This document shows, piece after piece, positions 1-64,000 of a DNA stretch of 64,000 nt; position 1 is the stretch's first letter, and every line of letters begins with the position of its first letter. The position numbers were made by a program, and so were the translations under genes. Origin of the DNA: a virus. Where the stretch lies: positions 27,908 to 91,907 of the IMG/VR virus record IMGVR_UViG_3300047095_000292, one strand, 5' to 3'. The notes under the pieces are model-generated. The model had not been told where the DNA came from, made no database searches, and saw only the letters and a list, made by a program, of their open reading frames with translations.

Positions 1-159
1 TTTTATTGTCTTCGTTACTGTACTAGTAGCTGTGACTGCATCAGTGCCAAAATTATATGCGGTATTATTCTTTTGTGTCAATGTAACATTAGAAGCAAGA
101 TCTTTAACAGCATTAAATGCTTTCTTAATCTGCGTCTTGATCATGCTATTGTAACCCAT
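1..159 (-). CDS. Partial ORF running off the window, probable head-closure/neck protein (MGYNSMIKTQIKKAFNAVKDLAS...)
   Basis: ATG at 159 overlaps the stop of the adaptor gene; open to position 1; function inferred from position only. Confidence 0.55.
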   Translation of the reverse strand, partial: MGYNSMIKTQIKKAFNAVKDLASNVTLTQKNNTAYNFGTDAVTATSTVTKTIK

Positions 160-638
160 TAGTTAGCCCTCCACCAGCTATTAGCGCCAGCGTTAACTAG
201 TAATGGTTTGATCAATCGGCGAACGTTTGCCGGAATCAGACTAGGTGGAATGATTGTTGTAAGAGCAACTGAGCCTACCTTAAGATCATTTACAACACCG
301 GTATCATCAAGCAAACCATCATTTAAAAGCATATGATGTGCAAGCTCAATATTAGCAGTTATAATACGACTTGGTACCTCAGTCTCTGACAGAGTAATAT
401 TAGTACCAAGACGTGGATCGAAGTAATAGGCAGAACGCGGAAAAGCTAAAGGTTGTGATTCACCTATGGCTGTGCCTGCCCAAGATTGATCATTCAATAC
501 ACTTGCAGCAGTGACCAATGCTTGAGCTTTGGTGGCAGCGTCTGCTGATGTCCATGCTGCTACATCAAGACGATCCGCAAAGTAAGTATCAGCTTCAGCC
601 ACAGTAGCGTATGAATTTGTTCCTTTGGATAGAGCCAT
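159..638 (-). CDS. Head-tail adaptor, DnaT-like family
   Basis: N-terminal NSYATVAEADTYF and QPLAFPR motifs typical of DnaT-like phage adaptors; directly after the major capsid gene. Confidence 0.75.
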   Translation of the reverse strand: MALSKGTNSYATVAEADTYFADRLDVAAWTSADAATKAQALVTAASVLNDQSWAGTAIGESQPLAFPRSAYYFDPRLGTNITLSETEVPSRIITANIELAHHMLLNDGLLDDTGVVNDLKVGSVALTTIIPPSLIPANVRRLIKPLLVNAGANSWWRAN

Positions 639-655
639 AGGTGTTTCCTTTAATC

Positions 656-1912
656 TTAGGAGTGGAACACTGGCAGAATGCCAAGACTTAGAGCAGAACT
701 GGCCTTACGCTTCCAAGTACCGGAAGTAGTGGTAGTCATTGCAGTCAGGTCAGTCAGCAGCTGAGGCATAGAAGCAGCGATAGCACCGGCAGTGTGCACA
801 TCGGTAGTTGCAGGAGTACCACCAGTACAGCCTGCGGTATCAACCACGTAACCATAATGTGCATCTGACGGGAACTGAGTCGTTAGACCGTTCCAATCGT
901 AACCGCCTGGATGTGCAACATAACCCCAACGATACCAGATGTCGGTAGTACCACCACCACCATATGCGCGAGCATCACGATAGATTTCAACTGGAGTAGG
1001 AACAGCCAGTGATTCCATAGCAATAGAGCCAGGCAGTACGATGAAGGAGGTCTTAGTACCAACGATATCAACACCAGCACCAGCATTAAGCTTAGCTAGT
1101 TGTGCAGTGCTAAAACTCTGAGCAGCACGAGTCTGGATCAGACGGAACTTACCACCGAAGATAGTGTCAAAAGTGACATTGGCTTCAGTTACTTTGGTCT
1201 CATCTACTAGATTAGCTGAACGCAATGATGCGAGCGTCTCTGGACTAACAACTAGATAAGCAAAGTCTGGCTCGTAGTCTTTCCATGCCATACCGACAGC
1301 ATTCAGGAAGCCTTCTGCACGAGCAGCACCTTGGATAGCAGTAGTAGCGGCAATAACAGGTTGAGCAGCACCGAGGTCCACGTAAAAGCCATACTTCATA
1401 TCAGTAGGATCATTGGTGAAGCTTTGACCACCTAGACCAGTTGCGGTAGAACCAGTAGCAGTACCATATAGAGCTTCGGAGGTTGCTACACCTTTCAGAA
1501 CAGCAAGAATAGCATTGTGCTCATCCTGTGAACGAGTCTCACCGAAGTCACGACCAATCTTGGCCAGACCATCAACCTGAGTAATAACTTGCTGCATATT
1601 TACTTGGTTAGCGCCATGCGTACGGACAGTCTTGACATAGGTCGAGAAATCTGACGTGTAGTTAGTAGCAACACCAGCAGTAGAGGCGGTCAGTGAAGCA
1701 ACGTTAATGGTAGGGTTAATTGGCTTGAACCAACGAACTTGTCCAATGAAGGTCTCAGTGGAAGTGTCAATGTTAGGGTTCGGGCCAACAATACCTGTGC
1801 CTGAAAGCTTCTTTGCATTGGTATAAGCCTCGTCACTATAAGCACCAATAGCTGCTTGTAGAGCATAGGTGTTATTACTAGGGGATGCTGCTTGGGTGTA
1901 AATTTGAGCCAT
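656..1912 (-). CDS. Major capsid protein
   Basis: 418 aa, after the scaffold and before the adaptor; C-terminal GGGTTDIWYRWGYVAHPGGYDW resembles coat-protein motifs. Confidence 0.8.
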   Translation of the reverse strand: MAQIYTQAASPSNNTYALQAAIGAYSDEAYTNAKKLSGTGIVGPNPNIDTSTETFIGQVRWFKPINPTINVASLTASTAGVATNYTSDFSTYVKTVRTHGANQVNMQQVITQVDGLAKIGRDFGETRSQDEHNAILAVLKGVATSEALYGTATGSTATGLGGQSFTNDPTDMKYGFYVDLGAAQPVIAATTAIQGAARAEGFLNAVGMAWKDYEPDFAYLVVSPETLASLRSANLVDETKVTEANVTFDTIFGGKFRLIQTRAAQSFSTAQLAKLNAGAGVDIVGTKTSFIVLPGSIAMESLAVPTPVEIYRDARAYGGGGTTDIWYRWGYVAHPGGYDWNGLTTQFPSDAHYGYVVDTAGCTGGTPATTDVHTAGAIAASMPQLLTDLTAMTTTTSGTWKRKASSALSLGILPVFHS

Positions 1913-1924
1913 TTTAATTCCTTG

Positions 1925-2647
1925 TTAGAGTTTGCCCTCCGCTGCGAGTTTTAGAACTTCAGCTTGGGACATATTAAATAGAGATTTCTTACCAGTAGGT
2001 GCTTCGCCAGTTCCAGCACCGGAACCTTGACTACCACCACCAGTATTTACCTTTGCTTTGAATAGAAATGACTGTTCATCGTCTCTTGAAAAGGCTTCAC
2101 AATAGTCCTTGATAGAGATGCCAGTACGATGTACCCACTGGCCTTGCTCATTCTGAACCAGGTTACTAACAATCTCCTTATATGCCATATCAGAAGCTTT
2201 ATCGTTTCTGAAGGTGTAACTCTTAAGTGCATCGCGCACAGCAACATCACGGCTTAGTTCCGTGTTTTGCTTTCTAAGAGCTTCATTTGTGGCTTTTTCT
2301 TCAGCAAGACGCATTTCAAAAGCTTCTTTGTGTTTGCCATCTTCCTCAAGTTTCTTTAGAGTTTGTTCCCTTTCCTTTGCTTCGAACTCTGCATTCTTTT
2401 TAAGTGCAGCATCTCGTGCAGCGTAAGCTTTATCGAGATTTGCCTTAATAGGTGCTAGTTCTTTCTCAAGTCGATCTTTGACCAGTTTAGAGATCATATC
2501 CTGATCACGCTCTTCCTGAGATAGACGCGACAAACGTGCTGTCTCTGCCTCTTGCTCTGCAGCAACTCGTGCGGCTTCCGCTTCTGCGTCCTTTACGGCT
2601 TGTGCAGCAGCTTCAGCTTCGGCAGCAATCTTTTCTTCTTCAGTCAT
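1925..2647 (-). CDS. Capsid scaffolding protein
   Basis: Charged coiled coil followed by FLFK...GGGSQG linker; directly upstream of the capsid gene. Confidence 0.75.
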   Translation of the reverse strand: MTEEEKIAAEAEAAAQAVKDAEAEAARVAAEQEAETARLSRLSQEERDQDMISKLVKDRLEKELAPIKANLDKAYAARDAALKKNAEFEAKEREQTLKKLEEDGKHKEAFEMRLAEEKATNEALRKQNTELSRDVAVRDALKSYTFRNDKASDMAYKEIVSNLVQNEQGQWVHRTGISIKDYCEAFSRDDEQSFLFKAKVNTGGGSQGSGAGTGEAPTGKKSLFNMSQAEVLKLAAEGKL

Positions 2648-2705
2648 TTTATTTTCCTTTACGAGTACAACTCGCTTTAATTATAAGAGTTACAAACTCT
2701 AAGAT

Positions 2706-5700
2706 TTAACCGATTCCATACCAGTACCTGTTATCTTTAAACTGTCCAGGGACAGCTGCAAGGATATCTTCTCTGGTTAGAATATCTGCCTGCGTTAATA
2801 GCTTACCATCGATCCTTGACCTTCCAGCCACAGGTATCAGACCAATATCGATAGCTTCATTCATGTACTTTAGATATAACTCACGCGGCATTCCGCGAGC
2901 GTACATTTCATCTAGAGTAGCTTTTATTGATTCACTTTGTACTGCTCTTGCATAGATTTCTTTTAAGGCCTGACGAGATTCTAACATATCTGCTGCATTT
3001 GTAAAGAAGGCGTCGTGTCTTTGTGTTCAAAAATGTTCGTTAAACATTCTCAGTATTGTCGAGTTAGTTATTTAATAATTCTTCCAAGTGTTACCAATTC
3101 TTATTTGCCTAATAGTGCTAGGATGCGCATTGTAGCTAACTGCAATTTCAGCATCAGATATTCCATTCTTAATTTTAGATCTTATATCAGGAATGTTCTC
3201 TGCTGTTATCTTGCGGGTCCGCAACTTACCACCATAACGACCAATCACTTCAAGACCTAAATGTGTCCAGCTCTCGCCAAGGCGTATTGCGTTAATAGAT
3301 TGACGTGTGACACCATACATAGCAGCAATCGCGGTATCTTTATACCCTACTGACATATAGTATATAATATCAGGAATATCGTCCTCTACTAAAACAGATT
3401 CCGGTCTACCAGAACCATTTAGCATAAGACCTGTATCATACGCATGTTGGACGTTTTCACGAGGTGTTGCCCACGCTAGATTACCAACTACGTTATTATC
3501 TCTAATTCCGTCTAAATGATTTACTTGTGTTTTGTTTTCTGGATTAGGTATAAAAGCTTCTGCTACAAGTCTATGTACTTTCGCCCTGAATGGTTTACCA
3601 TCTACTTCTATTTTAAAATGTCTATAACCATTTTGCAATGAACCATACGTAAGCAAACCAGTGCTTTCGCGCCTTAATCGCCCCAAACTGCTTACAGCAT
3701 ATCTCTTATCTTTATTGCATATACACCAAAATTCTTCCATTACATTTACTCCTTGTGTCTCGACAACACATCTGCATATTACTGTGCAGAACAGACTATA
3801 TCTTCAACAGCCTTATTGCTAGCTGTTGCCCCGCGTTTCGAGCAGACTTCTGCCCTACTCTACTTGGTAGTTACACCGTTCGATAGTCGTTGCACCTTGC
3901 TCTTGCGAGCCTTGGCTCAGGATTGCCCTTATGAGGGTGTCCCCTGAATTAGCGGAGTTTTACTACGGCAAGTTATTCACCGTACCTGTTTGAATATTAT
4001 TCTTTTGTCCCCATAGATGAAATTGCTTTACGATAACCGCATCGTTCAGTTTGTTCAATAGTGTTCGTTAAACGCTATCGGTATTGCGCCAATTAGCATT
4101 TTACTTCCTTTAATGTTGCTTGGCGCGCAACACCTGCATGTCACCATGCAGCTCAGACTATCTCTTATACTATTACTAGTATCTCTACGTTTCGAGCAGA
4201 CTACTGCCCTATGGACTTCATCTTCTGTTCTAGAAGGTATGTCCTAGTCGTTGCACCTTCAAAACCATTCCTGGTTAAGCTTGGCTCAGGATTGACTCAT
4301 GGAGTGTTTCCCTGAATTAGTAGAGTTTATTCACAGCATTTTGTTTACTGTGATTACCGTTTACGGCGTAAGCCGTTCTAGCCTTGCCAGTATCTACAAT
4401 ATCGTTAATAGTACCTTTCTTATTTAGGAAGTACTGTTCCCATGTTGTAGGCTCTGTCTTTTGCTGTACCTGAATAATATTATTTATCCATTTACCTTCA
4501 GCATTTTTGTATGCAAGCTTCTCTTCAAAGGTCTGCGTAAATACCTGTTCCAGAGTTTTACCATCAAAGTTTACCCATGGAATATTAGTCCAAGACTTTG
4601 GTAGCTTATTATCGTAACCAACCTCAATACCTTTGGTAACATCGATACCGGCTATATCAAACTTACCGATTGTAAAGCCAGTCTTTCGATCAACAGGAGA
4701 TTTATAACCCATGATAATATTAGAGACAGTACTGTCTGGCACATATCCGGGAATACGATTAAGTATCTTTTCTTTAATACTTTCATCCTTAATCCCAAGT
4801 GTACGGCTTAACCATTTAGGTAGTCTCTTACCTGCTTTATAATCACCGTATATTGCAGTCTTTAGAGTAGACACAGGGGCAATACTAGCTGCCTTTGGTT
4901 TAGCATGTAAGGCATAATCCTCAGCAAGTCTACCGAAGAACTTAGTAAAGTCCTTTAAGATAGGTACTTGTGATCTTAAATTCTCGGACATGATCATTGC
5001 AATCTGTTGAAAATCGTCAGGTGTCACGACCTTGCCATATTCCCTGCTAAGTTTCTCAACAAAGTCTCTTGTACGGGGTTCAAGGAAATATAGTTGTTCA
5101 AGCATATCATCACCAGGAGCTAAGCCCTTATTGAACATATCCTTCACATCTTGTCGCAATGCCTTCAGTTCTCGATACATATCTGGATCGAATTTTTCAT
5201 ATCGAGCCATCCTTGCACTGATCTCCGACATGACAGCATCACGCTCACTGGCCTTTACAACAAGAAAATTTTCCTGCTTCTCTAATACCTTAGCAAGTTT
5301 GTTTTCTACGTTCATAATGCCTGTACGCTCGCCTGCTCCGTAAAATGTTACCATATTTTGCATTTATGTTTAGTATGATTCGTTAAGTCATACTGGTGTT
5401 ATTGTCAAGTTTGTTAATTAGTAATTAGTCCAAGTTTTCTTTGCTATTCTTAATACTACCCATATTACTTACGAAGTATGGTAAGTTGTCTATCTGTTTC
5501 CAAATCTCGTCCATTTTATACTTTCACATGTGTCTTGACAACACCCTGCATGTTACCATACAGATCAGACTATATCTTCAAAGTAGCATAGCTACGATGT
5601 CCCCCGTTTCGAACTCACTTGAGTCCTACGTCTTTCGACTAGTCGTTGAACCTTCAAAAGTGTTTCCACTTAAGCTTGGCTGCTGATTGTCCTGCAACAG

Positions 5701-8700
5701 GAGTTTCCAGCAATTAAAGGGATTTTACAAGACCAAAAATTAGCCTTGGAAGCCTTACGCAAATCTTTCTCTGTCAGACCTAGCTTCTTGTTAAGTTCTC
5801 TGAACCTTGGATCATTAAAGGTACTTGCTGCTATCTCGTCGTATAACCTCTGCTTCTGATTAGTAGGTACCACATTACTAAGTTGAGCTAATTGTTTATT
5901 CTTTGTGGCAAGTGCAATAATCTGTGCTCCAGAAGAGCTAGCATCTTGCTCTAGTGCGATGGCTATCTTATAGCTGTTAAGCCTCTTCAAGCTAGCCGCA
6001 GAATAATCACCTCCTAAGTATTCGTTTATCTTAGACATCTCTAAAGCAAACCGTAGGACTTTTCCCTGTTCCTCTCCGTCGATCTCCTGTAAAAATTTTG
6101 ATTCTAATATTTTGCGTATATCATTAGGCTTACCACGACGCATCTGATCACCAAGTTGTATCATGTCTTTGCGCCACAGTGTAGCAATCTGTTGTCTACC
6201 AAGTACTGATAGCGAGTTATACCTGTCTTCTAGATGATCAGATGCTCCACCTAGAAAGGCTCCTATCTGGTCCTGGAAGTTAGCAAACTCAATATCGCTA
6301 AAGTTCTTAGCCTGCGCCGTGTTTAAAAACGGTCTACGTTTATGTTCAACAGTATTCGTTAGATACTGCCAGTACTTACCAAGCATTGTTATTGTTTAAT
6401 AGTTTTTCCAGGTCTTACCAGATATAATGCCAGAGATAGTGCCGCTATGCACATTATAATCTCTGCCAATAGAAGCTAAACTTTCTCCAAGTTCGTGTCT
6501 AGTTCGTATATCTGGAATATCCTTACCTGATAGTTTTTTCTCACATATGCTACTTTTAGGACTCTTAGCTGGAAACACTAAGTCTGGTCTAACTTGTTTC
6601 CATGTATCCAAGGTTCGTATCTTAGATATTGTTCCTTTATTAACACCAAACAGCAATCCTATTTCGGTATTATTTAACTCATATTCTACAAATAGCTTTT
6701 TAATATTTTCGACATTCTCTTCATTTAGAACAGCTATGTATGTATCCGAACCAGAAACGCACATATCATTTGACCAAGCGTGTTTCATATTATCTACATG
6801 CGAAAGCCATTCTAAGTTTTCTACTCGATTATCCGTTTTCACTCCATTGATATGATTAACTTCAAGTGATAGATCTTTATTTTCTATAAACGTTATTGCA
6901 ACCAGACGATGCACTGCAATCGTAATATCATCTATATTTACAGCTAGATAACCTTTGCAGTTATCTTTAACTTTTAGCAGTTTCTCACTTTTATTCGACC
7001 ATACATTTCCTAGAGTGCTAATTAAATACTGCGTATTCTTATACTGTTTCCAAATTTCTGTCATGTTAATCTTCCATGTCGTGCTTGGCAGCACTTCTGC
7101 AATTTCGTTTCCTTATATGCAGACCAGACTATATCATCACCGCTGTCATAACAGTACGGTGTTGCGCGCTTCCATCGGACTTCCGATGTACTCCCGTAGG
7201 ATAGTCGTTGAACCTTCAAATTCATTTCTGAATAAGCTTGGCTGCTGATTGTCCATTAACGTATGGAGTTTCCAGCAATTCACGCAATTTTCGATGTATA
7301 TTACTATACAAAGCTTCTGATAACAAAAGTTTCTCCGCTTTGAGGCCCAATAAAGCCTCGTTCATATATACGTGCGCGATGATCTAGGAAGGGATGATTG
7401 CTGAATGCAACATCCTTTGTCCTAAGCCATTTCATTGACTTAAGCCTCTCATATGCATCACCACGTTCAATCATATACTCACGATACTTGTTCAAATCAT
7501 TGTAATACTTAGCTGCACCCTTATCATCTTGAAAGTTTATAAGCTTCTCAATGAAATCATGAAAGTCTGGATCTACCTTGTATTTTGCTGACGCTGCCCA
7601 ATTAAGAGCCCTTGTCATATCTTTATCAATTAACTTGGCAGGGAAATCGCTAAAGGAACTTGTAGATGTAATAGGAATTCGAGTATCCATTAGTCCATAC
7701 ATACCCCTATCAACAAAGTATGTTTTATAGCCCTCACGTATCAAGAGTCTATTACTATCTACAGTAACACCAACACGAAGACCCACATCTACCTTTCGAG
7801 TAAGTCTAGCATACTCTTGAATCCTGGGATCTACAATTCGTAGATTCACTGAGAATGTATCATAGTATGGACCAAAATATGCTCCAAAGTTTCTACTCTT
7901 CATTCTACGTTTCTGTACGCCAAAGGTCTCTAATTCATAGAAGCCCTTACCATGCGCGTCATCTAACAGCTTTACTCCAAGATTATACCATTCGTTACGG
8001 CTACCACGATAGTTAGCCATATTATATAAGTCACGGCCTAGTGCAACTGCTAATTGGTCTCTATCAGGTGAGTCTGCTAGACTAAGACGCCTTGCAAACT
8101 TTAAATAGAAATTATCCAACTGTTCATCATCTAGCCTTATCTTTAATTTAGCGGGTAGCCTGAAGTCTAGTATGTTACGTAACTCTTTAGCGATCTTCGG
8201 AGCAGTGCGATCTTCCCATTTATTCTTAGCAATTATATTAGAAATAAAGTTATCATGTAGCTCTTGTAACTGAGTTGGACCAAGAACTGGATCAATATAA
8301 TTAGCTTGCTTTAATTTGAAAAGAAGATTAGCATCTTTTCTAATTTGAGTCTCGATATAATCAGATACGTTCATAATATCAAACTTAATCTGACCTTGTA
8401 AGACAGCCTTCATGTTAGTCCATGGCTCTTTGTTATCACGAAAACGCCCAAAAGTTATCCGGAGATTTTCAGTAATTACTGCCCTCTCGTTAACACCCAT
8501 GTGATCTTCAAGGCCATCTACAAAGTTCTTAATGAACTCTTTATCTCTAGGTAGAAGAGACTCACTCTCATCTACAAGTTTATACGTATTACGCAATGTA
8601 TCAGGACTTGGTTGGTACATACGGGAATCATCGTACCTGCCAGTGATCGGATTATATTTTAAATTCTCTTCTCTAGGTGGTGATCCAAGTACTCTTGCCT

Positions 8701-9955
8701 TAGTATTCTTTTTATTATGTAGTAAAGTGCCTCGATAATTCGTAAGAGAAAGCGTACCATCTAGCTCTCCTGATTGCAATATGTAATATTCTTTAAGAGC
8801 TTTCTGGAGTTCCTTATTGTCATAAAATTCATCAGGTCTTGCTGCACCTAACTTAATTACATCCAGTCTCTCCTTCGCCAACGCGAATCTTCGAGTGTCA
8901 CCTGGAATTCCATACCCAGAGTCAGTAAGACCTCTAAGCTCTCTAATCCCGACGCTATTGCCGCCTGCATTAGAGAACTTGTCCAAGGTAAGCTGTCCTG
9001 ATCTAAATAGCTCAAGCTTTGTTGTATCGCCAATGTGCTTGAATTGCACCTCAACGGGTTGTCGTTGTAGCCACGCATTATATGATTCCTTAAGAGGAGT
9101 TTGTCCATCGTATAAGGCAATCTGTTTAGCTGACAATCCTTCAAAATTCCTTTTGCGAATTTGTGCAATACCCTCTAACGAACCGAGTTGGTCATAGCTC
9201 TTAACTATTGGTATTGTCGTCGATCTGCAGTACCAGTGTGCTGGTGGCAGATGCTCATGGTCACTTATCGGGTAGATAGTTCCATCCCTTGACGCACATA
9301 AAGGGGTAGTCCTAGAATCTAATACGGCAACATATTGCCATCCTTGTAATGCCTTTTCATTAGCTTTGTAAACTTCATGGTCAGCCTGAGCATATACACT
9401 TGTCGTAGCTGTAACTGTAAGGCCTTTAGCCTGATTCTTTGTTATATTAAAGGTAGACTTAGATATAGACTTAGCAATTTCATTTTCATTAAGACCTTCT
9501 GCTATACCTTTTCTAATCAGCCCTTCAATACGTATCTTCTCATTCTTTCCAATCCCTGCCCAGCCCTGATCTAGTGTTTTATCAAGGTATATCGGCCTGT
9601 GCAATACAATATCCTCTGCAACACGCCTAGGCGGTTGTGATACTCGCCAGATACGTCCAATTGCATCATCCATATTTTGAACAGCATAGGAAGTCTGATC
9701 CTTGAACAAGTCTAAGAGAGAACGGCTAGACACATTGTGTGCATCTGCCATTGTCTTTATAATTTCTTTATCGAGACTTGCTTGAAAGCCTTTAAAGCCT
9801 GTTCCACGTAACTTTGATTCTTTGATAAGACTATCAACGCGCACTGCATGTCCATCAATAATTAACTCTACTTTATTAGAAGTACGTTGCTCATATAAGC
9901 GTATCATTGCTGCACGATTGATACTCTTATCATAAATCTGTGTATTAACATTCAT
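2706..9955 (-). CDS. Spliced gene: MuF (SPP1 gp7-like) minor head domain fused to a T7-like single-subunit RNA polymerase, 1539 aa; exons 9955-7326, 6336-5742, 5360-4347, 4046-3979, 3018-2706
   Basis: MuF motif WQYVAVLDSRTTPLC...PPAHWYCRS; RNAP motifs DHRARIY, motif A EQDASSSGAQ, spliced motif B RKASKA|QNMVTFYG, NGNHS|ND, motif C TV|HDAF; exon lengths 2630+595+1014+68+313 = 4620 nt, in frame. Confidence 0.92.
3019..3978 (-). mobile_element. Group I intron 4 (960 nt) with HNH ORF, in RNAP motif C
   Basis: P1 UACGGU/GCCGUA; core like intron 3; terminal G 3019; GT|A splice gives TGTVHDAFF. Confidence 0.93.
3072..3740 (-). CDS. Intron-encoded NUMOD4/HNH homing endonuclease
   Basis: VSSLGR, VHRLVAEAFIPNPENKTQVNHLDGIRDNNVVGNL, two HTH-like repeats, ends GNTWKNY. 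Confidence 0.9.
   Translation of the reverse strand: MEEFWCICNKDKRYAVSSLGRLRRESTGLLTYGSLQNGYRHFKIEVDGKPFRAKVHRLVAEAFIPNPENKTQVNHLDGIRDNNVVGNLAWATPRENVQHAYDTGLMLNGSGRPESVLVEDDIPDIIYYMSVGYKDTAIAAMYGVTRQSINAIRLGESWTHLGLEVIGRYGGKLRTRKITAENIPDIRSKIKNGISDAEIAVSYNAHPSTIRQIRIGNTWKNY
4047..4346 (-). mobile_element. Group I intron 3 (300 nt), ORF-less
   Basis: P1 UCACAGU/GCUGUGA; elements AATTCAGGGAAAC, AATCCTGAGCCAAG, GGTGCAACGACTA, GAGATAGTCTG; terminal G 4047; splicing gives NGNHS|NDAV. Confidence 0.92.
5361..5741 (-). mobile_element. Group I intron 2 (381 nt), in RNAP motif B
   Basis: P1 CAAGGCU/GGUCUUG with U.G at the splice site; same core elements as intron 1; terminal G 5361; splicing restores R-x3-K-x7-YG. 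Confidence 0.93.
5418..5514 (-). pseudogene. Internally deleted homing endonuclease relic in intron 2
   Basis: MDEIWKQIDNLPYFVSNMGSIKNS (NUMOD4 start) joined out of frame to KKTWTNY*, matching the G[K/N]TWKNY* ends of the intact intron HNHs. Confidence 0.8.
6337..7325 (-). mobile_element. Group I intron 1 (989 nt) with HNH ORF
   Basis: P1 U.G pair at ACT TT|; core elements AATTGCTGGAAACTCC, AATCAGCAGCCAAG, GGTTCAACGACTA, GATATAGTCTG; terminal G at 6337; splicing gives GETFRPFLN. Confidence 0.92.
6396..7064 (-). CDS. Intron-encoded NUMOD4/HNH homing endonuclease
   Basis: MTEIWK...ISTLG (NUMOD4), VHRLVA...VNHINGVKTDNRVENLEW (HNH), two C-terminal HTH-like repeats; likely start ATG 7064. Confidence 0.9.
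   Translation of the reverse strand: MTEIWKQYKNTQYLISTLGNVWSNKSEKLLKVKDNCKGYLAVNIDDITIAVHRLVAITFIENKDLSLEVNHINGVKTDNRVENLEWLSHVDNMKHAWSNDMCVSGSDTYIAVLNEENVENIKKLFVEYELNNTEIGLLFGVNKGTISKIRTLDTWKQVRPDLVFPAKSPKSSICEKKLSGKDIPDIRTRHELGESLASIGRDYNVHSGTISGIISGKTWKNY
8136..8159 (-). promoter_or_regulatory. Candidate phage RNAP promoter inside the MuF-RNAP gene
   Basis: GCTACCCGCTAAATTAAAGATAAG, near-identical to the intergenic copy at 24246-24269. Confidence 0.45.
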
Positions 9956-9963
9956 GATAATCC

Positions 9964-10440
9964 TTAGGACGGCTTATGAAATTCCCCATGATGTTCAGCC
10001 GTAACAGCATCACGAGCCTTGCTTGCTTCCTCTGCAGTATCGTATAGACCGATAGTATGGCGGTTTCCATCAACCACCACCCTCGCCCTCCACTTACCAC
10101 TAAATTTATCTATCCCTTTAAATCCTGACGTGTTAGTACTAGGTGCATTTCTATTCTGCATATTTTGTTCGGCAGTAGCAGGTCGCAAATTTTTTATACG
10201 GTTATTGAGACGATTAGTATCTCTATGATCAACTTTCTCAGGTATGTCGTCATGATGCAACATATAGATCAATCGATGGACCTTATATGTTTTACCACCA
10301 TATTTCACCTGCAGATAGCCTTCGCTATTCTTAGTGCCCACAGGAGAACCCTTAACTATTGAAGGGCCTCCATTAATATTCCAGAACAATTGACCGTCTT
10401 TATAGTAGAATGTTTCTTTAATCTGCTTCTGGGTCAGCAT
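9964..10440 (-). CDS. Free-standing HNH-AP2 endonuclease
   Basis: VHRLIY...VDHRDTNRLNNRIKNL, then SGFKGI...WRA...IGLYDTAEEA; likely start MLTQKQ at 10440. Confidence 0.88.
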   Translation of the reverse strand: MLTQKQIKETFYYKDGQLFWNINGGPSIVKGSPVGTKNSEGYLQVKYGGKTYKVHRLIYMLHHDDIPEKVDHRDTNRLNNRIKNLRPATAEQNMQNRNAPSTNTSGFKGIDKFSGKWRARVVVDGNRHTIGLYDTAEEASKARDAVTAEHHGEFHKPS

Positions 10441-12076
10441 TAGGCTTAGCCTTCTTAAGTGGTGTCTTAGCTTTAGGTGTTGATATACCAGCCATGTCTG
10501 CAACCTTGCTAGCATAGCTGTCGGCATCAACTTGGCCCATCACCATATCATCTTCAGTAATCTCGATCTGACCCTCTTCGTCATTATAATCAGGACTAAT
10601 CATATCATTAACTTTGAGAATCTGTAGCCAAATAGAACGAGGAATGAGTCCACTCTGATACCATTCAGTAGCAAGACGTAGCCAATCAGCACCAAGTGGG
10701 GTTGGATTAAAGTCAGCAGACAACTCAAACTCAATATCAGTATTTTTAAGCTGTAAATCATAGCGCCAGTTAAGCATAAATGCAATAATAGACGCCATCT
10801 GATTACTTACTTTAATATTAAGAGTTCCTAATTGAGCAGTCTGAGCAGCATTACGAATGTCCAGTGCAACACCTGACTGTTGAGTTTCTGGTGTCAGCAT
10901 ACGAATACCCAGCTTAGCCATATCCTCAATAGCAGATGCAATAGCTCTATCCATGTCTGTAAGTGCAGCAGTAGGTGTATCAAGGACAGTAGCTGTAGCA
11001 CCTTCTGGGAGCTTAAGCCAGGTGCCTAAACCGGCATCTACAATTGCATCAAAAGCATCATCAGTTATATTTCCCGTCAATACAGGTGTATACGTAGACG
11101 CGCCATACAACAGATGATTACGTCGGCTCATTTTATTATATAGTGCAACTTCCTTATCAATAAAAGGAGATAGCATAGGTTCAATAACACGAATTGAACC
11201 ATTTAATGGCCATGCAGGAATCTGTGTAAGACGCTCGCCATTCATTAGAATAGTTTCAAGTGTCTCGACTAGCTCATAAGCTGACAATTTAGGATCAGCC
11301 CCAGCTGCATTCTGCGTATACTTCTGTTGTAGTTTGCCGTTAACAACAATCACCTGCGCATCTTCTACCTTCTTCTCATATCTACGGATACGATAGAAAC
11401 CTTCTACGATTTCATGTACGATAACAGTATCTATATAAGACGGATGAAATTCGTTTTCTTCAACGCGCTCTACGTAGTTTCTAACGATAATCTGTTCTAG
11501 AGACTGTACACCAGTATCCTCTCGAGTCGATACTCGCCAATTAATTATAGATTCAGCGTTCCATATTACAGGATAGGGTTTCAGTTCAGCATACTGTTCC
11601 CTAGTAAGATCTTCTGGGTTTAATATCTTAGGATAGTCTACATACACCCATGCTCTGCTTGTCTGAACTTCTTCCCATAGAATTTCATCAAGAAAAGAGA
11701 CCAGCGGTGAGCTATTATGGCTAAAGTGATTCATTATCCATTCATATGCTCCAGCTGGCACCTTACCTTCTGGAAGCTTAAGCTGAGGTTGTTTCCTTAA
11801 CAGACCACCAATAATAATGCGAGCATATTGAGAGACAATACCTGGGAGTTCTGCTTCTGCCTTGTAGAATTCATATTGCTTTGCATCCATTGAGGGCGAG
11901 AAAGGGATCAGCAAATTGCTAAATGTCAGTACATCAAGGTAGCCATCAAAGTCCTTAGCAAAACGCTCACCACCTATAATTGCTCTCGATTTTTCCCATA
12001 AACCTCTCATTGACTCGTATGAAGATGTTGGATCTGCTACTGAACGCTTGTGTTGAACTGCATTGACTACTGACAT
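10418..12076 (-). CDS. Portal protein (DUF4055-like)
   Basis: 552 aa, upstream of the MuF gene; YEFYKAEAELP, RAWVYVDYP...PYPVIWNAESIINWR pattern. Confidence 0.8.
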   Translation of the reverse strand: MSVVNAVQHKRSVADPTSSYESMRGLWEKSRAIIGGERFAKDFDGYLDVLTFSNLLIPFSPSMDAKQYEFYKAEAELPGIVSQYARIIIGGLLRKQPQLKLPEGKVPAGAYEWIMNHFSHNSSPLVSFLDEILWEEVQTSRAWVYVDYPKILNPEDLTREQYAELKPYPVIWNAESIINWRVSTREDTGVQSLEQIIVRNYVERVEENEFHPSYIDTVIVHEIVEGFYRIRRYEKKVEDAQVIVVNGKLQQKYTQNAAGADPKLSAYELVETLETILMNGERLTQIPAWPLNGSIRVIEPMLSPFIDKEVALYNKMSRRNHLLYGASTYTPVLTGNITDDAFDAIVDAGLGTWLKLPEGATATVLDTPTAALTDMDRAIASAIEDMAKLGIRMLTPETQQSGVALDIRNAAQTAQLGTLNIKVSNQMASIIAFMLNWRYDLQLKNTDIEFELSADFNPTPLGADWLRLATEWYQSGLIPRSIWLQILKVNDMISPDYNDEEGQIEITEDDMVMGQVDADSYASKVADMAGISTPKAKTPLKKAKPNADPEAD

Positions 12077-12588
12077 AATGTGGAGTCCCCTGTCTGCAAA
12101 CCTGGATTAAAAAACTCACCGTAATTAGAGATAGCCGCAAGGCAGTACGCTTTATAAGCTTCTTCAGGTGTTTCAAAAAATCCTATAAATTTTCGTTTAC
12201 CTTCTATCCCAATCTTAGCAACCCATTTGCTAAATTGAGAGTTCCACGATACTCCTTTATAACCTGAAGTATTATTAGATCTTAGACTCTGATTATGGTT
12301 ATTATCAGAAAAAGAAGCAGCTCTTAGGTTACAAATTCTATTATCGGTTCGTATGGTATTTACATGATCTATGTTTTCTGCAGGAAATTCGCCATACACA
12401 TATAGCCACGCTAATCTGTGAGCCTTATATGTAACATTTTGTACTCTTATACGTAAGTATCCTGTGTCTGTTAAGCTCCCAGCAATATCACCTGCCTTTA
12501 CACGATTACTTGAAGAAATTCTACGTGTAAACACACCTGTATTACTATCATATATTAGATATTCTTTTAACACAGCTTGTGTTAGCAT
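12067..12588 (-). CDS. Free-standing HNH-AP2 endonuclease
   Basis: AHRLAWLYVYG...IDHVNTIRTDNRICNLR, NTSGYKGVSW, FETPEEA. Confidence 0.9.
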   Translation of the reverse strand: MLTQAVLKEYLIYDSNTGVFTRRISSSNRVKAGDIAGSLTDTGYLRIRVQNVTYKAHRLAWLYVYGEFPAENIDHVNTIRTDNRICNLRAASFSDNNHNQSLRSNNTSGYKGVSWNSQFSKWVAKIGIEGKRKFIGFFETPEEAYKAYCLAAISNYGEFFNPGLQTGDSTLCQ

Positions 12589-12603
12589 TGTAATTATTCT
12601 CCG

Positions 12604-12879
12604 TTATTCACCACGTAGCATAGCACTGAATTCTTTATGTGTACCCTTAAAGACATTGCCTGTTATGTTATTAACAGCCTGTACCTTATCACCGTCCGGT
12701 GTAATGTTCCAGTTTGAGGGGATATTATCAGCACCACCAAGAGGTGTACTAGCTTGTCCTCGTACTTGTTGTAGCTTAGAAGTATCTACAGATACCGCAG
12801 CACCTGGAATATTAGGTGCTCGTGCTTGTGGTTCTTCCTGAAGTGTCTTCTTAGAGCCTGGAATATTTAATGCAGCCAT
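12604..12879 (-). CDS. Small probable virion protein with W-x-I...A-x-N-x2-TG-x2-F module
   Basis: Good SD (AGGAG); module shared with 18333-18608 and 18611-19453. Confidence 0.55.
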   Translation of the reverse strand: MAALNIPGSKKTLQEEPQARAPNIPGAAVSVDTSKLQQVRGQASTPLGGADNIPSNWNITPDGDKVQAVNNITGNVFKGTHKEFSAMLRGE

Positions 12880-12881
12880 CT

Positions 12882-13043
12882 TTATCTCCTAAATCGATTT
12901 CTCATAATATACATTGAAGGCATTGCACCTGCAATACGTTTACCAATATTTATAGCAACAGCAACTACACCTGCCACCATTCCTCGCCAGCTACCTACAC
13001 GCCAGCAACCTGTGCGCCAACAGCCCTGTCTCCAAGTACTCAT
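12882..13043 (-). CDS. 53-aa microprotein with four W-R-x-G repeats
   Basis: MSTWRQGCWRTGCWRVGSWRGMVAG...; ATGA overlap with the upstream gene; fills the gap exactly. Confidence 0.55.
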   Translation of the reverse strand: MSTWRQGCWRTGCWRVGSWRGMVAGVVAVAINIGKRIAGAMPSMYIMRNRFRR

Positions 13044-13759
13044 GGCACTTCCCTAAATGGATCTAAATCGGTACCTGTGCCATAGATAGTAGTGCCATTC
13101 ACTTGCTGAACATTAGCATTTACAATACCAGATGCTAGGCGTGAACTAATTGCTGCATCTAGGCGAGCTAATTCAGTAGCAAGCTCAGAGCGTACTGCTA
13201 GAGCGTTATCAATAGCAGAGGGTGCGTTAGACGATGCTATACTACTAATAGCAGCATCAATCCTTGCTAGTTCTACAGCTAGCTCTACTCTAACCTGAGC
13301 AGCAATAGCTGAGGCACTCGGTGCGGCACCAGAGGTTAGCGCACGTGTACTGTAACCCCATACCTCTGCAGCACTTGCGCCACTACCACCGCCTGTTGCA
13401 ACTGTAATAGCTTGCACAGGTTGTGAGTAGTTGATACGTACTATGTAGCTTCCAAGTGTATCTACAAATGGATCACCACCACCATCCACAAGAAGGATGC
13501 CATCACTAACATTAAGTGTATGACTGCTCTCCTGTGGTCTAACACGCCAGTCATTTATTAAGTAAATATACGGTGGAATAGATGTGCCAGCTGATAAGTC
13601 AATAGTATTACCACCTACTTGACTCATCGCCGGTAGCCATTTACTGTTAGTAGAAATAGCCATCCAATCACACCACCTGCTCCAAAGATCTTTCACTGAC
13701 AACGAACTAGTCGCTGACAATGAAATGATCTTTGTTGAACCGTCAAATGTGATTGTCAC
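13040..13759 (-). CDS. Putative virion structural protein
   Basis: Ala/Ser-rich, internal repeat VR.ELA.ELAR.DAAISS, located in the fibre-like cluster. Confidence 0.55.
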   Translation of the reverse strand: MTITFDGSTKIISLSATSSLSVKDLWSRWCDWMAISTNSKWLPAMSQVGGNTIDLSAGTSIPPYIYLINDWRVRPQESSHTLNVSDGILLVDGGGDPFVDTLGSYIVRINYSQPVQAITVATGGGSGASAAEVWGYSTRALTSGAAPSASAIAAQVRVELAVELARIDAAISSIASSNAPSAIDNALAVRSELATELARLDAAISSRLASGIVNANVQQVNGTTIYGTGTDLDPFREVP

Positions 13760-13768
13760 ATTAACTCC

Positions 13769-15430
13769 TTAGACGTAGGCACGATCCGTTTCTGCCGTAG
13801 CTGTAATCTTGATTGCCTTAGAAGCAGTTAGACCACTTGCTGCAACAACTGAGACTACAACTGGCTTAGCAGAGCCAGATTTACCTGCTACTAGCGTTAC
13901 AGCAGTATCAGTGCCACCTGTACGTTTACCACCTTCGGTCTGATTGGTGTAATCGTAGGTAAATGCAATAGATGCTGAGCCAACAGTACCAGAGATATTC
14001 ACATTATCTTTATCACGAACAACTACAGCTGTAGCAGTACCCCAGTCATTGGTAGTTGTAAGGTCTGTGTAATACAATACATACCAGCCACCTACTAAGT
14101 TAGCGGAGAACTCTAGTGTACCCGCACTTGCGTAGGGATATTCACGAAGAACAGCTGTATTGTCATAGAACTGGATAGTATTAATATCAGCAGCACTTAC
14201 ACCTTCTACAGCAACACCAGTACCACCACCTGCAGGGTTAGTTGGAGCATATACACCACAGACTAGTTTAGCAGTCCAATTCATTAACAGTGAAGCTGTC
14301 TTACCAATTACGCTAGTGGCTTGACTGTTAATAGAGGTAGCTTGCAATAGCTTTGCCTGCACATATGAGTAGATCTGGCGCAGAGTAGCAGTAGATGCAA
14401 CAGTTGGATACAGCGTGAATGATGCACCTGATGCAGCAGGAATCGTAGCAGTCGTAGTAACAGTACCGGCGGCAGGGCTACCAGAGATAGTGTAAGTGCC
14501 AGCACCTGCGCCACTATGAACAACTAGGGTACCGCCTGTAAAGTTAGCACCAGTAATGCCAGCAGCAGCAGTGGTGAAGGAGGTAGTACCATTAGATACG
14601 CCATCTACACCTGAGTGTGTGCCTACGTCGACTACAATACCGTAATGATTAACTGAACCCGCCACACCTGCACCATCTACGTTCTTGATAAATGCAGAGG
14701 CAAAGTAGTTAATACGCATCTTGTCATATGGAGCAACAGGAGTCGTAATAATATCAGCATATACACCAGTAGCATCAAGGTCGTCTGAGTTAGACAATAG
14801 CAAGTTGATCAAGTACGAGCCAGTTGCACTCTTACCTGTATCTGCCAAGACTGACTCAGTGTACTTCTTGCCATATACGCGACAGAAGCCTTTTAGATAA
14901 TTTGCATTACTAAGGCTACCATGTGTTGCATCACCATACACCTGTACGCCTAAGTTAGCAGCGTCAGTGTAGGTAAAGTCAATAGCAGTACCAGCAGAGA
15001 TCTTCTGATAGTATAGCTGAGCTGAAGCTGATACAGTGCCTAGTGACACAACACCTGCATAGGTTGAATTAACGGTACCCGCAGTGGCAGTACCATCTGC
15101 TCCAGGCGTAGTAGCGGTATACTCATTCCAGCCACCATCACGCAAGTACAGCCGCGAACTACCCGCAAATGTCCATGTATTGTATCGGGTGCCATCGAAG
15201 CCAATATTAAACTGACCTGACAGGGCGTCGATTGTATAGAACGGAAAGGGATATGCGTTGTATGTTGCAGATTCCCATAGCTGAATCAGCTTAGAGTATA
15301 ATGCTTGCCATTGAACGCCATCTTTAGCTACTAAATTGCCTGCTACGTTTAGTGTAATCTCGCGTGTCGTTGTATTGACTGTCAGCTCAGTACCTATATT
15401 TAATGACGACTTATTTGTAATTTTTGCCAT
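13769..15430 (-). CDS. Putative virion fibre/structural protein (553 aa)
   Basis: Thr/Gly/Ala-rich beta-type composition; ends DRAYV like the 875-aa gene. Confidence 0.55.
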   Translation of the reverse strand: MAKITNKSSLNIGTELTVNTTTREITLNVAGNLVAKDGVQWQALYSKLIQLWESATYNAYPFPFYTIDALSGQFNIGFDGTRYNTWTFAGSSRLYLRDGGWNEYTATTPGADGTATAGTVNSTYAGVVSLGTVSASAQLYYQKISAGTAIDFTYTDAANLGVQVYGDATHGSLSNANYLKGFCRVYGKKYTESVLADTGKSATGSYLINLLLSNSDDLDATGVYADIITTPVAPYDKMRINYFASAFIKNVDGAGVAGSVNHYGIVVDVGTHSGVDGVSNGTTSFTTAAAGITGANFTGGTLVVHSGAGAGTYTISGSPAAGTVTTTATIPAASGASFTLYPTVASTATLRQIYSYVQAKLLQATSINSQATSVIGKTASLLMNWTAKLVCGVYAPTNPAGGGTGVAVEGVSAADINTIQFYDNTAVLREYPYASAGTLEFSANLVGGWYVLYYTDLTTTNDWGTATAVVVRDKDNVNISGTVGSASIAFTYDYTNQTEGGKRTGGTDTAVTLVAGKSGSAKPVVVSVVAASGLTASKAIKITATAETDRAYV

Positions 15431-15604
15431 TTAAATCTCCTGTGCGTCTATGATATAAGAGCTGCTGATAAACCGAAGTCCATCGCTCATTGTGAGTACA
15501 CGCTCAACGTTTACATTTACATCGTTATCTAGCACGATAGGATTGTCGTCTGAGTCAAATATATGACCGAGATATTGGCGATCGGTCGTCGCTGTTATTT
15601 GCAT
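15431..15604 (-). CDS. 57-aa hypothetical protein (MQITATTDRQYLGH...)
   Basis: Fills the gap between the two fibre-like genes with tight spacing. Confidence 0.55.
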   Translation of the reverse strand: MQITATTDRQYLGHIFDSDDNPIVLDNDVNVNVERVLTMSDGLRFISSSYIIDAQEI

Positions 15605-15606
15605 TT

Positions 15607-18234
15607 TCATACGTAAGCCCTATCTATCCGTTGCGCAATTGGTAAGCTTGAGTCTGTTGTAGTTAATGCAAGGTCATAAACTGTATAAACCTCGTAACCA
15701 GCCTTGATAATTTTAATATCGACTGTTTGCGCACCTGAATAGACGTAAGCCCAGCTTGTTGGTGTCGTCTGAGCAATACTACCTACTACAGTATTAGTAT
15801 CACTGGTTGTTATTGTTACATCTGAACCCGTTACTAACCCAGTAAGCGTCAGCGTATTAACATCAAGGGGATACTGTAAGCCCTGCGCTGTACTATTACT
15901 GTCTGTCAGGCAGGAGATACGTGTGAGTAAGTTTGCAGCATTAGTTGCATTGGCTGAACATTTGATCTTAAAGTAGAATCCAGCAACTTCATCTACGGTT
16001 TCAGTATTCAGATTAGCTCCTGTAAATGCTGTCCATGCCCCATACCCTGACCCAGTGTTGATTGCGTATTCAATGGTCATATTGGTGCTTGTTGTGATGG
16101 TCACGGCACCAGAATTGAACGTATCAATACCAATGATCTTCCAAGGGAACTCACAAATTATATAATCGCCGGAATTAATCAGTGCAACACCACCGCCTGA
16201 GTTAAAGCCAGAAGTACCAGTAGCAGATGTGGTAAAGTTCTTTGTAATGTAGGCTGCGTTAGCTGCACTGTCCTCATTGAAGAGTAATTGCAAACGTCCA
16301 GCAGTAGCTGATGTAAAAATATGTGCAAACATACTACCGTAGATGGATAGTAAAGATGCTGGTACTACACCGAAGCCTGTTCCTAGTATGCCGCAGTTCT
16401 TTACTTCCATGTCAAGCGCGCCAGCAACTAGAGCCTTATATGCTGTCACGTTACCTTCACAATTGGCAATCTCAACCTTCTTTGTAGAGTTCACGCAGTT
16501 AAAGAAAGTTGTTGCAATCAAGTCCATATAGATGCGCTTGAACTGTAAGTTATACGAGTTACCTGCGTCGTTACAGAAGTAAAGCATTGCATTAGAAGAA
16601 CCGGCAGTAAGTTTACTAGCATTAGTACCGATATTACGCATCTTACAGTTCTGTGTAAATGATGTATACACAATGCAGGTATCAGGATGCTGGTTTGCAG
16701 TAGATGTGTACCACGAGAAACCATCTATCAAGATGCCATTCGAGTTAGTCAGAATGAGTGCGCCTACAGGAGCATTAGTTACACTAGAGATACCTGCATA
16801 GTTATCAGCGTATTGAGTATCGTTCAAGATCGTATTCGTACAGTTCTGGATAATAATACCTGAACCTACAATTACACAATCGTTAAATGTCAAGCCGTCA
16901 CAGTATTGGAAGTTAGCAGGGTATGCAGCCGCATTAGTGCGCAATGTACGATTTTGAAAATGGCATCCGCTAAATGTGATGTTATTACAGTAAGTTACAC
17001 TTGTACCGTAGTCATTGGCGGCAATAGTACCTGTTCTGCCTAGCTTGCAATTAGCAATCGTGCCACCTGCGTAATTGTTAGCTAACACAAATGTGGCAGC
17101 GTCTTGGGCAATAATATAATTACCTACATGGACATTATCAAAGTCAAGTGCAGTAGCAGTCTCAGATATGTTGTAGATATCAAATAAAGCGAGATTCTTT
17201 AACGTCAATGCGTACGCCTGACTTGACACAATATTCCAATGGCCTATAGCTCCATTAATTCTAATGGAACCTGCATTAGTCATTGCAAAGTCTGGGCGTG
17301 ATGTAGTTGTTGCATGCGGTACAGAATCAGATGCGCGTGACGCTGTTGCTGCAGATTTGAGAAATACGTTAGGTACTCTAAACTTAGCACCTGATGTAGG
17401 TATCTTTCCCCAAGCAGTAGTACCATTCCCACCGAACCTGATAATGCCACCTGCTAGACACTCGCAAAATTTATTCTTAGTCTCCGTAAGCATATTGGCT
17501 GCTGACCAGAAAGTACCTGTGCCTGTAATACAGGCAGGCCAGAACTCCCATGTGCCATTAGCTGCCTCATCTACCCAACATCCAGGAAGAAAGAAACCTG
17601 CGCCACCGTAGTTAGGAAATTGTACTTGCTGATGTGCAGCACCACTGCCAGTAGTCTCTGATTCGAACCAATATGTTGTGTTATCATTATTGATTACAAA
17701 CTCTTGCGCACGACCTATAGTGAATGCAGCGGCATCATCCACTACTATCTCAAGCCAACCAGTTTGTATTGTACCATTTGCTAGGCATAAGTCAAGGCCA
17801 CCTGATTGAACTTCAATCGTCTCATTATCCTGCCACGTGCCTGTTATCGACTTAAACTTGATAATACCAGTAGCTGGCATAGCCGCACCAGCAGCTGTAG
17901 GCACTGCACTAATAGCTGAGGATATACTCATCAGTTCACCAGTAGCGCCAGATGTGACGCCTTGCAGAATAGCGCCTATAGTAGGAACGTTAGGGGTTCC
18001 TGTTAGAGTATCATACTTTATATATTTAACCTTACTACTATCTACAACTACCTTACCGCCAGTAGCAGCAGTCATTGTAAATGAACTCATTGAGCCAGCC
18101 CTAGCTGCTGCTGAGTTCTTACCGTCACGAGTATCAGAATCTATGGTAAATACCGCACCGGAGTTAATAGTAAATGCTTCACCCGCAGTTCTTGCAGCTG
18201 AATCAAATGTCTGACTTGTACTAATAGTCGCCAT
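15607..18234 (-). CDS. Spike/fibre-like protein with probable right-handed beta-helix
   Basis: 875 aa; central Asn/Cys-rich repeats (YCNNITFSGCHF, YCDGLTFNDC) typical of pectin-lyase-like folds. Confidence 0.6.
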   Translation of the reverse strand: MATISTSQTFDSAARTAGEAFTINSGAVFTIDSDTRDGKNSAAARAGSMSSFTMTAATGGKVVVDSSKVKYIKYDTLTGTPNVPTIGAILQGVTSGATGELMSISSAISAVPTAAGAAMPATGIIKFKSITGTWQDNETIEVQSGGLDLCLANGTIQTGWLEIVVDDAAAFTIGRAQEFVINNDNTTYWFESETTGSGAAHQQVQFPNYGGAGFFLPGCWVDEAANGTWEFWPACITGTGTFWSAANMLTETKNKFCECLAGGIIRFGGNGTTAWGKIPTSGAKFRVPNVFLKSAATASRASDSVPHATTTSRPDFAMTNAGSIRINGAIGHWNIVSSQAYALTLKNLALFDIYNISETATALDFDNVHVGNYIIAQDAATFVLANNYAGGTIANCKLGRTGTIAANDYGTSVTYCNNITFSGCHFQNRTLRTNAAAYPANFQYCDGLTFNDCVIVGSGIIIQNCTNTILNDTQYADNYAGISSVTNAPVGALILTNSNGILIDGFSWYTSTANQHPDTCIVYTSFTQNCKMRNIGTNASKLTAGSSNAMLYFCNDAGNSYNLQFKRIYMDLIATTFFNCVNSTKKVEIANCEGNVTAYKALVAGALDMEVKNCGILGTGFGVVPASLLSIYGSMFAHIFTSATAGRLQLLFNEDSAANAAYITKNFTTSATGTSGFNSGGGVALINSGDYIICEFPWKIIGIDTFNSGAVTITTSTNMTIEYAINTGSGYGAWTAFTGANLNTETVDEVAGFYFKIKCSANATNAANLLTRISCLTDSNSTAQGLQYPLDVNTLTLTGLVTGSDVTITTSDTNTVVGSIAQTTPTSWAYVYSGAQTVDIKIIKAGYEVYTVYDLALTTTDSSLPIAQRIDRAYV

Positions 18235-18332
18235 ACTTGTTCTCCTTTAGAGGAATCTATGTTCCTCCGTAGAGGTTTGTTTAAATACACTTTCAACAAA
18301 AGTCTCGAAAGAGACCTTTGCAGGGAGCATAT

Positions 18333-18608
18333 TTAGCCGCCGAATTTTTCTCTTACAGTTGTCTTATCTGCAACATTCAGTGAAAGACTGTTACCACGAG
18401 ACAATGTTACTGTCTCTATACTTACCACAGCCTCAGGCTTAATTACAGGAGCAGGTTCCGTAGGACTAACTACTACTGGAACTGCAGCAGGTGTAGCCTG
18501 TTTAGCCACCATAGCCTTGTAATCATAACCTCTACCACGAAACTTTTCACCAGTTTCAGTATTCTCAGCAAGGATCTCTTCTTGAACCTGTCCTGTAATC
18601 TTCCACAT
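18333..18608 (-). CDS. Small protein with the shared W...A-x-N-x2-TG-x2-F module
   Basis: MWKITGQVQEEILAENTETGEKFRG. Confidence 0.5.
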   Translation of the reverse strand: MWKITGQVQEEILAENTETGEKFRGRGYDYKAMVAKQATPAAVPVVVSPTEPAPVIKPEAVVSIETVTLSRGNSLSLNVADKTTVREKFGG

Positions 18609-18610
18609 GA

Positions 18611-19453
18611 TTAGCTCAATGCAATCTTAACACGGTCAAGAACACAATGTGCAGTAGTTGCACCTGAGGCTAGTTCTACAGTAACAGCTACATCAGCATT
18701 AGTGTCAATGGCCATGTAGACATTAGCAGGTACTAGGCTTTGTGCAACCTGACGACCAGTGGAACCACGGTTGGATACAGCAGCACCAGTCTTTGACAGG
18801 GTAGTAGTAGTCTGCGAAGAGCTACATACAGAAGTACCGCCAAACTTAGTAGTAGTAGTCTTGGTAGCGCCAGTACCGTCATTGCTTGAACATACTAAGA
18901 TATCGGCATTACCAAAGGCACCCATTGCAGAACCTGGGATAGTTGCACGGAATGCTGCAATAGCAGTAGTAACAGCGGTGTACTGTGAGCCAGTACCGAT
19001 AGTAGTTACCAGAGCACCTGTAGGCTTAGCACCAGTGAACTCAGCAGAGGTAGCTGGATCGAAATAATTAGTGTATACAGTACCAACAGTGGTAGTTGAC
19101 ATTACACAATAATAGAATCCAGCAGCAGTTGACGGATTGAACGCCGCTGCAGGAAAGTACATCCAACAGCCACCATCATAAATCTGCGGAAGAGCTACAG
19201 TAAGAGTCAATGCACCACCAGCAGTAATAGTACCTGCATTAGGCATAATGATTGGCAGTGATGTATCTACTAACGTACCTTCACTAAGACCGGCTGCATT
19301 CTGTTTCACTGCAAAGATCGCGTTGAAGTTAGCGATAGTATCGTTGAATGACTCACCGGTAACATTGTTCTTTGCTACCACAGTGCCATTGTTTGAGACT
19401 ACGTTCCAGTTACCTGGGGAGGTACGTGCTGCTTTACGTTGACTAATATCCAT
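18611..19453 (-). CDS. Putative head decoration/fibre protein
   Basis: N-terminal shared module followed by a Thr/Ala/Gly-rich beta region. Confidence 0.5.
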   Translation of the reverse strand: MDISQRKAARTSPGNWNVVSNNGTVVAKNNVTGESFNDTIANFNAIFAVKQNAAGLSEGTLVDTSLPIIMPNAGTITAGGALTLTVALPQIYDGGCWMYFPAAAFNPSTAAGFYYCVMSTTTVGTVYTNYFDPATSAEFTGAKPTGALVTTIGTGSQYTAVTTAIAAFRATIPGSAMGAFGNADILVCSSNDGTGATKTTTTKFGGTSVCSSSQTTTTLSKTGAAVSNRGSTGRQVAQSLVPANVYMAIDTNADVAVTVELASGATTAHCVLDRVKIALS

Positions 19454-19666
19454 GCTAGTTGTTCCTTTAATTATTAGTTTACTTCAAAAATGCTGTAATG
19501 AGCGTTGTACTAGATCATATCTAGCGATATCATTTACCCTGTTCTCTGGCTAATTGTTGGATCTGCCGAAGGATATTGTCATATTCTGTTTTTAAAGCTG
19601 TTGTAGGATTCTTGCGTAGTTTTACCTCTATCTCTAGCTTAGCTTTAAGTAAGTCTTTCAGTGTCT

Positions 19667-19873
19667 TCATGATTTACGATCATACAAATGTTTATACTTA
19701 GACATAAACGCAGGATTATCTACTACACCCATTACAGGAGTAAGTATCCTGTCCATCTCCACATCAACGCATTTTTGTTTATTGCATAAAGGTGTGTTGT
19801 CACGTTCTGCAATACGTGCAGAGTATTCTTCAATACTACCACATACGGAACATTTGGCTGTGTATAGAGGCAT
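19667..19873 (-). CDS. FmdB-like zinc-ribbon protein
   Basis: MPLYTAKCSVCG...PLC...C...MDRIL pattern. Confidence 0.7.
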   Translation of the reverse strand: MPLYTAKCSVCGSIEEYSARIAERDNTPLCNKQKCVDVEMDRILTPVMGVVDNPAFMSKYKHLYDRKS

Positions 19874-20164
19874 TTACTTAGCCTTCGGTTTCTTCTTAGG
19901 AAATCCCTTTGTTACAAAATCACCTATAATTGGAAGATCTGCCTTTAGACATCTTTTTATAAGCTTACGTGTAAGGTATCCTGGACGACCGATAGTCAAT
20001 ACAATATCCTCATGCCTGTCAGTAGTCTTAGGATACTTCCAAGACTTAAATCTACGAGTAGCCTTGACTGTGAACTTAGCATCCCTGATGTATTCAATAG
20101 TCTTAATTGTAGGATCATTTTGTATAGCAAATAACAATTCGCCAAGTTTCATTGCTGTAATCAA
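19874..20164 (-). CDS. Hypothetical basic protein
   Basis: ORF with SD, tightly packed. Confidence 0.55.
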   Translation of the reverse strand: MITAMKLGELLFAIQNDPTIKTIEYIRDAKFTVKATRRFKSWKYPKTTDRHEDIVLTIGRPGYLTRKLIKRCLKADLPIIGDFVTKGFPKKKPKAK

Positions 20165-20219
20165 GTCATACTCCTTTAATTAGGGGCTTCTGTAAATGTC
20201 ATATAATACTTCTTACCTG

Positions 20220-21584
20220 TTAAAACGCAAATCCTCTCTTAGTTACTTTCGTCCCAGTCCTGATAGGAAACATATACTCAGTAAAATAGCGTACGCCGTC
20301 AGTATAGTGTTCAATACCTTCTTTTTTATCAATAACAGCTGTATCTGCATTATTATCCACCCATGATGTACGCTCAAGGCTCGTTATTACACCTTGGCAT
20401 TTACTTGATATATACATATTAGTCTCACCCGCAGCAGTCTTAAACATACGATTAACGCATGCTACACTGTCTACTATGGAAGGAGCCTTAGAATGAGCGC
20501 AAAGTTCAAAACCATTATTACGAAGAATAGAAAAGTCAGTAGTTCCAACGACAGCAGAAGTCTTTCTACTGTTTCCAGACGGATCCGGGTAGACAAATAT
20601 CTTACAATTCTTTTGACCATTTGGCCAGTACCTTCCCTTAATCGCATCACATAATTGCTGTGTGTCTGCTGCACCTTTAAATTCATCTAGACAATGTGCT
20701 TGTCCTCCACGTATAGCCCATGCGCTAGAAGCTTGGATCATAACGTTAAAGTCAATTGCTATATGTATATTCTCAGTGATCTGTCCATTACTATTCCGCT
20801 CCCACTCAGGCAAATCATTCTTTACATGTTCTTTGCGTTTGAAGCAATAGAAGACTGTATTGCCTGATTCTTCAAATGAGGCCAGATATTCCCTTGCCCA
20901 CCTGAGGGGGTCAATTGTGTGTCTAATCGCTTCTGTCTCTTCAATGTCAAGGAGAGGGGATCGTGTGTAATCGAAGTGGTATGACTTCCAGGCAGGATCT
21001 TGTTCTTGCTTATTATACATATCATATAAGTAATCATAGCCTTTCGGTGTGGATATTGTCAAGGATCTACCTTGAGAAGGAGCACCTAGCTGTTTAGCTC
21101 TCTTTGCACCCCATCGTGTAGTAATACAAGGTTGAATAATACCTTCCCAAGCCTCCTTAAATCCGATTCCTTTAGTCCAGTCGCGTACTTCATCATTAAC
21201 AACGAAATAAGCTCCTTTGCCGCGTAACCTTGCGACAGCCTCATAAGAAACCAGTCTAAGATTGACATCCTTTGGGAACCACAAAGCTCCACCGTCTCTG
21301 CTATGTTTGACGACATAGTGTTCCATCCCTAATTGATACATTAACAGTGGATAATAAATATCTGTTACTTGATCATAAGTAGGTGCTATGATATAGACAT
21401 TCTTATTAGGAACTTCTTCCCTTAGCTGGATAAGTTCAAAGACTGCCTGTATCGCAGCAACTGCCCCTAAGTGACTCTTACCAAAGCCTCGACTGCATAC
21501 AGCTACACTATTAACAACTGATTTGTTTACAAACAAGTCTGAGAATATTTGGCTCTGACCATGGTGTAGCTTGATTGTTGTCAT
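20220..21584 (-). CDS. terL: Terminase large subunit
   Basis: Walker A CSRGFGKS, Walker B VVNDE, coupling motif ISTPKG, RNase H-like IAIDFN and HYTDGVRY. Confidence 0.95.
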   Translation of the reverse strand: MTTIKLHHGQSQIFSDLFVNKSVVNSVAVCSRGFGKSHLGAVAAIQAVFELIQLREEVPNKNVYIIAPTYDQVTDIYYPLLMYQLGMEHYVVKHSRDGGALWFPKDVNLRLVSYEAVARLRGKGAYFVVNDEVRDWTKGIGFKEAWEGIIQPCITTRWGAKRAKQLGAPSQGRSLTISTPKGYDYLYDMYNKQEQDPAWKSYHFDYTRSPLLDIEETEAIRHTIDPLRWAREYLASFEESGNTVFYCFKRKEHVKNDLPEWERNSNGQITENIHIAIDFNVMIQASSAWAIRGGQAHCLDEFKGAADTQQLCDAIKGRYWPNGQKNCKIFVYPDPSGNSRKTSAVVGTTDFSILRNNGFELCAHSKAPSIVDSVACVNRMFKTAAGETNMYISSKCQGVITSLERTSWVDNNADTAVIDKKEGIEHYTDGVRYFTEYMFPIRTGTKVTKRGFAF

Positions 21585-21727
21585 CTAGTATTATCCCACA
21601 CTGCTCTTACAGCAATGCGAGCCTCCTGTAGTGTTTTAAATTTACCAAGATCAGTCCGTACTGATTTCAAATAGAAATGTACACTATATTCATTACTGCG
21701 GACCATAAGGTATATAATTGGTTTCAT
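21581..21727 (-). CDS. 48-aa AP2-like domain protein, possible HNH-AP2 remnant
   Basis: ...DLGKFKTLQEARIA...; ATGA overlaps at both ends. Confidence 0.45.
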   Translation of the reverse strand: MKPIIYLMVRSNEYSVHFYLKSVRTDLGKFKTLQEARIAVRAVWDNTR

Positions 21728-21915
21728 GCACTTAATCCTTCCGGTACACTAAATTTATACTTTTCTTTTCTAGGAACAATGACAAGAGCACGTGTTGCAC
21801 CAAGGACTTCTTTCTTAACAAGTGCAATGATCTTATCATACCCTTCAGAAGGATGAAGATCAATATCATACTTTCTAAAGGAGCCATCCTGCATACGTAC
21901 GCCTACTGTTAACAT
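21724..21915 (-). CDS. Hypothetical protein
   Basis: Tightly packed ORF between the terminase genes. Confidence 0.55.
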   Translation of the reverse strand: MLTVGVRMQDGSFRKYDIDLHPSEGYDKIIALVKKEVLGATRALVIVPRKEKYKFSVPEGLSA

Positions 21916-21917
21916 GG

Positions 21918-22373
21918 CTATTCCTCCGGTCCCTTGAAGGACATATTATCTTCCTCATTACGGTCTACACCTAGAACACTTGTGTCAAAATCTACGGGTG
22001 ATCCAGCTAATTGAATTGTTACAGGAGCTAGTGCTTGTGTGGTAACTTCAACACCTTCAGTTACGCGTGCATAGCCATAACGCATTAGTTCTGTAATACA
22101 GCGTTGCTGTGTGGCAGTTAATTGTGCATGTGCCATTGTCGAGTATTTTGTTCTAGGTAGGTCAAACTCGTCATGTGTCATGTTATATAGTTGCCTAGTA
22201 ACTTCCTTATATAACTTTACCATTTCTGCAATAGGGTCAAAGCCTAGTTCCTCTAGCTTTTTAGCTGCTCTACGTGATGCAATATTAACACTACCGACTG
22301 GCCTACCAATGCCTGTCTTAGAATTCTCACCGCCTGGGAGGTTGAATCTGGGCTTATCAGTCTTTTCTTCCAT
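21918..22373 (-). CDS. Probable terminase small subunit
   Basis: GRPVGSVN N-terminal motif, helical body, upstream of terL. Confidence 0.6.
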   Translation of the reverse strand: MEEKTDKPRFNLPGGENSKTGIGRPVGSVNIASRRAAKKLEELGFDPIAEMVKLYKEVTRQLYNMTHDEFDLPRTKYSTMAHAQLTATQQRCITELMRYGYARVTEGVEVTTQALAPVTIQLAGSPVDFDTSVLGVDRNEEDNMSFKGPEE

Positions 22374-22466
22374 TATTTACCTCCTTCTTTATATAAGTTA
22401 GATATTTCGTTATAGACTTCTAAACTGCACGTTGTCTCGTGAGTATAGGTTTGTAGAAGTTTCACC

Positions 22467-23957
22467 CTACGGGCATCCGCTCGTCCTTCTGCTACAATCT
22501 CTTACTGCCATTCTCAAGGCCTCTATCTCTTTAACCAACTCAGCTTCTCGCTCAAGTAACTCCTCAAGAGTCCTATCATGTGCAGTTGGTGGCTTCACTC
22601 TCATTGAAAATAGAAAGGCTAATGCGGTCAGTATAGCTCCTAGAGCAAGATCGTAACTCATTTCTTGCCCCCTACAGAGTATCGCATCAGAACAGCAAAG
22701 CATCCTAATGTAAGTGTAAGCTCACCGGACATTGCAGCAGGCGGTGGGTATGCCGCTAATGCCTCCAGAAAGGTCTCCTTCTGTGGCCAGTGTGCTGCAA
22801 AACAGGCAATCGTAGAGGTGCTCCATAGGAGGCTACCTAGTATGCTTTCGAAGACTAGCGTAATATAGTTTCTGATATTCATAACGACACTATACATACC
22901 TACGGATCCACTTATAAGAAAAGCAATAGCCCATAGATTCTCGTTTGCAATAGCTGCCATCAATGTGTATGTAGTACGACTCGGTGTAAACAATACAACT
23001 GGCAGTAATAGTTGAAATGCCCAGAAAAGTGAACTAAGAGCGATAAGATATCGCACTGCAATAAAGTCAGCTTTCCAGAAGATACATGCATTTTTTCTAA
23101 GTAATGCTCTCATAGATCTACACACCTTTCCTTGAGACGTACATTATGCTCTCTCAGACTGAATCTATATTTGTAACTTACAGTAGCTACCACACACCAC
23201 TTTCCTGATAGACCTGGAGGAATTGGATGTACCTTTGTGTAATTAGTAGATCTGAGCGTTATTTCGGATAGGCTTATAACTCTACCATTTCCATTAATAA
23301 GATCAGTTGTTATCTTGACAGTGTTATTATTAATATGCGTAAACTGCCTGGTAATAACAAGATGACCAGATGCTGTTGCTATTGTAACATTAGTTTCCTG
23401 CTCAACCAAAGGTGCCTCTAGATAGACAGTATCAACACCAGTCAGGAGAATACAAAATGTTAATACAAATACAATTATACCTATTCCTTTGGCGATTAGA
23501 TTAGTGCTCATAATGCCACCTGTATCTTAAAGTATGACCATATAGCTAGCCCAGTAACTACTATGGCAGCCCATACAATACTCTTTACAACAAATGTTGT
23601 AACTTCTATAATTAATTTCTTTCTATCAGCCTTAGAGTCTATGATGTCGACATGATAGTCATGATGACGAATAGGATCTTTCTGAGGAAATCCTGAGAGT
23701 ACCTTCTCCTCTACATTATTCACGGCAGATAATAAAGTATCCTTAATAATCTTTATCTCCTTGTCTTCTTCATACATATGTCTATCTAATGTATCCACTA
23801 CTGACCTTAATTGGTGAGACATATCATCGAACTTTGCATCCATCGTTTCAAATTTCTGAAGCATTACCTGATGGTGTCCCTTAATTTCAGTGACAAATAA
23901 TTGTAATTCGTTAGTCTCATGATCATTGTCATGATTACCTTTATCTCGGATAACCAT
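22467..23957 (-). CDS. Cluster of four overlapping membrane-protein genes (23508-23957, 23110-23511, 22658-23112, 22467-22661), possibly lysis-related (holin/spanin-like)
   Basis: Each has one or more hydrophobic segments; overlapping starts and stops; no endolysin recognised. Confidence 0.45.
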
Positions 23958-24034
23958 GGTATTTCCCTTGAATGTTAATGTAATTGTCTATTGAAAAATA
24001 ATTATAATTACTATAATGATTATTTGTTATAATG

Positions 24035-24111
24035 ATTATATTTGTAATGATTATAATAATTAGTTATTATTAGTATTATATTTGTAATGATTATAATAAT
24101 TAGTTATTATT
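24035..24111. repeat. Tandem 37-bp direct repeat (40-bp period) in a very AT-rich intergenic tract (~23960-24215)
   Basis: ATTATATTTGTAATGATTATAATAATTAGTTATTATT at 24035 and 24075, plus partial copies nearby. Confidence 0.8.
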
Positions 24112-24245
24112 GTTCTTATTTGTAATAATGATTATTTAGATAACTTAGGTTGGTATAGCTATTGACAGTAATATTGATAGTATTACTGATAGTATAATTA
24201 TACCCTTTACTCTTATATAGCTGCTGGTAATAAAGGGGGGACAGG

Positions 24246-24269
24246 CTTATCATTAATTTAGCGGGTTCG
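24246..24269 (-). promoter_or_regulatory. Candidate phage RNAP promoter for the packaging/structural module
   Basis: CGAACCCGCTAAATTAATGATAAG, repeated at 58897-58920, 33408-33431 and 8136-8159. Confidence 0.6.
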
Positions 24270-24320
24270 TGTAAGGAAATCTTTGACTATTTGTTACTAA
24301 AATCCCCCGTAGGAACTTGA

Positions 24321-24424
24321 AAACAAAAAAAAAAAAAAAATAAAGGAGACCCTCTAACTAACACTATACCTACCCAATTAAGGGCAAGTATAGTGTTAGT
24401 TAGAGGGTCTCCAATTTTTATTTT
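24321..24424 (-). terminator. Long hairpin (25-bp perfect inverted repeat) followed by U16; possibly bidirectional
   Basis: Arms 24345-24369 and 24388-24412; inner 6 bp pair via G.U only on the minus-strand RNA; A16 at 24325-24340; T-rich on the other side. Confidence 0.8.
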
Positions 24425-24460
24425 TTTAATAGCTTCAAGACAGACCGAGTTGCGCCTCCA

Positions 24461-26078
24461 TCACCTTTCCCGTTCCTGTGCCAGTCGCGCATCAAGCGCA
24501 GAAGTGTCTTGTGGGAGGGCGAGGGCGTCAACTGCCGCGTCAAGTATGTGATCCAGTGCATCATACGCAGCAAGATCATTCCTATTTCCGCACCAATGTT
24601 CGCTAATATGCAGCAACGCCGCCCGCAGCCTCGCATTGTCGGCCTGTGCTTCTGTACGCAGCCTATACTCGTTCTCCCATAGTTTCGTCATGGCGGCGAG
24701 TTGTTCTTGCAACGTATCGTTCCAGTTGTCCAGCTTCACGCCATACTGCGTCAGGTCATCCACCTGTCGGCGCAGGGTTTCGTATTCCTCGACCGGGATC
24801 ATCACTGTGTTGCAGACTCGGTTACTCATGTCCTGCTCGTACTGGGTCTGGCCTTGATCTGTGTCCTTGAACATCACACTTCTCCTTCTGGTAGGCGGTA
24901 GAGGGGTTCTGCTTCGTACCACATCAACGGGCCATTCCTCTTAATCTCCGCAATCAGCGCGGCGCGGGAGGCTTGCCATGCTTCCCAATCGGTTTGCAGT
25001 GCTGAGAATTCGGTGTAGCGTTGCTCATCCTCATGCCATTTGCCATACATCTCAAGCGGTAACTTTGCCCGAGATACGAACCACTTCTCAAACGCTTCTC
25101 GGCTAGTCATCGTTCAACTCCTTTCTTGCCTTGTTCCAATGCTCGTAGGCGGCACCACTTGCGCCGCTAGGAAATGCGGCCTTGAGTGCCGCTTCGTAGT
25201 GTTCTATTGCTGCGATCAGCTTAAGGATGGTGGCGGGGTTGGCTAACCGACGGAACCTAGCTCCACACATAAGATCATTAGCAATAGCTTCATCGTCATC
25301 GCCATTGGTCTTTGCATCTATCGCCGCCTCCGCAGCGGCCTTCAGTTCAGCGAGCTTGTTCATCGTGTTCTCCCATTGCTGCGTCGATGGCGTCACGCAG
25401 TTTGACCAACTCCGCGCAACTGATTCCGTAAAACACGCAGTCGGTGGCTCTACTTTCAATCAGAATCTGAGCGTGGCGTGGATTTGATTCAAGCCAATCC
25501 AACCGTGCAGCATCCTTCCGCAGTTCGGCGTTCTCAGCTCTCATATTTCCAATCTGTGTTAGCAGTAATTCCTCTCGCCTGATGGAGGCCATTAGATCGG
25601 CTTCCAGTTTAGCAATGCGCTCCTCGTAGAACGCTGTACTTCTACTGTGTAAGGTGTTCATCACTTCCCCTCCTTGCGCGGCGTCGATCATATAGCGCCA
25701 CGCTTTCTTAGCGTCGTGTCTCATGCCTTTAACTTGAACAGGCTCCCACGAATCGGGCCAGACACTGTTCTCTTGAAATGAAGCCATACCCATAGCGCCT
25801 TGCTCAATCATCGCCTCAGTCGGCTCCCTCGGCACAAGCACCATGCCTTCAGGTATCGCGGCTGCGAGCGGGAAGGTGTACAAGTACATATCCTCCTCGT
25901 CATCCTTCGGTTCTTTTGAGGCAATCCAATACAACTCGCGCCCTTCTGCTATTGCCACCGGCTCCTGCGCTTCCTGTACTGCTGCGATCAGGCGGTGTGC
26001 GAAGTCGAGCATCTGTAGTTCAGGGGCTATGTTCAATTCCCTAACCACGCGCAGCGCAATCTCGTCAATGTTCATCAT
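24461..26078 (-). CDS. GC-rich block of small hypothetical genes (24461-24874, 24874-25110, 25103-25363, 25347-26078) of temperate-phage accessory type
   Basis: Visibly higher GC; motifs REAFEKWF...WEAWQASRAA, LANPATILKLI, VPREPTEAMI and LRKDAARLDWL are typical of lambdoid accessory genes. Confidence 0.65.
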
Positions 26079-26136
26079 TTCTCCTTGGTGTATAACTCAG
26101 TGGACGCACCATCTAGGGTACACATCGCGTTAGCCG

Positions 26137-26355
26137 TCATCTGTATGTTGCGGGCGGTATCACCCAAAAGTGTTTCACGTCACCGTCCAGCCGGACCGCC
26201 AAGCCGTCACAAATGTGCTTTTGGCCCGTCGCTTCACTTTCATCCTCGACATAGAGGAAATAGTTAAGGGATCGGTCTGCGAGTTTCTTTATCTCGCCGC
26301 CTGTAAGTGCGGTTTGGTCAGTTTCGTAAGCAACCGCATCAACGGTATTCCACAC
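26137..26355 (-). CDS. Bacterial multiubiquitin-domain (beta-grasp) protein
   Basis: VD..AYET...LTGGEIKKLA...L...I.DG.AV.L...KHF...PPAT pattern. Confidence 0.6.
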   Translation of the reverse strand: MWNTVDAVAYETDQTALTGGEIKKLADRSLNYFLYVEDESEATGQKHICDGLAVRLDGDVKHFWVIPPATYR

Positions 26356-26779
26356 AGAGTTATCCTTAAAAGTTCATTTCAAGAAAGTCCAGCAGATCTT
26401 CCATCTTTTCAAATGTCTTGCTCTGAGGACGATCTTCTGCTTGGAACCATTTAATCATAATCTTACCGGATGCTGTAGGAACAACTGTGAAATTCGTCCA
26501 ATCAAATACTGGAAGGTCAGACATTTTTAATTTCCTTTTGTTTGCTCTTCAATAGTGCTTTAGAAAAAGCGATAAGTTCATCATTATTGCTCATGAATGT
26601 ATGCAGCCTTAAAACATTATTGCGTCTATCTACAATGTGCTTGTCAGCTATCTTTAATATTGCCTTGCGAAGTTTACTTTCATCCATCTTTTCTTCTCCT
26701 GTTTACTACGTAAAATCCTTATAGATAACTACGGTATTCTATAGTTATACTAAAGACTCTCCTAGTCTGCTAAGCTCTA

Positions 26780-27790
26780 CTAGTATCGCCCAGCGATCAC
26801 TGTCTTAATATCCTTCAGGTGACGATAGAATCCGCCTCCAGTTATCTTAAACTTATTCTGGATACGACCACTAATCCATTTAGCAAGTTCGTCTGCATCA
26901 TTGTTTGACATATCTTTTGGATACTCAATACGAATACTTGCGCCTTGTTGAATTTTACTAAGCAGCTCTTCAACTTCTAACTGATAAGGTGTCCATGTAC
27001 TTGGTCCCCTAGATTTCTTATAAGGAGCATCTGTTGTTTCCATCTTAGGTTCCTTACGTAGCTCTGCCAAGATTTCCTTCAACAACTGTGTTTGTTCTTC
27101 TACCATAGCCTTCCATATAGGATGCACTTCTGCATTTGAAGCAATATCTTTTAATAGCCTGTCAGTAGCTTTCTTAAGATCCTCTTTATCAGCCGTAACA
27201 TTCATTGTTTTCATTCCTTTGTTTTGATTAGGGATATGTGGTATTTTTAATTCACTAGGCAATTTATATAGTAAATTCGGAAATGTACCAGACTCTACAA
27301 TATCACCTGTCTTAATTAAATACTGTACCCATTCTTTAACAGTTGCATCTGGCATATGCAATGCTTGGATACTTGAGTCTCTTGCTAATTTCTTTACGCT
27401 TTTAGGACCTACTGCAAGCGCAGCTTTAAATGTCTTCGCTACAATATCAGCTCTAAATTTCTCAGACTCTGGTAGAGCTTCGTAAAATTTCATACAAGCG
27501 AAGCAAAAGCTGCTTCCATCCTCATATTCTTGTCTTGAGTCTTTATTACCACACTTACAGGGTAAATTGCGTTTTACTATTAATCCCATTTGGGATTCCC
27601 ATTTTGTAATGCGGCGAATATCTCGTCTGACACTTAGCAGGAATTGTTTATCGCTAGAGGTACCTGCGATAGATATGACCTGTCCTTTGGGTGATTTTAG
27701 CTTGTAATGCTTGCCTCCATTTGTAAGTTCCCAACCTGTTTTAAGTAGTGGCGCGAGTAGCTCATCTAGCTCTTTAGACTGTGTCTGCAT
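26780..27790 (-). CDS. Mosaic protein: HicA-like N-terminus, primase-type zinc finger, possible HTH
   Basis: GWELTNGGKHYKLKSPKGQVISIAGTSSD; CKCGNKDSRQEYEDGSSFCFAC. Confidence 0.55.
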   Translation of the reverse strand: MQTQSKELDELLAPLLKTGWELTNGGKHYKLKSPKGQVISIAGTSSDKQFLLSVRRDIRRITKWESQMGLIVKRNLPCKCGNKDSRQEYEDGSSFCFACMKFYEALPESEKFRADIVAKTFKAALAVGPKSVKKLARDSSIQALHMPDATVKEWVQYLIKTGDIVESGTFPNLLYKLPSELKIPHIPNQNKGMKTMNVTADKEDLKKATDRLLKDIASNAEVHPIWKAMVEEQTQLLKEILAELRKEPKMETTDAPYKKSRGPSTWTPYQLEVEELLSKIQQGASIRIEYPKDMSNNDADELAKWISGRIQNKFKITGGGFYRHLKDIKTVIAGRY

Positions 27791-27844
27791 GATATTCCTT
27801 TAAATAAGAGAAGGTTTATAGTATAAAGCATATCACTATTTTCC

Positions 27845-28726
27845 TTAATCACTCGGTCGTAGTCTGTAAGTCTTTTCTACTTTATATCCAACACCTGCAT
27901 TAACTATCGTATCCTGTATCCAGTATGTGACATACCCATCTTTGGTTTTAAAGCGATGGTCATGTCCCATGCGAATATGTTCTCCTGGTCGATATCTTTC
28001 AACTATATCAGTCTCATCTGGAGCTTCAGCGTTGCTGCTGCTAATCTTGTTCTTAACCTCTATGACTAGCTCCTTATAATGTGTACCAATCCGTTCCTTC
28101 AGCTTACAACCCTTCTTAAGTCTAGGGGTAGAATCCCTCACTGTCACATTCTTACAAGCAAGCAGCATCATCATTTGTAGCACACTGGTAAATACCCAGT
28201 TCATTCTGCCGACATAAACTTCACTACCTTTAAATTGGTACAGGCCTACCTTTTGTCCACCTAAGTTTTTAGGGCGATAGTAACCAACTATGCGGCCATC
28301 TTCCATTGGAACTGTAGGATTTCCTTCTACAACAATTTCAACCTCATCTTCTTTTAGAACAAAAGTCGCAAGAATTGGAGCAAATAGCCAGCTAGCACCT
28401 ATGGTACGGGTAATATAGAGCATCTGTATTGCTTCACCAGGTCCGGTTTGCGAGAGCATAAGAATATCACACAGATCACCTTTTTCAAAGCCCTCTTGAA
28501 ACTCAAGTACCATATGTCTATACGGAAGACAGAAGCGTCTCACTGTAAACTTCTTTGAACTAATCAATACACCGTTATTAGGCAACTTAAATACTGGAGC
28601 CTTTTTATATACACGCAGTGCATTTTCAAGTATATCACTAGCTTGCATAAAGGCAGTATCAGCCCCTGCAGGCTCTTTAGGAAGGTAGACATCATCCTTC
28701 TTGATCTGACTAATAAACGTCTTCAT
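27845..28726 (-). CDS. Hypothetical protein with C-terminal H-x-R-x-GH motif
   Basis: RPGEHIRMGHDHRF...WIQDTIVN; strong SD. Confidence 0.6.
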   Translation of the reverse strand: MKTFISQIKKDDVYLPKEPAGADTAFMQASDILENALRVYKKAPVFKLPNNGVLISSKKFTVRRFCLPYRHMVLEFQEGFEKGDLCDILMLSQTGPGEAIQMLYITRTIGASWLFAPILATFVLKEDEVEIVVEGNPTVPMEDGRIVGYYRPKNLGGQKVGLYQFKGSEVYVGRMNWVFTSVLQMMMLLACKNVTVRDSTPRLKKGCKLKERIGTHYKELVIEVKNKISSSNAEAPDETDIVERYRPGEHIRMGHDHRFKTKDGYVTYWIQDTIVNAGVGYKVEKTYRLRPSD

Positions 28727-28739
28727 TTCTCTTTTCTCC

Positions 28740-29157
28740 TTTTATTGTACTCGAGAAGAACTCTAGAAAGGTGCACTCCCAAACGATCTGAAATGCTAAC
28801 GTAGAGTCTTCCGACCCCGATCATATCTCACGTAACAGGGCATTCTAAAGTTCAACCGGCTACAAGCTAGAGAGCGACTCTAACATGACGCTAGGGTTAC
28901 TTGCTTCCCTTTGTCCCTTCTATGACTCCCCAAATTTCCCATCTCTAGGTCTTTGAAAAGGCGGACAGGTTAGACTCTAGGAATCTCTTATATAACCCGA
29001 TCCATGCCTAGAACATGGACTTTTTTGCGCGTTCTCTCGCTAAAGAGAACATCTCAATTAAACTTCCTTTTCAGGTTAGTCAGGGTATCTTTAAGCGTAG
29101 CAAACACTGTTAAGTGTCTGACCCTGACTTTCACAGGGTTGTACCTAGCAGATCTTG
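28740..29157 (-). ncRNA. Candidate structured non-coding RNA (~420 nt)
   Basis: No minus-strand ORF of 60 aa or more; several hairpins (AGTCAGGGT/ACCCTGACT, GTTCTCT/AGAGAAC, TCCATG/CATGGA); strand assumed from context. Confidence 0.4.
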
Positions 29158-29406
29158 TTACCTTGCTACACAGAGTACATGCATTAAATCTGAGTGATCA
29201 TTATCAGCATTGAATAGCAATTTGAAACGTTGACCAGTCTTGCTATTAACCATGATAATATAAGCAGGGTCTACATCACCTATATGCTTATCATACATTG
29301 CAGTCCAGGCACCACTAACTTGTACACCCATGTTATATGCATCATGATTGAATGGGTTAGCACCTACTGGAATTGGGTCCATTTGAACTATTTGCGGTAG
29401 TTTCAT
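29158..29406 (-). CDS. Hypothetical protein (MKLPQIVQMD...)
   Basis: SD AAGGAG then ATG 29406, directly after the poly-T tract. Confidence 0.65.
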   Translation of the reverse strand: MKLPQIVQMDPIPVGANPFNHDAYNMGVQVSGAWTAMYDKHIGDVDPAYIIMVNSKTGQRFKLLFNADNDHSDLMHVLCVAR

Positions 29407-29422
29407 TTTGTTTCTCCTTTGT

Positions 29423-29486
29423 AAACAAAAAAAAAAAAAAAAAAAAAAAAAATAATGGACAGGTACTGTTTCCAATCCCTGTCTAT
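29423..29486 (-). terminator. GAAA-capped hairpin followed by U26
   Basis: Minus strand ATAGACAGGGATTG-GAAA-CAGTACCTGTCCAT; A26 at 29427-29452. Confidence 0.7.
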
Positions 29487-29879
29487 ATTCCCTTTTAAAG
29501 AATCGTCCACTCAGCATCTTCGCGTTTAAAGCCAAGGTCATCTACAAGACCTTCAATCAGTTCATTTCGGTTCATATAGGAATGTTCCTTGATGTACTGT
29601 ACAACTTGCCAGTCGCGTTCACTCATGGTGCTCTCCTTTGGTTATGAAACAAAGTATTCATGGTAAGCCCTAGCTCCCAGTATTGCGCTAGGATTTACAC
29701 TAAAGCTTTTCTTTACAGGTCAAACAGCTTCATGGCTTCTTCGCGTGATGCGAAGATTCCCATTACAACGTGGTCTGCGGACATGACCAGGAAACCGTGA
29801 TGTGTTTTGCGGATTGCCATTTTAAAGCTCCTTTTGTGGTGGTGGTTGTATTCATATAAGATACCACAAAAGCCGCAGT

Positions 29880-30608
29880 TTAAAGAGGCCGACAAATGAT
29901 ATTAAATGACACTATATTTTCTTTCCAGATACTCTTCTCATTCTTGAAGAAATTATTTGGTCTGAATAAAGGAGGTTGATGCAGCTTTGTACGGTATCCC
30001 AGATCCCAAATATACTTTCGAAGCATTGGGCTATTTTCCTTTCGGTCATCCTCAAGGTAAATAATAGGACGACAACGTTTAATTGTCTCAGTTGCTCCTT
30101 TTAGGACTTCTAACTCAAATCCCTCAACGTCAATTTTCATAAAGCCAACATCAGGGTATTCAAGTGCATCAATTGCGACTACAGGTACCTTGATACTTCC
30201 AAGTTCTCCCATCTTTCCTACAGATACGCCACCATGATTTACCTTTGTATCCGTAGCAAGTAGAGGCATAATTGTTTCACCAAGGCAACTACCCACTGCT
30301 GCATTATGAATTACGCCTTTGACATTCATTGCAGTAACTTTTACAATATTAGGTTGTGGCTCAAATGCCTCACAGGTAAAGCCAGCTACTTCTAGAGCCT
30401 GACTAATGCATCCGAAGTTAGAGCCAATGTCCAGACACAGACGATTCTTACCAGCCTCTGTAGCAAGACTAATAATCATCTCTGTTTCTTCTGGACTGAA
30501 CTCTCCGTAATTTTCAAGGCTAGGCGCAATGTAAATATCATTCTCTAGATAGTAGGTTGTTCCCCAACGGCCCTCAATACTCTTCATGTACCATTTCTCC
30601 TCTTGCAT
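29880..30608 (-). CDS. FkbM-family methyltransferase
   Basis: LDIGSNFG, AFEP, MKIDVEGFELEVLKGA. Confidence 0.9.
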   Translation of the reverse strand: MQEEKWYMKSIEGRWGTTYYLENDIYIAPSLENYGEFSPEETEMIISLATEAGKNRLCLDIGSNFGCISQALEVAGFTCEAFEPQPNIVKVTAMNVKGVIHNAAVGSCLGETIMPLLATDTKVNHGGVSVGKMGELGSIKVPVVAIDALEYPDVGFMKIDVEGFELEVLKGATETIKRCRPIIYLEDDRKENSPMLRKYIWDLGYRTKLHQPPLFRPNNFFKNEKSIWKENIVSFNIICRPL

Positions 30609-30918
30609 TACTATAAATTACATTCCTAATTCCAAATGCCTTGATAGCAGCCATACAGATAGGGCATGGCTTAGCATTACGAAGATACTGATCTTTATTA
30701 TAACGAGTAACCCAGATAGTATGTATCTGCTTAGTCTTACATTTAAGAATGGCTGCGATCTCTGCATGCAGGTTGATCTTATTAGGCAACCCTACTTTAC
30801 GTGCAAAGTGAGCTTGCAAGGGATGCGACTTACTATAATTGTTTACAGCTGTTGCTATCATTTGATTGCCACGATTAAAGCATGCTGCATGTATTTTGTA
30901 CAGTGTTTTCTTTCGCAT
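30574..30918 (-). CDS. Zinc-dependent cytidine/dCMP deaminase-like protein
   Basis: HAE and PCPIC motifs. Confidence 0.85.
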   Translation of the reverse strand: MRKKTLYKIHAACFNRGNQMIATAVNNYSKSHPLQAHFARKVGLPNKINLHAEIAAILKCKTKQIHTIWVTRYNKDQYLRNAKPCPICMAAIKAFGIRNVIYSNARGEMVHEEY

Positions 30919-31049
30919 TATATAATCTTAAGCCCATTTAAGACAGCACCTAGTAAAAATAGAATACCTAAAGTAAGAGCTACGGGTGGTCTAAGATGCG
31001 GTGCAATGTAGATAACTCCAATTATTACTAAGAACTGTCCGTTTGTCAT

Positions 31050-31601
31050 TTATCGCTTTCGTAGTATAAATTCAATAGCACATTCAGGGCCGTCTATTGG
31101 CATCGTTTGGTCATTGAAGTTATTATGATCATAGCCAGCTTCCAAACGTAGAACACTAATAACATCTACAAGTTCACCTACGTTCTTTAACATAGATAAG
31201 ACGGCTATGGTGTGCTTAGTTGGGGTACGCTCCATCCTGAATGACCATTTGTGATCTGAGTTGAATCTACTAGGCCATGCATTGTGCTCATACATCTCTT
31301 CATCAGGAATAGTGACAACAATATAGCCACCAGGTTTACATATACGGATCCAGTTCCTAAGTGCAATATGTGGATCCTTCATATGTTCCAGGCAATGACT
31401 GCTATGCACGAATGAATATTGATTATCCTTTGCAGCCTTCATATATTGCGCATCACCATCCTTTAGATCCCAATTGTATGCGTCATAACCATGCTGAGAT
31501 ATACAGTCAGGACCAGCGCCAATATCAACGCCCTCCCCTGTAAAATACCTATCATTGTCAGCCTTGTATCTGCGTCTGATTGCCTTGGAAGCCTCATACA
31601 T
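31050..31601 (-). CDS. Class I SAM-dependent methyltransferase
   Basis: VDIGAG, VHSSHCLEH, RICKPGG. Confidence 0.85.
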   Translation of the reverse strand: MYEASKAIRRRYKADNDRYFTGEGVDIGAGPDCISQHGYDAYNWDLKDGDAQYMKAAKDNQYSFVHSSHCLEHMKDPHIALRNWIRICKPGGYIVVTIPDEEMYEHNAWPSRFNSDHKWSFRMERTPTKHTIAVLSMLKNVGELVDVISVLRLEAGYDHNNFNDQTMPIDGPECAIEFILRKR

Positions 31602-31932
31602 CTCTTTTATCCTTTATAAATCCGATAGCCCTTAAATAGTTTTGACGAAGCTTTTCAAATTCCTCTAAGTCCTTTTTACTAGCAAGACATATTTCTTCAT
31701 CACAGAAAGGGCCATCATCTCCTAGCTGAGATGCATGATAGATACAGCGATCATAATAACATTCAGTTGTCATTTCGCATACTTTCTATTGCATCAGAAA
31801 GTCTGATAAGAAATTCAGAATGTGACATTTGATTTAATTGATTATCAATTTCAGTATCATACCATACAGGGCGTTCCTCATATCCTTGCCCTTGCCATTC
31901 TTCAAACTGATAGCGTACGGTTGCCTCTAGAC

Positions 31933-32211
31933 TCATTTTATCACCTTAAGGTTTGCACTGCTAACAGGGCGTACTATTTCAGTACCTTCAATAAAGTAAC
32001 AAGTACCCTCATTAAGATTCAGGATAAGTGGCTTAGCTTTATTTACATTCTCTTGTACTGTCTTAGAGTTCAATAAGTAGCTAGTAGGACTGATCCTCAT
32101 AAAGTAACCTGGTCTACGATTTCGAGTAAAGATCTGTCTTACAGATAAATCAGATGCTAGAATTTCTGTCTTGCCTTTTGGTTCGTTCTTTTTGATTGTC
32201 AGTACGCTCAT
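31933..32211 (-). CDS. Hypothetical protein
   Basis: ORF, likely start MSVLTIK. Confidence 0.5.
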   Translation of the reverse strand: MSVLTIKKNEPKGKTEILASDLSVRQIFTRNRRPGYFMRISPTSYLLNSKTVQENVNKAKPLILNLNEGTCYFIEGTEIVRPVSSANLKVIK

Positions 32212-32648
32212 TTTGCTGTATCCCTTTGGTTGCTTGCTTACGTTTAACAGAGCACAGGCTATGATTAGCTGCGCTGCGATGCTTTCCACAGTACTCACAG
32301 AGTGTTGTTGTATTGAACTTCATTGCTACCTCCTTTAAGTGACATCACTAGATTCACGACGTCTAATGATGTCAATTAAAGGCCCTACAACACTCTTTAG
32401 AATGTGTAGGGCAATTAATCCATAATCTTTTAAACTTATTCCCTTGCGGGTGTAAAGTCTAATAGTCATTATGATAACTATGTGCTAACGTTGCGTTAGC
32501 GAAAGGTGAGTGTTTTCTATAAAGCTTCAGAAGGGAGGAGACTTCAGCAATATATGGATTACACACAACCAATAAGGAAAGCCTATATCATGCTTGTTTA
32601 TCAAAGATAGCTTAAGCATGACACAGGACTTATATCCTTAGTGGTTTC

Positions 32649-33260
32649 TTAAGCAGCCTTCTTAGCAGCAGCTTTCGCATCGGCCTTAGCTTTTGCACGC
32701 TTAGCTTGGTAAGCCTCAAATACAGCACCGCCAGCCTTCTTAGCAGCTTGATACTCTTCCAGACCACCACCGGCAGGAGCTTGACGCTTCTCAACGCCAG
32801 CCTCGTAAGCCTCTTCAATCTTTTCACGATTGGCAATGATCCACTTAGCTGCATTAGCATCAGCCAGAGCAGTTAGTGCAGCCATCGTAGCAGCAGCCTT
32901 TTCTTCATCCTTCATACGCTTGACAGAAGGCCAACGGAAGGAATCAAGAACTGCAGCAGCATTGTCTTGAATGAAACGCAGCTTGTTATCAGTGATAGTA
33001 GCAAGATGTGCAAGTGCCTTCTCTAGCTTGTTCTTTTCAGCCTTAGTTACACGAGCAACAGTACCAACTTCGAAACTCTTCATGATCTCATCTTCGTTCT
33101 CATACAGGAACGTAGCAAGATTAGCATCACCACCAGCAACCTTCTTCAGAGCGGCCTCGACCATTGGCTTACGCAGATAGTCACGAGCTTCCGTAACAGT
33201 GCTGAACCATTTGCCATCAGGAGTCATAACGCCTTTTTGAAGTTGAAGATTGTTTGACAT
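32649..33260 (-). CDS. Hypothetical Ala/Lys-rich protein
   Basis: 203-aa ORF with SD, downstream of a candidate phage promoter. Confidence 0.7.
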   Translation of the reverse strand: MSNNLQLQKGVMTPDGKWFSTVTEARDYLRKPMVEAALKKVAGGDANLATFLYENEDEIMKSFEVGTVARVTKAEKNKLEKALAHLATITDNKLRFIQDNAAAVLDSFRWPSVKRMKDEEKAAATMAALTALADANAAKWIIANREKIEEAYEAGVEKRQAPAGGGLEEYQAAKKAGGAVFEAYQAKRAKAKADAKAAAKKAA

Positions 33261-33407
33261 AGCTTTTATTTCCTTTTAATATAATTAAATACGGTACACG
33301 ATGTTGTGTACCATATAAGATACCCCGTATTGCACAATTGCAGTACTAGGGTTAAAACGCCAACCGTCCTCCAGTTGGATTACAAACGGCCTTTTCAGAC
33401 CAATTTT

Positions 33408-33431
33408 TATATCATTAATTTTGCTAGGTGT
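33408..33431 (-). promoter_or_regulatory. Candidate phage RNAP promoter
   Basis: ACACCTAGCAAAATTAATGATATA, intergenic. Confidence 0.5.
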
Positions 33432-33434
33432 ATT

Positions 33435-33938
33435 TTAATTACAACGCAGAAACTCACCCTGCACCTTTTCAGCAGCGGATACCCAGGCTTTATATGCCTC
33501 AACCTCATCAGTAAATACTCCTAAATATTTAGTAGTACCTCCTATCGAAATAGATGCCTGCCATTTCTTAATATCCTTTCTCCAATATATTCCTTTCAGC
33601 TTGCTAGAACAGTCTTTAAACTTTCCGCGATTTCGCAAGTTCTCAGAGCGTGTAGCCAACCTCAGATTTTCTATTCGGTTGTCGGATAAGTCATTATTTA
33701 TATGATCTATATCACCTTCATACTGCCCATTATGATATAGCCAGATAAATCTATGTAGGGCTGCTTTAACACCTTTAAAGTTCATTGCTTTATATCCGTT
33801 GCCCATGACATACGTACCGCCACAGACTTCGCCTATCTTGCAAGTTGCCTTATCTTTTATCCAAAAAAGAACACCGTTATCATATCTGGTGTATTCTCTT
33901 AACTCTTCCTTGGTGATATCTTTAAATTTTTTCTTCAA
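33435..33938 (-). CDS. Free-standing HNH-AP2 endonuclease
   Basis: LHRFIW...IDHINNDLSDNRIENLR...KGIYW...YLGVF; likely TTG start after SD at 33938. Confidence 0.88.
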   Translation of the reverse strand: MKKKFKDITKEELREYTRYDNGVLFWIKDKATCKIGEVCGGTYVMGNGYKAMNFKGVKAALHRFIWLYHNGQYEGDIDHINNDLSDNRIENLRLATRSENLRNRGKFKDCSSKLKGIYWRKDIKKWQASISIGGTTKYLGVFTDEVEAYKAWVSAAEKVQGEFLRCN

Positions 33939-34095
33939 AGTATCTCCTTTAATTGTGCGCCACGGTTCCAGCTTTTGCGTTTCTGGGCTTCCACTTTTGT
34001 AGGACACTTGCCCCTGCCTGACCGCCAGTTGCCTCACCTTGCCCCAACCTGCTACCCTGCCGGTGCACGCCTGTCGCACCCGCCAGACCTCCGGA

Positions 34096-34494
34096 CTAAC
34101 CAAATACGATATTCATTTGATTATCTTTTGCAGCCTTAAGCATCATTATCAATGTATCAAGCCTTCGTAAAACATATTGCGAATCCCTACCACAATCAAT
34201 AAAGTTTCCAACACGAGTTGTTGCCTTTTCGAAATGATCCTTCTCTCGTGTATTGCGTATTTTAGTTACTTTACGCAGAACCTTACTGATCTTATCCTGC
34301 TCCCACTTACCATATAGCTCATTTGCTTCCTTATACTGCCCTAGAAGGATGAGTAAATCTGCTGCATTTACATTTGAAAGATTCATTTCATAGAATCCCT
34401 CGCATGGTCTTGTATCCCACCACTCAGGCTCATTATTTGGATCAGGTTGATAACGTTCCGTTGGTGCACCTTCAATGTGAAACGTTATGCTCAT
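34096..34494 (-). CDS. Hypothetical protein
   Basis: ORF with ATGA overlap. Confidence 0.6.
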   Translation of the reverse strand: MSITFHIEGAPTERYQPDPNNEPEWWDTRPCEGFYEMNLSNVNAADLLILLGQYKEANELYGKWEQDKISKVLRKVTKIRNTREKDHFEKATTRVGNFIDCGRDSQYVLRRLDTLIMMLKAAKDNQMNIVFG

Positions 34495-34838
34495 CGTACC
34501 TCCGTTGCGTTACGGGAATCTAGCTGACCCTCTGGTAGTACATTATGTGCACCCCAAATAGTTTCAGCATCCATAAATACAGACTGTGGATGGTCATCGA
34601 TCCAGATGCTAGGGTGAATACCTAAATTAGCCATGAAAGGCTTCTTAGCCATGCGACCTGTAAAGAACACATTTTCTTCACCAATGAAACTGAGAAACTT
34701 AGGATCAATTCCTTCTGATTGGTAACGCATTGTAACTGCTACAATACGATGATCCCGCATCTCAGCTGTAAAGATGAAGCGTTCCCATAGAGCCGGATCT
34801 TCTGTAAATGTACCATCATAATCAAGTGCTATGATCAT
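34491..34838 (-). CDS. HAD-superfamily hydrolase
   Basis: DYDGT motif I, VTMR motif II, WIDD motif IV. Confidence 0.8.
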   Translation of the reverse strand: MIIALDYDGTFTEDPALWERFIFTAEMRDHRIVAVTMRYQSEGIDPKFLSFIGEENVFFTGRMAKKPFMANLGIHPSIWIDDHPQSVFMDAETIWGAHNVLPEGQLDSRNATEVR

Positions 34839-35419
34839 GCAGCTTCTCCAAATGATAAAATTGTTGCATGCATTGTAGGTACTCTTTCTTGCCTTTGTTT
34901 AGCCCGAATAGAGGCCTGTGCGGGTGATTGCAAGCGTATAATCTGTTCAAGCAATGTTGCTACCTCTTGCGGTTCAACGATTAATTCCTTTGCTGGAGGC
35001 TTTTCAAGGGCAGTGAATAGTGGCAATTCAGATAGCCTCATTTCATGCATACTAAATTCCATCATAGTCGGTCTAGTGTCTGCCCACGCATTGAAGGTGG
35101 GCATTAACCCTGGATCGCTAACTCTGAACATGATATCACTAGCTGCTTGTATTACAGTGAAGTCAGGACCATTCCAACGTTGCTCGTACTTGTCTCGAAA
35201 GTCATTGAAACGATCTCGTTCCATGTACCTATAGTACTCTTTACTAATAGCAAGCATCTTCAGATTTGATGCGGGATGATACAGGAGCAGACGCTTCTCT
35301 TCCCTGTAAATATCATCTTCCAAGGATATTTTCCAACCACTGCGCCCTAAGGCAACAGTGGTGGTCTCCCATCCTGCAAAGTAGACAGGGCAGGGCGGAT
35401 TAACCTGTAGGAGCGCCAT
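34835..35419 (-). CDS. Hypothetical protein
   Basis: 194-aa ORF, tightly packed. Confidence 0.6.
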   Translation of the reverse strand: MALLQVNPPCPVYFAGWETTTVALGRSGWKISLEDDIYREEKRLLLYHPASNLKMLAISKEYYRYMERDRFNDFRDKYEQRWNGPDFTVIQAASDIMFRVSDPGLMPTFNAWADTRPTMMEFSMHEMRLSELPLFTALEKPPAKELIVEPQEVATLLEQIIRLQSPAQASIRAKQRQERVPTMHATILSFGEAA

Positions 35420-35953
35420 TTATTGCGGCCATTCTATATGTTGCCATGTCCGTCCTTTCTGTATTTGGTAAATAGCACCCCGATGTACTCCAAACTCTCT
35501 TGCAATATCGGGAATATGCTCTCCGGCCGCAATTAGACCTTTTATGATCCTTACGCTTGCATCAGTTAGTTTCGCTGTTGCGTTTTGCTCACCGACTCCA
35601 TGTAGACCGCTTTCAATAGCATGTGTCCTGTTCTCCTCGCCTGTCATCCAGACTAATGAGCAAGCCCGATTATCAGACTTGTCTATTCGTCCTTCAGAGT
35701 CAACACCAATATGACCTACCTCAGGTTTGTTACCAGGGTTAGGAATAAATGCAATCGCTACTAATCTGTTCACACGGTGCGTTGCATGATTCTCGCCTAA
35801 GCCAATACCTACATTTAAGTAGCCTTCATTATTTGCGATTAGCTTAAGTATGCGACTCTTTTTAAACTTTGTATCAGGACTCTTGACTCTACCGAGGGTT
35901 GAGACGAAATAACCGTCTATTATATGGCGCCACTCTTCTGTTAGCTCTGCCAT
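35420..35953 (-). CDS. Free-standing NUMOD4/HNH endonuclease with an insertion in the HNH motif
   Basis: EEWR...VSTLGRVK, VNRLVA...EVGHIGVDSEGRIDKSDNR. Confidence 0.8.
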   Translation of the reverse strand: MAELTEEWRHIIDGYFVSTLGRVKSPDTKFKKSRILKLIANNEGYLNVGIGLGENHATHRVNRLVAIAFIPNPGNKPEVGHIGVDSEGRIDKSDNRACSLVWMTGEENRTHAIESGLHGVGEQNATAKLTDASVRIIKGLIAAGEHIPDIAREFGVHRGAIYQIQKGRTWQHIEWPQ

Positions 35954-35957
35954 AATA

Positions 35958-36388
35958 TTAACCTGCGAATGAACCGTCGGAGATACTCTGCTGTAGGTCC
36001 TCGATTTCACGCTCAATGTTACGTACGATACTCTTCGCAGCATCAAGTTCGCGAAGTTTCTTTACAAGTGCAGTTGTAGCCTTCTTTGCCTTTTCTTCAG
36101 CGATTTCTTTATTAGCAGTTTCAATTACAGCTTTGATATCAAACATTATTTACGCCTTTCGATTTTGATTGTGAATGGAAACAGCTTGTGCCACCACTTT
36201 GCATTGTGTTGTCTTGCAATCAGCTTCTCTTTCAGCTCTTGCACTTTCAGTAGATGTAACTCTTTATGATACTCGTGTACAGCCTGATCGATTATATCCT
36301 GCGTGTACTCTGAGACATCCTCATACTTTGGCAAGTTCATGGTCACGCGGTACCTTGAAGCCTGAAGCATTGAAATGGCCACCACCAC
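35958..36388 (-). CDS. Two small hypothetical proteins (35958-36146 and 36146-~36334)
   Basis: Packed coiled-coil-like ORFs. Confidence 0.5.
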
Positions 36389-37178
36389 CGTAAATAGCAG
36401 CGATAATGCTTACATCCATTGACTGAGAGTTGTTCTTATTAGACCTTAAGGAGAAACATCTATTATCCCTGTTATCATAATAGGTCGCAGCAAATGGAGC
36501 ATCTTCAGACATGATCATACCTGCATCTGAAGCCATTGTATACGGCACATTTACAACAGGAACCATTTTATAGTCCCCAATGTCAATAAAACGCTTAGCA
36601 GTTCTGATTAGCTCATTTACATCCTTCAGATGTTTCTTCTCAAGGATACTGCCAAGCTTAATATAAGTATCAATATCACGCTTAGACGCTTTCATGAACT
36701 TATCCCACACCTTAAAGTCATACTCGTGCGAGAACAGAAACATTGACACTTCTTTACTACCAGGTAACTCGAACTTCCAGAGATCCCTGTCCTGGATATA
36801 CGCAATCATACGCGGCATTACTTCCTTTTTGCTCCGCATAGTCTGCATAAATTCCCAGGCTAACACTGCACCCGACCTCTCATTAGAGCTGAACTGCATA
36901 TTAAGCCCCTTTTCTTGAAGCGGCCAAAGATCTTCTAGTGCACTCTTATGATGATCAATTAAGGTTACGGACTTTGCGAATTTTAGCATTTCCAGGACTT
37001 GATCATACTTATAACTAAAGTCAACTAAATATACGTCGCGGTCTACGATATCTGGCACAGGCGCCTGATATGTACCTGCGAAATATTTTGCGCCGTCCCC
37101 AAAGTGCCTCCAAAATGACCAACATGCACCATAGCCATCTGCACAGTCTTTATGATAAATTACAATAGGCCGCTTCAT
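36321..37178 (-). CDS. DHH/DHHA1 phosphoesterase
   Basis: YHKDCADG, VDFS, IDHH, DRDLW, GGGGHFNASGF. Confidence 0.92.
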   Translation of the reverse strand: MKRPIVIYHKDCADGYGACWSFWRHFGDGAKYFAGTYQAPVPDIVDRDVYLVDFSYKYDQVLEMLKFAKSVTLIDHHKSALEDLWPLQEKGLNMQFSSNERSGAVLAWEFMQTMRSKKEVMPRMIAYIQDRDLWKFELPGSKEVSMFLFSHEYDFKVWDKFMKASKRDIDTYIKLGSILEKKHLKDVNELIRTAKRFIDIGDYKMVPVVNVPYTMASDAGMIMSEDAPFAATYYDNRDNRCFSLRSNKNNSQSMDVSIIAAIYGGGGHFNASGFKVPRDHELAKV

Positions 37179-37705
37179 TCCACATGTCTCCAAGTCTTTC
37201 TATGATGTATTTGAGATATCGTACTACTATCTACACCGTACATTTTACCAACACTGCACATAGAACTGCCGTCCCTTATCAGTTTTCTTATCGTCACGAT
37301 ATCGCTCTCTTTTAACTTTGAATTAGTGTTCTTGCTACCTAGAAGTAATGCTAAACTGCCATGCAGCATATTTTCCTCATGTGTCATCCATTCAAGGTTC
37401 GTACTATTATTGTTCAGTTTATCAAGATCCTTATGATTAACCTCGGGCTTACCATCCGCATTTTCTACGAAGGCTCTGGCAACTAGAATATGGACAGCTA
37501 TCGTTATGTACGTGCCATTTTTGTATAGCTTTATTATTCTATAACCATTGCTGTTGATAGCTTGATTTAGCACGCGGCCTTTTAGTACGCATTCAGAGTC
37601 GTTTAGTCTAACTCCGGCCCTATCAATACTTCGTATATTACCAAGATTTGAAACTTCATAAAACTCATGACAACTACGCCACTCTTCTATTTCAGGTGAC
37701 TCCAT
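37175..37705 (-). CDS. Free-standing NUMOD4/HNH endonuclease
   Basis: YEVSNLGNIRS, VNHKDLDKLNNNSTNLEW. Confidence 0.9.
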   Translation of the reverse strand: MESPEIEEWRSCHEFYEVSNLGNIRSIDRAGVRLNDSECVLKGRVLNQAINSNGYRIIKLYKNGTYITIAVHILVARAFVENADGKPEVNHKDLDKLNNNSTNLEWMTHEENMLHGSLALLLGSKNTNSKLKESDIVTIRKLIRDGSSMCSVGKMYGVDSSTISQIHHRKTWRHVE

Positions 37706-37720
37706 CTTATATCTCCTATC

Positions 37721-39452
37721 TTAAAACCCCGCTAGTTGACCACGATCGGATTGTGGCTCTTCCTTGAATCTAGCATTCCAAGCAATCATCTTTTCTTTGC
37801 TACCCCAACATGCGCATGGAGCATTATTATACAGATACGCAATGTATACAGGAAGGACCCACATATTGTTACTGTCTGCACGACTGCATGCCTCCTTCAG
37901 ATCATTACTAATTACTGCACGTAGAAAGTCTCCAGGTAAGATACCGTAATCAATATAGCGTATAAGACCATCATGCATATAATCAGGTATTGTCTGTCCT
38001 TGAAATAAAAATTCTGCAATCTTATGCTTTTCCACGTGGATCCCTCCAGTAAGATTCAGGGAAAGGTGTATCACAGAGCATGTTAATTAGAACCTCTCCT
38101 TTAGGTGTGACATTATAAGAAGATCCATAATTCGTACGATTAGCCTCACTACGTGTCTCTAGAATTCCCTCAGCTCTGAATCGAGCTATCGTCTCCCTAA
38201 CAGTCGGTGCAGTGATTCTATCATGCTCTTCAGGAGATACATAGTAGTGCAGCAGTACATCAATGTCATTCGGTGTCAAAATGTACCTCCTAAGTATGCC
38301 AGTAGAGCAGCGGCAAGTATCTGCGGATTGGTGTTTTTCCAGACTCTTCCATCGGGCGCTATCAGAAACCAATATCCCTCTGCGGTGTCTTTTTCAATAA
38401 CCTTTAGAAAATCTTTTACATCAACTGGCACTGTTTCCTTCGGAATTGTGCTCGTCTGAAAATCATTTCTCATAATGTAACCTTATATAGCAACCGGAAG
38501 AATCTACTCTTCTCTCAAAGGCCTTATACTCCATCCTTTCAATAATATGACATATCATATTAAACAGGTGGCGATTAGCCATATCTGTATCATGATGATC
38601 AACTACCTTGATCCATTTTCCAGGCCTACGGTATATAGATGCGAGTGTATCAAATGCAATCGCAGTAGATCTACCTGTACATCTTGTTGGGTCTTCGATA
38701 AAAAATCTATTGAACCCCTCTGGCGCTATCGCTTGTATCGGATGTTGTCTCATAATTGGCCTTCATTTTAGCAAGCACTTCCTCTGCAATATTATGCCAA
38801 GCAACTGGACTAATTACTGCATTTCCATGCTCATTTGGTTTTGGTGTAGATGCTACTTGTTCTGCATAGTATCGAATTGCTTCAATTACAAAGGATTGCA
38901 CTAGTGCACCATGCGAAGACTGTGTCATTAGATACGAAACAAACTCAAGATTAGTCGGACGCTTAGGTTTGCTGTGTCGACTTAGAATTAAACTCATTAA
39001 ATATTTCCTTAAAGTGATGACAGATATTATATGTCTTAATTTGCTTATTTTTAGGAATACAATGAAGCATCCCATGTCGAAGTGTTTTCTTATGAGCACA
39101 CTTACCGCAACAGCCACCTGCATTTCTATTATCAACTAGCTTAAGATAGTTACGTCCTTGTTCATCCTGCTCATGCATTCGCGTATTTGTTGCCTGTACG
39201 GACGTCATCCCTTGCAAAAAGTTTCTGTATACTTTATTAAGATCCATAGGTTACCTCATCAAGGTATTTCTCTTCAATTCGAATTGTTATACCCTGATCT
39301 TCAAGGACCGCCTTTTGTCTACAGGCAAGGTGATAACTGCTAAATACACCAACAAATATTTTTTGATAGTAGTCAGTAACAAGATATACCTTAGGCATAT
39401 CTATTGCCTTACGCAGTAGCGCTGAAATCCCCGGATTCAAAGTCGTCTGCAT
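37721..39452 (-). CDS. Run of about seven small hypothetical genes
   Basis: Overlapping minus-strand ORFs 37721-38074, 38022-38372, 38276-38473, 38463-38753, 38707-39135, 38963-39247, 39237-39452; starts uncertain. Confidence 0.45.
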
Positions 39453-40248
39453 TGTGTTCTACTCCATCGAATTTTTGGAAGGCATCAACAAGAAACTGTC
39501 CATAGTCTACAGGTAATTCATCCATTCCTTTCTCGGAATAACTGTCCAGCAATCCTTGCAAATAACAGGTATCTACACCTGATAGTTGCTCTTTCAACTC
39601 ACGGTAATTCTTTATTTCCAACCTTACGATACTCAATGCAATATGCATCAACGTACTACCTGGCACTTTGTAACCACGCTCTTGATATTTCTTAGTACGA
39701 TACAGGGCACAGATAGGATAATGAGATGCACCTTGGTATACTAGCTTCTTAGCAGAGAGATCTTGAAAGAAACGATCACCGAATACAAATTCGCCTGTCT
39801 CGAAATCAAAGGCTCCTGTGGTGATAGTAAAGTCGAAGTTCTTGAAGATCTCTTGTGGTGTACCTGAGAAGCGAGTAATAAGCTGTGCAGTCCAGACCTT
39901 CCTTGATTTTGTAGATTTACGCTTATATGTCAGTGCATTGTTCGATACAAATACATTCTCAGGAAACCACTTCATTAAAAAGGCTTTACATTCTGTAAGC
40001 TTTCTAATATCCTTCATGTAGAAGTCAAGGTCATTGACTATTGTACCTGAGAAAATACTATTAACTGCACCACCACATACCATAAGCTTAAGATCATGCA
40101 TTTCCTGTAGGATATCACCTAAATTGGCAGGACGCGTTCCTTTGATCCAATCTACGAACTTCTCAAAGTTGTTTGCAGGGTCAGGATTAGGATTAAAGTA
40201 AGTCCTAATTGTTTCCATTAGACGATACTGTTCAATCTCATTATTCAT
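39409..40248 (-). CDS. Pol-beta-superfamily nucleotidyltransferase (CCA/poly(A) polymerase-like head)
   Basis: CGGAV...NDLDFY and FDFT motifs. Confidence 0.7.
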   Translation of the reverse strand: MNNEIEQYRLMETIRTYFNPNPDPANNFEKFVDWIKGTRPANLGDILQEMHDLKLMVCGGAVNSIFSGTIVNDLDFYMKDIRKLTECKAFLMKWFPENVFVSNNALTYKRKSTKSRKVWTAQLITRFSGTPQEIFKNFDFTITTGAFDFETGEFVFGDRFFQDLSAKKLVYQGASHYPICALYRTKKYQERGYKVPGSTLMHIALSIVRLEIKNYRELKEQLSGVDTCYLQGLLDSYSEKGMDELPVDYGQFLVDAFQKFDGVEHNADDFESGDFSATA

Positions 40249-41618
40249 TTACTTTGTCCTCACATTTAGGAGCTCTATATGTTGTGTCAACACTTTTCAT
40301 TGATTCTAGTATGTTTGCGCGAAGAGCCTGATTATCTACCTCAGCGTATTCATCAACAATTTCCCAGAATGTTCTATTCACGCTCGGTACTTGAAAGAGT
40401 CTTGAGCGTTGCCCATTTAGTAACTTAAAATGACCTCTATTTGTTTTACCATAGCGTACACTACGAATCAACTTAGAATTAGGATCGGCACCATTTGGCA
40501 TGATTTCTAATACGATATTAATAAAATCACCAGTAGCATCACTACGAATAAGGTCACCGACACGGATCTCACGTTGTGGCTTAATTGCCTTGAATATGTG
40601 CCTCATTGATGTTTCCCTTGTTTCATTTCATTAAACTTTAGCATATCAACCCATGCTCCTATTGCCTCAAGCGAAGGATTTTCATATATAACTTTATTGT
40701 CTCTTGTCAAGACTCTTGTCTTAATTCCGTTAGGGTATTCGATTACCCATGCCATTAGTCCTTCAACTACACTGGCATACTCTGTTGCAGACTTATCTAG
40801 CCACCACTTTACGCCTAGTTCATTAACATGATCGGGAGTTTTGCTAATGTCCAAGATCTAACTCCTGTTGTTTTAGTTTAAAGATATACTCTTCAAATTG
40901 TTCAAGTACACGTTGCTTGTTACCTTTAAATCCAAACTCCTTTTTTATAATAGTATATGCTGAGGGAGGGTGACTACGATGCATACCTATTATTTCAAGC
41001 TTAAGCATCCCTTTCAATGAGAGTAGTCTAAACATTGATATTTGATTTGGTTTATCTAATACTAGTAACTCATCAGTACTCATCAATTTGCCTCTTTATT
41101 TCCTTAATAGATGCCTCATAGCCTAGCGCAGTCCATGAATCGTCTCTACGCCATGCCATTTCCATTAGCGCTTCAGTAAACCATAACTTAATATATAAAT
41201 ATAATAGTCTCAAAATGGAACTCCTCTCCATTGAGTATCTTGAGTAATAGCGCGCCATTTCTTAAACTCTAGCGCAACGCTAATAGTATCACCACCGGAT
41301 CCCCAATATACACCACTCCAGTATGAATATAAAATTACACCATTATGGTATCGCTGATATACTCCTACTCTAACTGGTCTAGTCTCCCTTGGATACCATG
41401 TTGTATACATTTGTGAGTCATGCCATTCAAGTTCTTTCATAGATCTCACCTTTGCCTGTCTTTACATAATACCTAGCAATAACTCTTTCTCGTTTATTGC
41501 CACTTTCATCGACGCCATTAGGAATACTAAACGATACAGTAATTGGTCCCATGTGTGTCAATCTGGCTTCTGGATATCTTTGCAGTACTGCCTGTTTGAA
41601 TGCATCTGGATATTTCAT
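40241..41618 (-). CDS. Run of six small hypothetical genes
   Basis: Overlapping ORFs 40241-40606, 40603-40854, 40844-41086, 41073-41258, 41210-41449, 41427-41618. Confidence 0.5.
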
Positions 41619-42586
41619 AAGTCTATCCTACTACGCCATGCTGCGAATTTAGCCTGTCTAAAAGTATCTTTAGCGCCATGAGGGAAGTGTCTAAAAGTAA
41701 GGGGTCTACCAATATACTCTTTAGGGTTTTCTAGCATATGCTTGCGTTCATCATGTTTTAAAGCACCAGGAGCAACTCGCGCAAGTACACCATCTACATC
41801 GACAATAAGAGCACCAGCCATACCTGATAGTACCATTCCGTCCTTCTCGTATGACCTTTTTGCAAATCCCATATTATCTCGCATTTCTATATTCATATTA
41901 GTTTGACCCTCTTCGATATCTACTAATATCCCTTCTGTATCTTCAAAGCGTTTCAGCTTACCAATATAACCTTCACGCCAAGTGCCACGACCATGTTTAT
42001 ACGGTCCAAAGGGAGACCGCCACATAATTCCTTCATAACCCTTCTTAAGTTGTATTTCTTCGTACTCAAGAAGCTCTTCTAAGGATTCAAGCCACTGATG
42101 CTCAATTAGAGATACCTTTGCGTGAGGGTGTATCTGTTTATACTGCTCAATCATATCTCCTGCTATCTCTAAACGTACTTCAAAATCTTTATTAGCATGT
42201 TCTATAGCACAGCAGTCGAATACTCTGAAGTGTAAGTTATCAGACTCTTTGTCAATTGACATTGCGTATGATTGTGTACGGTTACAGAGATCATTATCGG
42301 TTTCATTACCCTCTGCAAGTTCACCGTCGAGATCAAGAAATGCACTGAAGTCACGTTGCACCTGCTTACTAGGCAGGTCTGTCATTGTACGACTCTTGCA
42401 TACTGCATATTGCCCAGTAACAGTTGGCACAAGATCACTACTATACTCTACCGCATCAGCAATAACAGGTAGACATCTAATGCCATCTATCTTAGGTGAA
42501 CCTAGCAGTGGATACTTTAATTCTTCAAAGTACTTAAGGTAGGTCTTAGGACTTTCCCTCGGTGAGAACATTGGTTGTTTTATCAT
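41615..42586 (-). CDS. ATP-dependent DNA ligase
   Basis: SPKIDGIR (KxDG), LDGEL, VFD, YEGIM, KLK motifs. Confidence 0.93.
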   Translation of the reverse strand: MIKQPMFSPRESPKTYLKYFEELKYPLLGSPKIDGIRCLPVIADAVEYSSDLVPTVTGQYAVCKSRTMTDLPSKQVQRDFSAFLDLDGELAEGNETDNDLCNRTQSYAMSIDKESDNLHFRVFDCCAIEHANKDFEVRLEIAGDMIEQYKQIHPHAKVSLIEHQWLESLEELLEYEEIQLKKGYEGIMWRSPFGPYKHGRGTWREGYIGKLKRFEDTEGILVDIEEGQTNMNIEMRDNMGFAKRSYEKDGMVLSGMAGALIVDVDGVLARVAPGALKHDERKHMLENPKEYIGRPLTFRHFPHGAKDTFRQAKFAAWRSRIDL

Positions 42587-43542
42587 TGTATTCCTCTCGC
42601 CAACTGTAACATAGTTTATTCGCAGGCTGTTCTTTGAACATATAACAATGCTCAGATGTCTCAGGATTTATAGAACGACTTTGGCAGTTATTACAACTAG
42701 CGCCTAACTCCCGTAATTCCTTGCGTTTGATATCTGCAAGCTCATACATGCGTTCAGTATATCCTGCTCGCTTATATTGCGATAGAGCATCTTCATCATT
42801 ACTCCAACTATGATCAGGTATATACATTAATCACACTCCTCATCAAGGGCTATACCATCTAATCCTGATTTCTCAAGTAGTCTATTGTGCAGCTTTGCAA
42901 TCTGTCGTCTTACTAGTGTCTTCTGATACGGTGTATGACAGTAGGAATTCTGACCTTTGTTAGCATACTCACTGAGATCATCTGTACGCTCCTGATATGC
43001 TAGATTCAGCCAGGCAATTGCGATATCATAGGCTGCCTCTTTTGGGGTATAACTAGGTTTAGAAACGCTCACAGCCATCACCGCCTCCATAGTCCTCATC
43101 TGTGCCCATCCCTGCACTACGTAGTGTGTCTGCATCAGCTTCTACATCTGTCATACCATCGCCAATTTCATCGTCACCATTAGGGTACTCGATACAGATC
43201 TCAGGGAATTGCTCTACAAGTTCATCAATCGTAGCTTGAATTGCATCTGCATCAATATCTGCAATATTGTAACTTCCATTGATAATTTGAATGATACCTT
43301 GCAGGTCTGCAAAGGCACATGCGATAGCTGTTTCTTGTGGTGCTGTTAGATTAATCATCGAAACCCTCATTAGTAGCAGGCATAAGTGGTGATACCCAAT
43401 TCTCAACAGACTCCATTACAATTGCATTACGCTCAGGAGCCTCTTCTGCTAATTCGCGAGCACGGTTAGTTGCTTCAGCTTTTGTTGAGTATCTAATATC
43501 GGCAGTATGTCCATCTATATATATCATCCAGAATCTTTCCAT
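42546..43542 (-). CDS. Small hypothetical genes (42546-42827, 42827-~43078, 43059-~43358, 43351-43542)
   Basis: Packed ORFs; starts uncertain. Confidence 0.45.
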
Positions 43543-43551
43543 TATATCTCC

Positions 43552-43701
43552 TTATCTATTGAAACACCCACATTCTTCGGCATACTTCTTACCTAAACGT
43601 ATACAATCTTCTAATTCAACTAAACGCTGCTGTGTATCTAGAGAGTTGTCTTGCATTATAAATTCAAGGTCTGCAAAGAAACCTTCAAGACTGAATCCCA
43701 T
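43552..43701 (-). CDS. 49-aa protein, copy A of a duplicated gene
   Basis: MGFSLEGFFADLEFIMQDNSLDTQQRLVELEDCIRLGKKYAEECGCFNR. Confidence 0.65.
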   Translation of the reverse strand: MGFSLEGFFADLEFIMQDNSLDTQQRLVELEDCIRLGKKYAEECGCFNR

Positions 43702-44240
43702 CTACTTACCCTCCAATAGTAGCATTAACTCGCGAGAACGCATACGCTTACCTTCTTCAAGAGCAAATTCTATCAATCTCAGTGTCTCTTCAGTAACATC
43801 ATCTTGACAGCCAAAATCTAATCCACCATTACAATTATGCAATATTTGTGGATCGCCTATTGCCGATTTGTCTTTATAAATTCTAAAATATGGTTTATAT
43901 AGACTCATTTCTTTTCCAATAGATAAAGAGTGTAATTTACGATTGACTTTTCAATGATTGCAGCTTGTTTGTGATCCACATTATTTATTGAGAATATGAC
44001 ACCATGCGCCATATTAATTGCACTTACATATGCTTCTGGATCTAACTGTTTAAGCTTAGAGTATGAGTTTTCCATAATTATTTACAAAGATAAAGTGCTT
44101 GCTCATTAGTAAAACCAGCATTAATAAATCCATTGTATGCCAGCATTTTCTCCTTAGCAACTGCATTGCATAGCTCTTCAAAATATTGCAGTCGTTCTTT
44201 TGATTCATTAATAGCCGCTGTCCATTTAAGTGCATCTTCC

Positions 44241-44390
44241 TTAGTCATTAAAGCACCCACACTCTTCAGCATACTTCTTGCCTGCACGTATACAATCTTC
44301 CAATGAAACTAAACGCTGTTGTGTATCTAGAGAGTTATCTTGCATTATAAATTCAAGGTCTGCAAAGAAACCTTCAAGACTGAATCCCAT
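44241..44390 (-). CDS. 49-aa protein, copy B of a duplicated gene
   Basis: MGFSLEGFFADLEFIMQDNSLDTQQRLVSLEDCIRAGKKYAEECGCFND; SD GGAG. Confidence 0.65.
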   Translation of the reverse strand: MGFSLEGFFADLEFIMQDNSLDTQQRLVSLEDCIRAGKKYAEECGCFND

Positions 44391-44404
44391 ATTATCTCCA
44401 TTAA

Positions 44405-44446
44405 TTAAAAGGCGGATACCTAATTCTAACGGTACCCGCCTTATTT
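44405..44446 (-). terminator. Intrinsic terminator after the RNR gene
   Basis: AAGGCGGGTACC-loop-GGTATCCGCCTTTT. Confidence 0.65.
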
Positions 44447-44447
44447 A

Positions 44448-46379
44448 TCACCGTATTGGACAAGCTCCATTAGCACATTCATCTGAACCCTCAAATTCAG
44501 CAGAGGAGATTGATGTGATTAGTTTTGTCTTCTTTACTAGTGCATTATATTGCTTTTCAGTTACCTCTTCATATGGTGCCTGCAGAAAGCCATGATCCGA
44601 ATGTTGTAAGAATGATAGTGTCTTATGATTGCTACGATAATGCTTAGCAAGATAATCCTTAATTTCAGGAAGCTCTTCTTTCTTGTAATAGATTGTACAA
44701 GATACCGCATTATCAGACCACTGTTCTTGCATTAGTTTGACAGCCTTTAATTGTTCAAGTGCTGTTGTATCTTTTGCTAACTTAGTACCCTCTGGATATG
44801 CAAAGGGAAATGTTACTACGACTGTATTATAGTCTTCTGACCCATCAAAGTTCTTCTGAAACTCTGTAGGGTAACCGTTTGCTTTACACAGTTTTACTAA
44901 CTCGTGATCACTTGCAATACGAATCCTACGATACATATATTGAGCATATCCGGGGTGTATCCCAGGTGTTACTCCAGGCAACAATGACAAGGTACCAGAT
45001 GGTTGAATAGTTGTTAACTTAATAGATTTATTAAAGCCATGAAGCTGAGAATAACGATGGTCATAATCGCGAAGATGTTCATAACATGCGTTTAACCATG
45101 ATATTTGTTCCTTTGTAGACTGCAGTACGCCTGTTAGCGAGATGCCCATTCGCTGATTCTTCTTTACAACAGCATCTGTTTCAGGATGATGCGCAGGTAA
45201 CTGCAAAGAGTGCTTATTAATACGATATAGCAATGAGCTTAAATCTATAAGCTCTTCTTTAGATGTAATATTTGGAAGAAAGATTGTAGCAAGACAGCAT
45301 GTCTCGTAAGGTTCCAAACTCTGTTCAGCACAAGGGTTATAACCTGCTATATCAGGGTCAGGATATTGCGTTTCACCAATCCGTCCACATTTCTTTGACA
45401 AACGGAGATTGATAAGCCCGTACGGTTCTCCTTTTTGTTCATAGCCTGTCCAGAAGTATTCGTGCAAGTCTCTAATATCGTCGCAAGCCACGCTGTTGTT
45501 CGACATGCTTCTCCATGAAGGAATATTTCCAAGTGACCAGGTTTTAGCGAGCAGAAACTCAACATCATCAGGATCTCCAATAGCAATTTGAGCAGACCTA
45601 CGGACATTTCCTGCCACGATGATGTGGCCAATGATATTCATAATATCTAAACAATCAATTGGACGAACCTTCTTACCACTTCTCTTAATTAAGATTTCCG
45701 ATATTTTTCCAATTCCCCAACAAAGGTCTTCAGGTCCGCTGGCAACGCCACCAAACCCCTTGATTGGAGTACCTTTTCCACGAATGACTTGAGTGCTATA
45801 AGTGAAGCTCCCCTTCTCCTTGCGCTCCGATAAGAATGCCGCCTTGAGAGTCTTCGCCAAGAAACGGACCCATCCTTCCCTAGAATCAGGTATAATGAAG
45901 TCTGCTCCTCCTGTATCGACGCGTGTAGGCGCTCGAAACCATTCACGAACTTCTGGAATTTTGTCAACGTACTTTCTCTGGATATTGTATCCAACACCTG
46001 CTCCTAGGGCTAGCATATCCATGCACCATGTGAATGGTACAATTGGATTGTCTACTACAGTGAATGCACAATTCTGTAGACTAGCTAACCCAATACGATC
46101 TACGGTGCTTGTGCCCAATTGCCACTTGAAACGTCCTGCTACACTTCCCTTAAGTTGTAGAAAATACTTACGTAACCTCTCATTTTCCTCTTCAGAAAAA
46201 CCACAGTGTAGTTGTGTTTCAAATGCTTTTATTTCACGTTCAATTGTTTCAGGAAATTCTTCAGTACGATCTGTACCTTCAATTTTTCTTGAGTATGTAC
46301 GTTTATACGTAAGGTAACCCACTGAGCTAAATGGTGTTACAATGGGTTCTGCCTTTACGGTCTTATTAGTTTTCTTCAT
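44448..46379 (-). CDS. nrdJ: Class II (adenosylcobalamin-dependent) ribonucleotide reductase
   Basis: QNCAF, GNVRRSAQI, NPCAEQSL, QPSGT, C-terminal CANGACPIR; no beta-subunit gene in the window. Confidence 0.9.
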   Translation of the reverse strand: MKKTNKTVKAEPIVTPFSSVGYLTYKRTYSRKIEGTDRTEEFPETIEREIKAFETQLHCGFSEEENERLRKYFLQLKGSVAGRFKWQLGTSTVDRIGLASLQNCAFTVVDNPIVPFTWCMDMLALGAGVGYNIQRKYVDKIPEVREWFRAPTRVDTGGADFIIPDSREGWVRFLAKTLKAAFLSERKEKGSFTYSTQVIRGKGTPIKGFGGVASGPEDLCWGIGKISEILIKRSGKKVRPIDCLDIMNIIGHIIVAGNVRRSAQIAIGDPDDVEFLLAKTWSLGNIPSWRSMSNNSVACDDIRDLHEYFWTGYEQKGEPYGLINLRLSKKCGRIGETQYPDPDIAGYNPCAEQSLEPYETCCLATIFLPNITSKEELIDLSSLLYRINKHSLQLPAHHPETDAVVKKNQRMGISLTGVLQSTKEQISWLNACYEHLRDYDHRYSQLHGFNKSIKLTTIQPSGTLSLLPGVTPGIHPGYAQYMYRRIRIASDHELVKLCKANGYPTEFQKNFDGSEDYNTVVVTFPFAYPEGTKLAKDTTALEQLKAVKLMQEQWSDNAVSCTIYYKKEELPEIKDYLAKHYRSNHKTLSFLQHSDHGFLQAPYEEVTEKQYNALVKKTKLITSISSAEFEGSDECANGACPIR

Positions 46380-46940
46380 ACTCCCTTAATCCTCAAAAAA
46401 TATACTTCTACGTGATACTCTCTTCAGAACTTTGTCCTTCTTTTGAATACGCGGTGGTGGTTCAATATCAAAGACCTTAACAGTGCCATTACAACAAACA
46501 AAGCATGTATATGGTTTACCGTCCTCGTCAAGATCTTCATGCCATAACCCGCCACACTCGGGACATACATTAGTTGTAGCCATTATTCTTCCGTTGATAA
46601 CATTTCATTCACCAACCTATCGAGTGTCCAGACTACAAGAGGTATAAGTTCATCACCTACACGTTTAAATAACCTGATTTTTCCATGCTCTTGATCTATT
46701 AAAAAGCGATACTTCCCATTGTTAAGATTTGCACCATATAGCATGCCTTCCATTATTTATCCTCAGTAAGTAAATATAATGTAACCTTAAGTGCTTCCTG
46801 TAGTTCACTCTTTGTAAGTGTCAAGCCTAAACTATTTAATTGATACAAATTATTATTACCAATTAATACAAAGGGAACCACATATTCATTCTCCCCTTGT
46901 ATTTCTGCTTTAGTTCTTAATACACCAATCTTTTGATTAA

Positions 46941-48581
46941 TCATAAATCCTCAAAAACTTCATCTCCAAGATACTCTGAATGAGTAAGACGGCCAGTTGC
47001 TTGATCATAGAAGGCACCAGATATTGGTCCAGTAAGTCCAATGGTACGTGATTTCAATACAGACATGATAATTGAGTTCCTGATTATTTCATCAGGTGAT
47101 GTCATGTCTCTAGCAAATGCAAGGATATCAAAGGACACTTGCTTGATAGAGCCTGATCCACGAATGTCATCCATTGTTGGTAACTTACCTTGTTCGAATG
47201 ACTTCTTACCAGATGCAACCTTGCGTAAGTGACTTACTAACCCAATCCAAATCGGATGTCGTTTGACAAGCCTGAGTAGATGATTCATTACAAGATCGAT
47301 TGCAGCATTACCTTCCTTGCCATCTGCACCTTCACTAGTAAGAATTGTGATATGGTCAATGAACAGGTACTCACAACCCATCAATGCCATATACTCTAAT
47401 TGTTCAACAATACTTGCATCATTGATAGAGCCTTGGTGGTCTAGTACAATTACACGATCATCTTTGAATACCTTATCAAATCCAACTTTCAGATCTTCAT
47501 TTGAGATCTCTTCATTTGATGGATTACGATTAATTGCCATCCCTGCTAGTTTCATCCCTGTTTCACCAGGGGATTCTTCAAGAGATATAATGCCAATCTT
47601 AGATTTAGTAGTCTCAAGCAGATGCAACATGATTTCTCGCATTAGGCTCGACTTGCCACTGCCTGTTCCTGAAATGAACAATGCAATCTCACCGAAACGC
47701 ATACCCTTAATCTTCGTATTAACACCCTTCATACAGTCAGGATAAGGTACACAAGGAATAGTATTACGTTCAGCGATTTGTTTCCAGATTGCTTCTTTAG
47801 AAACTATTCCAGCAGGAGACCATTTCGCTGCATCCCATATGAACTGATAAAGCTTCTCACCGCCTATCTTACATAGGAGTTCATTAGCATCCTTGCCACC
47901 AACAGGCTTCCAGACCTTTGCTTTATCCAGTCCAATGATATGCAATGCTTTCTGCGTGGCTATTTCACCAGCCTCATCTGCATCTAGGCATAGTACTACT
48001 TCCTGAAAACTACGTATCCATTCTCGATTTGCTAGGAGTTCTTTCGTACCTGACGCTGACGGTATGGAGACGACAGGATAGAACTTTCCATACTTGTCAT
48101 ACGTGGCCTGAGCGACTGAGAGAGCATCGATTTCCCCCTCTGTGATAATAAGTCGTTTTCCACCGCCGTTGAAACAATCCTTTCCAAATAGTCCCCCCGA
48201 AGTCCCTGCCCATGTAAATACCTTCGGAAGCTTTCTACACTTATACCCCCCGTTTGAGTAGGGATAGTAGTGTGTATCGATTTCTCCTTTGTCATTGTAA
48301 CTTACCTTTACATTGAAGAACTCACAGACCATCTTTGTAATTTGTCTATCTTGAAACCCTCGGCTTTTTAATGCTTTAATTTCATCAATAGGTGTCTCTT
48401 TTAATACCTGAATTGCCTTCTTCTCAGAAGACGTGTGTCCTTTTTCGGGATCATAGTCAGCCTTAAAGAAGCTATTACAACTGAAACAAAATGAGGTTCC
48501 ATCCTCATATACCTGCCGTGCATCCGAGCTTTTACACTTCGGGTTTATGCACGGTTGGTTCTTGTGTACTACTATTCCCAT
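46941..48581 (-). CDS. T7 gp4-like primase-helicase
   Basis: Zinc finger CINPKC...CFSC, TOPRIM ITEGEIDA and DADEAG, Walker A GTGSGKS, FIDH, VSHLRK, RGSGSIKQ. Confidence 0.95.
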   Translation of the reverse strand: MGIVVHKNQPCINPKCKSSDARQVYEDGTSFCFSCNSFFKADYDPEKGHTSSEKKAIQVLKETPIDEIKALKSRGFQDRQITKMVCEFFNVKVSYNDKGEIDTHYYPYSNGGYKCRKLPKVFTWAGTSGGLFGKDCFNGGGKRLIITEGEIDALSVAQATYDKYGKFYPVVSIPSASGTKELLANREWIRSFQEVVLCLDADEAGEIATQKALHIIGLDKAKVWKPVGGKDANELLCKIGGEKLYQFIWDAAKWSPAGIVSKEAIWKQIAERNTIPCVPYPDCMKGVNTKIKGMRFGEIALFISGTGSGKSSLMREIMLHLLETTKSKIGIISLEESPGETGMKLAGMAINRNPSNEEISNEDLKVGFDKVFKDDRVIVLDHQGSINDASIVEQLEYMALMGCEYLFIDHITILTSEGADGKEGNAAIDLVMNHLLRLVKRHPIWIGLVSHLRKVASGKKSFEQGKLPTMDDIRGSGSIKQVSFDILAFARDMTSPDEIIRNSIIMSVLKSRTIGLTGPISGAFYDQATGRLTHSEYLGDEVFEDL

Positions 48582-48758
48582 GATTGTGAATGCCTGTGAA
48601 TATTTGAGAGACAAACATCAGTGCAATTCCCATAAGGAGAATGTCTGATGACTCTGGGTTTGTTTTTGCATATGCTACAATTGCACCTGATATTAGAAAA
48701 TATACTGCAATAAGTCCTGTGACAATTCCTAGTGCTTTAAACATCTATAATTTCCTCT

Positions 48759-49280
48759 CTATAACACATGTTTCCATGTTGCATTTCTTTTTATCTGACT
48801 TATTGTACCGTGATCTACACCGTAGTCACTTGCAATTTGCCTAACGGCCTCTGTTTTACAACGTAGCCTTATAGTTGGAATATCGCTCTCATGTAACACT
48901 GCATTTCCAGAATTACTACCTTTTCTTATTAGCCCTAATTCTTTAGCATGTCGTGTGTTTTCCTCTCTAGACACCCAGTTTAGATTAGAGGCCTCGTTGT
49001 TATACTTATTACCATCGATATGATTTACAAACGGTAAATTACGTGGATTTTCAACAAACGTTTCACAAACTAAACGGTGTACCTTACAAAAGTGTGACTT
49101 GCCATTTATTGTTACATTTACTTTAAGATACCCTAGCTGATTATCCGACTGTTTTAATAACTTTCCTGCGCGCAATGCATATGTTCCATGCGATGTTTGT
49201 ACCATCCTGTCAATACTTCTGACATTTCCTAAGTTAGATACTTCACAGACATCTTTATAATTCTTCCAAATCTCTAACAT
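48759..49280 (-). CDS. Free-standing NUMOD4/HNH endonuclease
   Basis: EVSNLGNVRS, VHRLV...VNHIDGNKYNNEASNL. Confidence 0.9.
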   Translation of the reverse strand: MLEIWKNYKDVCEVSNLGNVRSIDRMVQTSHGTYALRAGKLLKQSDNQLGYLKVNVTINGKSHFCKVHRLVCETFVENPRNLPFVNHIDGNKYNNEASNLNWVSREENTRHAKELGLIRKGSNSGNAVLHESDIPTIRLRCKTEAVRQIASDYGVDHGTISQIKRNATWKHVL

Positions 49281-49902
49281 TCTTAGTCTCCATGATTTTG
49301 ATTATCCTAGATAATCTACTCTTATGCCTTTCAGTTACCGGTTCTTTTACAACCCATGACACTTTATTAACTAGCCTATTATACCATAAATGTTGATTTG
49401 AGGGTGTCTCAGCAAACATTAACGACCAAGTTTCAGAATAACTCAAAGCGCCTTTAGATTTATATTGCTCGATACATATAAATCTAAAATCTTCTTTTCC
49501 GAAATTCTTAACAGTTGCTGCTAACTCCTTTGAAGATGATATGTACCATCTCCAATTCATATCTACTTTTTGACGTCTAGTCGTACCTTCTATTAATTTT
49601 AAAGTTGTGTAGTTCTTTTTACCCAAGTAAAGCTTATGATTATTAAGATCTACAATTACATATATAAAACCTATATAACCATCACTTCCCATTTCCTCTA
49701 CAAATCGCCAGTGTCCTGATCCGCGATAATCAGCAGGATCCACGCGGGAGCCTACTTTACCTTCTAGAGAGATTCTGCGAGGCTTGACAATAGCAGGTAC
49801 AGTAGCGACAGTATCGTCAAGAATACCAGTGAAGACGTTACCAATAAGGTTATCAGGTAGCTTAAACTTTGGTCTTTCTGGAGGAATATTAGTCTCATCC
49901 AT
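49255..49902 (-). CDS. GIY-YIG-like nuclease
   Basis: GFIYVIVDLNNHKLYLGKK...WRWYISSS...WYN. Confidence 0.7.
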   Translation of the reverse strand: MDETNIPPERPKFKLPDNLIGNVFTGILDDTVATVPAIVKPRRISLEGKVGSRVDPADYRGSGHWRFVEEMGSDGYIGFIYVIVDLNNHKLYLGKKNYTTLKLIEGTTRRQKVDMNWRWYISSSKELAATVKNFGKEDFRFICIEQYKSKGALSYSETWSLMFAETPSNQHLWYNRLVNKVSWVVKEPVTERHKSRLSRIIKIMETKNVRDLEEL

Positions 49903-49910
49903 AGTGCTCC

Positions 49911-50360
49911 TTAATCACATACCATTTTGTAAACAGGTGTACGTACCTCTTCTACAATCTCATCTATCATTACACGATGGCATGTGGAAGACTCTTCCTT
50001 TACGTACGCGTTTATTACAACTCGACCCCAATCAAATGTAAATTTATAGTCCACATTGAAGTAATTCGGGTACTCACTTGAACTGGTGTCTTCTGGTTTC
50101 TCATCTATAAAGAAACCTAACAGTTCCATCAGCTCTTCACATTTAAAGCTATCAAGATTTGATCTACTCATGTAGATCCCAAATGACCCGCCTTGCCTAG
50201 ATGTTTCTAATTTCTGGCCAGGGAAAGCCCTTTCGAATCTGAGAACAACTGTTGTAACCTTAGCAAGGTTTACTAGAGCTGTCTCATATTCCTTATTAAG
50301 TCTTTCAATATATTTATTTTTAATCTTCTTCTTAAGATTTTTCTTGCTATACGCTCTCAC
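49911..50360 (-). CDS. Hypothetical protein
   Basis: 149-aa ORF. Confidence 0.55.
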   Translation of the reverse strand: MRAYSKKNLKKKIKNKYIERLNKEYETALVNLAKVTTVVLRFERAFPGQKLETSRQGGSFGIYMSRSNLDSFKCEELMELLGFFIDEKPEDTSSSEYPNYFNVDYKFTFDWGRVVINAYVKEESSTCHRVMIDEIVEEVRTPVYKMVCD

Positions 50361-50474
50361 GCTATCACCTCGGCGTTGATGGAAAGTTTCAGTTCAGAAA
50401 CGCAAACGGCATTGTCAGGTTTGACGCGGGTGAGGCAATTGGGGGGGTGCTGACCCTGACCCCATGCCGATCTT

Positions 50475-50996
50475 TCATGCCTCACTATGTACGCCACTTT
50501 GGAAAAGTAAGTGTTTTGGCACAATACTCTTTTGGTATTCCAACTTAGCATTATTGAGCTTATTATAGGCTTCTGCTGCTTCTTCTTTTGTGTCAAAAGT
50601 GCCTAAATGCAGATAATGCAATCCTGTAGTTATTCTGGCAACCCATTTTCCTGTCTTTGTCTTAGAGACTCCTCTTATACCACTTTTACTAGTGTTACGA
50701 ACGCTTGAATTAGCTACATTTTGGGCATGCGTAACTACGCGAAGATTCTCTATGTTGTTATTAGATCTGTTTCTATCGATATGATCTATCTCAAGGCCTT
50801 CTGGAATCTCACCAAAATGCAAAATCCATATAAGTCTATGCTCTCTATAGCTTTTACCTTTCAAACGTATAGCGCGATACCCTCTTGCGCCACTTGTACT
50901 TGCTGGCATTCCTGCTTTATAGAACTGATTTGGAGACTTTATCCAAAAAAGTCTACCTCGTTTATATTCAAACCATTCATTTATTAGATCTTTCAT
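50475..50996 (-). CDS. Free-standing HNH-AP2 endonuclease
   Basis: EHRLIW...IDHIDRNRSNNNIENLR, SGIRGVS, LGTFDTKEEA. Confidence 0.9.
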   Translation of the reverse strand: MKDLINEWFEYKRGRLFWIKSPNQFYKAGMPASTSGARGYRAIRLKGKSYREHRLIWILHFGEIPEGLEIDHIDRNRSNNNIENLRVVTHAQNVANSSVRNTSKSGIRGVSKTKTGKWVARITTGLHYLHLGTFDTKEEAAEAYNKLNNAKLEYQKSIVPKHLLFQSGVHSEA

Positions 50997-52039
50997 ATCT
51001 TCTTCTTACCCCAACTTGCACTGAATACAGGTAGTGTAACTTCTTCAGTAACTTTCGGAAATACAGGCGTTGCCTCATTTACTTCATTAATACCAATAGC
51101 ATCAACAGTACCATATTCCTTTTTATGAGCCTCAATTTGTTCCGAGGTCCAGTTACCAAGCTCCTGCCATGTCTTGACAGGTTCTGCAGCTTTATCAGGT
51201 ATATCATGATACAGCGGTTTATCACATTCTACTAGCTCTACAGGTTCTTTTTCAGGTATATACTCACAGATATTCCAGCCATCTAGGTTGAAATGATCCT
51301 CTGGATGCTTCTTTAAGTACAGCAGCATTCCATTCAGCAACAACTCCTTTTCCCAGTCATTTCCAAATGCGCCTTGGTATGCCTCTGTTACAGTATGCTG
51401 AAACTCTGCCTCGGTGTTTAGTGCTGCAAGGTATTTCTTAGCGCGCACTTCACCTACCTTTGGGATACCCTTGATATTATCAGTAGGATCGCCTTTAAGT
51501 AACTGCTCGTAATAAAATCTAGTAGATGCTTCCTCAGACATTTCAAGAAACTCGTTCTTATGCATAAGGTAGTGCCTGCCAGGAATACAACGCAGATCCT
51601 TATCAATACTACAGATTACATAGTTCTCACCATTAGCCACACATTCCTGTTGCCAATACCGCAGCAGATCATCAGCCTCTACACCATGCGCTGCAATCGC
51701 CATACCTGCATCTACTGCCATCTGTCTTAGTTGTGGTACGAATGGGTTACGTTTCTTAGGATCTGCATGACGATTAGCTTTGTACTCTGGGTAGATCTCA
51801 TTGCGGAAGTTATTTTCACCCTTTACTGCCATTTTGTATTGGTCAGTGAAGCATATTTCACACATGTCTTGTACAATTTCCTGAAAACGTAGCCATGCCT
51901 TAGTCAGATAAGCAGCGTCCTCTTCAGGGGTAAATACTACTTCTTCAAGTTGATATATAGTGTAGCCTTGGCCATTCTTAAACCTATTCTCGCAGGCCAT
52001 GTATGCAACAACATCTCCATCTATGATCGCGACTGTCAT
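50993..52039 (-). CDS. 5'-3' exonuclease (T7 gp6/FEN-like)
   Basis: IDGD, YKANR, EADD, DKDL, GDPTDNIKGIPKVG. Confidence 0.92.
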   Translation of the reverse strand: MTVAIIDGDVVAYMACENRFKNGQGYTIYQLEEVVFTPEEDAAYLTKAWLRFQEIVQDMCEICFTDQYKMAVKGENNFRNEIYPEYKANRHADPKKRNPFVPQLRQMAVDAGMAIAAHGVEADDLLRYWQQECVANGENYVICSIDKDLRCIPGRHYLMHKNEFLEMSEEASTRFYYEQLLKGDPTDNIKGIPKVGEVRAKKYLAALNTEAEFQHTVTEAYQGAFGNDWEKELLLNGMLLYLKKHPEDHFNLDGWNICEYIPEKEPVELVECDKPLYHDIPDKAAEPVKTWQELGNWTSEQIEAHKKEYGTVDAIGINEVNEATPVFPKVTEEVTLPVFSASWGKKKI

Positions 52040-52294
52040 TTTCGTGTATCCAGAAATTGCATATAATCGAACTTGTATATGCTATCAAATGTTGGCACTT
52101 GACGCCCTACCATAAATACAGCAAGAGTCTCGTGTTGGTCTTCAGGGATGTCCTTGATCAATACATTTTCCTTATTAACCAGGTCATCCCATTCATTCAT
52201 TGCCTTCTTACCCTGCTTAAATATTTTATCGAAGTTGTCTCGATATTTATTAGATGCATGCTTTGTCTTAATCTCAGCACCTGTATGTTCATTT

Positions 52295-52582
52295 TTACTT
52301 ACCATTCAGCGCCCCTACTGACTTTGAATAGTCCATAAAGTGTGCCATCTTTTCTAACTTAGCCTGACTCACGCTAATGTCAAACTCACACTTTATTTCT
52401 TCTTCAAGCATGTGTATAATTGTGAAGAGATCCTTTAGTTCCATCTCAAGATCTTCTAGATTTGTTGTGTTCTTGCTATGATGTCTGTCATCTGGCAGGA
52501 AGCGTGCACACTTAGATGCAGCATGCGCGACTTCACAGCATTCTTCAGCTAAACAAACTAATAAATATTCTTGCCTATTCAT
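52295..52582 (-). CDS. MazG-like all-alpha NTP pyrophosphatase
   Basis: LAEECCEV...SKCARF...ELKDL. Confidence 0.6.
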   Translation of the reverse strand: MNRQEYLLVCLAEECCEVAHAASKCARFLPDDRHHSKNTTNLEDLEMELKDLFTIIHMLEEEIKCEFDISVSQAKLEKMAHFMDYSKSVGALNGK

Positions 52583-53001
52583 ACTTCTACCTTGTTAACA
52601 TACCACGGTCCAGACACACGCTTAGCATTAAAGAATGTAGCGCCTTTAAAGATTGACCAAGCTATGAATCCACGTTTTTTACATTCTTTGGCAGCTAATT
52701 CACCATTAGATTTACTTGAGTATCTGTTATCAAGACGAATCAAGGCGCGATCCCCACTAGCTTCAATCAATCTAGGCTTGCCAAATTGTGGCGGTATTGT
52801 GCCTTCAATATAACCTGTTGACATTTTATAAAATTGGGCATATAGCATAACTCCTCCAATTAATTGTTAGTGCAGGGCTTCCACCTGCTGCGGATTCAAA
52901 TTTCGACTTGCGTCTCCATGATACCTCTGCCTGGTATTTGAAGTTCCAGGACTTTAATAAGTGCAGGACTCACACCTGCTGTGGCCGCAGCCTCTCAACC
53001 T

Positions 53002-53078
53002 TGGTGCGTCCACTTGGATTTGAACCAAGGATCCATCGATTATGAGTCGATTGCTTTGACCAACTAAGCTATAGACGC
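53002..53078 (-). tRNA. tRNA with CAU anticodon, probably tRNA-Ile2
   Basis: Cloverleaf GCGTCTA.../TGGACGC-A-CCA; anticodon arm ATCGA-CTCATAA-TCGAT; T-loop GGTTCAAATCC. Confidence 0.9.
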
Positions 53079-53467
53079 AAAGTAATTACAATGGTACAGC
53101 AGCGTGCCCTATTCCCCAAGGGGCATACTTATTACGCTCAAGAGCACGCCAGTCAACACGCTTATGCGGTACAGTTCCACCCTTGCGTGTCTGGATAAAG
53201 GGAGGATCCATATCTACCAATGCACGTACAAAGCGTGATGGTTTAATTGCAGGTGTTCCAGCTGGAAAGCTCATTTACGTTCCTTTTTATAAGTGTTTTG
53301 TTTCTTCTTGCTCTTACGAATCTGACCATCCTTTAACTGGAATGGCTGATTTGCAGGATTATTTGGATGACTACGTGCAGGCTGTTCACTCATGTTGTCC
53401 AGTTAACCTTTTAATTAGTTTATTGAGTCTCCACCAGTATAGCATTGGAAACATTCTTCGCTTCCAT

Positions 53468-53695
53468 TCAGTAATATGTCTTGAGAAATCTACCGTCATA
53501 AAACTCCTTCTTCGGACGAACCCAAACTTTACCATTTGGAAGCGCACCATTCTTATTTGCCTCGACATACACTACAACATCCTCTTTAGTAGCCTCTAGA
53601 ATGCCATAGGCAAAGACCATGTAGTAGCTGCCTGTTTTAAGATGTTCTACTACATCGCCTAAACCAAACTCTAAACGTTCAGCGGCGATGGCCAT
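53468..53695 (-). CDS. DUF1653-like protein
   Basis: HLKTG.YY...E.VVVY...VWVRPKKEFYDGRF. Confidence 0.7.
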   Translation of the reverse strand: MAIAAERLEFGLGDVVEHLKTGSYYMVFAYGILEATKEDVVVYVEANKNGALPNGKVWVRPKKEFYDGRFLKTYY

Positions 53696-54147
53696 TATGT
53701 CTCCGTATGGACTTCTGTAGTGCTTATTGAGCCTGTTAGTGGAGTTGCACAGCTGTTATATTGACTTGGCTGCTGGACGCCTGCTGGCAGGTAACCATCT
53801 ATTTTCTTTGTAACTACAGGATTACGAAAGATTGTAGTTACAAGGCTGAGCACCATATCAGCGCGTTTATTAGCCTCCTCAAGACCCTTCTCTAGAAGCT
53901 TCACACGCAACTCACGTTCACGCAGTTCGATATCCGCTATCTTTTTATTAATTTCTACTTGTGAATCAAGTCGTGTATTAGCAAGATCTAGCTGATGTTT
54001 AAGATTTTGAGCGTCAGTGTATTGAGATTTCCACTTACTCTCAATATCTTTCAAACGCTTCAACTCTTCAAGCTCACTTAGAATCATTTCACCCGCGATT
54101 GCAGGGAGATTCTTTTTAATTGTATCAAGGATGTCTTGATTTATCAT
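53695..54147 (-). CDS. Hypothetical coiled-coil protein
   Basis: 150-aa ORF with SD. Confidence 0.6.
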   Translation of the reverse strand: MINQDILDTIKKNLPAIAGEMILSELEELKRLKDIESKWKSQYTDAQNLKHQLDLANTRLDSQVEINKKIADIELRERELRVKLLEKGLEEANKRADMVLSLVTTIFRNPVVTKKIDGYLPAGVQQPSQYNSCATPLTGSISTTEVHTET

Positions 54148-54301
54148 TTATATACCTCATGTCTTTGCGTAGGATCGAACTTAGAAGTCAATTCGTGTAA
54201 TTGTTTAGAACTGATTAATTGTCTACTATAAGCATTACATAGGATTCGACTAATCTCTCTGTTCCAAATACGATGCGTAAGTTTTAAAATAAATATCTTA
54301 A

Positions 54302-54790
54302 TCATACTCTGAAAAATTCTCCATGAAGCTCCTTTGCAGCGGCGTCATATGCTTCTTTAGCAAGTGAGGCTGTCTCAAACACGCCTAGCGCAATTTCTTT
54401 ACCGGCTACCATTATTCTAGCGCGCCATTTATTACGCTTCTTAGACACCCCCTTAAAGCCTGAAGTATTGTCGGCATGCATTTTCATATTACACATGTTT
54501 TGCATGTGTGTTGCAAGACGAAGATTCTCAATCGCATTGTGCCCGCGATCACCATCTATGTGATCTATTTCAGTCGCATCGCTAATCTCTCCAAAGTGCA
54601 TCTCATAAATAATTCGATGTGCACCGTAAGAGCGATCACCGACATCTACTCTGATGTAGCCATTATTCATTAGACCGCCTGCAAGCTCACCATTAAGAGC
54701 TCTACTTGACTTGCAGTCAGTCCAATATAAATAACCGTCTTTATATTCAAATATTGAGTTCCAATATTCTTTTCTATCAGTGTACATCAT
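54302..54790 (-). CDS. Free-standing HNH-AP2 endonuclease
   Basis: AHRIIY...IDHIDGDRGHNAIENLR, NTSGFKGVS. Confidence 0.9.
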   Translation of the reverse strand: MMYTDRKEYWNSIFEYKDGYLYWTDCKSSRALNGELAGGLMNNGYIRVDVGDRSYGAHRIIYEMHFGEISDATEIDHIDGDRGHNAIENLRLATHMQNMCNMKMHADNTSGFKGVSKKRNKWRARIMVAGKEIALGVFETASLAKEAYDAAAKELHGEFFRV

Positions 54791-56747
54791 ACCACGAATT
54801 TCCTATTTTTGCTTCTCCATCCATAATCTCTACTCCAAATAAACGAGGACCTTCTTTAAATGCCTCTTTTGAGAGCCTTGCAGCTTCCTCTGCGAATTCT
54901 TCAGGTACTATAAAGTCAATTTCGTCGTGCATGAATATACAAGGTTGATAAGGTATTTTAGCTTTATCAAGACCTTCGACAGTTAACATCAGGGCAGCAG
55001 AACACGTAGCTTTCTCTGCGGCCTGTAAGAGATAAACCAATAGCTTATGAAAACTATCGCAATAGATTCTATTACCCGCCAAACCAGGTATATAGCCATC
55101 TCCATACTGCTTTGTCTTTCCGTAGATATTGTCCAACTTAGTGAGTAAAGCATCAAAGCCAGGCACAGCTTTAGTAAATCCCAGCTTGAATTTCTTACCT
55201 TTCGTATCATCAATTTTGTCAAAGAGATAACTCCATAGTTTACCACCGGAGGCTCCAAATAGGAATGCGTATAGGATACGCTTAGCTCTGCCTCGCATTG
55301 CCTTAGCAATTGCCTGCTCAAGTGTAAGCAACTTCTTATCTGGCTCATTCGGATCGAATTCATCAGCCTTAACACCTGTTGTCAACAAATACTGAGACCA
55401 GCTTACTCCCATGTTTAAAAGGACTTTGTCAATAGCAATTGCATTGAAAGTATGAATATCACCATTAAGAAGTGTATGCGTAAATTCCTCTGATTTTAAA
55501 TAATGTGCAAGACCTCGTGCTTGATTACCAGCACTATCTGCGCCTATCAGTTTCCAGCCAGGCTTTGTGATAAACAACTTACGCATCTCTGGACCCCAAA
55601 CAGAATCTGCAGAGGGGACATTAACAATAATACTATGCCTTGCACGCATTGATGGTGTACCGATTGTCATACAGTCGCCATGTAGATTTCCATTAGCGTC
55701 TACATTTTCTAGCCATGTCTTAAGGATACCATGCCTGGATCTTGTAGTAAGAAAGTCACAATACATCTTTCCATCGCCGTGCATACATTCTAAAGAGTCC
55801 AGAGTGATTTTAGGTGAAGTCTGTACTTTGATAAATCTGCCAGGCTTCTTAGGATCTGGTTCATGCCTTACATTGTACTCAGTAGGCTGCCAATCATTCC
55901 TAAACAGAAACACTTTCATGTCAGCCACACTATCAATATCAAGGTCCTTAATTTCTACCCGAGAATATGATCCCTCTATAATTCTGTCTTCATCTTGACC
56001 TGAGAACTCGTCAATGCCAAACCAATTGGCGGTATGTGCAGCATATGCACCACTTTTTACCCACTTAGGTTCTTTAGGTAGTACAATTCCATTTTCTTTA
56101 TCTTTTGGTACAGCCTTCTTTCCAAGCACAGGCATGATCTTTGCCCTAGCAAGATTCAGCTCTACCTCCATTTTTTCAAATAATTCTTTTGCAGCAGGTA
56201 CATCAAATGGCCACCCATAGAGGCTTGCATCTGCACACCACTTAGCTACTGCATTTTCTGCTCGTAGATAATGCTTGATCTTTGGAGAAGTCTCTGATAG
56301 TTTTTTAAACTCTCGCATTACAACATCATGCACTTTATCTGTAACTTCTAAGTCTTGTTTCCAGTACTCAAGCATTGCTTCAGAGTACTTTGTCCAATCA
56401 CTAAATTGTCCTTTCGGACAGTTAAGGTACTCGCCCCACCTATCTAGTGAATGCCCTTCATTTCCGAATCTACGATAGTTTAATACTTGTGACAGTATTA
56501 GTGTATCATGCATACGTTGATCTGGTCTTGGACTATAGTTGAATAGCTTTTTTAATACTGCAAAGTCATAGCTGATCTCGTTATGGCCAATAAATACCGT
56601 CACCTTCTCGAACTCTTCCTTCCAACCAAGATCACCATTTAGCCAGTATTTCACCTCACCTGTATCCTTGTTCTTAAATCCAATGATCCAGCAGGTTGTC
56701 ACTGTTGCTAGTAATCCATCTGATTCTATGTCGAAGACTGCTCTCAT
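54777..56747 (-). CDS. Family A DNA polymerase with 3'-5' exonuclease
   Basis: Exo DIESDG, GHN...YD, YWKQD; motif A GADSAGNQAR, motif B RAKRILYAFLFG, motif C MHDE. Confidence 0.95.
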   Translation of the reverse strand: MRAVFDIESDGLLATVTTCWIIGFKNKDTGEVKYWLNGDLGWKEEFEKVTVFIGHNEISYDFAVLKKLFNYSPRPDQRMHDTLILSQVLNYRRFGNEGHSLDRWGEYLNCPKGQFSDWTKYSEAMLEYWKQDLEVTDKVHDVVMREFKKLSETSPKIKHYLRAENAVAKWCADASLYGWPFDVPAAKELFEKMEVELNLARAKIMPVLGKKAVPKDKENGIVLPKEPKWVKSGAYAAHTANWFGIDEFSGQDEDRIIEGSYSRVEIKDLDIDSVADMKVFLFRNDWQPTEYNVRHEPDPKKPGRFIKVQTSPKITLDSLECMHGDGKMYCDFLTTRSRHGILKTWLENVDANGNLHGDCMTIGTPSMRARHSIIVNVPSADSVWGPEMRKLFITKPGWKLIGADSAGNQARGLAHYLKSEEFTHTLLNGDIHTFNAIAIDKVLLNMGVSWSQYLLTTGVKADEFDPNEPDKKLLTLEQAIAKAMRGRAKRILYAFLFGASGGKLWSYLFDKIDDTKGKKFKLGFTKAVPGFDALLTKLDNIYGKTKQYGDGYIPGLAGNRIYCDSFHKLLVYLLQAAEKATCSAALMLTVEGLDKAKIPYQPCIFMHDEIDFIVPEEFAEEAARLSKEAFKEGPRLFGVEIMDGEAKIGNSWYDVH

Positions 56748-57256
56748 AGCGGCCTCACTATTTCAGGCATTGGCTGTTCTGTAAAATCAACACAAAGACC
56801 ATACGGCTTATTTGACCATAGAAAAATATTATCAATCTCACAAGGTGCTCTGTCATATACAACACGCGGTAATACTGGAACTGTCCTTGGTACGTTACTC
56901 AGCCCTTCTAAAGTCCCAGTTGCTGCGATATGATTTACCGGTTTGCCCTTATAAATCGAATTATTAATTTGTGTATTATTCTTCAAATGTCCACCATAGA
57001 TAAACACATAAAAATCTAATGGAGTCTTAAAGTCTAAACCATAACTAACCCAGGGATACCACTTCCCATTTACAAAGTCTCGTATCTTGTAGACCTCTGT
57101 AACATTATTAGTTTCAAAGTGTTCTGCATTAACCTTCAGCACACGTTTTCCATCTGAGTATAACCTACACCATATCCGATCCTCTGTGATATTATATATA
57201 GTAGAGGATCTTGTAAATCTAAAATCTATGGATTTTTCACCTACTAAGAATTGCAT
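56744..57256 (-). CDS. Hypothetical protein
   Basis: ATGA overlap with the polymerase gene; SD AGGAGG. Confidence 0.6.
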   Translation of the reverse strand: MQFLVGEKSIDFRFTRSSTIYNITEDRIWCRLYSDGKRVLKVNAEHFETNNVTEVYKIRDFVNGKWYPWVSYGLDFKTPLDFYVFIYGGHLKNNTQINNSIYKGKPVNHIAATGTLEGLSNVPRTVPVLPRVVYDRAPCEIDNIFLWSNKPYGLCVDFTEQPMPEIVRPL

Positions 57257-57306
57257 CTAATCCTCCTTAGGGGATAGCCAATGCCATCCCCTTATTCTCC
57301 TGCCGC

Positions 57307-58044
57307 CTATACTTGAGAATGTATTAATTTAACCATGTCATCTAACAGCTTTGTATGCGCCTTATCACGATCATCATTCAACTTACCGTGCAGCTCAGTA
57401 TCTAAGATAATCGCACAGCCAGCCATTAGATGCGCCAGATGATGCACCTTACTATCACTTGCGTAATCTTCACCACAGTACCAATCAATCAGATGCCGCA
57501 GCATGGCATTGAAGAATACTGAGCTAGTAGAACCGGCTTCACGCCAGTTATATCGCTCATACTTATCTTCACCATTCTGCATTGCCTTACCAAGGGCTAC
57601 CAGAGCAACCATTGGAATAGCCTGAAATGTAGGCTTACCTGCCGCTGCTGCTGTTTTTAGATTCTTATCAGCAAGCTTATACGCAGCTTCCTTGCTAGTA
57701 ACGGCATGAAGTCCTTCTGTATGCATATGAATACCGGTCTCTTTTTCGTTAAAAGGATCCCAGGATTGCTTACATACAGGACAACCCTTTTCAGTGATTA
57801 CTTTACGAATGATACCTTTTGTTTCAGCATCTGACCACTGTGAGGTACGACATGCGGTCTCATACCATTCCTCAAGGTCTAACCTATCACGTGCTACATG
57901 ACAGACCTTATGGGTCATATTATCAGTGATGTAGACAATCCACATAGCATCTGTATCGTTAAGCTGTGCAAATACTTCTTCAATACGTGTACAGATATCC
58001 TTACGTTTTCCTGTACGATCATGTATCTCATATGTATATCTCAT
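57307..58044 (-). CDS. DUF5664-type dATP/dGTP diphosphohydrolase domain protein
   Basis: GKP...IP...AMQNGEDKYERYNW...MLRHL...HHLAHL. Confidence 0.75.
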   Translation of the reverse strand: MRYTYEIHDRTGKRKDICTRIEEVFAQLNDTDAMWIVYITDNMTHKVCHVARDRLDLEEWYETACRTSQWSDAETKGIIRKVITEKGCPVCKQSWDPFNEKETGIHMHTEGLHAVTSKEAAYKLADKNLKTAAAAGKPTFQAIPMVALVALGKAMQNGEDKYERYNWREAGSTSSVFFNAMLRHLIDWYCGEDYASDSKVHHLAHLMAGCAIILDTELHGKLNDDRDKAHTKLLDDMVKLIHSQV

Positions 58045-58286
58045 TCAATACTCCCATGATCAAACTCAGCTTGAGCAGTTGCAGGGTTTACATACTTACG
58101 ATATACTTCATGTTTCACAGATTCCAATGTACCAATAGCCTCCTGTAATTTCTTAGGGTCATTCCTAGAATACTGCAAGACTAGCTGAATGACAGCGTAA
58201 GCTAACTCACGGCTGTCATCCAACTTACAGTTCCCTATAGGACTAGATTCAATCGTAGCCCTTGTATTTTTAGGGACGTATGGCAT
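58041..58286 (-). CDS. Hypothetical protein (MPY...GTLESVKHEVYRK...)
   Basis: Packed ORF. Confidence 0.6.
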   Translation of the reverse strand: MPYVPKNTRATIESSPIGNCKLDDSRELAYAVIQLVLQYSRNDPKKLQEAIGTLESVKHEVYRKYVNPATAQAEFDHGSIE

Positions 58287-58847
58287 TTAAAACTCGTCAT
58301 CACCATGCGTTGTGGGGGGAGTACTCTCTTCTTCGGGAAGGATTGTTTCAGTGTCGAACTCTTCTTCAAAGTCCTCCATTGGGCTTGCAGTATACACTAC
58401 ATGCTTGACTACCTGTAAGGCCATAAGCGTATTAGCAGTCTTCTTGATACCCTTCAGTTCATACTCACGCTGATAGATACGGATATTACAGACTGTACCA
58501 TTACCTAGTGTAGTAGGGTCAACAGGCTCACCCCTACCGTTGGTAACAGCAGGTGCTTCATTTGGAACATCAGGCTTTCCAGGCTCACGCTTAACAGCCT
58601 TACGACTCAGATTAGTCTTATAATAAAGGATCTTGCTTTCTTCATCATCTTTATCTTCACGTACAGCCTTCAGGACAACGCCAATGTTGGCAAGCTCTGC
58701 CTTCTGTTCCTTAGATGTAGTACGGATTTGTACTTCCCACTGTTTAGGCTTAGGTGTGCCGTCATCGTTTGTTGGAGTAACAGGTTTAACAGGATGTGCT
58801 GGATCAAGCTTTGCCCACCATACTTCAACATTTTTAATAATTGCCAT
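58287..58847 (-). CDS. T7 gp2.5-like single-stranded DNA-binding protein
   Basis: WAKL...LGNGT...LMALQV; acidic tail ending in Phe; in the replication module. Confidence 0.75.
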   Translation of the reverse strand: MAIIKNVEVWWAKLDPAHPVKPVTPTNDDGTPKPKQWEVQIRTTSKEQKAELANIGVVLKAVREDKDDEESKILYYKTNLSRKAVKREPGKPDVPNEAPAVTNGRGEPVDPTTLGNGTVCNIRIYQREYELKGIKKTANTLMALQVVKHVVYTASPMEDFEEEFDTETILPEEESTPPTTHGDDEF

Positions 58848-58896
58848 TTATAGTCTCTCTATTTAAAAATAAAACCCTCAGTGAAGAGGGCAGTGA

Positions 58897-58920
58897 TGAA
58901 TCATTAATTTAGCAGGGTCG
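58897..58920 (-). promoter_or_regulatory. Candidate phage RNAP promoter for the replication module, followed by a short hairpin and U tract (58864-58891)
   Basis: CGACCCTGCTAAATTAATGATTCA, then CCCTC-TTCACT-GAGGG-TTTTATTTTT. Confidence 0.55.
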
Positions 58921-58928
58921 CCCCTTTA

Positions 58929-60315
58929 CTAGATCTTATTAATTTGAGCCTCGATACTGTTAAGTTCTTCTTGCAGTTTCGCCTTATGGTGCTCTAATGA
59001 TGCTAGAAGTACTGTTGGGTCAGGGTCTGCTGACTTGATAGCGTCATAGTCAATAACACGAATATCTAAGGGCCGCTTAATAAACTTAAGAGTATCATTA
59101 TAGACCTCACCCTGAACCATCTCAAACTGATACAGCGATTCTAGCAGCTCAATTGGAAGAATAAATCCCGTATTATAATCTGCCTTAATATATAGACACT
59201 TCATTTTATTTCCTGTGTTAGAAATCTGAGTAATAAGATCGTAGTAGGACATTCCTTCACATTCAAAGAATTTCTTATAACTTTCCTGAGTAGTGGCTGC
59301 GCAAGTATAGGGCATTAGTTATTTTCCCTAAAGGTGTCATCCCATTCTTTCCCAGTGATGCCAGTCATAATAAACTCACGCTCATCTGCTGTCAAATTAG
59401 GCATAGCCCTCTGGATCAGTGTACCACTTTGCCAATCCTCCAATTGCGCATCGCTAACATCAATTTCCATTGTGTTAGTTTTACCGCTGAAAGGGCTCTT
59501 TCGTGTAATAAGCATTATATAATTCCTTTAGGTGAGATTACACTTCCATTAATAAGAAATGCTATGTCTTGATTAGTAGCTCTTGGGAGGCAAAGCGCAG
59601 CATCTTTAGAGGCTAAATAAAACTTATTTAATTCCTCATGAGTAACATCAACAGAGCGTGTGTGTATATCCCAATCAAAACTACTAGGATTAAAGAATTG
59701 GCGTCTAATAAGCATTAGAAACCTCCTGTTAACGTAATAGTTAAGTTCTCATAATCAGCCCTAAACTTCAAAGACCGCATCACCATTTCCATTATACCAT
59801 CGTAGAAGTCTTTTTCATTTCGATAGGTGATCATTGCAATGTTCCCAGAAGTGTTCCGTCTGTTGTACCGACGCTATTACATTATCAGTCCAAAGATTCT
59901 GAGGGATATAATATACAGGGCCACCTGCGTTATTCCAACACAGAAGAAACATAATAAACCTAGGCTCTCCTTGAATATAACAGCAAGAGTCACCCTCCAA
60001 TGGCATATCTGTCATATTAGGCCAACGCCCATCATGTGTATCTGGAAAGGTCATATCACAGCCTTCTACTTGCTTTAGATCTTCCAATGTTTCACAGACA
60101 TAAACATTACCACCTAAATAACTACTGTAGTCAATTACACTAGTCTCTGGATGACTATATAGAACATCTATTGCTGATACAGTGATATCTACTGCTTCTT
60201 CGTAGTCATCCATATTACTGAGCAGCACAGATGCCTGTTCTTGCAAAAGATTTAAAGGAAGTTTACCTGCCTTAAACATATCATACGCTTGCTTAAAGTT
60301 CCTTATTTCTATCAT
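58929..60315 (-). CDS. Hypothetical genes 58929-59315, 59315-59515, 59515-59715, 59815-60315; the two 66-aa genes look like paralogues
   Basis: MLITR...IDVSDAQL...AMPNLTADEREFIMTG vs MLIRR...VDVTHEEL...CLPRATNQDIAFLING. Confidence 0.55.
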
Positions 60316-61411
60316 TAAAAAACTCCATAACCTTTCTCTTTAGCTCAGGATCCCTTGTAGATACTACAAGAGGTTTCTTGTAGATACCAATCTTAAATCG
60401 CCAATCTAAATACCGATCGTATAATAACACAGTAGGCTTATCAAGTGCAAGCGCAAGATGTGCAAAAGCTGTATCTACCGTTATTACACCATCCATTGGT
60501 CCCAGATAACTAGCAGTATCAAGGAAGCATGTAATACCCTTTGTTACATCAGTGCCTATCTTCTCTTTACCACCCATTTGGAAGTTATACATCTCATACA
60601 CATCAAGAAATTTCTTAAACGCAGAAATTGGGACTAATCGTTCTTTATGTGCATTACCTTTGCCACTTGTGCTATATACGAAAGCGATATTAGGCCTCTT
60701 AGAGAACTGAATCTCTGCAGGTACGTCTCCTGTGTACTTAGATAGCTCAGGAAATTTCCCAAACTTTTCTACATACATACAGAATAAGTCACCTGTAGAT
60801 GTTACGTAATCATAGTGTTCCTGTAGATACACATCCGAGTTATCATAATTTAGTTCATCCTCAATGTACATTTCAAATTCTGGAGGATAATTGTGCCTGA
60901 ACAACAGACCAAGCTCACCTCTAGAGTATATGAAGATACGTTTACAGCCAGCCTCTGGTAAGTACTTATAGACATGTGAGAACATCAGGTCGTCCCCAAA
61001 GCCTTGCTCACCTATTACAAAGACCCTCTTATCTTTAAGCTGATCCCATGATTTTAGATAAGCAATAGCCCTGTGCATACCTGTATATTGATCAAATGCC
61101 GGTTCGCTCGTGTACCACCGATAGTCATACTCCTTAAAACCGGAGATGTCACCTTTATTAAGTTTGTTAATACCTAACAGATTTCTTAGTTTAAAGTCCT
61201 CCTTAAACTTTAGGTATTGAGTAGCATACTCGGTAGATTCGTCATACTCACCCACTAGATAATAATTATTAGCTAGATGTTTTATACAGTCAAGCGTTGT
61301 ACTCTCCCCAAGGTTCTGGGAAAGTGCAATCTTTAAGTATTTAATTGCCTCACGAAGATTACCCTTCTTTTCTAATTTAAATATTTTTACAAGTATTGGA
61401 ATTTTGTTCAT
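60293..61411 (-). CDS. TPR-repeat protein with a GT-B (GT9-like) glycosyltransferase domain
   Basis: TPR-like N-terminus; GFKEYDYRW, EQGFGDDLMF, VITVDTAFAHLALALDKP. Confidence 0.8.
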   Translation of the reverse strand: MNKIPILVKIFKLEKKGNLREAIKYLKIALSQNLGESTTLDCIKHLANNYYLVGEYDESTEYATQYLKFKEDFKLRNLLGINKLNKGDISGFKEYDYRWYTSEPAFDQYTGMHRAIAYLKSWDQLKDKRVFVIGEQGFGDDLMFSHVYKYLPEAGCKRIFIYSRGELGLLFRHNYPPEFEMYIEDELNYDNSDVYLQEHYDYVTSTGDLFCMYVEKFGKFPELSKYTGDVPAEIQFSKRPNIAFVYSTSGKGNAHKERLVPISAFKKFLDVYEMYNFQMGGKEKIGTDVTKGITCFLDTASYLGPMDGVITVDTAFAHLALALDKPTVLLYDRYLDWRFKIGIYKKPLVVSTRDPELKRKVMEFFNDRNKEL

Positions 61412-63672
61412 GCAAATGCATACTCCGAATCTAGAATTAGTGTTATGTCAAGACTACCAAGCTCTACATTGCTAATATCGCCCTCGATATCTATCATAAT
61501 TGAACTCAAAGGATCTGCCTTGTATAGCTCTACAAATGTCTCTCGAATGATGATGAAGAGGTCAGCCATATCTCCAAGCAAGCACCCAAATGAATCATGA
61601 ATGGTGGTAACAGGGAAATCGGCTCTATGAACAGCAAGCATTAGGTGTGCAGCGTCAAGACTATGAATAGCATTTGGTGAAGCTCCCTGAGATTGTTTCT
61701 TTTTGCTATGCTTTGTATGTTCTAGAAAACATATCTTTAGTTGCAATGTGTTCTCAAAACACCCATGACTGTTTCGTTCACCAATAGGTGGTCCGTACTG
61801 TACATTAAGCATCTTTACAATGCCCTCTGTATAATGTTGGACTACAGGAAAATCTGTGATTGGGACAGTCCATGCAAGAAACTCATCACGCGCCTCCGCC
61901 TTCTTTCCAGCTTCCTCGAATACTGAAAGTAGCTGCATAGGCCTACGTAATGAGACACGACAGTCATCATATACTTCACGACCCATGTATGAACCCCAGG
62001 CATGCTCCATAGAGAACAGTTGATCAATGCCATGTTTACGTGCATCATCAATAACTTGCTGTCCAAGGCCATATGCAGTACCGCCATAGGGCAATGTCAT
62101 TACATTTCTCTTACAGATCTTTCTCTTATGTTTTGCATCAGTGATACGATTCCAATATACACATGCTGACTTCTTAAGAAGGCCCTCATGATGTTTCTTG
62201 TAATCGATAATTTCAGATATTAACTCTTTACGTCTGTCTGATTTTAGAGGTGCCTCATTGATTTGATGCTTTAGATCTGAAATATTGTCAATGAACTTTT
62301 CACATTCTTTTATCTCATTCTTAGATAGCTTAGATACTTCTTCTTCGATCCTGAGCCAGACATGGTCAGCAACATACTTATATAAATCGCCAGGAAGATC
62401 AAGTGGTACCAGATTGACGTGTGGCGCAGTAATCTCATCGCGAGTTAATGCTGATAAGTGTTGGGAACCATTGTTTGAGCCATCAATATAACATTCAATA
62501 CTGCTCTGATAATCGTACTCATTCAGCTGTCCGTCATTTATTGCAATACTGTAGATCAATTGCCAATCACGCAATTTCTTTAATTCAAAGCATGCAGCTA
62601 GAAATTGCCATGGTTTATCAGCATGCATCCATCCCTGATTAATCTTCGGAGATAACGCATAGGACAAGATGATTTCCTCATTATCTAGAACCCAATAGAC
62701 CCTGTCATTGAGAGGGATCTTATCTGTCTTATAACCATCATCTCGCCCTGCATCTCCGGCCCAATTAGAGGCAATGGAGATAAGCAACCAAAAATAACCC
62801 TGTTCTCCGATAGATTTTTTATCTGCACGTAGCAGTAATCCTTTTGCAAGATCAGTTCCCTGCTCATTAAGATATGCTGTTGATGGGTACTTCCTTCCCC
62901 TAAAGTCGTACGTGTATAAGTGATAAAAGGTCTTTCCAATAAATCTTTTGGCGATTGATCCAATTGCCTTAGCCTCTCTTATCTTACTTTGTTTTGCTTC
63001 AGGATTGTGCATCTCCCAGATGTCAGCAAAGGCCTCTGTTTTGTTCCGCAATGCCCATGTGTAGATAGGATAAATATCCTCGTTAATCTGCCATCCAACA
63101 GCTTGTGCCTTATTCAGACAGTCGAATACAATAGGATGTGTTTCAGGTGTAAGCTTACGTAAAACCTCTTTGTTAGATGTCTTTACCATGGCTCGCCCAC
63201 TGTCACTATGAGATGATGTCCAGGGGCTGTATGGAGTTTCGCTTGGAAGTTTCTCAGTCTTATCATTCGAGATACTATCCCACAATAGACTAAGCTTATC
63301 TTCCTCTAAGATCTCCACAGTATATGTTGCATGATGATTGGTAGCCTTGCCTAATACTACATGGAGTAACCCTACTACCTCGAAAGTGTAAAGTATGAAT
63401 GCCCCCGCCTTTGCTGCAGCACCACTATCACGCTTTAGCTTATGTACGTTACGAATACCATGACCTATGGCTGAAATTACCTCAGTCATGAGTGTTATCT
63501 TCTTTGATGCCCCTCTGCCTGCCCTGGTGTATAAGTAGATTACTGAGATTGCTAAATCAATCATCTCAGCACAATCAAGATCCTTTATAAACTTAACTGG
63601 ATTTTGTGGTGCAATGTCAGAGGCAATACGTTGTGTTAAGGAAGCAATTAATTTTTGTTTTGTGCTTTCCAT
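61408..63672 (-). CDS. T7-like single-subunit DNA-directed RNA polymerase (754 aa, no introns)
   Basis: DFRGRKY, DGSNNGSQH, RKICKRNVMTLPYG, PNAIHSLD, IHDSF. Confidence 0.96.
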   Translation of the reverse strand: MESTKQKLIASLTQRIASDIAPQNPVKFIKDLDCAEMIDLAISVIYLYTRAGRGASKKITLMTEVISAIGHGIRNVHKLKRDSGAAAKAGAFILYTFEVVGLLHVVLGKATNHHATYTVEILEEDKLSLLWDSISNDKTEKLPSETPYSPWTSSHSDSGRAMVKTSNKEVLRKLTPETHPIVFDCLNKAQAVGWQINEDIYPIYTWALRNKTEAFADIWEMHNPEAKQSKIREAKAIGSIAKRFIGKTFYHLYTYDFRGRKYPSTAYLNEQGTDLAKGLLLRADKKSIGEQGYFWLLISIASNWAGDAGRDDGYKTDKIPLNDRVYWVLDNEEIILSYALSPKINQGWMHADKPWQFLAACFELKKLRDWQLIYSIAINDGQLNEYDYQSSIECYIDGSNNGSQHLSALTRDEITAPHVNLVPLDLPGDLYKYVADHVWLRIEEEVSKLSKNEIKECEKFIDNISDLKHQINEAPLKSDRRKELISEIIDYKKHHEGLLKKSACVYWNRITDAKHKRKICKRNVMTLPYGGTAYGLGQQVIDDARKHGIDQLFSMEHAWGSYMGREVYDDCRVSLRRPMQLLSVFEEAGKKAEARDEFLAWTVPITDFPVVQHYTEGIVKMLNVQYGPPIGERNSHGCFENTLQLKICFLEHTKHSKKKQSQGASPNAIHSLDAAHLMLAVHRADFPVTTIHDSFGCLLGDMADLFIIIRETFVELYKADPLSSIMIDIEGDISNVELGSLDITLILDSEYAFA

Positions 63673-63831
63673 GTGTGACCTTTTAAAGTATAAATAATTT
63701 AAAAATTAAAACAGGTATCAGTATAACTGACATAAAAACAAGGATTGACAAAAATACTGTTACAGATAAAGATACACATCTTATTACGGATACTGTTATT
63801 ATTGTTATAATATCCTGTAGCATTTGTTATT

Positions 63832-63855
63832 CTTATATTTAGTTCTGCTAGGCTA
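63832..63855 (-). promoter_or_regulatory. Divergent copy of the candidate promoter upstream of the RNAP gene
   Basis: TAGCCTAGCAGAACTAAATATAAG aligns with the other four copies with several mismatches. Confidence 0.35.
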
Positions 63856-63869
63856 AATGCCTAGATAGT

Positions 63870-63943
63870 AAAACAAAAAAAAAAAAAAAAAAAAAAAAGA
63901 AAGGAAATCAATATAGGAAGCACCCGAAGGTGCCTCCTGTATT
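63870..63943 (-). terminator. cUUCGg-capped hairpin followed by U24
   Basis: Minus strand AATACAGGAGGCACC-TTCG-GGTGCTTCCTATATT; A24 at 63875-63898. Confidence 0.75.
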
Positions 63944-64000
63944 AATCAAATGGCCTTTCATAAAACTTCTTCTGTTCAGGTGTCATTGTTTTCATAATCT

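Follow-up and report, generated by a model that had tools for sequence, protein, structure and literature searches.

Positions 9955-2706 on the minus strand of the window, the 64,000-nucleotide stretch of DNA analysed here, hold a single gene of a 92-kb environmental phage, with five exons separated by four group I introns. Its spliced product joins a MuF/SPP1-gp7 minor head domain (residues about 1-350) to a complete T7-like RNA polymerase (RNAP) that begins at about residue 565. The protein is probably a MuF-anchored virion RNAP, carried in the capsid and starting infection before a second, canonical RNAP takes over, and we give this reading a probability of roughly 0.6. To our knowledge, virion-carried RNA polymerases occur in only a few phage lineages, among them those of the N4-type, the jumbo-phage/crAss-type, and the tape-measure-fused P23-45-type.

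The splice sites of the fusion gene were set from homologue alignments and from the P1 pairing of each intron (Table 1). All four introns match the Rfam group I model on the minus strand (RF00028; 72-89 bits against a cut-off of 50), U is the last base of each 5' exon and is paired with G in the intron P1, and every intron ends in G. Joining the exons gives a 4620-nt frame of 1539 amino acids without a stop, and residues 2-1539 are collinear with the intron-less, 1494-aa homologue P0020 at 66.8% identity, gap-free at all junctions. The first-pass annotation of this DNA had proposed one 1539-aa protein after splicing and a search for intron-less, full-length homologues; such homologues, P0020 among them, were found, and the exact length, the open frame, and the end-to-end alignment bear the proposal out. 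The motifs it quoted are likewise all present, i.e., the MuF motifs at 212-245, DHRARIY at 858, EQDASSSGAQ at 1006, R1070-x3-K1074-x7-Y1082-G1083, NHSND at 1411, and VHDAF at 1436. The four junctions thus follow the U and G rules and restore the frame, and splicing is predicted. Among 53 related IMG/VR loci, about half contain the fusion as an uninterrupted ORF.

The first ORF of the gene spans 883 aa (7304-9955, minus strand), while exon 1, the start of which agrees with the family consensus N-terminus, ends at a splice site following a U paired with G in the intron P1. Intron 2 interrupts motif B between K1074 and Y1082 (junction KASKA/QNMVTFYG). For intron 3, the Rfam 5' end is off by 34 nt; the exon end ...CACAGU pairs with the internal guide, and the junction NGNHS/NDAV was fixed from homologues. 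Intron 4 is inserted one codon ahead of motif C. Two of the four introns contain HNH endonuclease genes, and free-standing HNH genes flank the portal gene. As the introns hide the fusion gene, automated gene calling and annotation break it up and give it the name "head morphogenesis".

Table 1 Features of the fusion gene, its surroundings, and the second RNAP gene, in window coordinates
Feature	Position	Strand	Details
Major capsid protein gene	656-1912	-	Product 50% identical to EBPR gp52 and 43% to DSS3_VP1 major head protein
Scaffold-like gene	1925-2647	-	Directly downstream of fusion gene
Exon 5	2706..3018	-	aa 1436-1539 and stop; motif C (H1437, D1438), C-terminal tail
Group I intron 4	3019..3978	-	960 nt; Rfam 78.7 bits; intron P1 ACGGU/GCCGU
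HNH homing endonuclease gene in intron 4	3072-3740		Pfam HNH_3
Exon 4	3979..4046	-	68 nt; aa 1414-1436; tblastn to EBPR gp49 and DSS3_VP1; frame restored
Group I intron 3	4047..4346	-	300 nt; without ORF; Rfam 71.9 bits
Exon 3	4347..5360	-	aa 1076-1413; rest of motif B (Y1082, G1083), fingers region with large insertion relative to T7, H1412
Group I intron 2	5361..5741	-	381 nt; without ORF; Rfam 89.4 bits
Exon 2	5742..6336	-	aa 877-1075; palm motif A (D1008), first half of motif B (R1070, K1074)
Group I intron 1	6337..7325	-	989 nt; Rfam RF00028 81-82 bits
HNH/NUMOD4 homing endonuclease gene in intron 1	6396-7094		Downstream of ribozyme core; Pfam HNH_3, NUMOD4
Exon 1	7326..9955	-	aa 1-877; MuF domain, linker, RNAP N-terminal part up to DHRARIY...GETF
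P1 motif copy within fusion coding sequence	8134..8159	-	PWM score 33.7 of 39.1
MuF (SPP1 gp7 / Mu F) domain core	9212..9529	-	aa 143-248; Pfam Phage_Mu_F
Free-standing HNH endonuclease gene	9964-10530
Portal gene	10418..12076	-	Pfam DUF4055; directly upstream of fusion gene
Free-standing HNH endonuclease gene	12067-12588
P1 promoter-like motif	24246..24269	-	Heads packaging/head operon holding fusion gene
Canonical T7-like RNAP gene	61408..63672	-	754 aa; without MuF domain; PF00940 E 4e-63

The N-terminal MuF domain named in the first-pass annotation is confirmed by a Phage_Mu_F match (PF04233; E 2e-16, 61 bits against a cut-off of 29.6, and 65.3 bits in the genome scan), and the T-T-C...P-P-H-C-R-S residues at 212-245 are invariant across the family. 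Among BFVD entries, a structural model of residues 1-600 (pLDDT 85.7) resembles minor capsid and head-morphogenesis proteins of phages, with the MuF-ADP-ribosyltransferase fusion of Xanthomonas phage Xp12 among the fold matches. The MuF slot between portal and scaffold, also claimed earlier, is found both here and in related loci, the portal gene lying upstream in all of those with enough flank. According to a genome profile scan, the fusion is the sole MuF gene of the 100%-complete genome, and the N-terminal MuF domain is kept in all six distant full-length relatives (23-35% identity). Judged from these sequence comparisons, the MuF-RNAP fusion is old and obligatory. MuF/SPP1 gp7 proteins dock on the portal and enter the procapsid in a few copies. 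The fusion gene lies within a late packaging/head operon, downstream of a late P1 promoter-like site that comes 70 nt after a strong terminator (a hairpin and T16 at 24340), and would be transcribed late along with the head genes. Once the four introns had been spliced out, the resulting protein of about 170 kDa would dock on the portal through its MuF module and bring the RNAP into the procapsid head in a few copies.

The structure of the RNAP part was predicted for the 67%-identical homologue P0020, standing in for the window protein. This model (pLDDT 78) aligns with T7 RNAP residues 36-882 at Z 27.2 and an rmsd of 3.8 Å over 526 residues, matches T7 RNAP in Foldseek at E 2e-19, and displays the right-hand fold, including the T7-type N-terminal domain. 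By hhalign, D537, R627, K631, Y639, G640, H784, and D812 of T7 correspond to D1008, R1070, K1074, Y1082, G1083, H1412, and D1438 of the fusion. When the window was searched exon by exon with PF00940 (RNA_pol), exon 2 scored 17.4 bits against a cut-off of 22, while the intron-less orthologues (61-67% identity) reached 41-48 bits and DSS3_VP1 27.1 bits. The fold match, the catalytic residues, and the orthologue scores bear out the C-terminal single-subunit T7-type RNAP proposed at first pass, and the modelled part is complete and apparently catalytically competent. The sequence is strongly divergent, as single-sequence searches of the fusion RNAP against PDB chains gave no match and the family profile reaches T7 RNAP at only E 0.006, and the module could accordingly be regarded as an inactive relic, serving a large minor head protein purely as structure or ballast. 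This is very improbable, however, since at least 90% of the family, whose members otherwise share 22-67% identity, retain the catalytic columns (in an alignment of 33 proteins) and the nucleotide-binding residues, the whole T7 fold is preserved with its N-terminal domain, and homing introns, which usually sit at essential conserved sites, are found at the catalytic motifs.

The separate intact RNAP that the first-pass annotation had noted elsewhere in the window is a canonical T7-like enzyme that shares 35% identity with the RNAP annotated in DSS3_VP1 and is related to the fusion RNAP around motif A only. Such a separate canonical gene is present in all complete relatives checked (six of six) and in the cultured roseophage DSS3_VP1. 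The candidate promoter sites of these phages are linear motifs of about 30 nt and fall into two promoter-like classes, a T3-like P1 and a P2 with the core ATCTTATATG, and these two classes would fit a two-polymerase relay. The P1 motif contains AATTAACCCT, which we take to match positions -17 to -8 of the T3 promoter, and it heads the replication and structural modules (packaging/head, tail/lysis). In the proposed relay, the canonical RNAP would read these P1 promoters after taking over from the fusion.

The P1 copy within the fusion coding sequence lies at about residue 599, close to where the RNAP module begins, with the introns, the scaffold gene, and the capsid gene downstream of it, and it is kept at the same site in the related loci L006, L003, and L004. 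In principle, it could yield a shorter, MuF-less product. Its position, shared with the 67%-identical homologue, and the low-confidence linkers joining the MuF region to the RNAP would suit a late polymerase acting in the producing cell, either freed by proteolysis or made from the internal P1, with MuF alone being packaged. Yet this seems quite unlikely, as no in-frame ATG lies just past the internal P1 (the first Met is about 40 residues on), and no prohead protease gene was seen by Pfam between the portal and capsid genes. A free late RNAP would also duplicate the canonical enzyme, whose putative promoters already head the late operons, and relatives as distant as 23% identity still keep the fusion. 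The internal P1 itself may persist through conservation of the peptide or may boost scaffold and capsid expression.

The P2 core occurs in two to six coding-strand copies per genome (six genomes), against 0.1-0.2 expected (computed for three genomes); the other strand has 0-1 copies and the reversed control 0. In all six genomes, the P2 cluster is located just upstream of the canonical RNAP gene, ahead of small genes. Its sequence is invariant among phages with diverged P1, the invariant bases being ATCTTATATGA plus CGCAAAA. These P2 sites are the likely targets of the fusion RNAP, which in the next infection would exit with the DNA and transcribe the first genes. A strong terminator, a hairpin and T24-28, lies between the P2 cluster and the canonical RNAP gene, so early expression of that gene would need read-through or another promoter, and transcription of the second RNAP gene by the fusion is thus the weakest step of the proposal.

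Host RNA polymerase reads the A1-A3 promoters of T7, and it could be speculated that it also reads P2, expressing the early genes and the canonical RNAP, while a packaged fusion has an accessory task rather than an obligatory one as early transcriptase, for instance drawing the genome into the cell through transcription or aiding against host defences. The T7-like layout of a promoter cluster, small genes, and then the RNAP gene is in line with this, and the invariance of P2 despite the diverged P1 would be expected for a conserved host reader. In addition, the P2 sites of genome G002 display sigma-70-like -35 boxes (TTGACA/TTGACG) 17 nt before TATATG. However, the sites of G000 and G004 lack a -35 box at 16-18 nt, the invariant bases differ from the sigma-70 consensus and cover would-be spacer positions, and sigma-70-like sites are not enriched in early regions, making this combined reading, host transcription from P2 with an accessory packaged enzyme, unlikely. 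We infer the packaging, ejection, and activity of the fusion protein as well as the assignment of promoters to polymerases. A packaged and injected early RNAP is partly supported, agreeing with the sole-MuF status, the late operon, the catalytic residues, the two-RNAP set-up, and the two promoter classes.

The proposal resembles gp50 of N4 (Schitoviridae) in that a late-made, capsid-carried, single-subunit T7-related RNAP is followed by a second phage RNAP, and injection of the virion RNAP to transcribe early genes has been shown in N4. N4 promoters are DNA hairpins, whereas the candidate sites here are linear. The gp50 of N4, a podovirus, is about 3500 aa long and stands alone, bringing its own ejection and encapsidation domains at the N- and C-termini and lacking MuF (PMC5512222). 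In contrast, the fusion has a MuF anchor and 1539 aa, and its cultured relatives DSS3_VP1 and DSS3_PM1 are siphoviruses; no N4-type domain was found in the fusion protein by Pfam. In fold, the P0020 model matches T7 and mitochondrial RNAPs at Z 24-27 but the N4 mini-vRNAP at Z about 15, which makes the fusion an analogue of the N4 enzyme and not part of its family. This difference (about 15 against 27 for T7), the length, and the MuF N-terminus set the fusion apart from the N4-like virion RNAPs. T7 RNAP itself is an early, non-virion enzyme. The fusion agrees in fold with the T7/T3 RNAPs (Autographiviridae) across T7 residues 36-882 and has every catalytic residue in common with them, but identity is about 18%, an insertion of about 200 aa separates motif B from the H784 region, and the polymerase follows about 560 aa of MuF and linker.

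In the siphovirus P23-45 of Thermus, the RNAP is likewise joined to a structural component of the virion, the tape measure protein, and transcribes pre-early genes, including that of a second, non-virion RNAP (PMC10770324). Yet it is a two-barrel, cellular-type enzyme on a tail protein, whereas here a T7-type right-hand polymerase is attached to a head protein. MuF proteins are described as head components fused to effector domains predicted for delivery to the host, with toxins, ADP-ribosyltransferases, peptidases, and nucleases as cargos, and virion RNAP modules were reported only in N4-like phages (Iyer et al. 2017; PMC5512222). While polyvalent proteins, MuF polymorphic toxins, and the Xp12 protein share the N-terminal MuF plus an enzyme domain and a portal-adjacent gene, a full RNA polymerase is absent from the catalogue of Iyer et al.

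Orthologues are found in DSS3_VP1 and DSS3_PM1 (Naomviridae; gp108, 31-33% identity) and in EBPR siphovirus 1 (gp47 and gp49, 48-65%), identities referring to aligned pieces. These also combine MuF with RNA_pol in the portal-scaffold/capsid slot and are accompanied by a second annotated RNAP, and in EBPR siphovirus 1 an HNH-bearing intron lies close to motif B. They are annotated as head or hypothetical proteins only ("head morphogenesis" in DSS3_VP1). The paper on cultured DSS3_VP1 leaves RNA polymerase unmentioned, the accessible papers on these phages make no mention of the polymerase part, and no paper describing a MuF-RNAP fusion was found. The DNA of DSS3_VP1 contains dU in place of dT.

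Every virion RNAP lineage known so far has been instructive on how proteins are ejected and how transcription proceeds independently of the host. Tentatively, and with some doubt on our part, the MuF-RNAP can be seen as an independent invention of a virion RNAP, in which a T7-type enzyme was placed on the generic MuF delivery module and reads a conserved early promoter of its own, with the core ATCTTATATG. The idea can be tested directly in cultured members of the group, DSS3_VP1 and DSS3_PM1, both with Ruegeria pomeroyi as host. If true, the fusion would be a compact (170 kDa) T7-type virion RNAP, and the widespread MuF "cargo slot" would be able to deliver a whole transcription machine, beyond toxins. 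The family may also be a source of a new orthogonal pair of T7-like polymerases with their putative promoters. For the phages themselves, a packaged MuF-RNAP would explain how gene expression starts, in some of them on dU-substituted DNA, and a large, mostly uncultured clade of siphoviruses with a T7 replicon, including the dU-DNA Naomviridae, would be independent of host RNAP from the first minute.

The fusion of a MuF head domain with a T7-like RNA polymerase (MuF-RNAP) is encoded in a region, window positions 1-13000, where the minus strand holds every long ORF. Pfam placed the Phage_Mu_F domain at amino acids (aa) 143-248 of an 883-aa ORF (7304-9955, E 2e-16), gave a weak RNA_pol match for ORF 5670-6386 and identified ORFs 6396-7094 and 3072-3740 as HNH endonucleases. 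Rfam detected four minus-strand group I introns at 72-89 bits, above the gathering score of 50. Two phage homologues, aligned by tblastn, and inspection of the junction sequences set the exon borders; Rfam puts the 5' end of introns 3 and 4 in the wrong place, and the true site was taken from homologues and the P1 pairing of the ribozyme. The final U of every 5' exon pairs with a G of the internal guide sequence, and the last intron base is G in all. Joined, the exons give 4620 nt and 1539 aa with no stop in frame, the same length as claimed for the spliced protein in the first-pass annotation. Residues 2-1539 are collinear with P0020, an uninterrupted homologue of 1494 aa, at 66.8% identity and with gap-free junctions.

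Features of the MuF-RNAP gene and its genome (window positions unless stated otherwise)
Feature	Position	Strand	Details
Exon 1, MuF-RNAP gene	9955-7326	minus	tblastn and junction sequences
Exon 2, MuF-RNAP gene	6336-5742	minus	tblastn and junction sequences
Exon 3, MuF-RNAP gene	5360-4347	minus	tblastn and junction sequences
Exon 4, MuF-RNAP gene	4046-3979	minus	tblastn and junction sequences
Exon 5, MuF-RNAP gene	3018-2706	minus	tblastn and junction sequences
Introns 1, 2, 3, 4, MuF-RNAP gene		minus	989, 381, 300, 960 nt
Intron positions in protein			GETF/RPFL; within motif B KASKA/QNMVTFYG; NGNHS/NDAV; one codon 5' of HDAFF
Free-standing HNH genes	9964-10530, 12067-12588, 33435-34103, 35420-36046	minus	
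dCMP/cytidine deaminase family gene	30574-30918	minus	
tRNA-Met (CAT), single	53002-53078	minus	
P1 motif		coding	AACCCGYTAAATTAA then TGATAAG or CCCTGAAAGGG; 4-6 copies per genome
P1 copy within fusion gene	8134-8159	minus	about aa 599; site kept in relatives
P2 motif, bipartite		coding	CTGCGCAAAA, about 4 nt, then GGTATCTTATATGA
P2 sites	29852-29879, 33311-33338; genome 1442, 1925, 3258 (outside window)		
Terminator-like hairpins	63898, 29452, 24340	minus	T24, T26, T16 runs; between transcription modules
Dropped hairpin promoter candidate	63816-63860	minus	equivalents in G005 and G004

Among 5.8 billion proteins searched, 226 relatives of residues 350-876 were found. Many are 1490-1533 aa long and carry both PF04233 and PF00940; the first-pass annotation had suggested looking for intron-less, full-length homologues. 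Many others end near 880, 1080 or 1412 aa, which are intron sites of the window gene. Among 53 IMG/VR loci compared, the gene is uninterrupted in about half, and the remaining loci have insertions at aa 243, 694, 877, 984-988, 1075-1082, 1110, 1410-1413 or 1438. On this evidence, the fusion is the native state, and its gene is a hot spot that homing introns invade. Homing elements are unusually abundant in the window's genome (G000): free-standing HNH homing endonuclease genes, some with AP2 or NUMOD4, lie on either side of the portal gene and in the replication region. A relative with a 104-kb genome (G005, loci L052/L053) has five insertions in its MuF-RNAP gene, one of them within the MuF domain at aa 243. 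The gene for the canonical RNAP, a second T7-like enzyme without MuF, is in pieces in the relatives G002, G003 and G005, presumably through introns.

The polymerase module starts near residue 565. When exons 1, 2 and 3 were compared as single sequences with PDB chains using phmmer, no polymerase was found, and T7 RNAP was reached only by a family profile (E 0.006) and by hhalign (E 4e-5). The intron-less homologues P0020, P0044 and P0077 exceed the Pfam RNA_pol cut-off (41-48 bits vs 22). Structure prediction, also proposed in the first-pass annotation, was applied to P0020 (locus L006) residues 341-1494 with 26 relatives rather than to the window's spliced protein, giving a pLDDT of 78 and a pTM of 0.73. 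T7 RNAP was the first-ranked Foldseek match of this homologue model (E 2e-19), and VIA-align superimposed the two with Z 27.2 and rmsd 3.8 A, the 526 aligned residues spanning 36-882 of T7 RNAP. Mitochondrial RNAPs came next (Z 24-26, VIA-align), whereas N4 mini-vRNAP reached a Z of only about 15. In the hhalign alignment of the family profile, T7 D537, R627, K631, Y639, G640, H784 and D812 correspond to D1008, R1070, K1074, Y1082, G1083, H1412 and D1438. These seven catalytic columns are conserved in at least 90% of 33 aligned family members (22-67% identity), which counts against the rival explanation of an inactive polymerase module. A recent duplication of the canonical RNAP was rejected as the origin of the fusion RNAP, as the two profiles align over 54 columns only, around motif A (E 0.007).

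Turning to the N-terminal half, the MuF signature is kept in at least 90% of the same 33 members, and a helical linker domain occupies residues 350-560. Residues 1-600 of the window protein were modelled with AlphaFold (pLDDT 85.7), and this model had no PDB relative in Foldseek because, to our knowledge, no MuF structure has been solved to date. The model resembles predicted phage head-morphogenesis and minor capsid proteins, and its best structural matches are a 1463-aa protein of the cultured roseophage DSS3_VP1, gp59 of Pelagibacter phage Kolga and the Xp12 MuF-ADP-ribosyltransferase.

Against 1.84 billion representative proteins, the polymerase part matched only 167 clusters with E below 0.001, and none of the 150 matches listed was evidently a canonical T7-like RNAP. 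All six of the most distant full-length members scanned (23-35% identity, 1411-2073 aa) have an N-terminal MuF domain, and such retention counts against the rival explanation that the MuF and RNAP halves become separated. Within 50,697 phage records, the fusion was found only in EBPR siphovirus 1 and the roseophages DSS3_VP1 and DSS3_PM1. DSS3_VP1 gp108 is uninterrupted, 1463 aa long and annotated as 'head morphogenesis', and it scores 51.7 bits for MuF and 27.1 bits for RNA_pol. In contrast, Kolga, a more distant relative with one RNAP, has a 633-aa MuF protein (gp59, L057) in which a zinc-metallopeptidase-like C-terminus (Peptidase_Mx1/ATLF, a weak match below cut-off) replaces the RNAP, which suggests that the C-terminal cargo position of MuF is exchangeable within the clade. 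Across 185,579 species genomes, the family was absent from bacteria save one MAG bin, and a prophage origin was rejected, as this lone carrier is a 74-kb contig that is probably phage. No description of a MuF-RNAP fusion was found in the full-text literature searched, which covers part of the journals, and RNA polymerase is unmentioned in the DSS3_VP1 papers and in the 2025 Naomiviridae single-particle study. MuF proteins are known as head components, the domains fused to them being predicted as delivered effectors, and virion RNAP modules were described by Iyer et al. 2017 as restricted to N4-like phages (PMC5512222).

The viral record of 91,907 bp, of which the window covers bases 27908-91907, is 100% complete by CheckV, with a 137-nt overlap between its ends, and the minus strand carries every gene. 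The gene order is canonical RNAP, T7-like replication module (primase-helicase, DNA polymerase, exonuclease and ligase), terminase, portal, MuF-RNAP, which is the sole MuF gene, scaffold, capsid and tail. Both polymerases occur together in all five other complete relatives (G001-G005, 70-104 kb) and in DSS3_VP1. The contig ends were not accepted as physical ends of the genome: in G004 and G002 the 'terminal repeats' are exact assembler overlaps of 127 and 123 nt, and four contigs break near a T17-31 homopolymer, mimicking genome ends. The genome encodes a protein of the dCMP/cytidine deaminase family, and the complete genome has neither ThyA nor ThyX. Related phages, the Naomviridae, swap dT for dU with a deaminase of this family. 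The DNA of the window's phage might therefore be modified; the lack of a YfbR-type HD phosphatase (dTMP phosphatase) and the recovery of the phage and its relatives by ordinary metagenomics were counted against dU-DNA.

Two classes of promoter-like motifs, P1 and P2, were found, each confined to the coding strand. P1 stands before the replication, packaging/head and tail/lysis modules; its G004 and G002 versions include AATTAACCCT, which matches the T3 promoter exactly from -17 to -8. The 10-nt core of P2, ATCTTATATG, has 5, 4, 4, 2, 4 and 6 exact coding-strand copies in the six genomes, against 0.1-0.2 expected from base composition (computed for three genomes), 0-1 on the opposite strand and none for the reversed control. 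In all six, 2-5 P2 copies cluster in a small-gene region directly upstream of the canonical RNAP gene on the circular map, and P2 is unchanged even where P1 diverges. P2 is a candidate early promoter. Early transcription by the host polymerase is a rival explanation. In its favour, the P2 sites of G002 have a -35 box at proper spacing; against it, this box is missing from those of G000 and G004, and sigma-70-like sites show no enrichment in the P2/early regions. The hairpins with T16-T28 runs look like strong, unusually long-tailed terminators, and one stands between the P2 cluster and the canonical RNAP gene. Several relatives have contigs that break at the corresponding homopolymer. Between this kind of poly-T terminator and the same gene, an N4-type hairpin promoter was considered in G000, G005 and G004 (a stem of 4-6 bp with compensatory changes, after which come CAGAAC or AAC and a TATA-like box) and dropped, since G001 and G003 lack it.

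On the simplest reading, each of the two conserved promoter classes has its own T7-fold polymerase. The canonical RNAP would read the T3-like P1 before the replication and late modules, while P2, before small early-type genes, would be read by MuF-RNAP or the host enzyme. The proposed role of MuF-RNAP parallels that of N4 gp50 and of the P23-45 RNAP, which is joined to the tape measure protein and likewise serves to express a second RNAP (PMC10770324). Packaging and ejection appear most likely because the gene lies in the late head operon and encodes the sole MuF protein, the catalytic residues are intact and the fusion is retained over deep divergence; packaging itself is quite probable. The fusion would be made from the late head operon, enter the capsid through its MuF part, leave together with the DNA and then start transcription, an early-transcriptase role to which we assign a probability of roughly 0.6.

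Follow-up and report, generated by a model that had tools for sequence, protein, structure and literature searches.

A fragmented polymerase gene in the head module

The window analyzed here is a 64,000-nucleotide stretch of the 91.9-kb genome of an uncultured phage. Its minus strand carries, from position 9955 to 2706, a segment that is preceded by the portal gene and followed, in the same orientation, by the scaffold and major capsid genes. This segment is very probably a late gene for a 1539-aa fusion of a MuF domain with a T7-type RNA polymerase (RNAP), which is probably packaged in the capsid and which is interrupted by four mobile group I introns (Table 1).

Table 1. Exons, introns and the neighboring endonuclease gene of the MuF-RNAP locus (window positions)
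Feature	Positions	Strand	Size and content	Basis
Exon 1	7326-9955	-	2630 nt, 876 codons and TT of Phe877; MuF minor-head domain (aa 143-248) and N-terminal polymerase part up to DHRAR	Sequence, joined frame; PF04233 (2e-16); hhalign to T7 RNAP 395-575
Intron 1	6337-7325	-	989 nt; core ~7325-7097 including the P2 hairpin; HNH homing endonuclease gene 7064-6396 (222 aa); 3' hairpin 6368-6350; terminal G 6337	RF00028, 7336-7097, 81.8 bits
Exon 2	5742-6336	-	595 nt; motif A (DASSSGAQ) and first half of motif B (LRKASKA)	
Intron 2	5361-5741	-	381 nt; core ~5741-5546; NUMOD4-type endonuclease remnant 5514-5425 (29 codons); 3' hairpin 5392-5374; terminal G 5361	RF00028, 5752-5546, 89.4 bits
Exon 3	4347-5360	-	1014 nt, 338 codons; second half of motif B (QNMVTFYGAG) to NGNHS	
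Intron 3	4047-4346	-	300 nt, without endonuclease gene; 3' hairpin 4077-4059; terminal G 4047	RF00028, 4380-4134, 71.9 bits
Exon 4	3979-4046	-	68 nt, 22 codons and GT of Val1436; NHS/ND site to motif C	
Intron 4	3019-3978	-	960 nt; core ~3978-3772; HNH homing endonuclease gene 3740-3072 (222 aa); 3' hairpin 3049-3031; terminal G 3019	RF00028, 4026-3772, 78.7 bits
Exon 5	2706-3018	-	313 nt including stop; motif C (HDAF) and C terminus	
Free-standing HNH_3 endonuclease gene	9964-10530	-	Between portal and polymerase genes, outside the introns	Pfam HNH_3 (2e-13)

The N-terminal region matches PF04233, the family of MuF and SPP1 gp7 minor head proteins, and the portal gene lies upstream. For the polymerase part, the intron-less homologue P0001 matched PF00940 with 45.1 bits (cut-off 22, E 8e-12) in addition to PF04233, and exon 2 alone gave a weak PF00940 match. 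An hhalign comparison with T7 RNAP (E 3e-4) placed DHRAR on D421-R425 and DASSSGAQ on motif A (D537) of the T7 enzyme. The spacing R-x3-K-x7-YG in RKASKAQNMVTFYG is identical to that of T7 motif B, and NGNHS and HDAF correspond to T7 H784 and H811-D812 (motif C), respectively, as judged from spacing and a weak hmmsearch match. While a sequence search of the PDB with the intron-less homologue found nothing, a profile search returned T7 and N4 RNAP2 matches, which were colinear but sub-significant. AlphaFold produced a poor model of the C-terminal 740 aa (pLDDT 52); the top Foldseek matches of this low-confidence model were all T7 or mitochondrial RNAPs (E ~1e-5), which gives weak support. By these sequence matches, the host gene codes for a fusion of a MuF minor-head domain with a divergent single-subunit RNA polymerase of the T7 type. 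The MuF domain and the gene position are the two indications that the fusion is probably packed in the capsid. At least 430 IMG/VR contigs, EBPR siphovirus 1 and the cultured Naomviridae carry this gene, and we found no published description of such a fusion in a literature search that covered few subscription journals.

The five exons join to 4620 nt without an internal stop and restore the junction codons F877 (TT/T), A1075/Q1076, S1413/N1414 and V1436 (GT/A). With the joined protein as query, many IMG/VR relatives aligned as a single tblastn segment over residues 1-1539 in one frame, among them an intron-less homologue (L009) with 80% identity from end to end. As the original prediction had expected, homologues proved contiguous across the splice sites: each insertion site was uninterrupted in 104 to 117 of 118 related loci. 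P0001 reads NGNHSNDA...TVHDAFF without a break, and exon 3 used as query found 45 IMG/VR relatives.

ORF callers give separate ORFs of 883, 238, 348 and 93 aa, and the GenBank annotation of the EBPR siphovirus 1 homologue is split likewise. We nevertheless regard it as extremely improbable that the five pieces are translated separately and assembled into a multi-piece polymerase without RNA splicing. Exon 4 is a mere 68 nt long, a codon is split at two of the junctions, exons 2, 4 and 5 have neither a start codon nor a ribosome-binding site at the homology boundary, and every gap contains a complete ribozyme. Automatic gene calling leaves a set of 'hypothetical proteins' in place of this gene (for example, GenBank EBPR siphovirus 1 gp47/48/49), so that the polymerase is easily missed.

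Ribozyme cores, splice sites and the 3'-terminal hairpin

The covariance-model search suggested with the original prediction bore out all four group I introns, whose proposed coordinates proved exact. Scores against the Rfam group I intron model (RF00028) were 72-89 bits, compared with a gathering score of 50 bits (E-values of 1e-16 to 1e-21 for the 64-kb window), and each match covered the full model (positions 1-253). No fifth match was detected elsewhere in the 91.9-kb genome. The second RNAP gene (61408-63672) and the RNR, polA and terL genes each consist of one ORF that matches its family over the full length, in agreement with the claim that these genes are free of introns.

The predicted splice-site features could be read in every intron. 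P, Q, R and S strings were seen in an alignment of the four, the last base of each 5' exon is a U paired with G in a P1 of 6-9 bp, and each intron ends with G. The P1 strands are AAACUUU and ..GAAG.. in intron 1, CAAGGCU and GGUCUUG in intron 2, CACAGU and GCUGUG in intron 3, and UACGGU and GCCGUA in intron 4. The P1 drawn by the Rfam model for introns 3 and 4 lies inside the exon or has marked mismatches and was rejected. The true P1 lies within the 'insertion' of the model, and the splice sites first proposed are correct. P10 was weak or absent by eye in introns 1, 3 and 4. As no intron at codon 877 was found among the relatives, the 3' splice site of intron 1 rests on the restored frame, the DNA identity to L009 and the constant distance to the hairpin described below.

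In the Michel-Westhof classes, subgroup IA is defined by additional pairings, P7.1/P7.2, that lie between P7 and the 3' P3 strand. All four introns have an insertion of 31-51 nt at this place in the alignment to the general Rfam model. In sequence they are similar to T4-like, SPO1-like and Twort introns, and the core of intron 4 is 79% identical to a Twort intron over 86 nt.

A hairpin with an invariant UAACGA loop is located 18-20 nt before the terminal G, and all four introns keep it. Across 13 introns, 88.5% of the cells were paired, compared with 45% in shuffles and 24-48% in slid controls, and all six pairs change on both sides. By eye, no partner for the loop or for the UGAACA box before the terminal G was consistent across the four introns in the P5 loop, J7/9 or the R element, and the hairpin could not be traced to any described element. 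As a marker of the remote 3' splice site, it could make automatic boundary calls in ORF-bearing phage introns more accurate.

We infer that the four elements are self-splicing group I introns, splicing itself being predicted. In the pre-mRNA, the introns would fold as ribozymes, with the internal guide and the last ~6 exon bases forming P1 and a U.G pair marking the point of cleavage. There, an external guanosine would attack, the terminal G would dock and the exons would be ligated, which would rebuild F877, A1075/Q1076, S1413/N1414 and V1436. In introns 1 and 4, the ribozyme appears to be bipartite, with a 5' core of ~230-270 nt and a 3' module of ~55 nt on either side of the endonuclease gene. 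In these, the 3' module with the UAACGA hairpin presumably helps the distant 3' splice site to reach the core.

Stop codons follow 5-24 codons past each 5' splice site, in intron 1 after seven codons. Hence, unspliced RNA cannot give the polymerase but only an 883-aa protein with the MuF and N-terminal parts. With endonuclease genes lost in two of the four introns, one might consider the introns dead relics and the polymerase part a pseudogene, exon 1 being the only part from which a product is made. This is very unlikely: the Rfam scores of the four cores, obtained over the complete model, all clearly exceed the cut-off, and each intron retains the U.G pair in P1, the terminal G and the covarying 3' hairpin. 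Furthermore, exons 2-5 contain no stop or frameshift and keep all invariant motif residues of the family. Compared with L009, the exons downstream of introns have a pN of 0.12-0.22, far below the pS of 0.67-0.92, and are, as judged from these rates, under strong purifying selection.

Homing endonucleases and insertion sites in relatives

The endonuclease genes of introns 1 and 4 are intact, and their products match Pfam HNH_3 (2e-8 and 4e-10, respectively) and the structure of I-HmuI (PDB 1U3E; 4e-9 and 5e-10). The intron 1 enzyme additionally matches NUMOD4 (5e-6) and HTH_38, the intron 4 enzyme HTH_23 at a sub-threshold level. Both align with each other over the full length (31% identity), and the remnant in intron 2 starts with MDEIWKQ, resembling the start of the two. 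They belong to the I-HmuI-like HNH homing endonucleases, for which cleavage or nicking is predicted. One relative (L124) has a homologous intron at the codon of intron 4 with a 69% identical endonuclease, and an IMG/VR scan found no relatives of the intron 1 endonuclease. The free-standing HNH_3 gene had no Rfam match, and its product is 31% identical to the intron 1 enzyme over 71 aa only. A megablast search of the region in 50,697 phage records gave only short matches to endonuclease genes.

Homology suggests how these introns spread: the enzymes encoded by introns 1 and 4 would cut or nick alleles that lack the intron in a co-infecting relative, and the intron would be copied in during repair. 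Introns 2 and 3 appear to have lost their endonuclease genes.

That the introns lie at or near conserved RNAP motifs was corroborated by hhalign, motif spacing and a weak hmmsearch match: they are located 14 residues past DxxAR, in motif B, in NGNHS/ND and in motif C. For nucleotide conservation in 30-nt stretches along the gene, the insertion sites reach percentiles of 88 to 99.9. By occupying the parts of the gene that are most conserved at the DNA level, the introns may be able to move between diverged phages. Relatives contain related introns at the same and at neighboring sites, with introns at six further sites, which fall within three of the same four motif blocks. Altogether, at least 10 insertion sites are distributed over four catalytic motifs, with five sites lying within 12 codons of motif B. 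Gaps of ~350-450 nt in the tblastn alignments of three loci (L012, L029 and L044) were considered as introns and rejected, being open in-frame protein insertions without an Rfam match.

About four fifths of the relatives have no intron in the MuF-RNAP gene and most others have one, the maximum being two in an unbiased sample of 80 relatives. To call the count of four striking, as the original prediction did, is fair in degree. These numbers also bear on the idea, which takes up a suggestion of the original prediction, that splicing is a dosage or timing valve, in which four sequential, imperfect events would keep the polymerase scarce compared with the 883-aa MuF-only product and would determine how much polymerase cargo is made relative to structural MuF. 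Such a valve would be an addition to the main explanation. It is in agreement with the product of the unspliced RNA, which contains MuF and ends 7 codons into intron 1, and with the gene order, in which the scaffold and major capsid genes follow in the same orientation and no terminator-like site lies in between. The scan of positions 1-12500 for promoters and terminators, which detected no terminator between the polymerase and scaffold genes, was uninformative, with fewer sites than in shuffled sequence. However, the many intron-less relatives indicate that introns are not needed for expression, and their patchy presence follows the endonuclease genes, as expected of selfish spread. We consider such a valve unlikely.

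A more far-reaching reading of mobile introns in this gene is put forward tentatively: the capsid-polymerase gene of a large group of uncultured phages may be a standing battlefield of competing intron-endonuclease elements, with the four-intron allele as a stacked genotype. If this is true, the stacked allele would resist several endonucleases simultaneously, each intron disrupting its own target site, and its two live enzymes of the I-HmuI type would target relatives without introns during co-infection. Introns without endonuclease would persist by hitch-hiking in co-conversion tracts of armed neighbors; introns 3 and 4 are spaced by 68 nt and introns 1 and 2 by 595 nt. The natural series of 0, 1, 2 and 4 introns, with endonuclease genes that are intact, decayed or lost, is suited to studying how introns invade, how their endonucleases decay and how introns mediate competition between phages.

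Comparison with known systems

For the host gene only, the proposed role as a capsid-carried polymerase is analogous to that of gp50 of coliphage N4. This T7-type polymerase of ~3500 aa is carried in the capsid and injected together with the DNA; it has no MuF domain and no reported introns. The arrangement of a 5' catalytic core, a long ORF and a short 3'-terminal domain is similar in architecture to that of the T4 nrdD (sunY) intron. In that intron, the short 3'-terminal domain is reportedly needed to bring the remote 3' splice site to the core, as described by Michel et al. in Genes Dev in 1992.

The DNA polymerase intron of SPO1 with I-HmuI (PDB 1U3E) is comparable in that both intact enzymes match I-HmuI over nearly the whole of its length and the intron is located in a catalytic motif of a polymerase. 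In SPO1 and its relatives, introns lie a few bases apart in related phages, and relatives of the MuF-RNAP gene likewise carry introns at neighboring sites. In contrast to SPO1, the gene encodes an RNA and not a DNA polymerase, and the enzymes, for which cleavage is predicted, are longer, at 222 aa, and carry two additional helix-turn-helix repeats at the C terminus.

An intron with the HNH endonuclease gp210 has been described in the RNA polymerase of PhiPA3 (PMC11620839; PMC11878797). Both cases combine a mobile group I intron and an HNH enzyme in a phage RNAP gene, and interference with intron-less co-infecting relatives is plausible by analogy. While PhiPA3 has one intron in a multisubunit polymerase subunit, here the polymerase is single-subunit and T7-like and the introns are four.

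Several introns in one gene are known from orf142 of Staphylococcus phage Twort with three (Landthaler & Shub 1999, as relayed in PMC11878797) and from DNA polymerase and terminase genes of Bastillevirinae with two or three (PMC11878797). As in these phages, several self-splicing group I introns with related cores reside in one conserved gene; unlike there, they number four, two of them only 68 nt apart, and interrupt a MuF-fused single-subunit RNAP of the head module. A phage gene with at least four group I introns was not found in the literature, in a search that included few subscription journals. The mechanism itself, group I introns and homing endonucleases in conserved phage genes, is textbook knowledge. 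New are the four introns in one phage protein-coding gene, compared with two or three as the upper range in a 2025 survey (PMC11878797), the MuF-fused single-subunit RNA polymerase as host gene and the family-wide clustering of ten insertion sites in four catalytic motifs.

The MuF-RNAP gene and its surroundings

The window takes in bases 27908-91907 of an IMG/VR source record (91.9 kb) that is rated 100% complete. On the minus strand, a head module runs from the portal gene through the MuF-RNAP gene to the scaffold and major capsid genes, and terL, RNR, primase/helicase and polA lie farther along. A free-standing HNH_3 endonuclease gene, distant kin of the intron enzymes, overlaps the end of the portal ORF.

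Exon 1 of the MuF-RNAP gene carries a MuF minor-head domain (PF04233). An intron-less homologue matches the T7-type RNA polymerase family PF00940 above the cut-off (45 bits, E 8e-12), and hhalign to T7 RNAP matches DHRAR to T7 D421-R425 and DASSSGAQ to motif A. In motif B the R-x3-K-x7-YG spacing is identical to that of T7, and HDAF occupies the motif C position. Modelling of the C-terminal 740 aa gave a poor fold model (pLDDT 52); the model's top Foldseek matches are all T7 or mitochondrial RNAP. PF00940, hhalign and spacing thus assign the polymerase motifs and thereby place the introns relative to them. The original prediction of introns at or next to conserved RNAP motifs was borne out by hhalign, the motif B spacing and HDAF. 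In a codon alignment of 11 intron-less homologues, nucleotide conservation over 30 nt at the intron sites ranks in the 88th to 99th percentile.

Features of the MuF-RNAP gene and its surroundings (window positions)
Feature	Position	Strand	Length	Location	Endonuclease gene	UAACGA-loop hairpin
Portal gene	10418-12076	-		head module, first in order		
Free-standing HNH_3 endonuclease gene	9964-10530	-		between portal and MuF-RNAP genes		
MuF-RNAP gene	9955-2706	-		head module, after free-standing HNH gene		
MuF-RNAP exons	9955-7326 + 6336-5742 + 5360-4347 + 4046-3979 + 3018-2706	-	4620 nt			
Intron 1	7325-6337	-	989 nt	14 residues past DxxAR	intact, 222 aa, 7064-6396	6350-6368
Intron 2	5741-5361	-	381 nt	motif B, between K-A and Q-N	29-codon N-terminal remnant, 5514-5425	5374-5392
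Intron 3	4346-4047	-	300 nt	NGNHS/ND, T7 H784 region	none	4059-4077
Intron 4	3978-3019	-	960 nt	Val codon immediately ahead of motif C HD	intact, 222 aa, 3740-3072	3031-3049
Scaffold gene	1925-2647	-		head module, after MuF-RNAP gene		
Major capsid gene	656-1912	-		head module, after scaffold gene		
Second, ordinary T7-like RNA polymerase (PF00940, E 4e-63)	61408-63672	-				

Four group I introns, their boundaries and their anatomy

At the level of sequence, the four interruptions are demonstrated to have ribozyme cores, a P1 U.G pair, a terminal G, frame restoration and colinearity with intron-less alleles. The Rfam group I intron model (cut-off 50 bits) gave four minus-strand matches between 3772 and 7336, each covering the full model with 72-89 bits, and no further match in the whole 91.9-kb genome. 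As predicted, all four upstream exons end in a U that is paired within P1 to a G near the intron start, and each intron terminates in G, both read directly from the sequence. In two cases, introns 3 and 4, Rfam misplaces P1, putting it within the exon or pairing it with clear mismatches; the correct helices are CACAGU/GCUGUG and UACGGU/GCCGUA, in sequence that the model handles as an insertion. The predicted splice sites therefore proved correct also where the Rfam P1 differs.

The joined exons form one frame of 1539 aa with no internal stop. Interrupted homologues had been named beforehand as the outcome that would speak against the introns, and the homologues turned out to be uninterrupted. 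Against many IMG/VR contigs, the joined protein aligns as one tblastn segment (residues 1-1539) in a single frame. The closest full-length homologue, locus L009 (80% identity), is unbroken at GETFRPFL, RKASKAQNMVTFYGAG, NGNHSNDA and TVHDAFF, and each intron site is read straight through in 104-117 of 118 related loci. Compared with L009, the exons downstream of introns have a pN of 0.12-0.22 and a pS of 0.67-0.92, indicating that they evolved as coding sequence. In-frame stops occur 5-24 codons inside every intron, so that unspliced RNA would yield only an 883-aa MuF-containing protein.

Pairwise identity among the four cores is 53-65%, and they resemble a widespread phage intron pool found in T4-like and SPO1-like polymerase genes, terminase genes and Twort. 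In the Rfam alignment, all four have 31-51 extra nt between P7 and the P3 3' strand, which may correspond to P7.1/P7.2, the hallmark of subgroup IA. Endonuclease family, target-site conservation and a covarying 3' hairpin are likewise demonstrated as features of the sequence. Both intact enzymes are of the HNH_3/NUMOD4/HTH type, are 31% identical to each other along their entire length and match I-HmuI (PDB 1U3E; E 4e-9 to 5e-10).

The last 45 nt or so form a tail that is alike in all four introns. It contains a hairpin with an invariant UAACGA in its loop, 18-20 nt ahead of the terminal G, and this constant distance independently supports the predicted 3' splice sites. The same hairpin is found in nine introns of relatives, hence in at least 13 introns of the MuF-RNAP family in all. 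Across 13 sequences its six stem pairs are 88.5% paired compared to 45% in shuffles (observed value reached in 0 of 500), changes on both sides occur in all six, and a shift of the partner strand by 1-3 columns lowers pairing to 24-48%. A search for a pairing partner of the UAACGA loop found none. Where an intact endonuclease gene is present (introns 1 and 4), it is placed between core and 3' module, which splits these ribozymes as in T4 nrdD/sunY.

Relatives and insertion sites

Relatives of the MuF-RNAP gene number at least 430 in IMG/VR; others occur in EBPR siphovirus 1 and, with 33% identity, in the cultured Naomviridae. For the latter, a 1463-aa 'head morphogenesis' protein of the roseophage DSS3_VP1 (NC_055826.1 21242-25633) is an intron-less homologue; the family paper nowhere mentions an RNA polymerase (PMC8323127). 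In EBPR siphovirus 1 (JF412302.1 25771-31144), gp47, gp48 and gp49, annotated by GenBank as 'head protein', 'HNH endonuclease' and 'hypothetical protein', are one MuF-RNAP gene split in the Val1079 codon by a group I intron (RF00028 40.5 bits, below cut-off; E 7e-7).

Group I intron sites in the MuF-RNAP gene (residues of the joined window protein; L-numbers are related loci)
Site	Found in
Phe877 codon	window only
A1072/A1073	L042, L125
A1075/Q1076	window; L169/L170
Val1079 codon	EBPR siphovirus 1, L023, L038 and others
Phe1081 codon	L012, L042
G1083/A1084	L021/L022
G1410/N1411	L012, L038; probably L146, L171 (approximate mapping)
S1413/N1414	window
Val1436 codon	window; L124 (endonuclease 69% identical)
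D1438/A1439	L125-127

With relatives mapped in window numbering, this amounts to ten insertion sites spread over four motif blocks; five sites lie within 12 codons of motif B. Ribozyme segments are shared between introns that occupy different sites (92% over 90 nt between intron 1 and the motif B intron of L021/L022), which points to movement and recombination inside one intron pool. The intron at L169:9528-10385 (also in L170) shares the site of window intron 2 and is 80% identical in its 5' core; its 198-aa HNH ORF is a different one, of the classical type, and by colinearity the intron seemingly ends in A, not G. At L042:4471-5787, two motif B introns (RF00028 92.8 and 96.8 bits) flank a 26-nt micro-exon encoding AKAQNMVT and two bases of Phe.

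An unbiased frequency sample of 80 relatives, collected with only the upstream, intron-free protein part as bait, contained about 15 with introns in the MuF-RNAP gene and at most two per gene. In the searchable records of 13 relatives (12 at least 90% complete), six of eight group I introns were located in this gene. Based on these counts, the four-intron allele is the extreme of the phage group's preferred intron host gene. One additional intron each lies outside the polymerase gene at G002:C1:47335-47635 and G010:C1:41141-41337, the genomes of L038 and L094.

Intron-like tblastn gaps at L012:7075-7425, L044:7284-7736, L202:~4132-4548 and L029:8085-8432 and in L187, L190 and L203 were rejected as introns (open frame, no Rfam match). 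Some relatives' polymerases have an in-frame insertion of a ParB-like domain with a DGxHR motif (~117-151 aa), located ahead of motif A at about aa 984-988, and some another in-frame protein insertion directly past motif B. A frame change at L162:7663-7668 (about aa 446-449) may stem from an error in sequencing, from a frameshift or from a very small insertion.

Proposed mechanism and comparison with known systems

The intron mechanism itself is textbook. All four introns probably self-splice in vivo, and homing would proceed by nicking of intron-less alleles. The polymerase is presumably packaged, and the introns may have some regulatory effect. The original prediction suggested that the splicing events could limit the amount of polymerase, which is possible but not needed as an explanation, as most relatives express the MuF-RNAP gene without any intron.

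In the literature, which we covered incompletely, we found no report of four group I introns in one phage gene, of introns in a single-subunit phage RNAP gene or of a MuF-RNAP fusion. The classic multi-intron case is Twort orf142 with three introns in one gene (PMC11878797), whereas the MuF-RNAP gene of the window has four.
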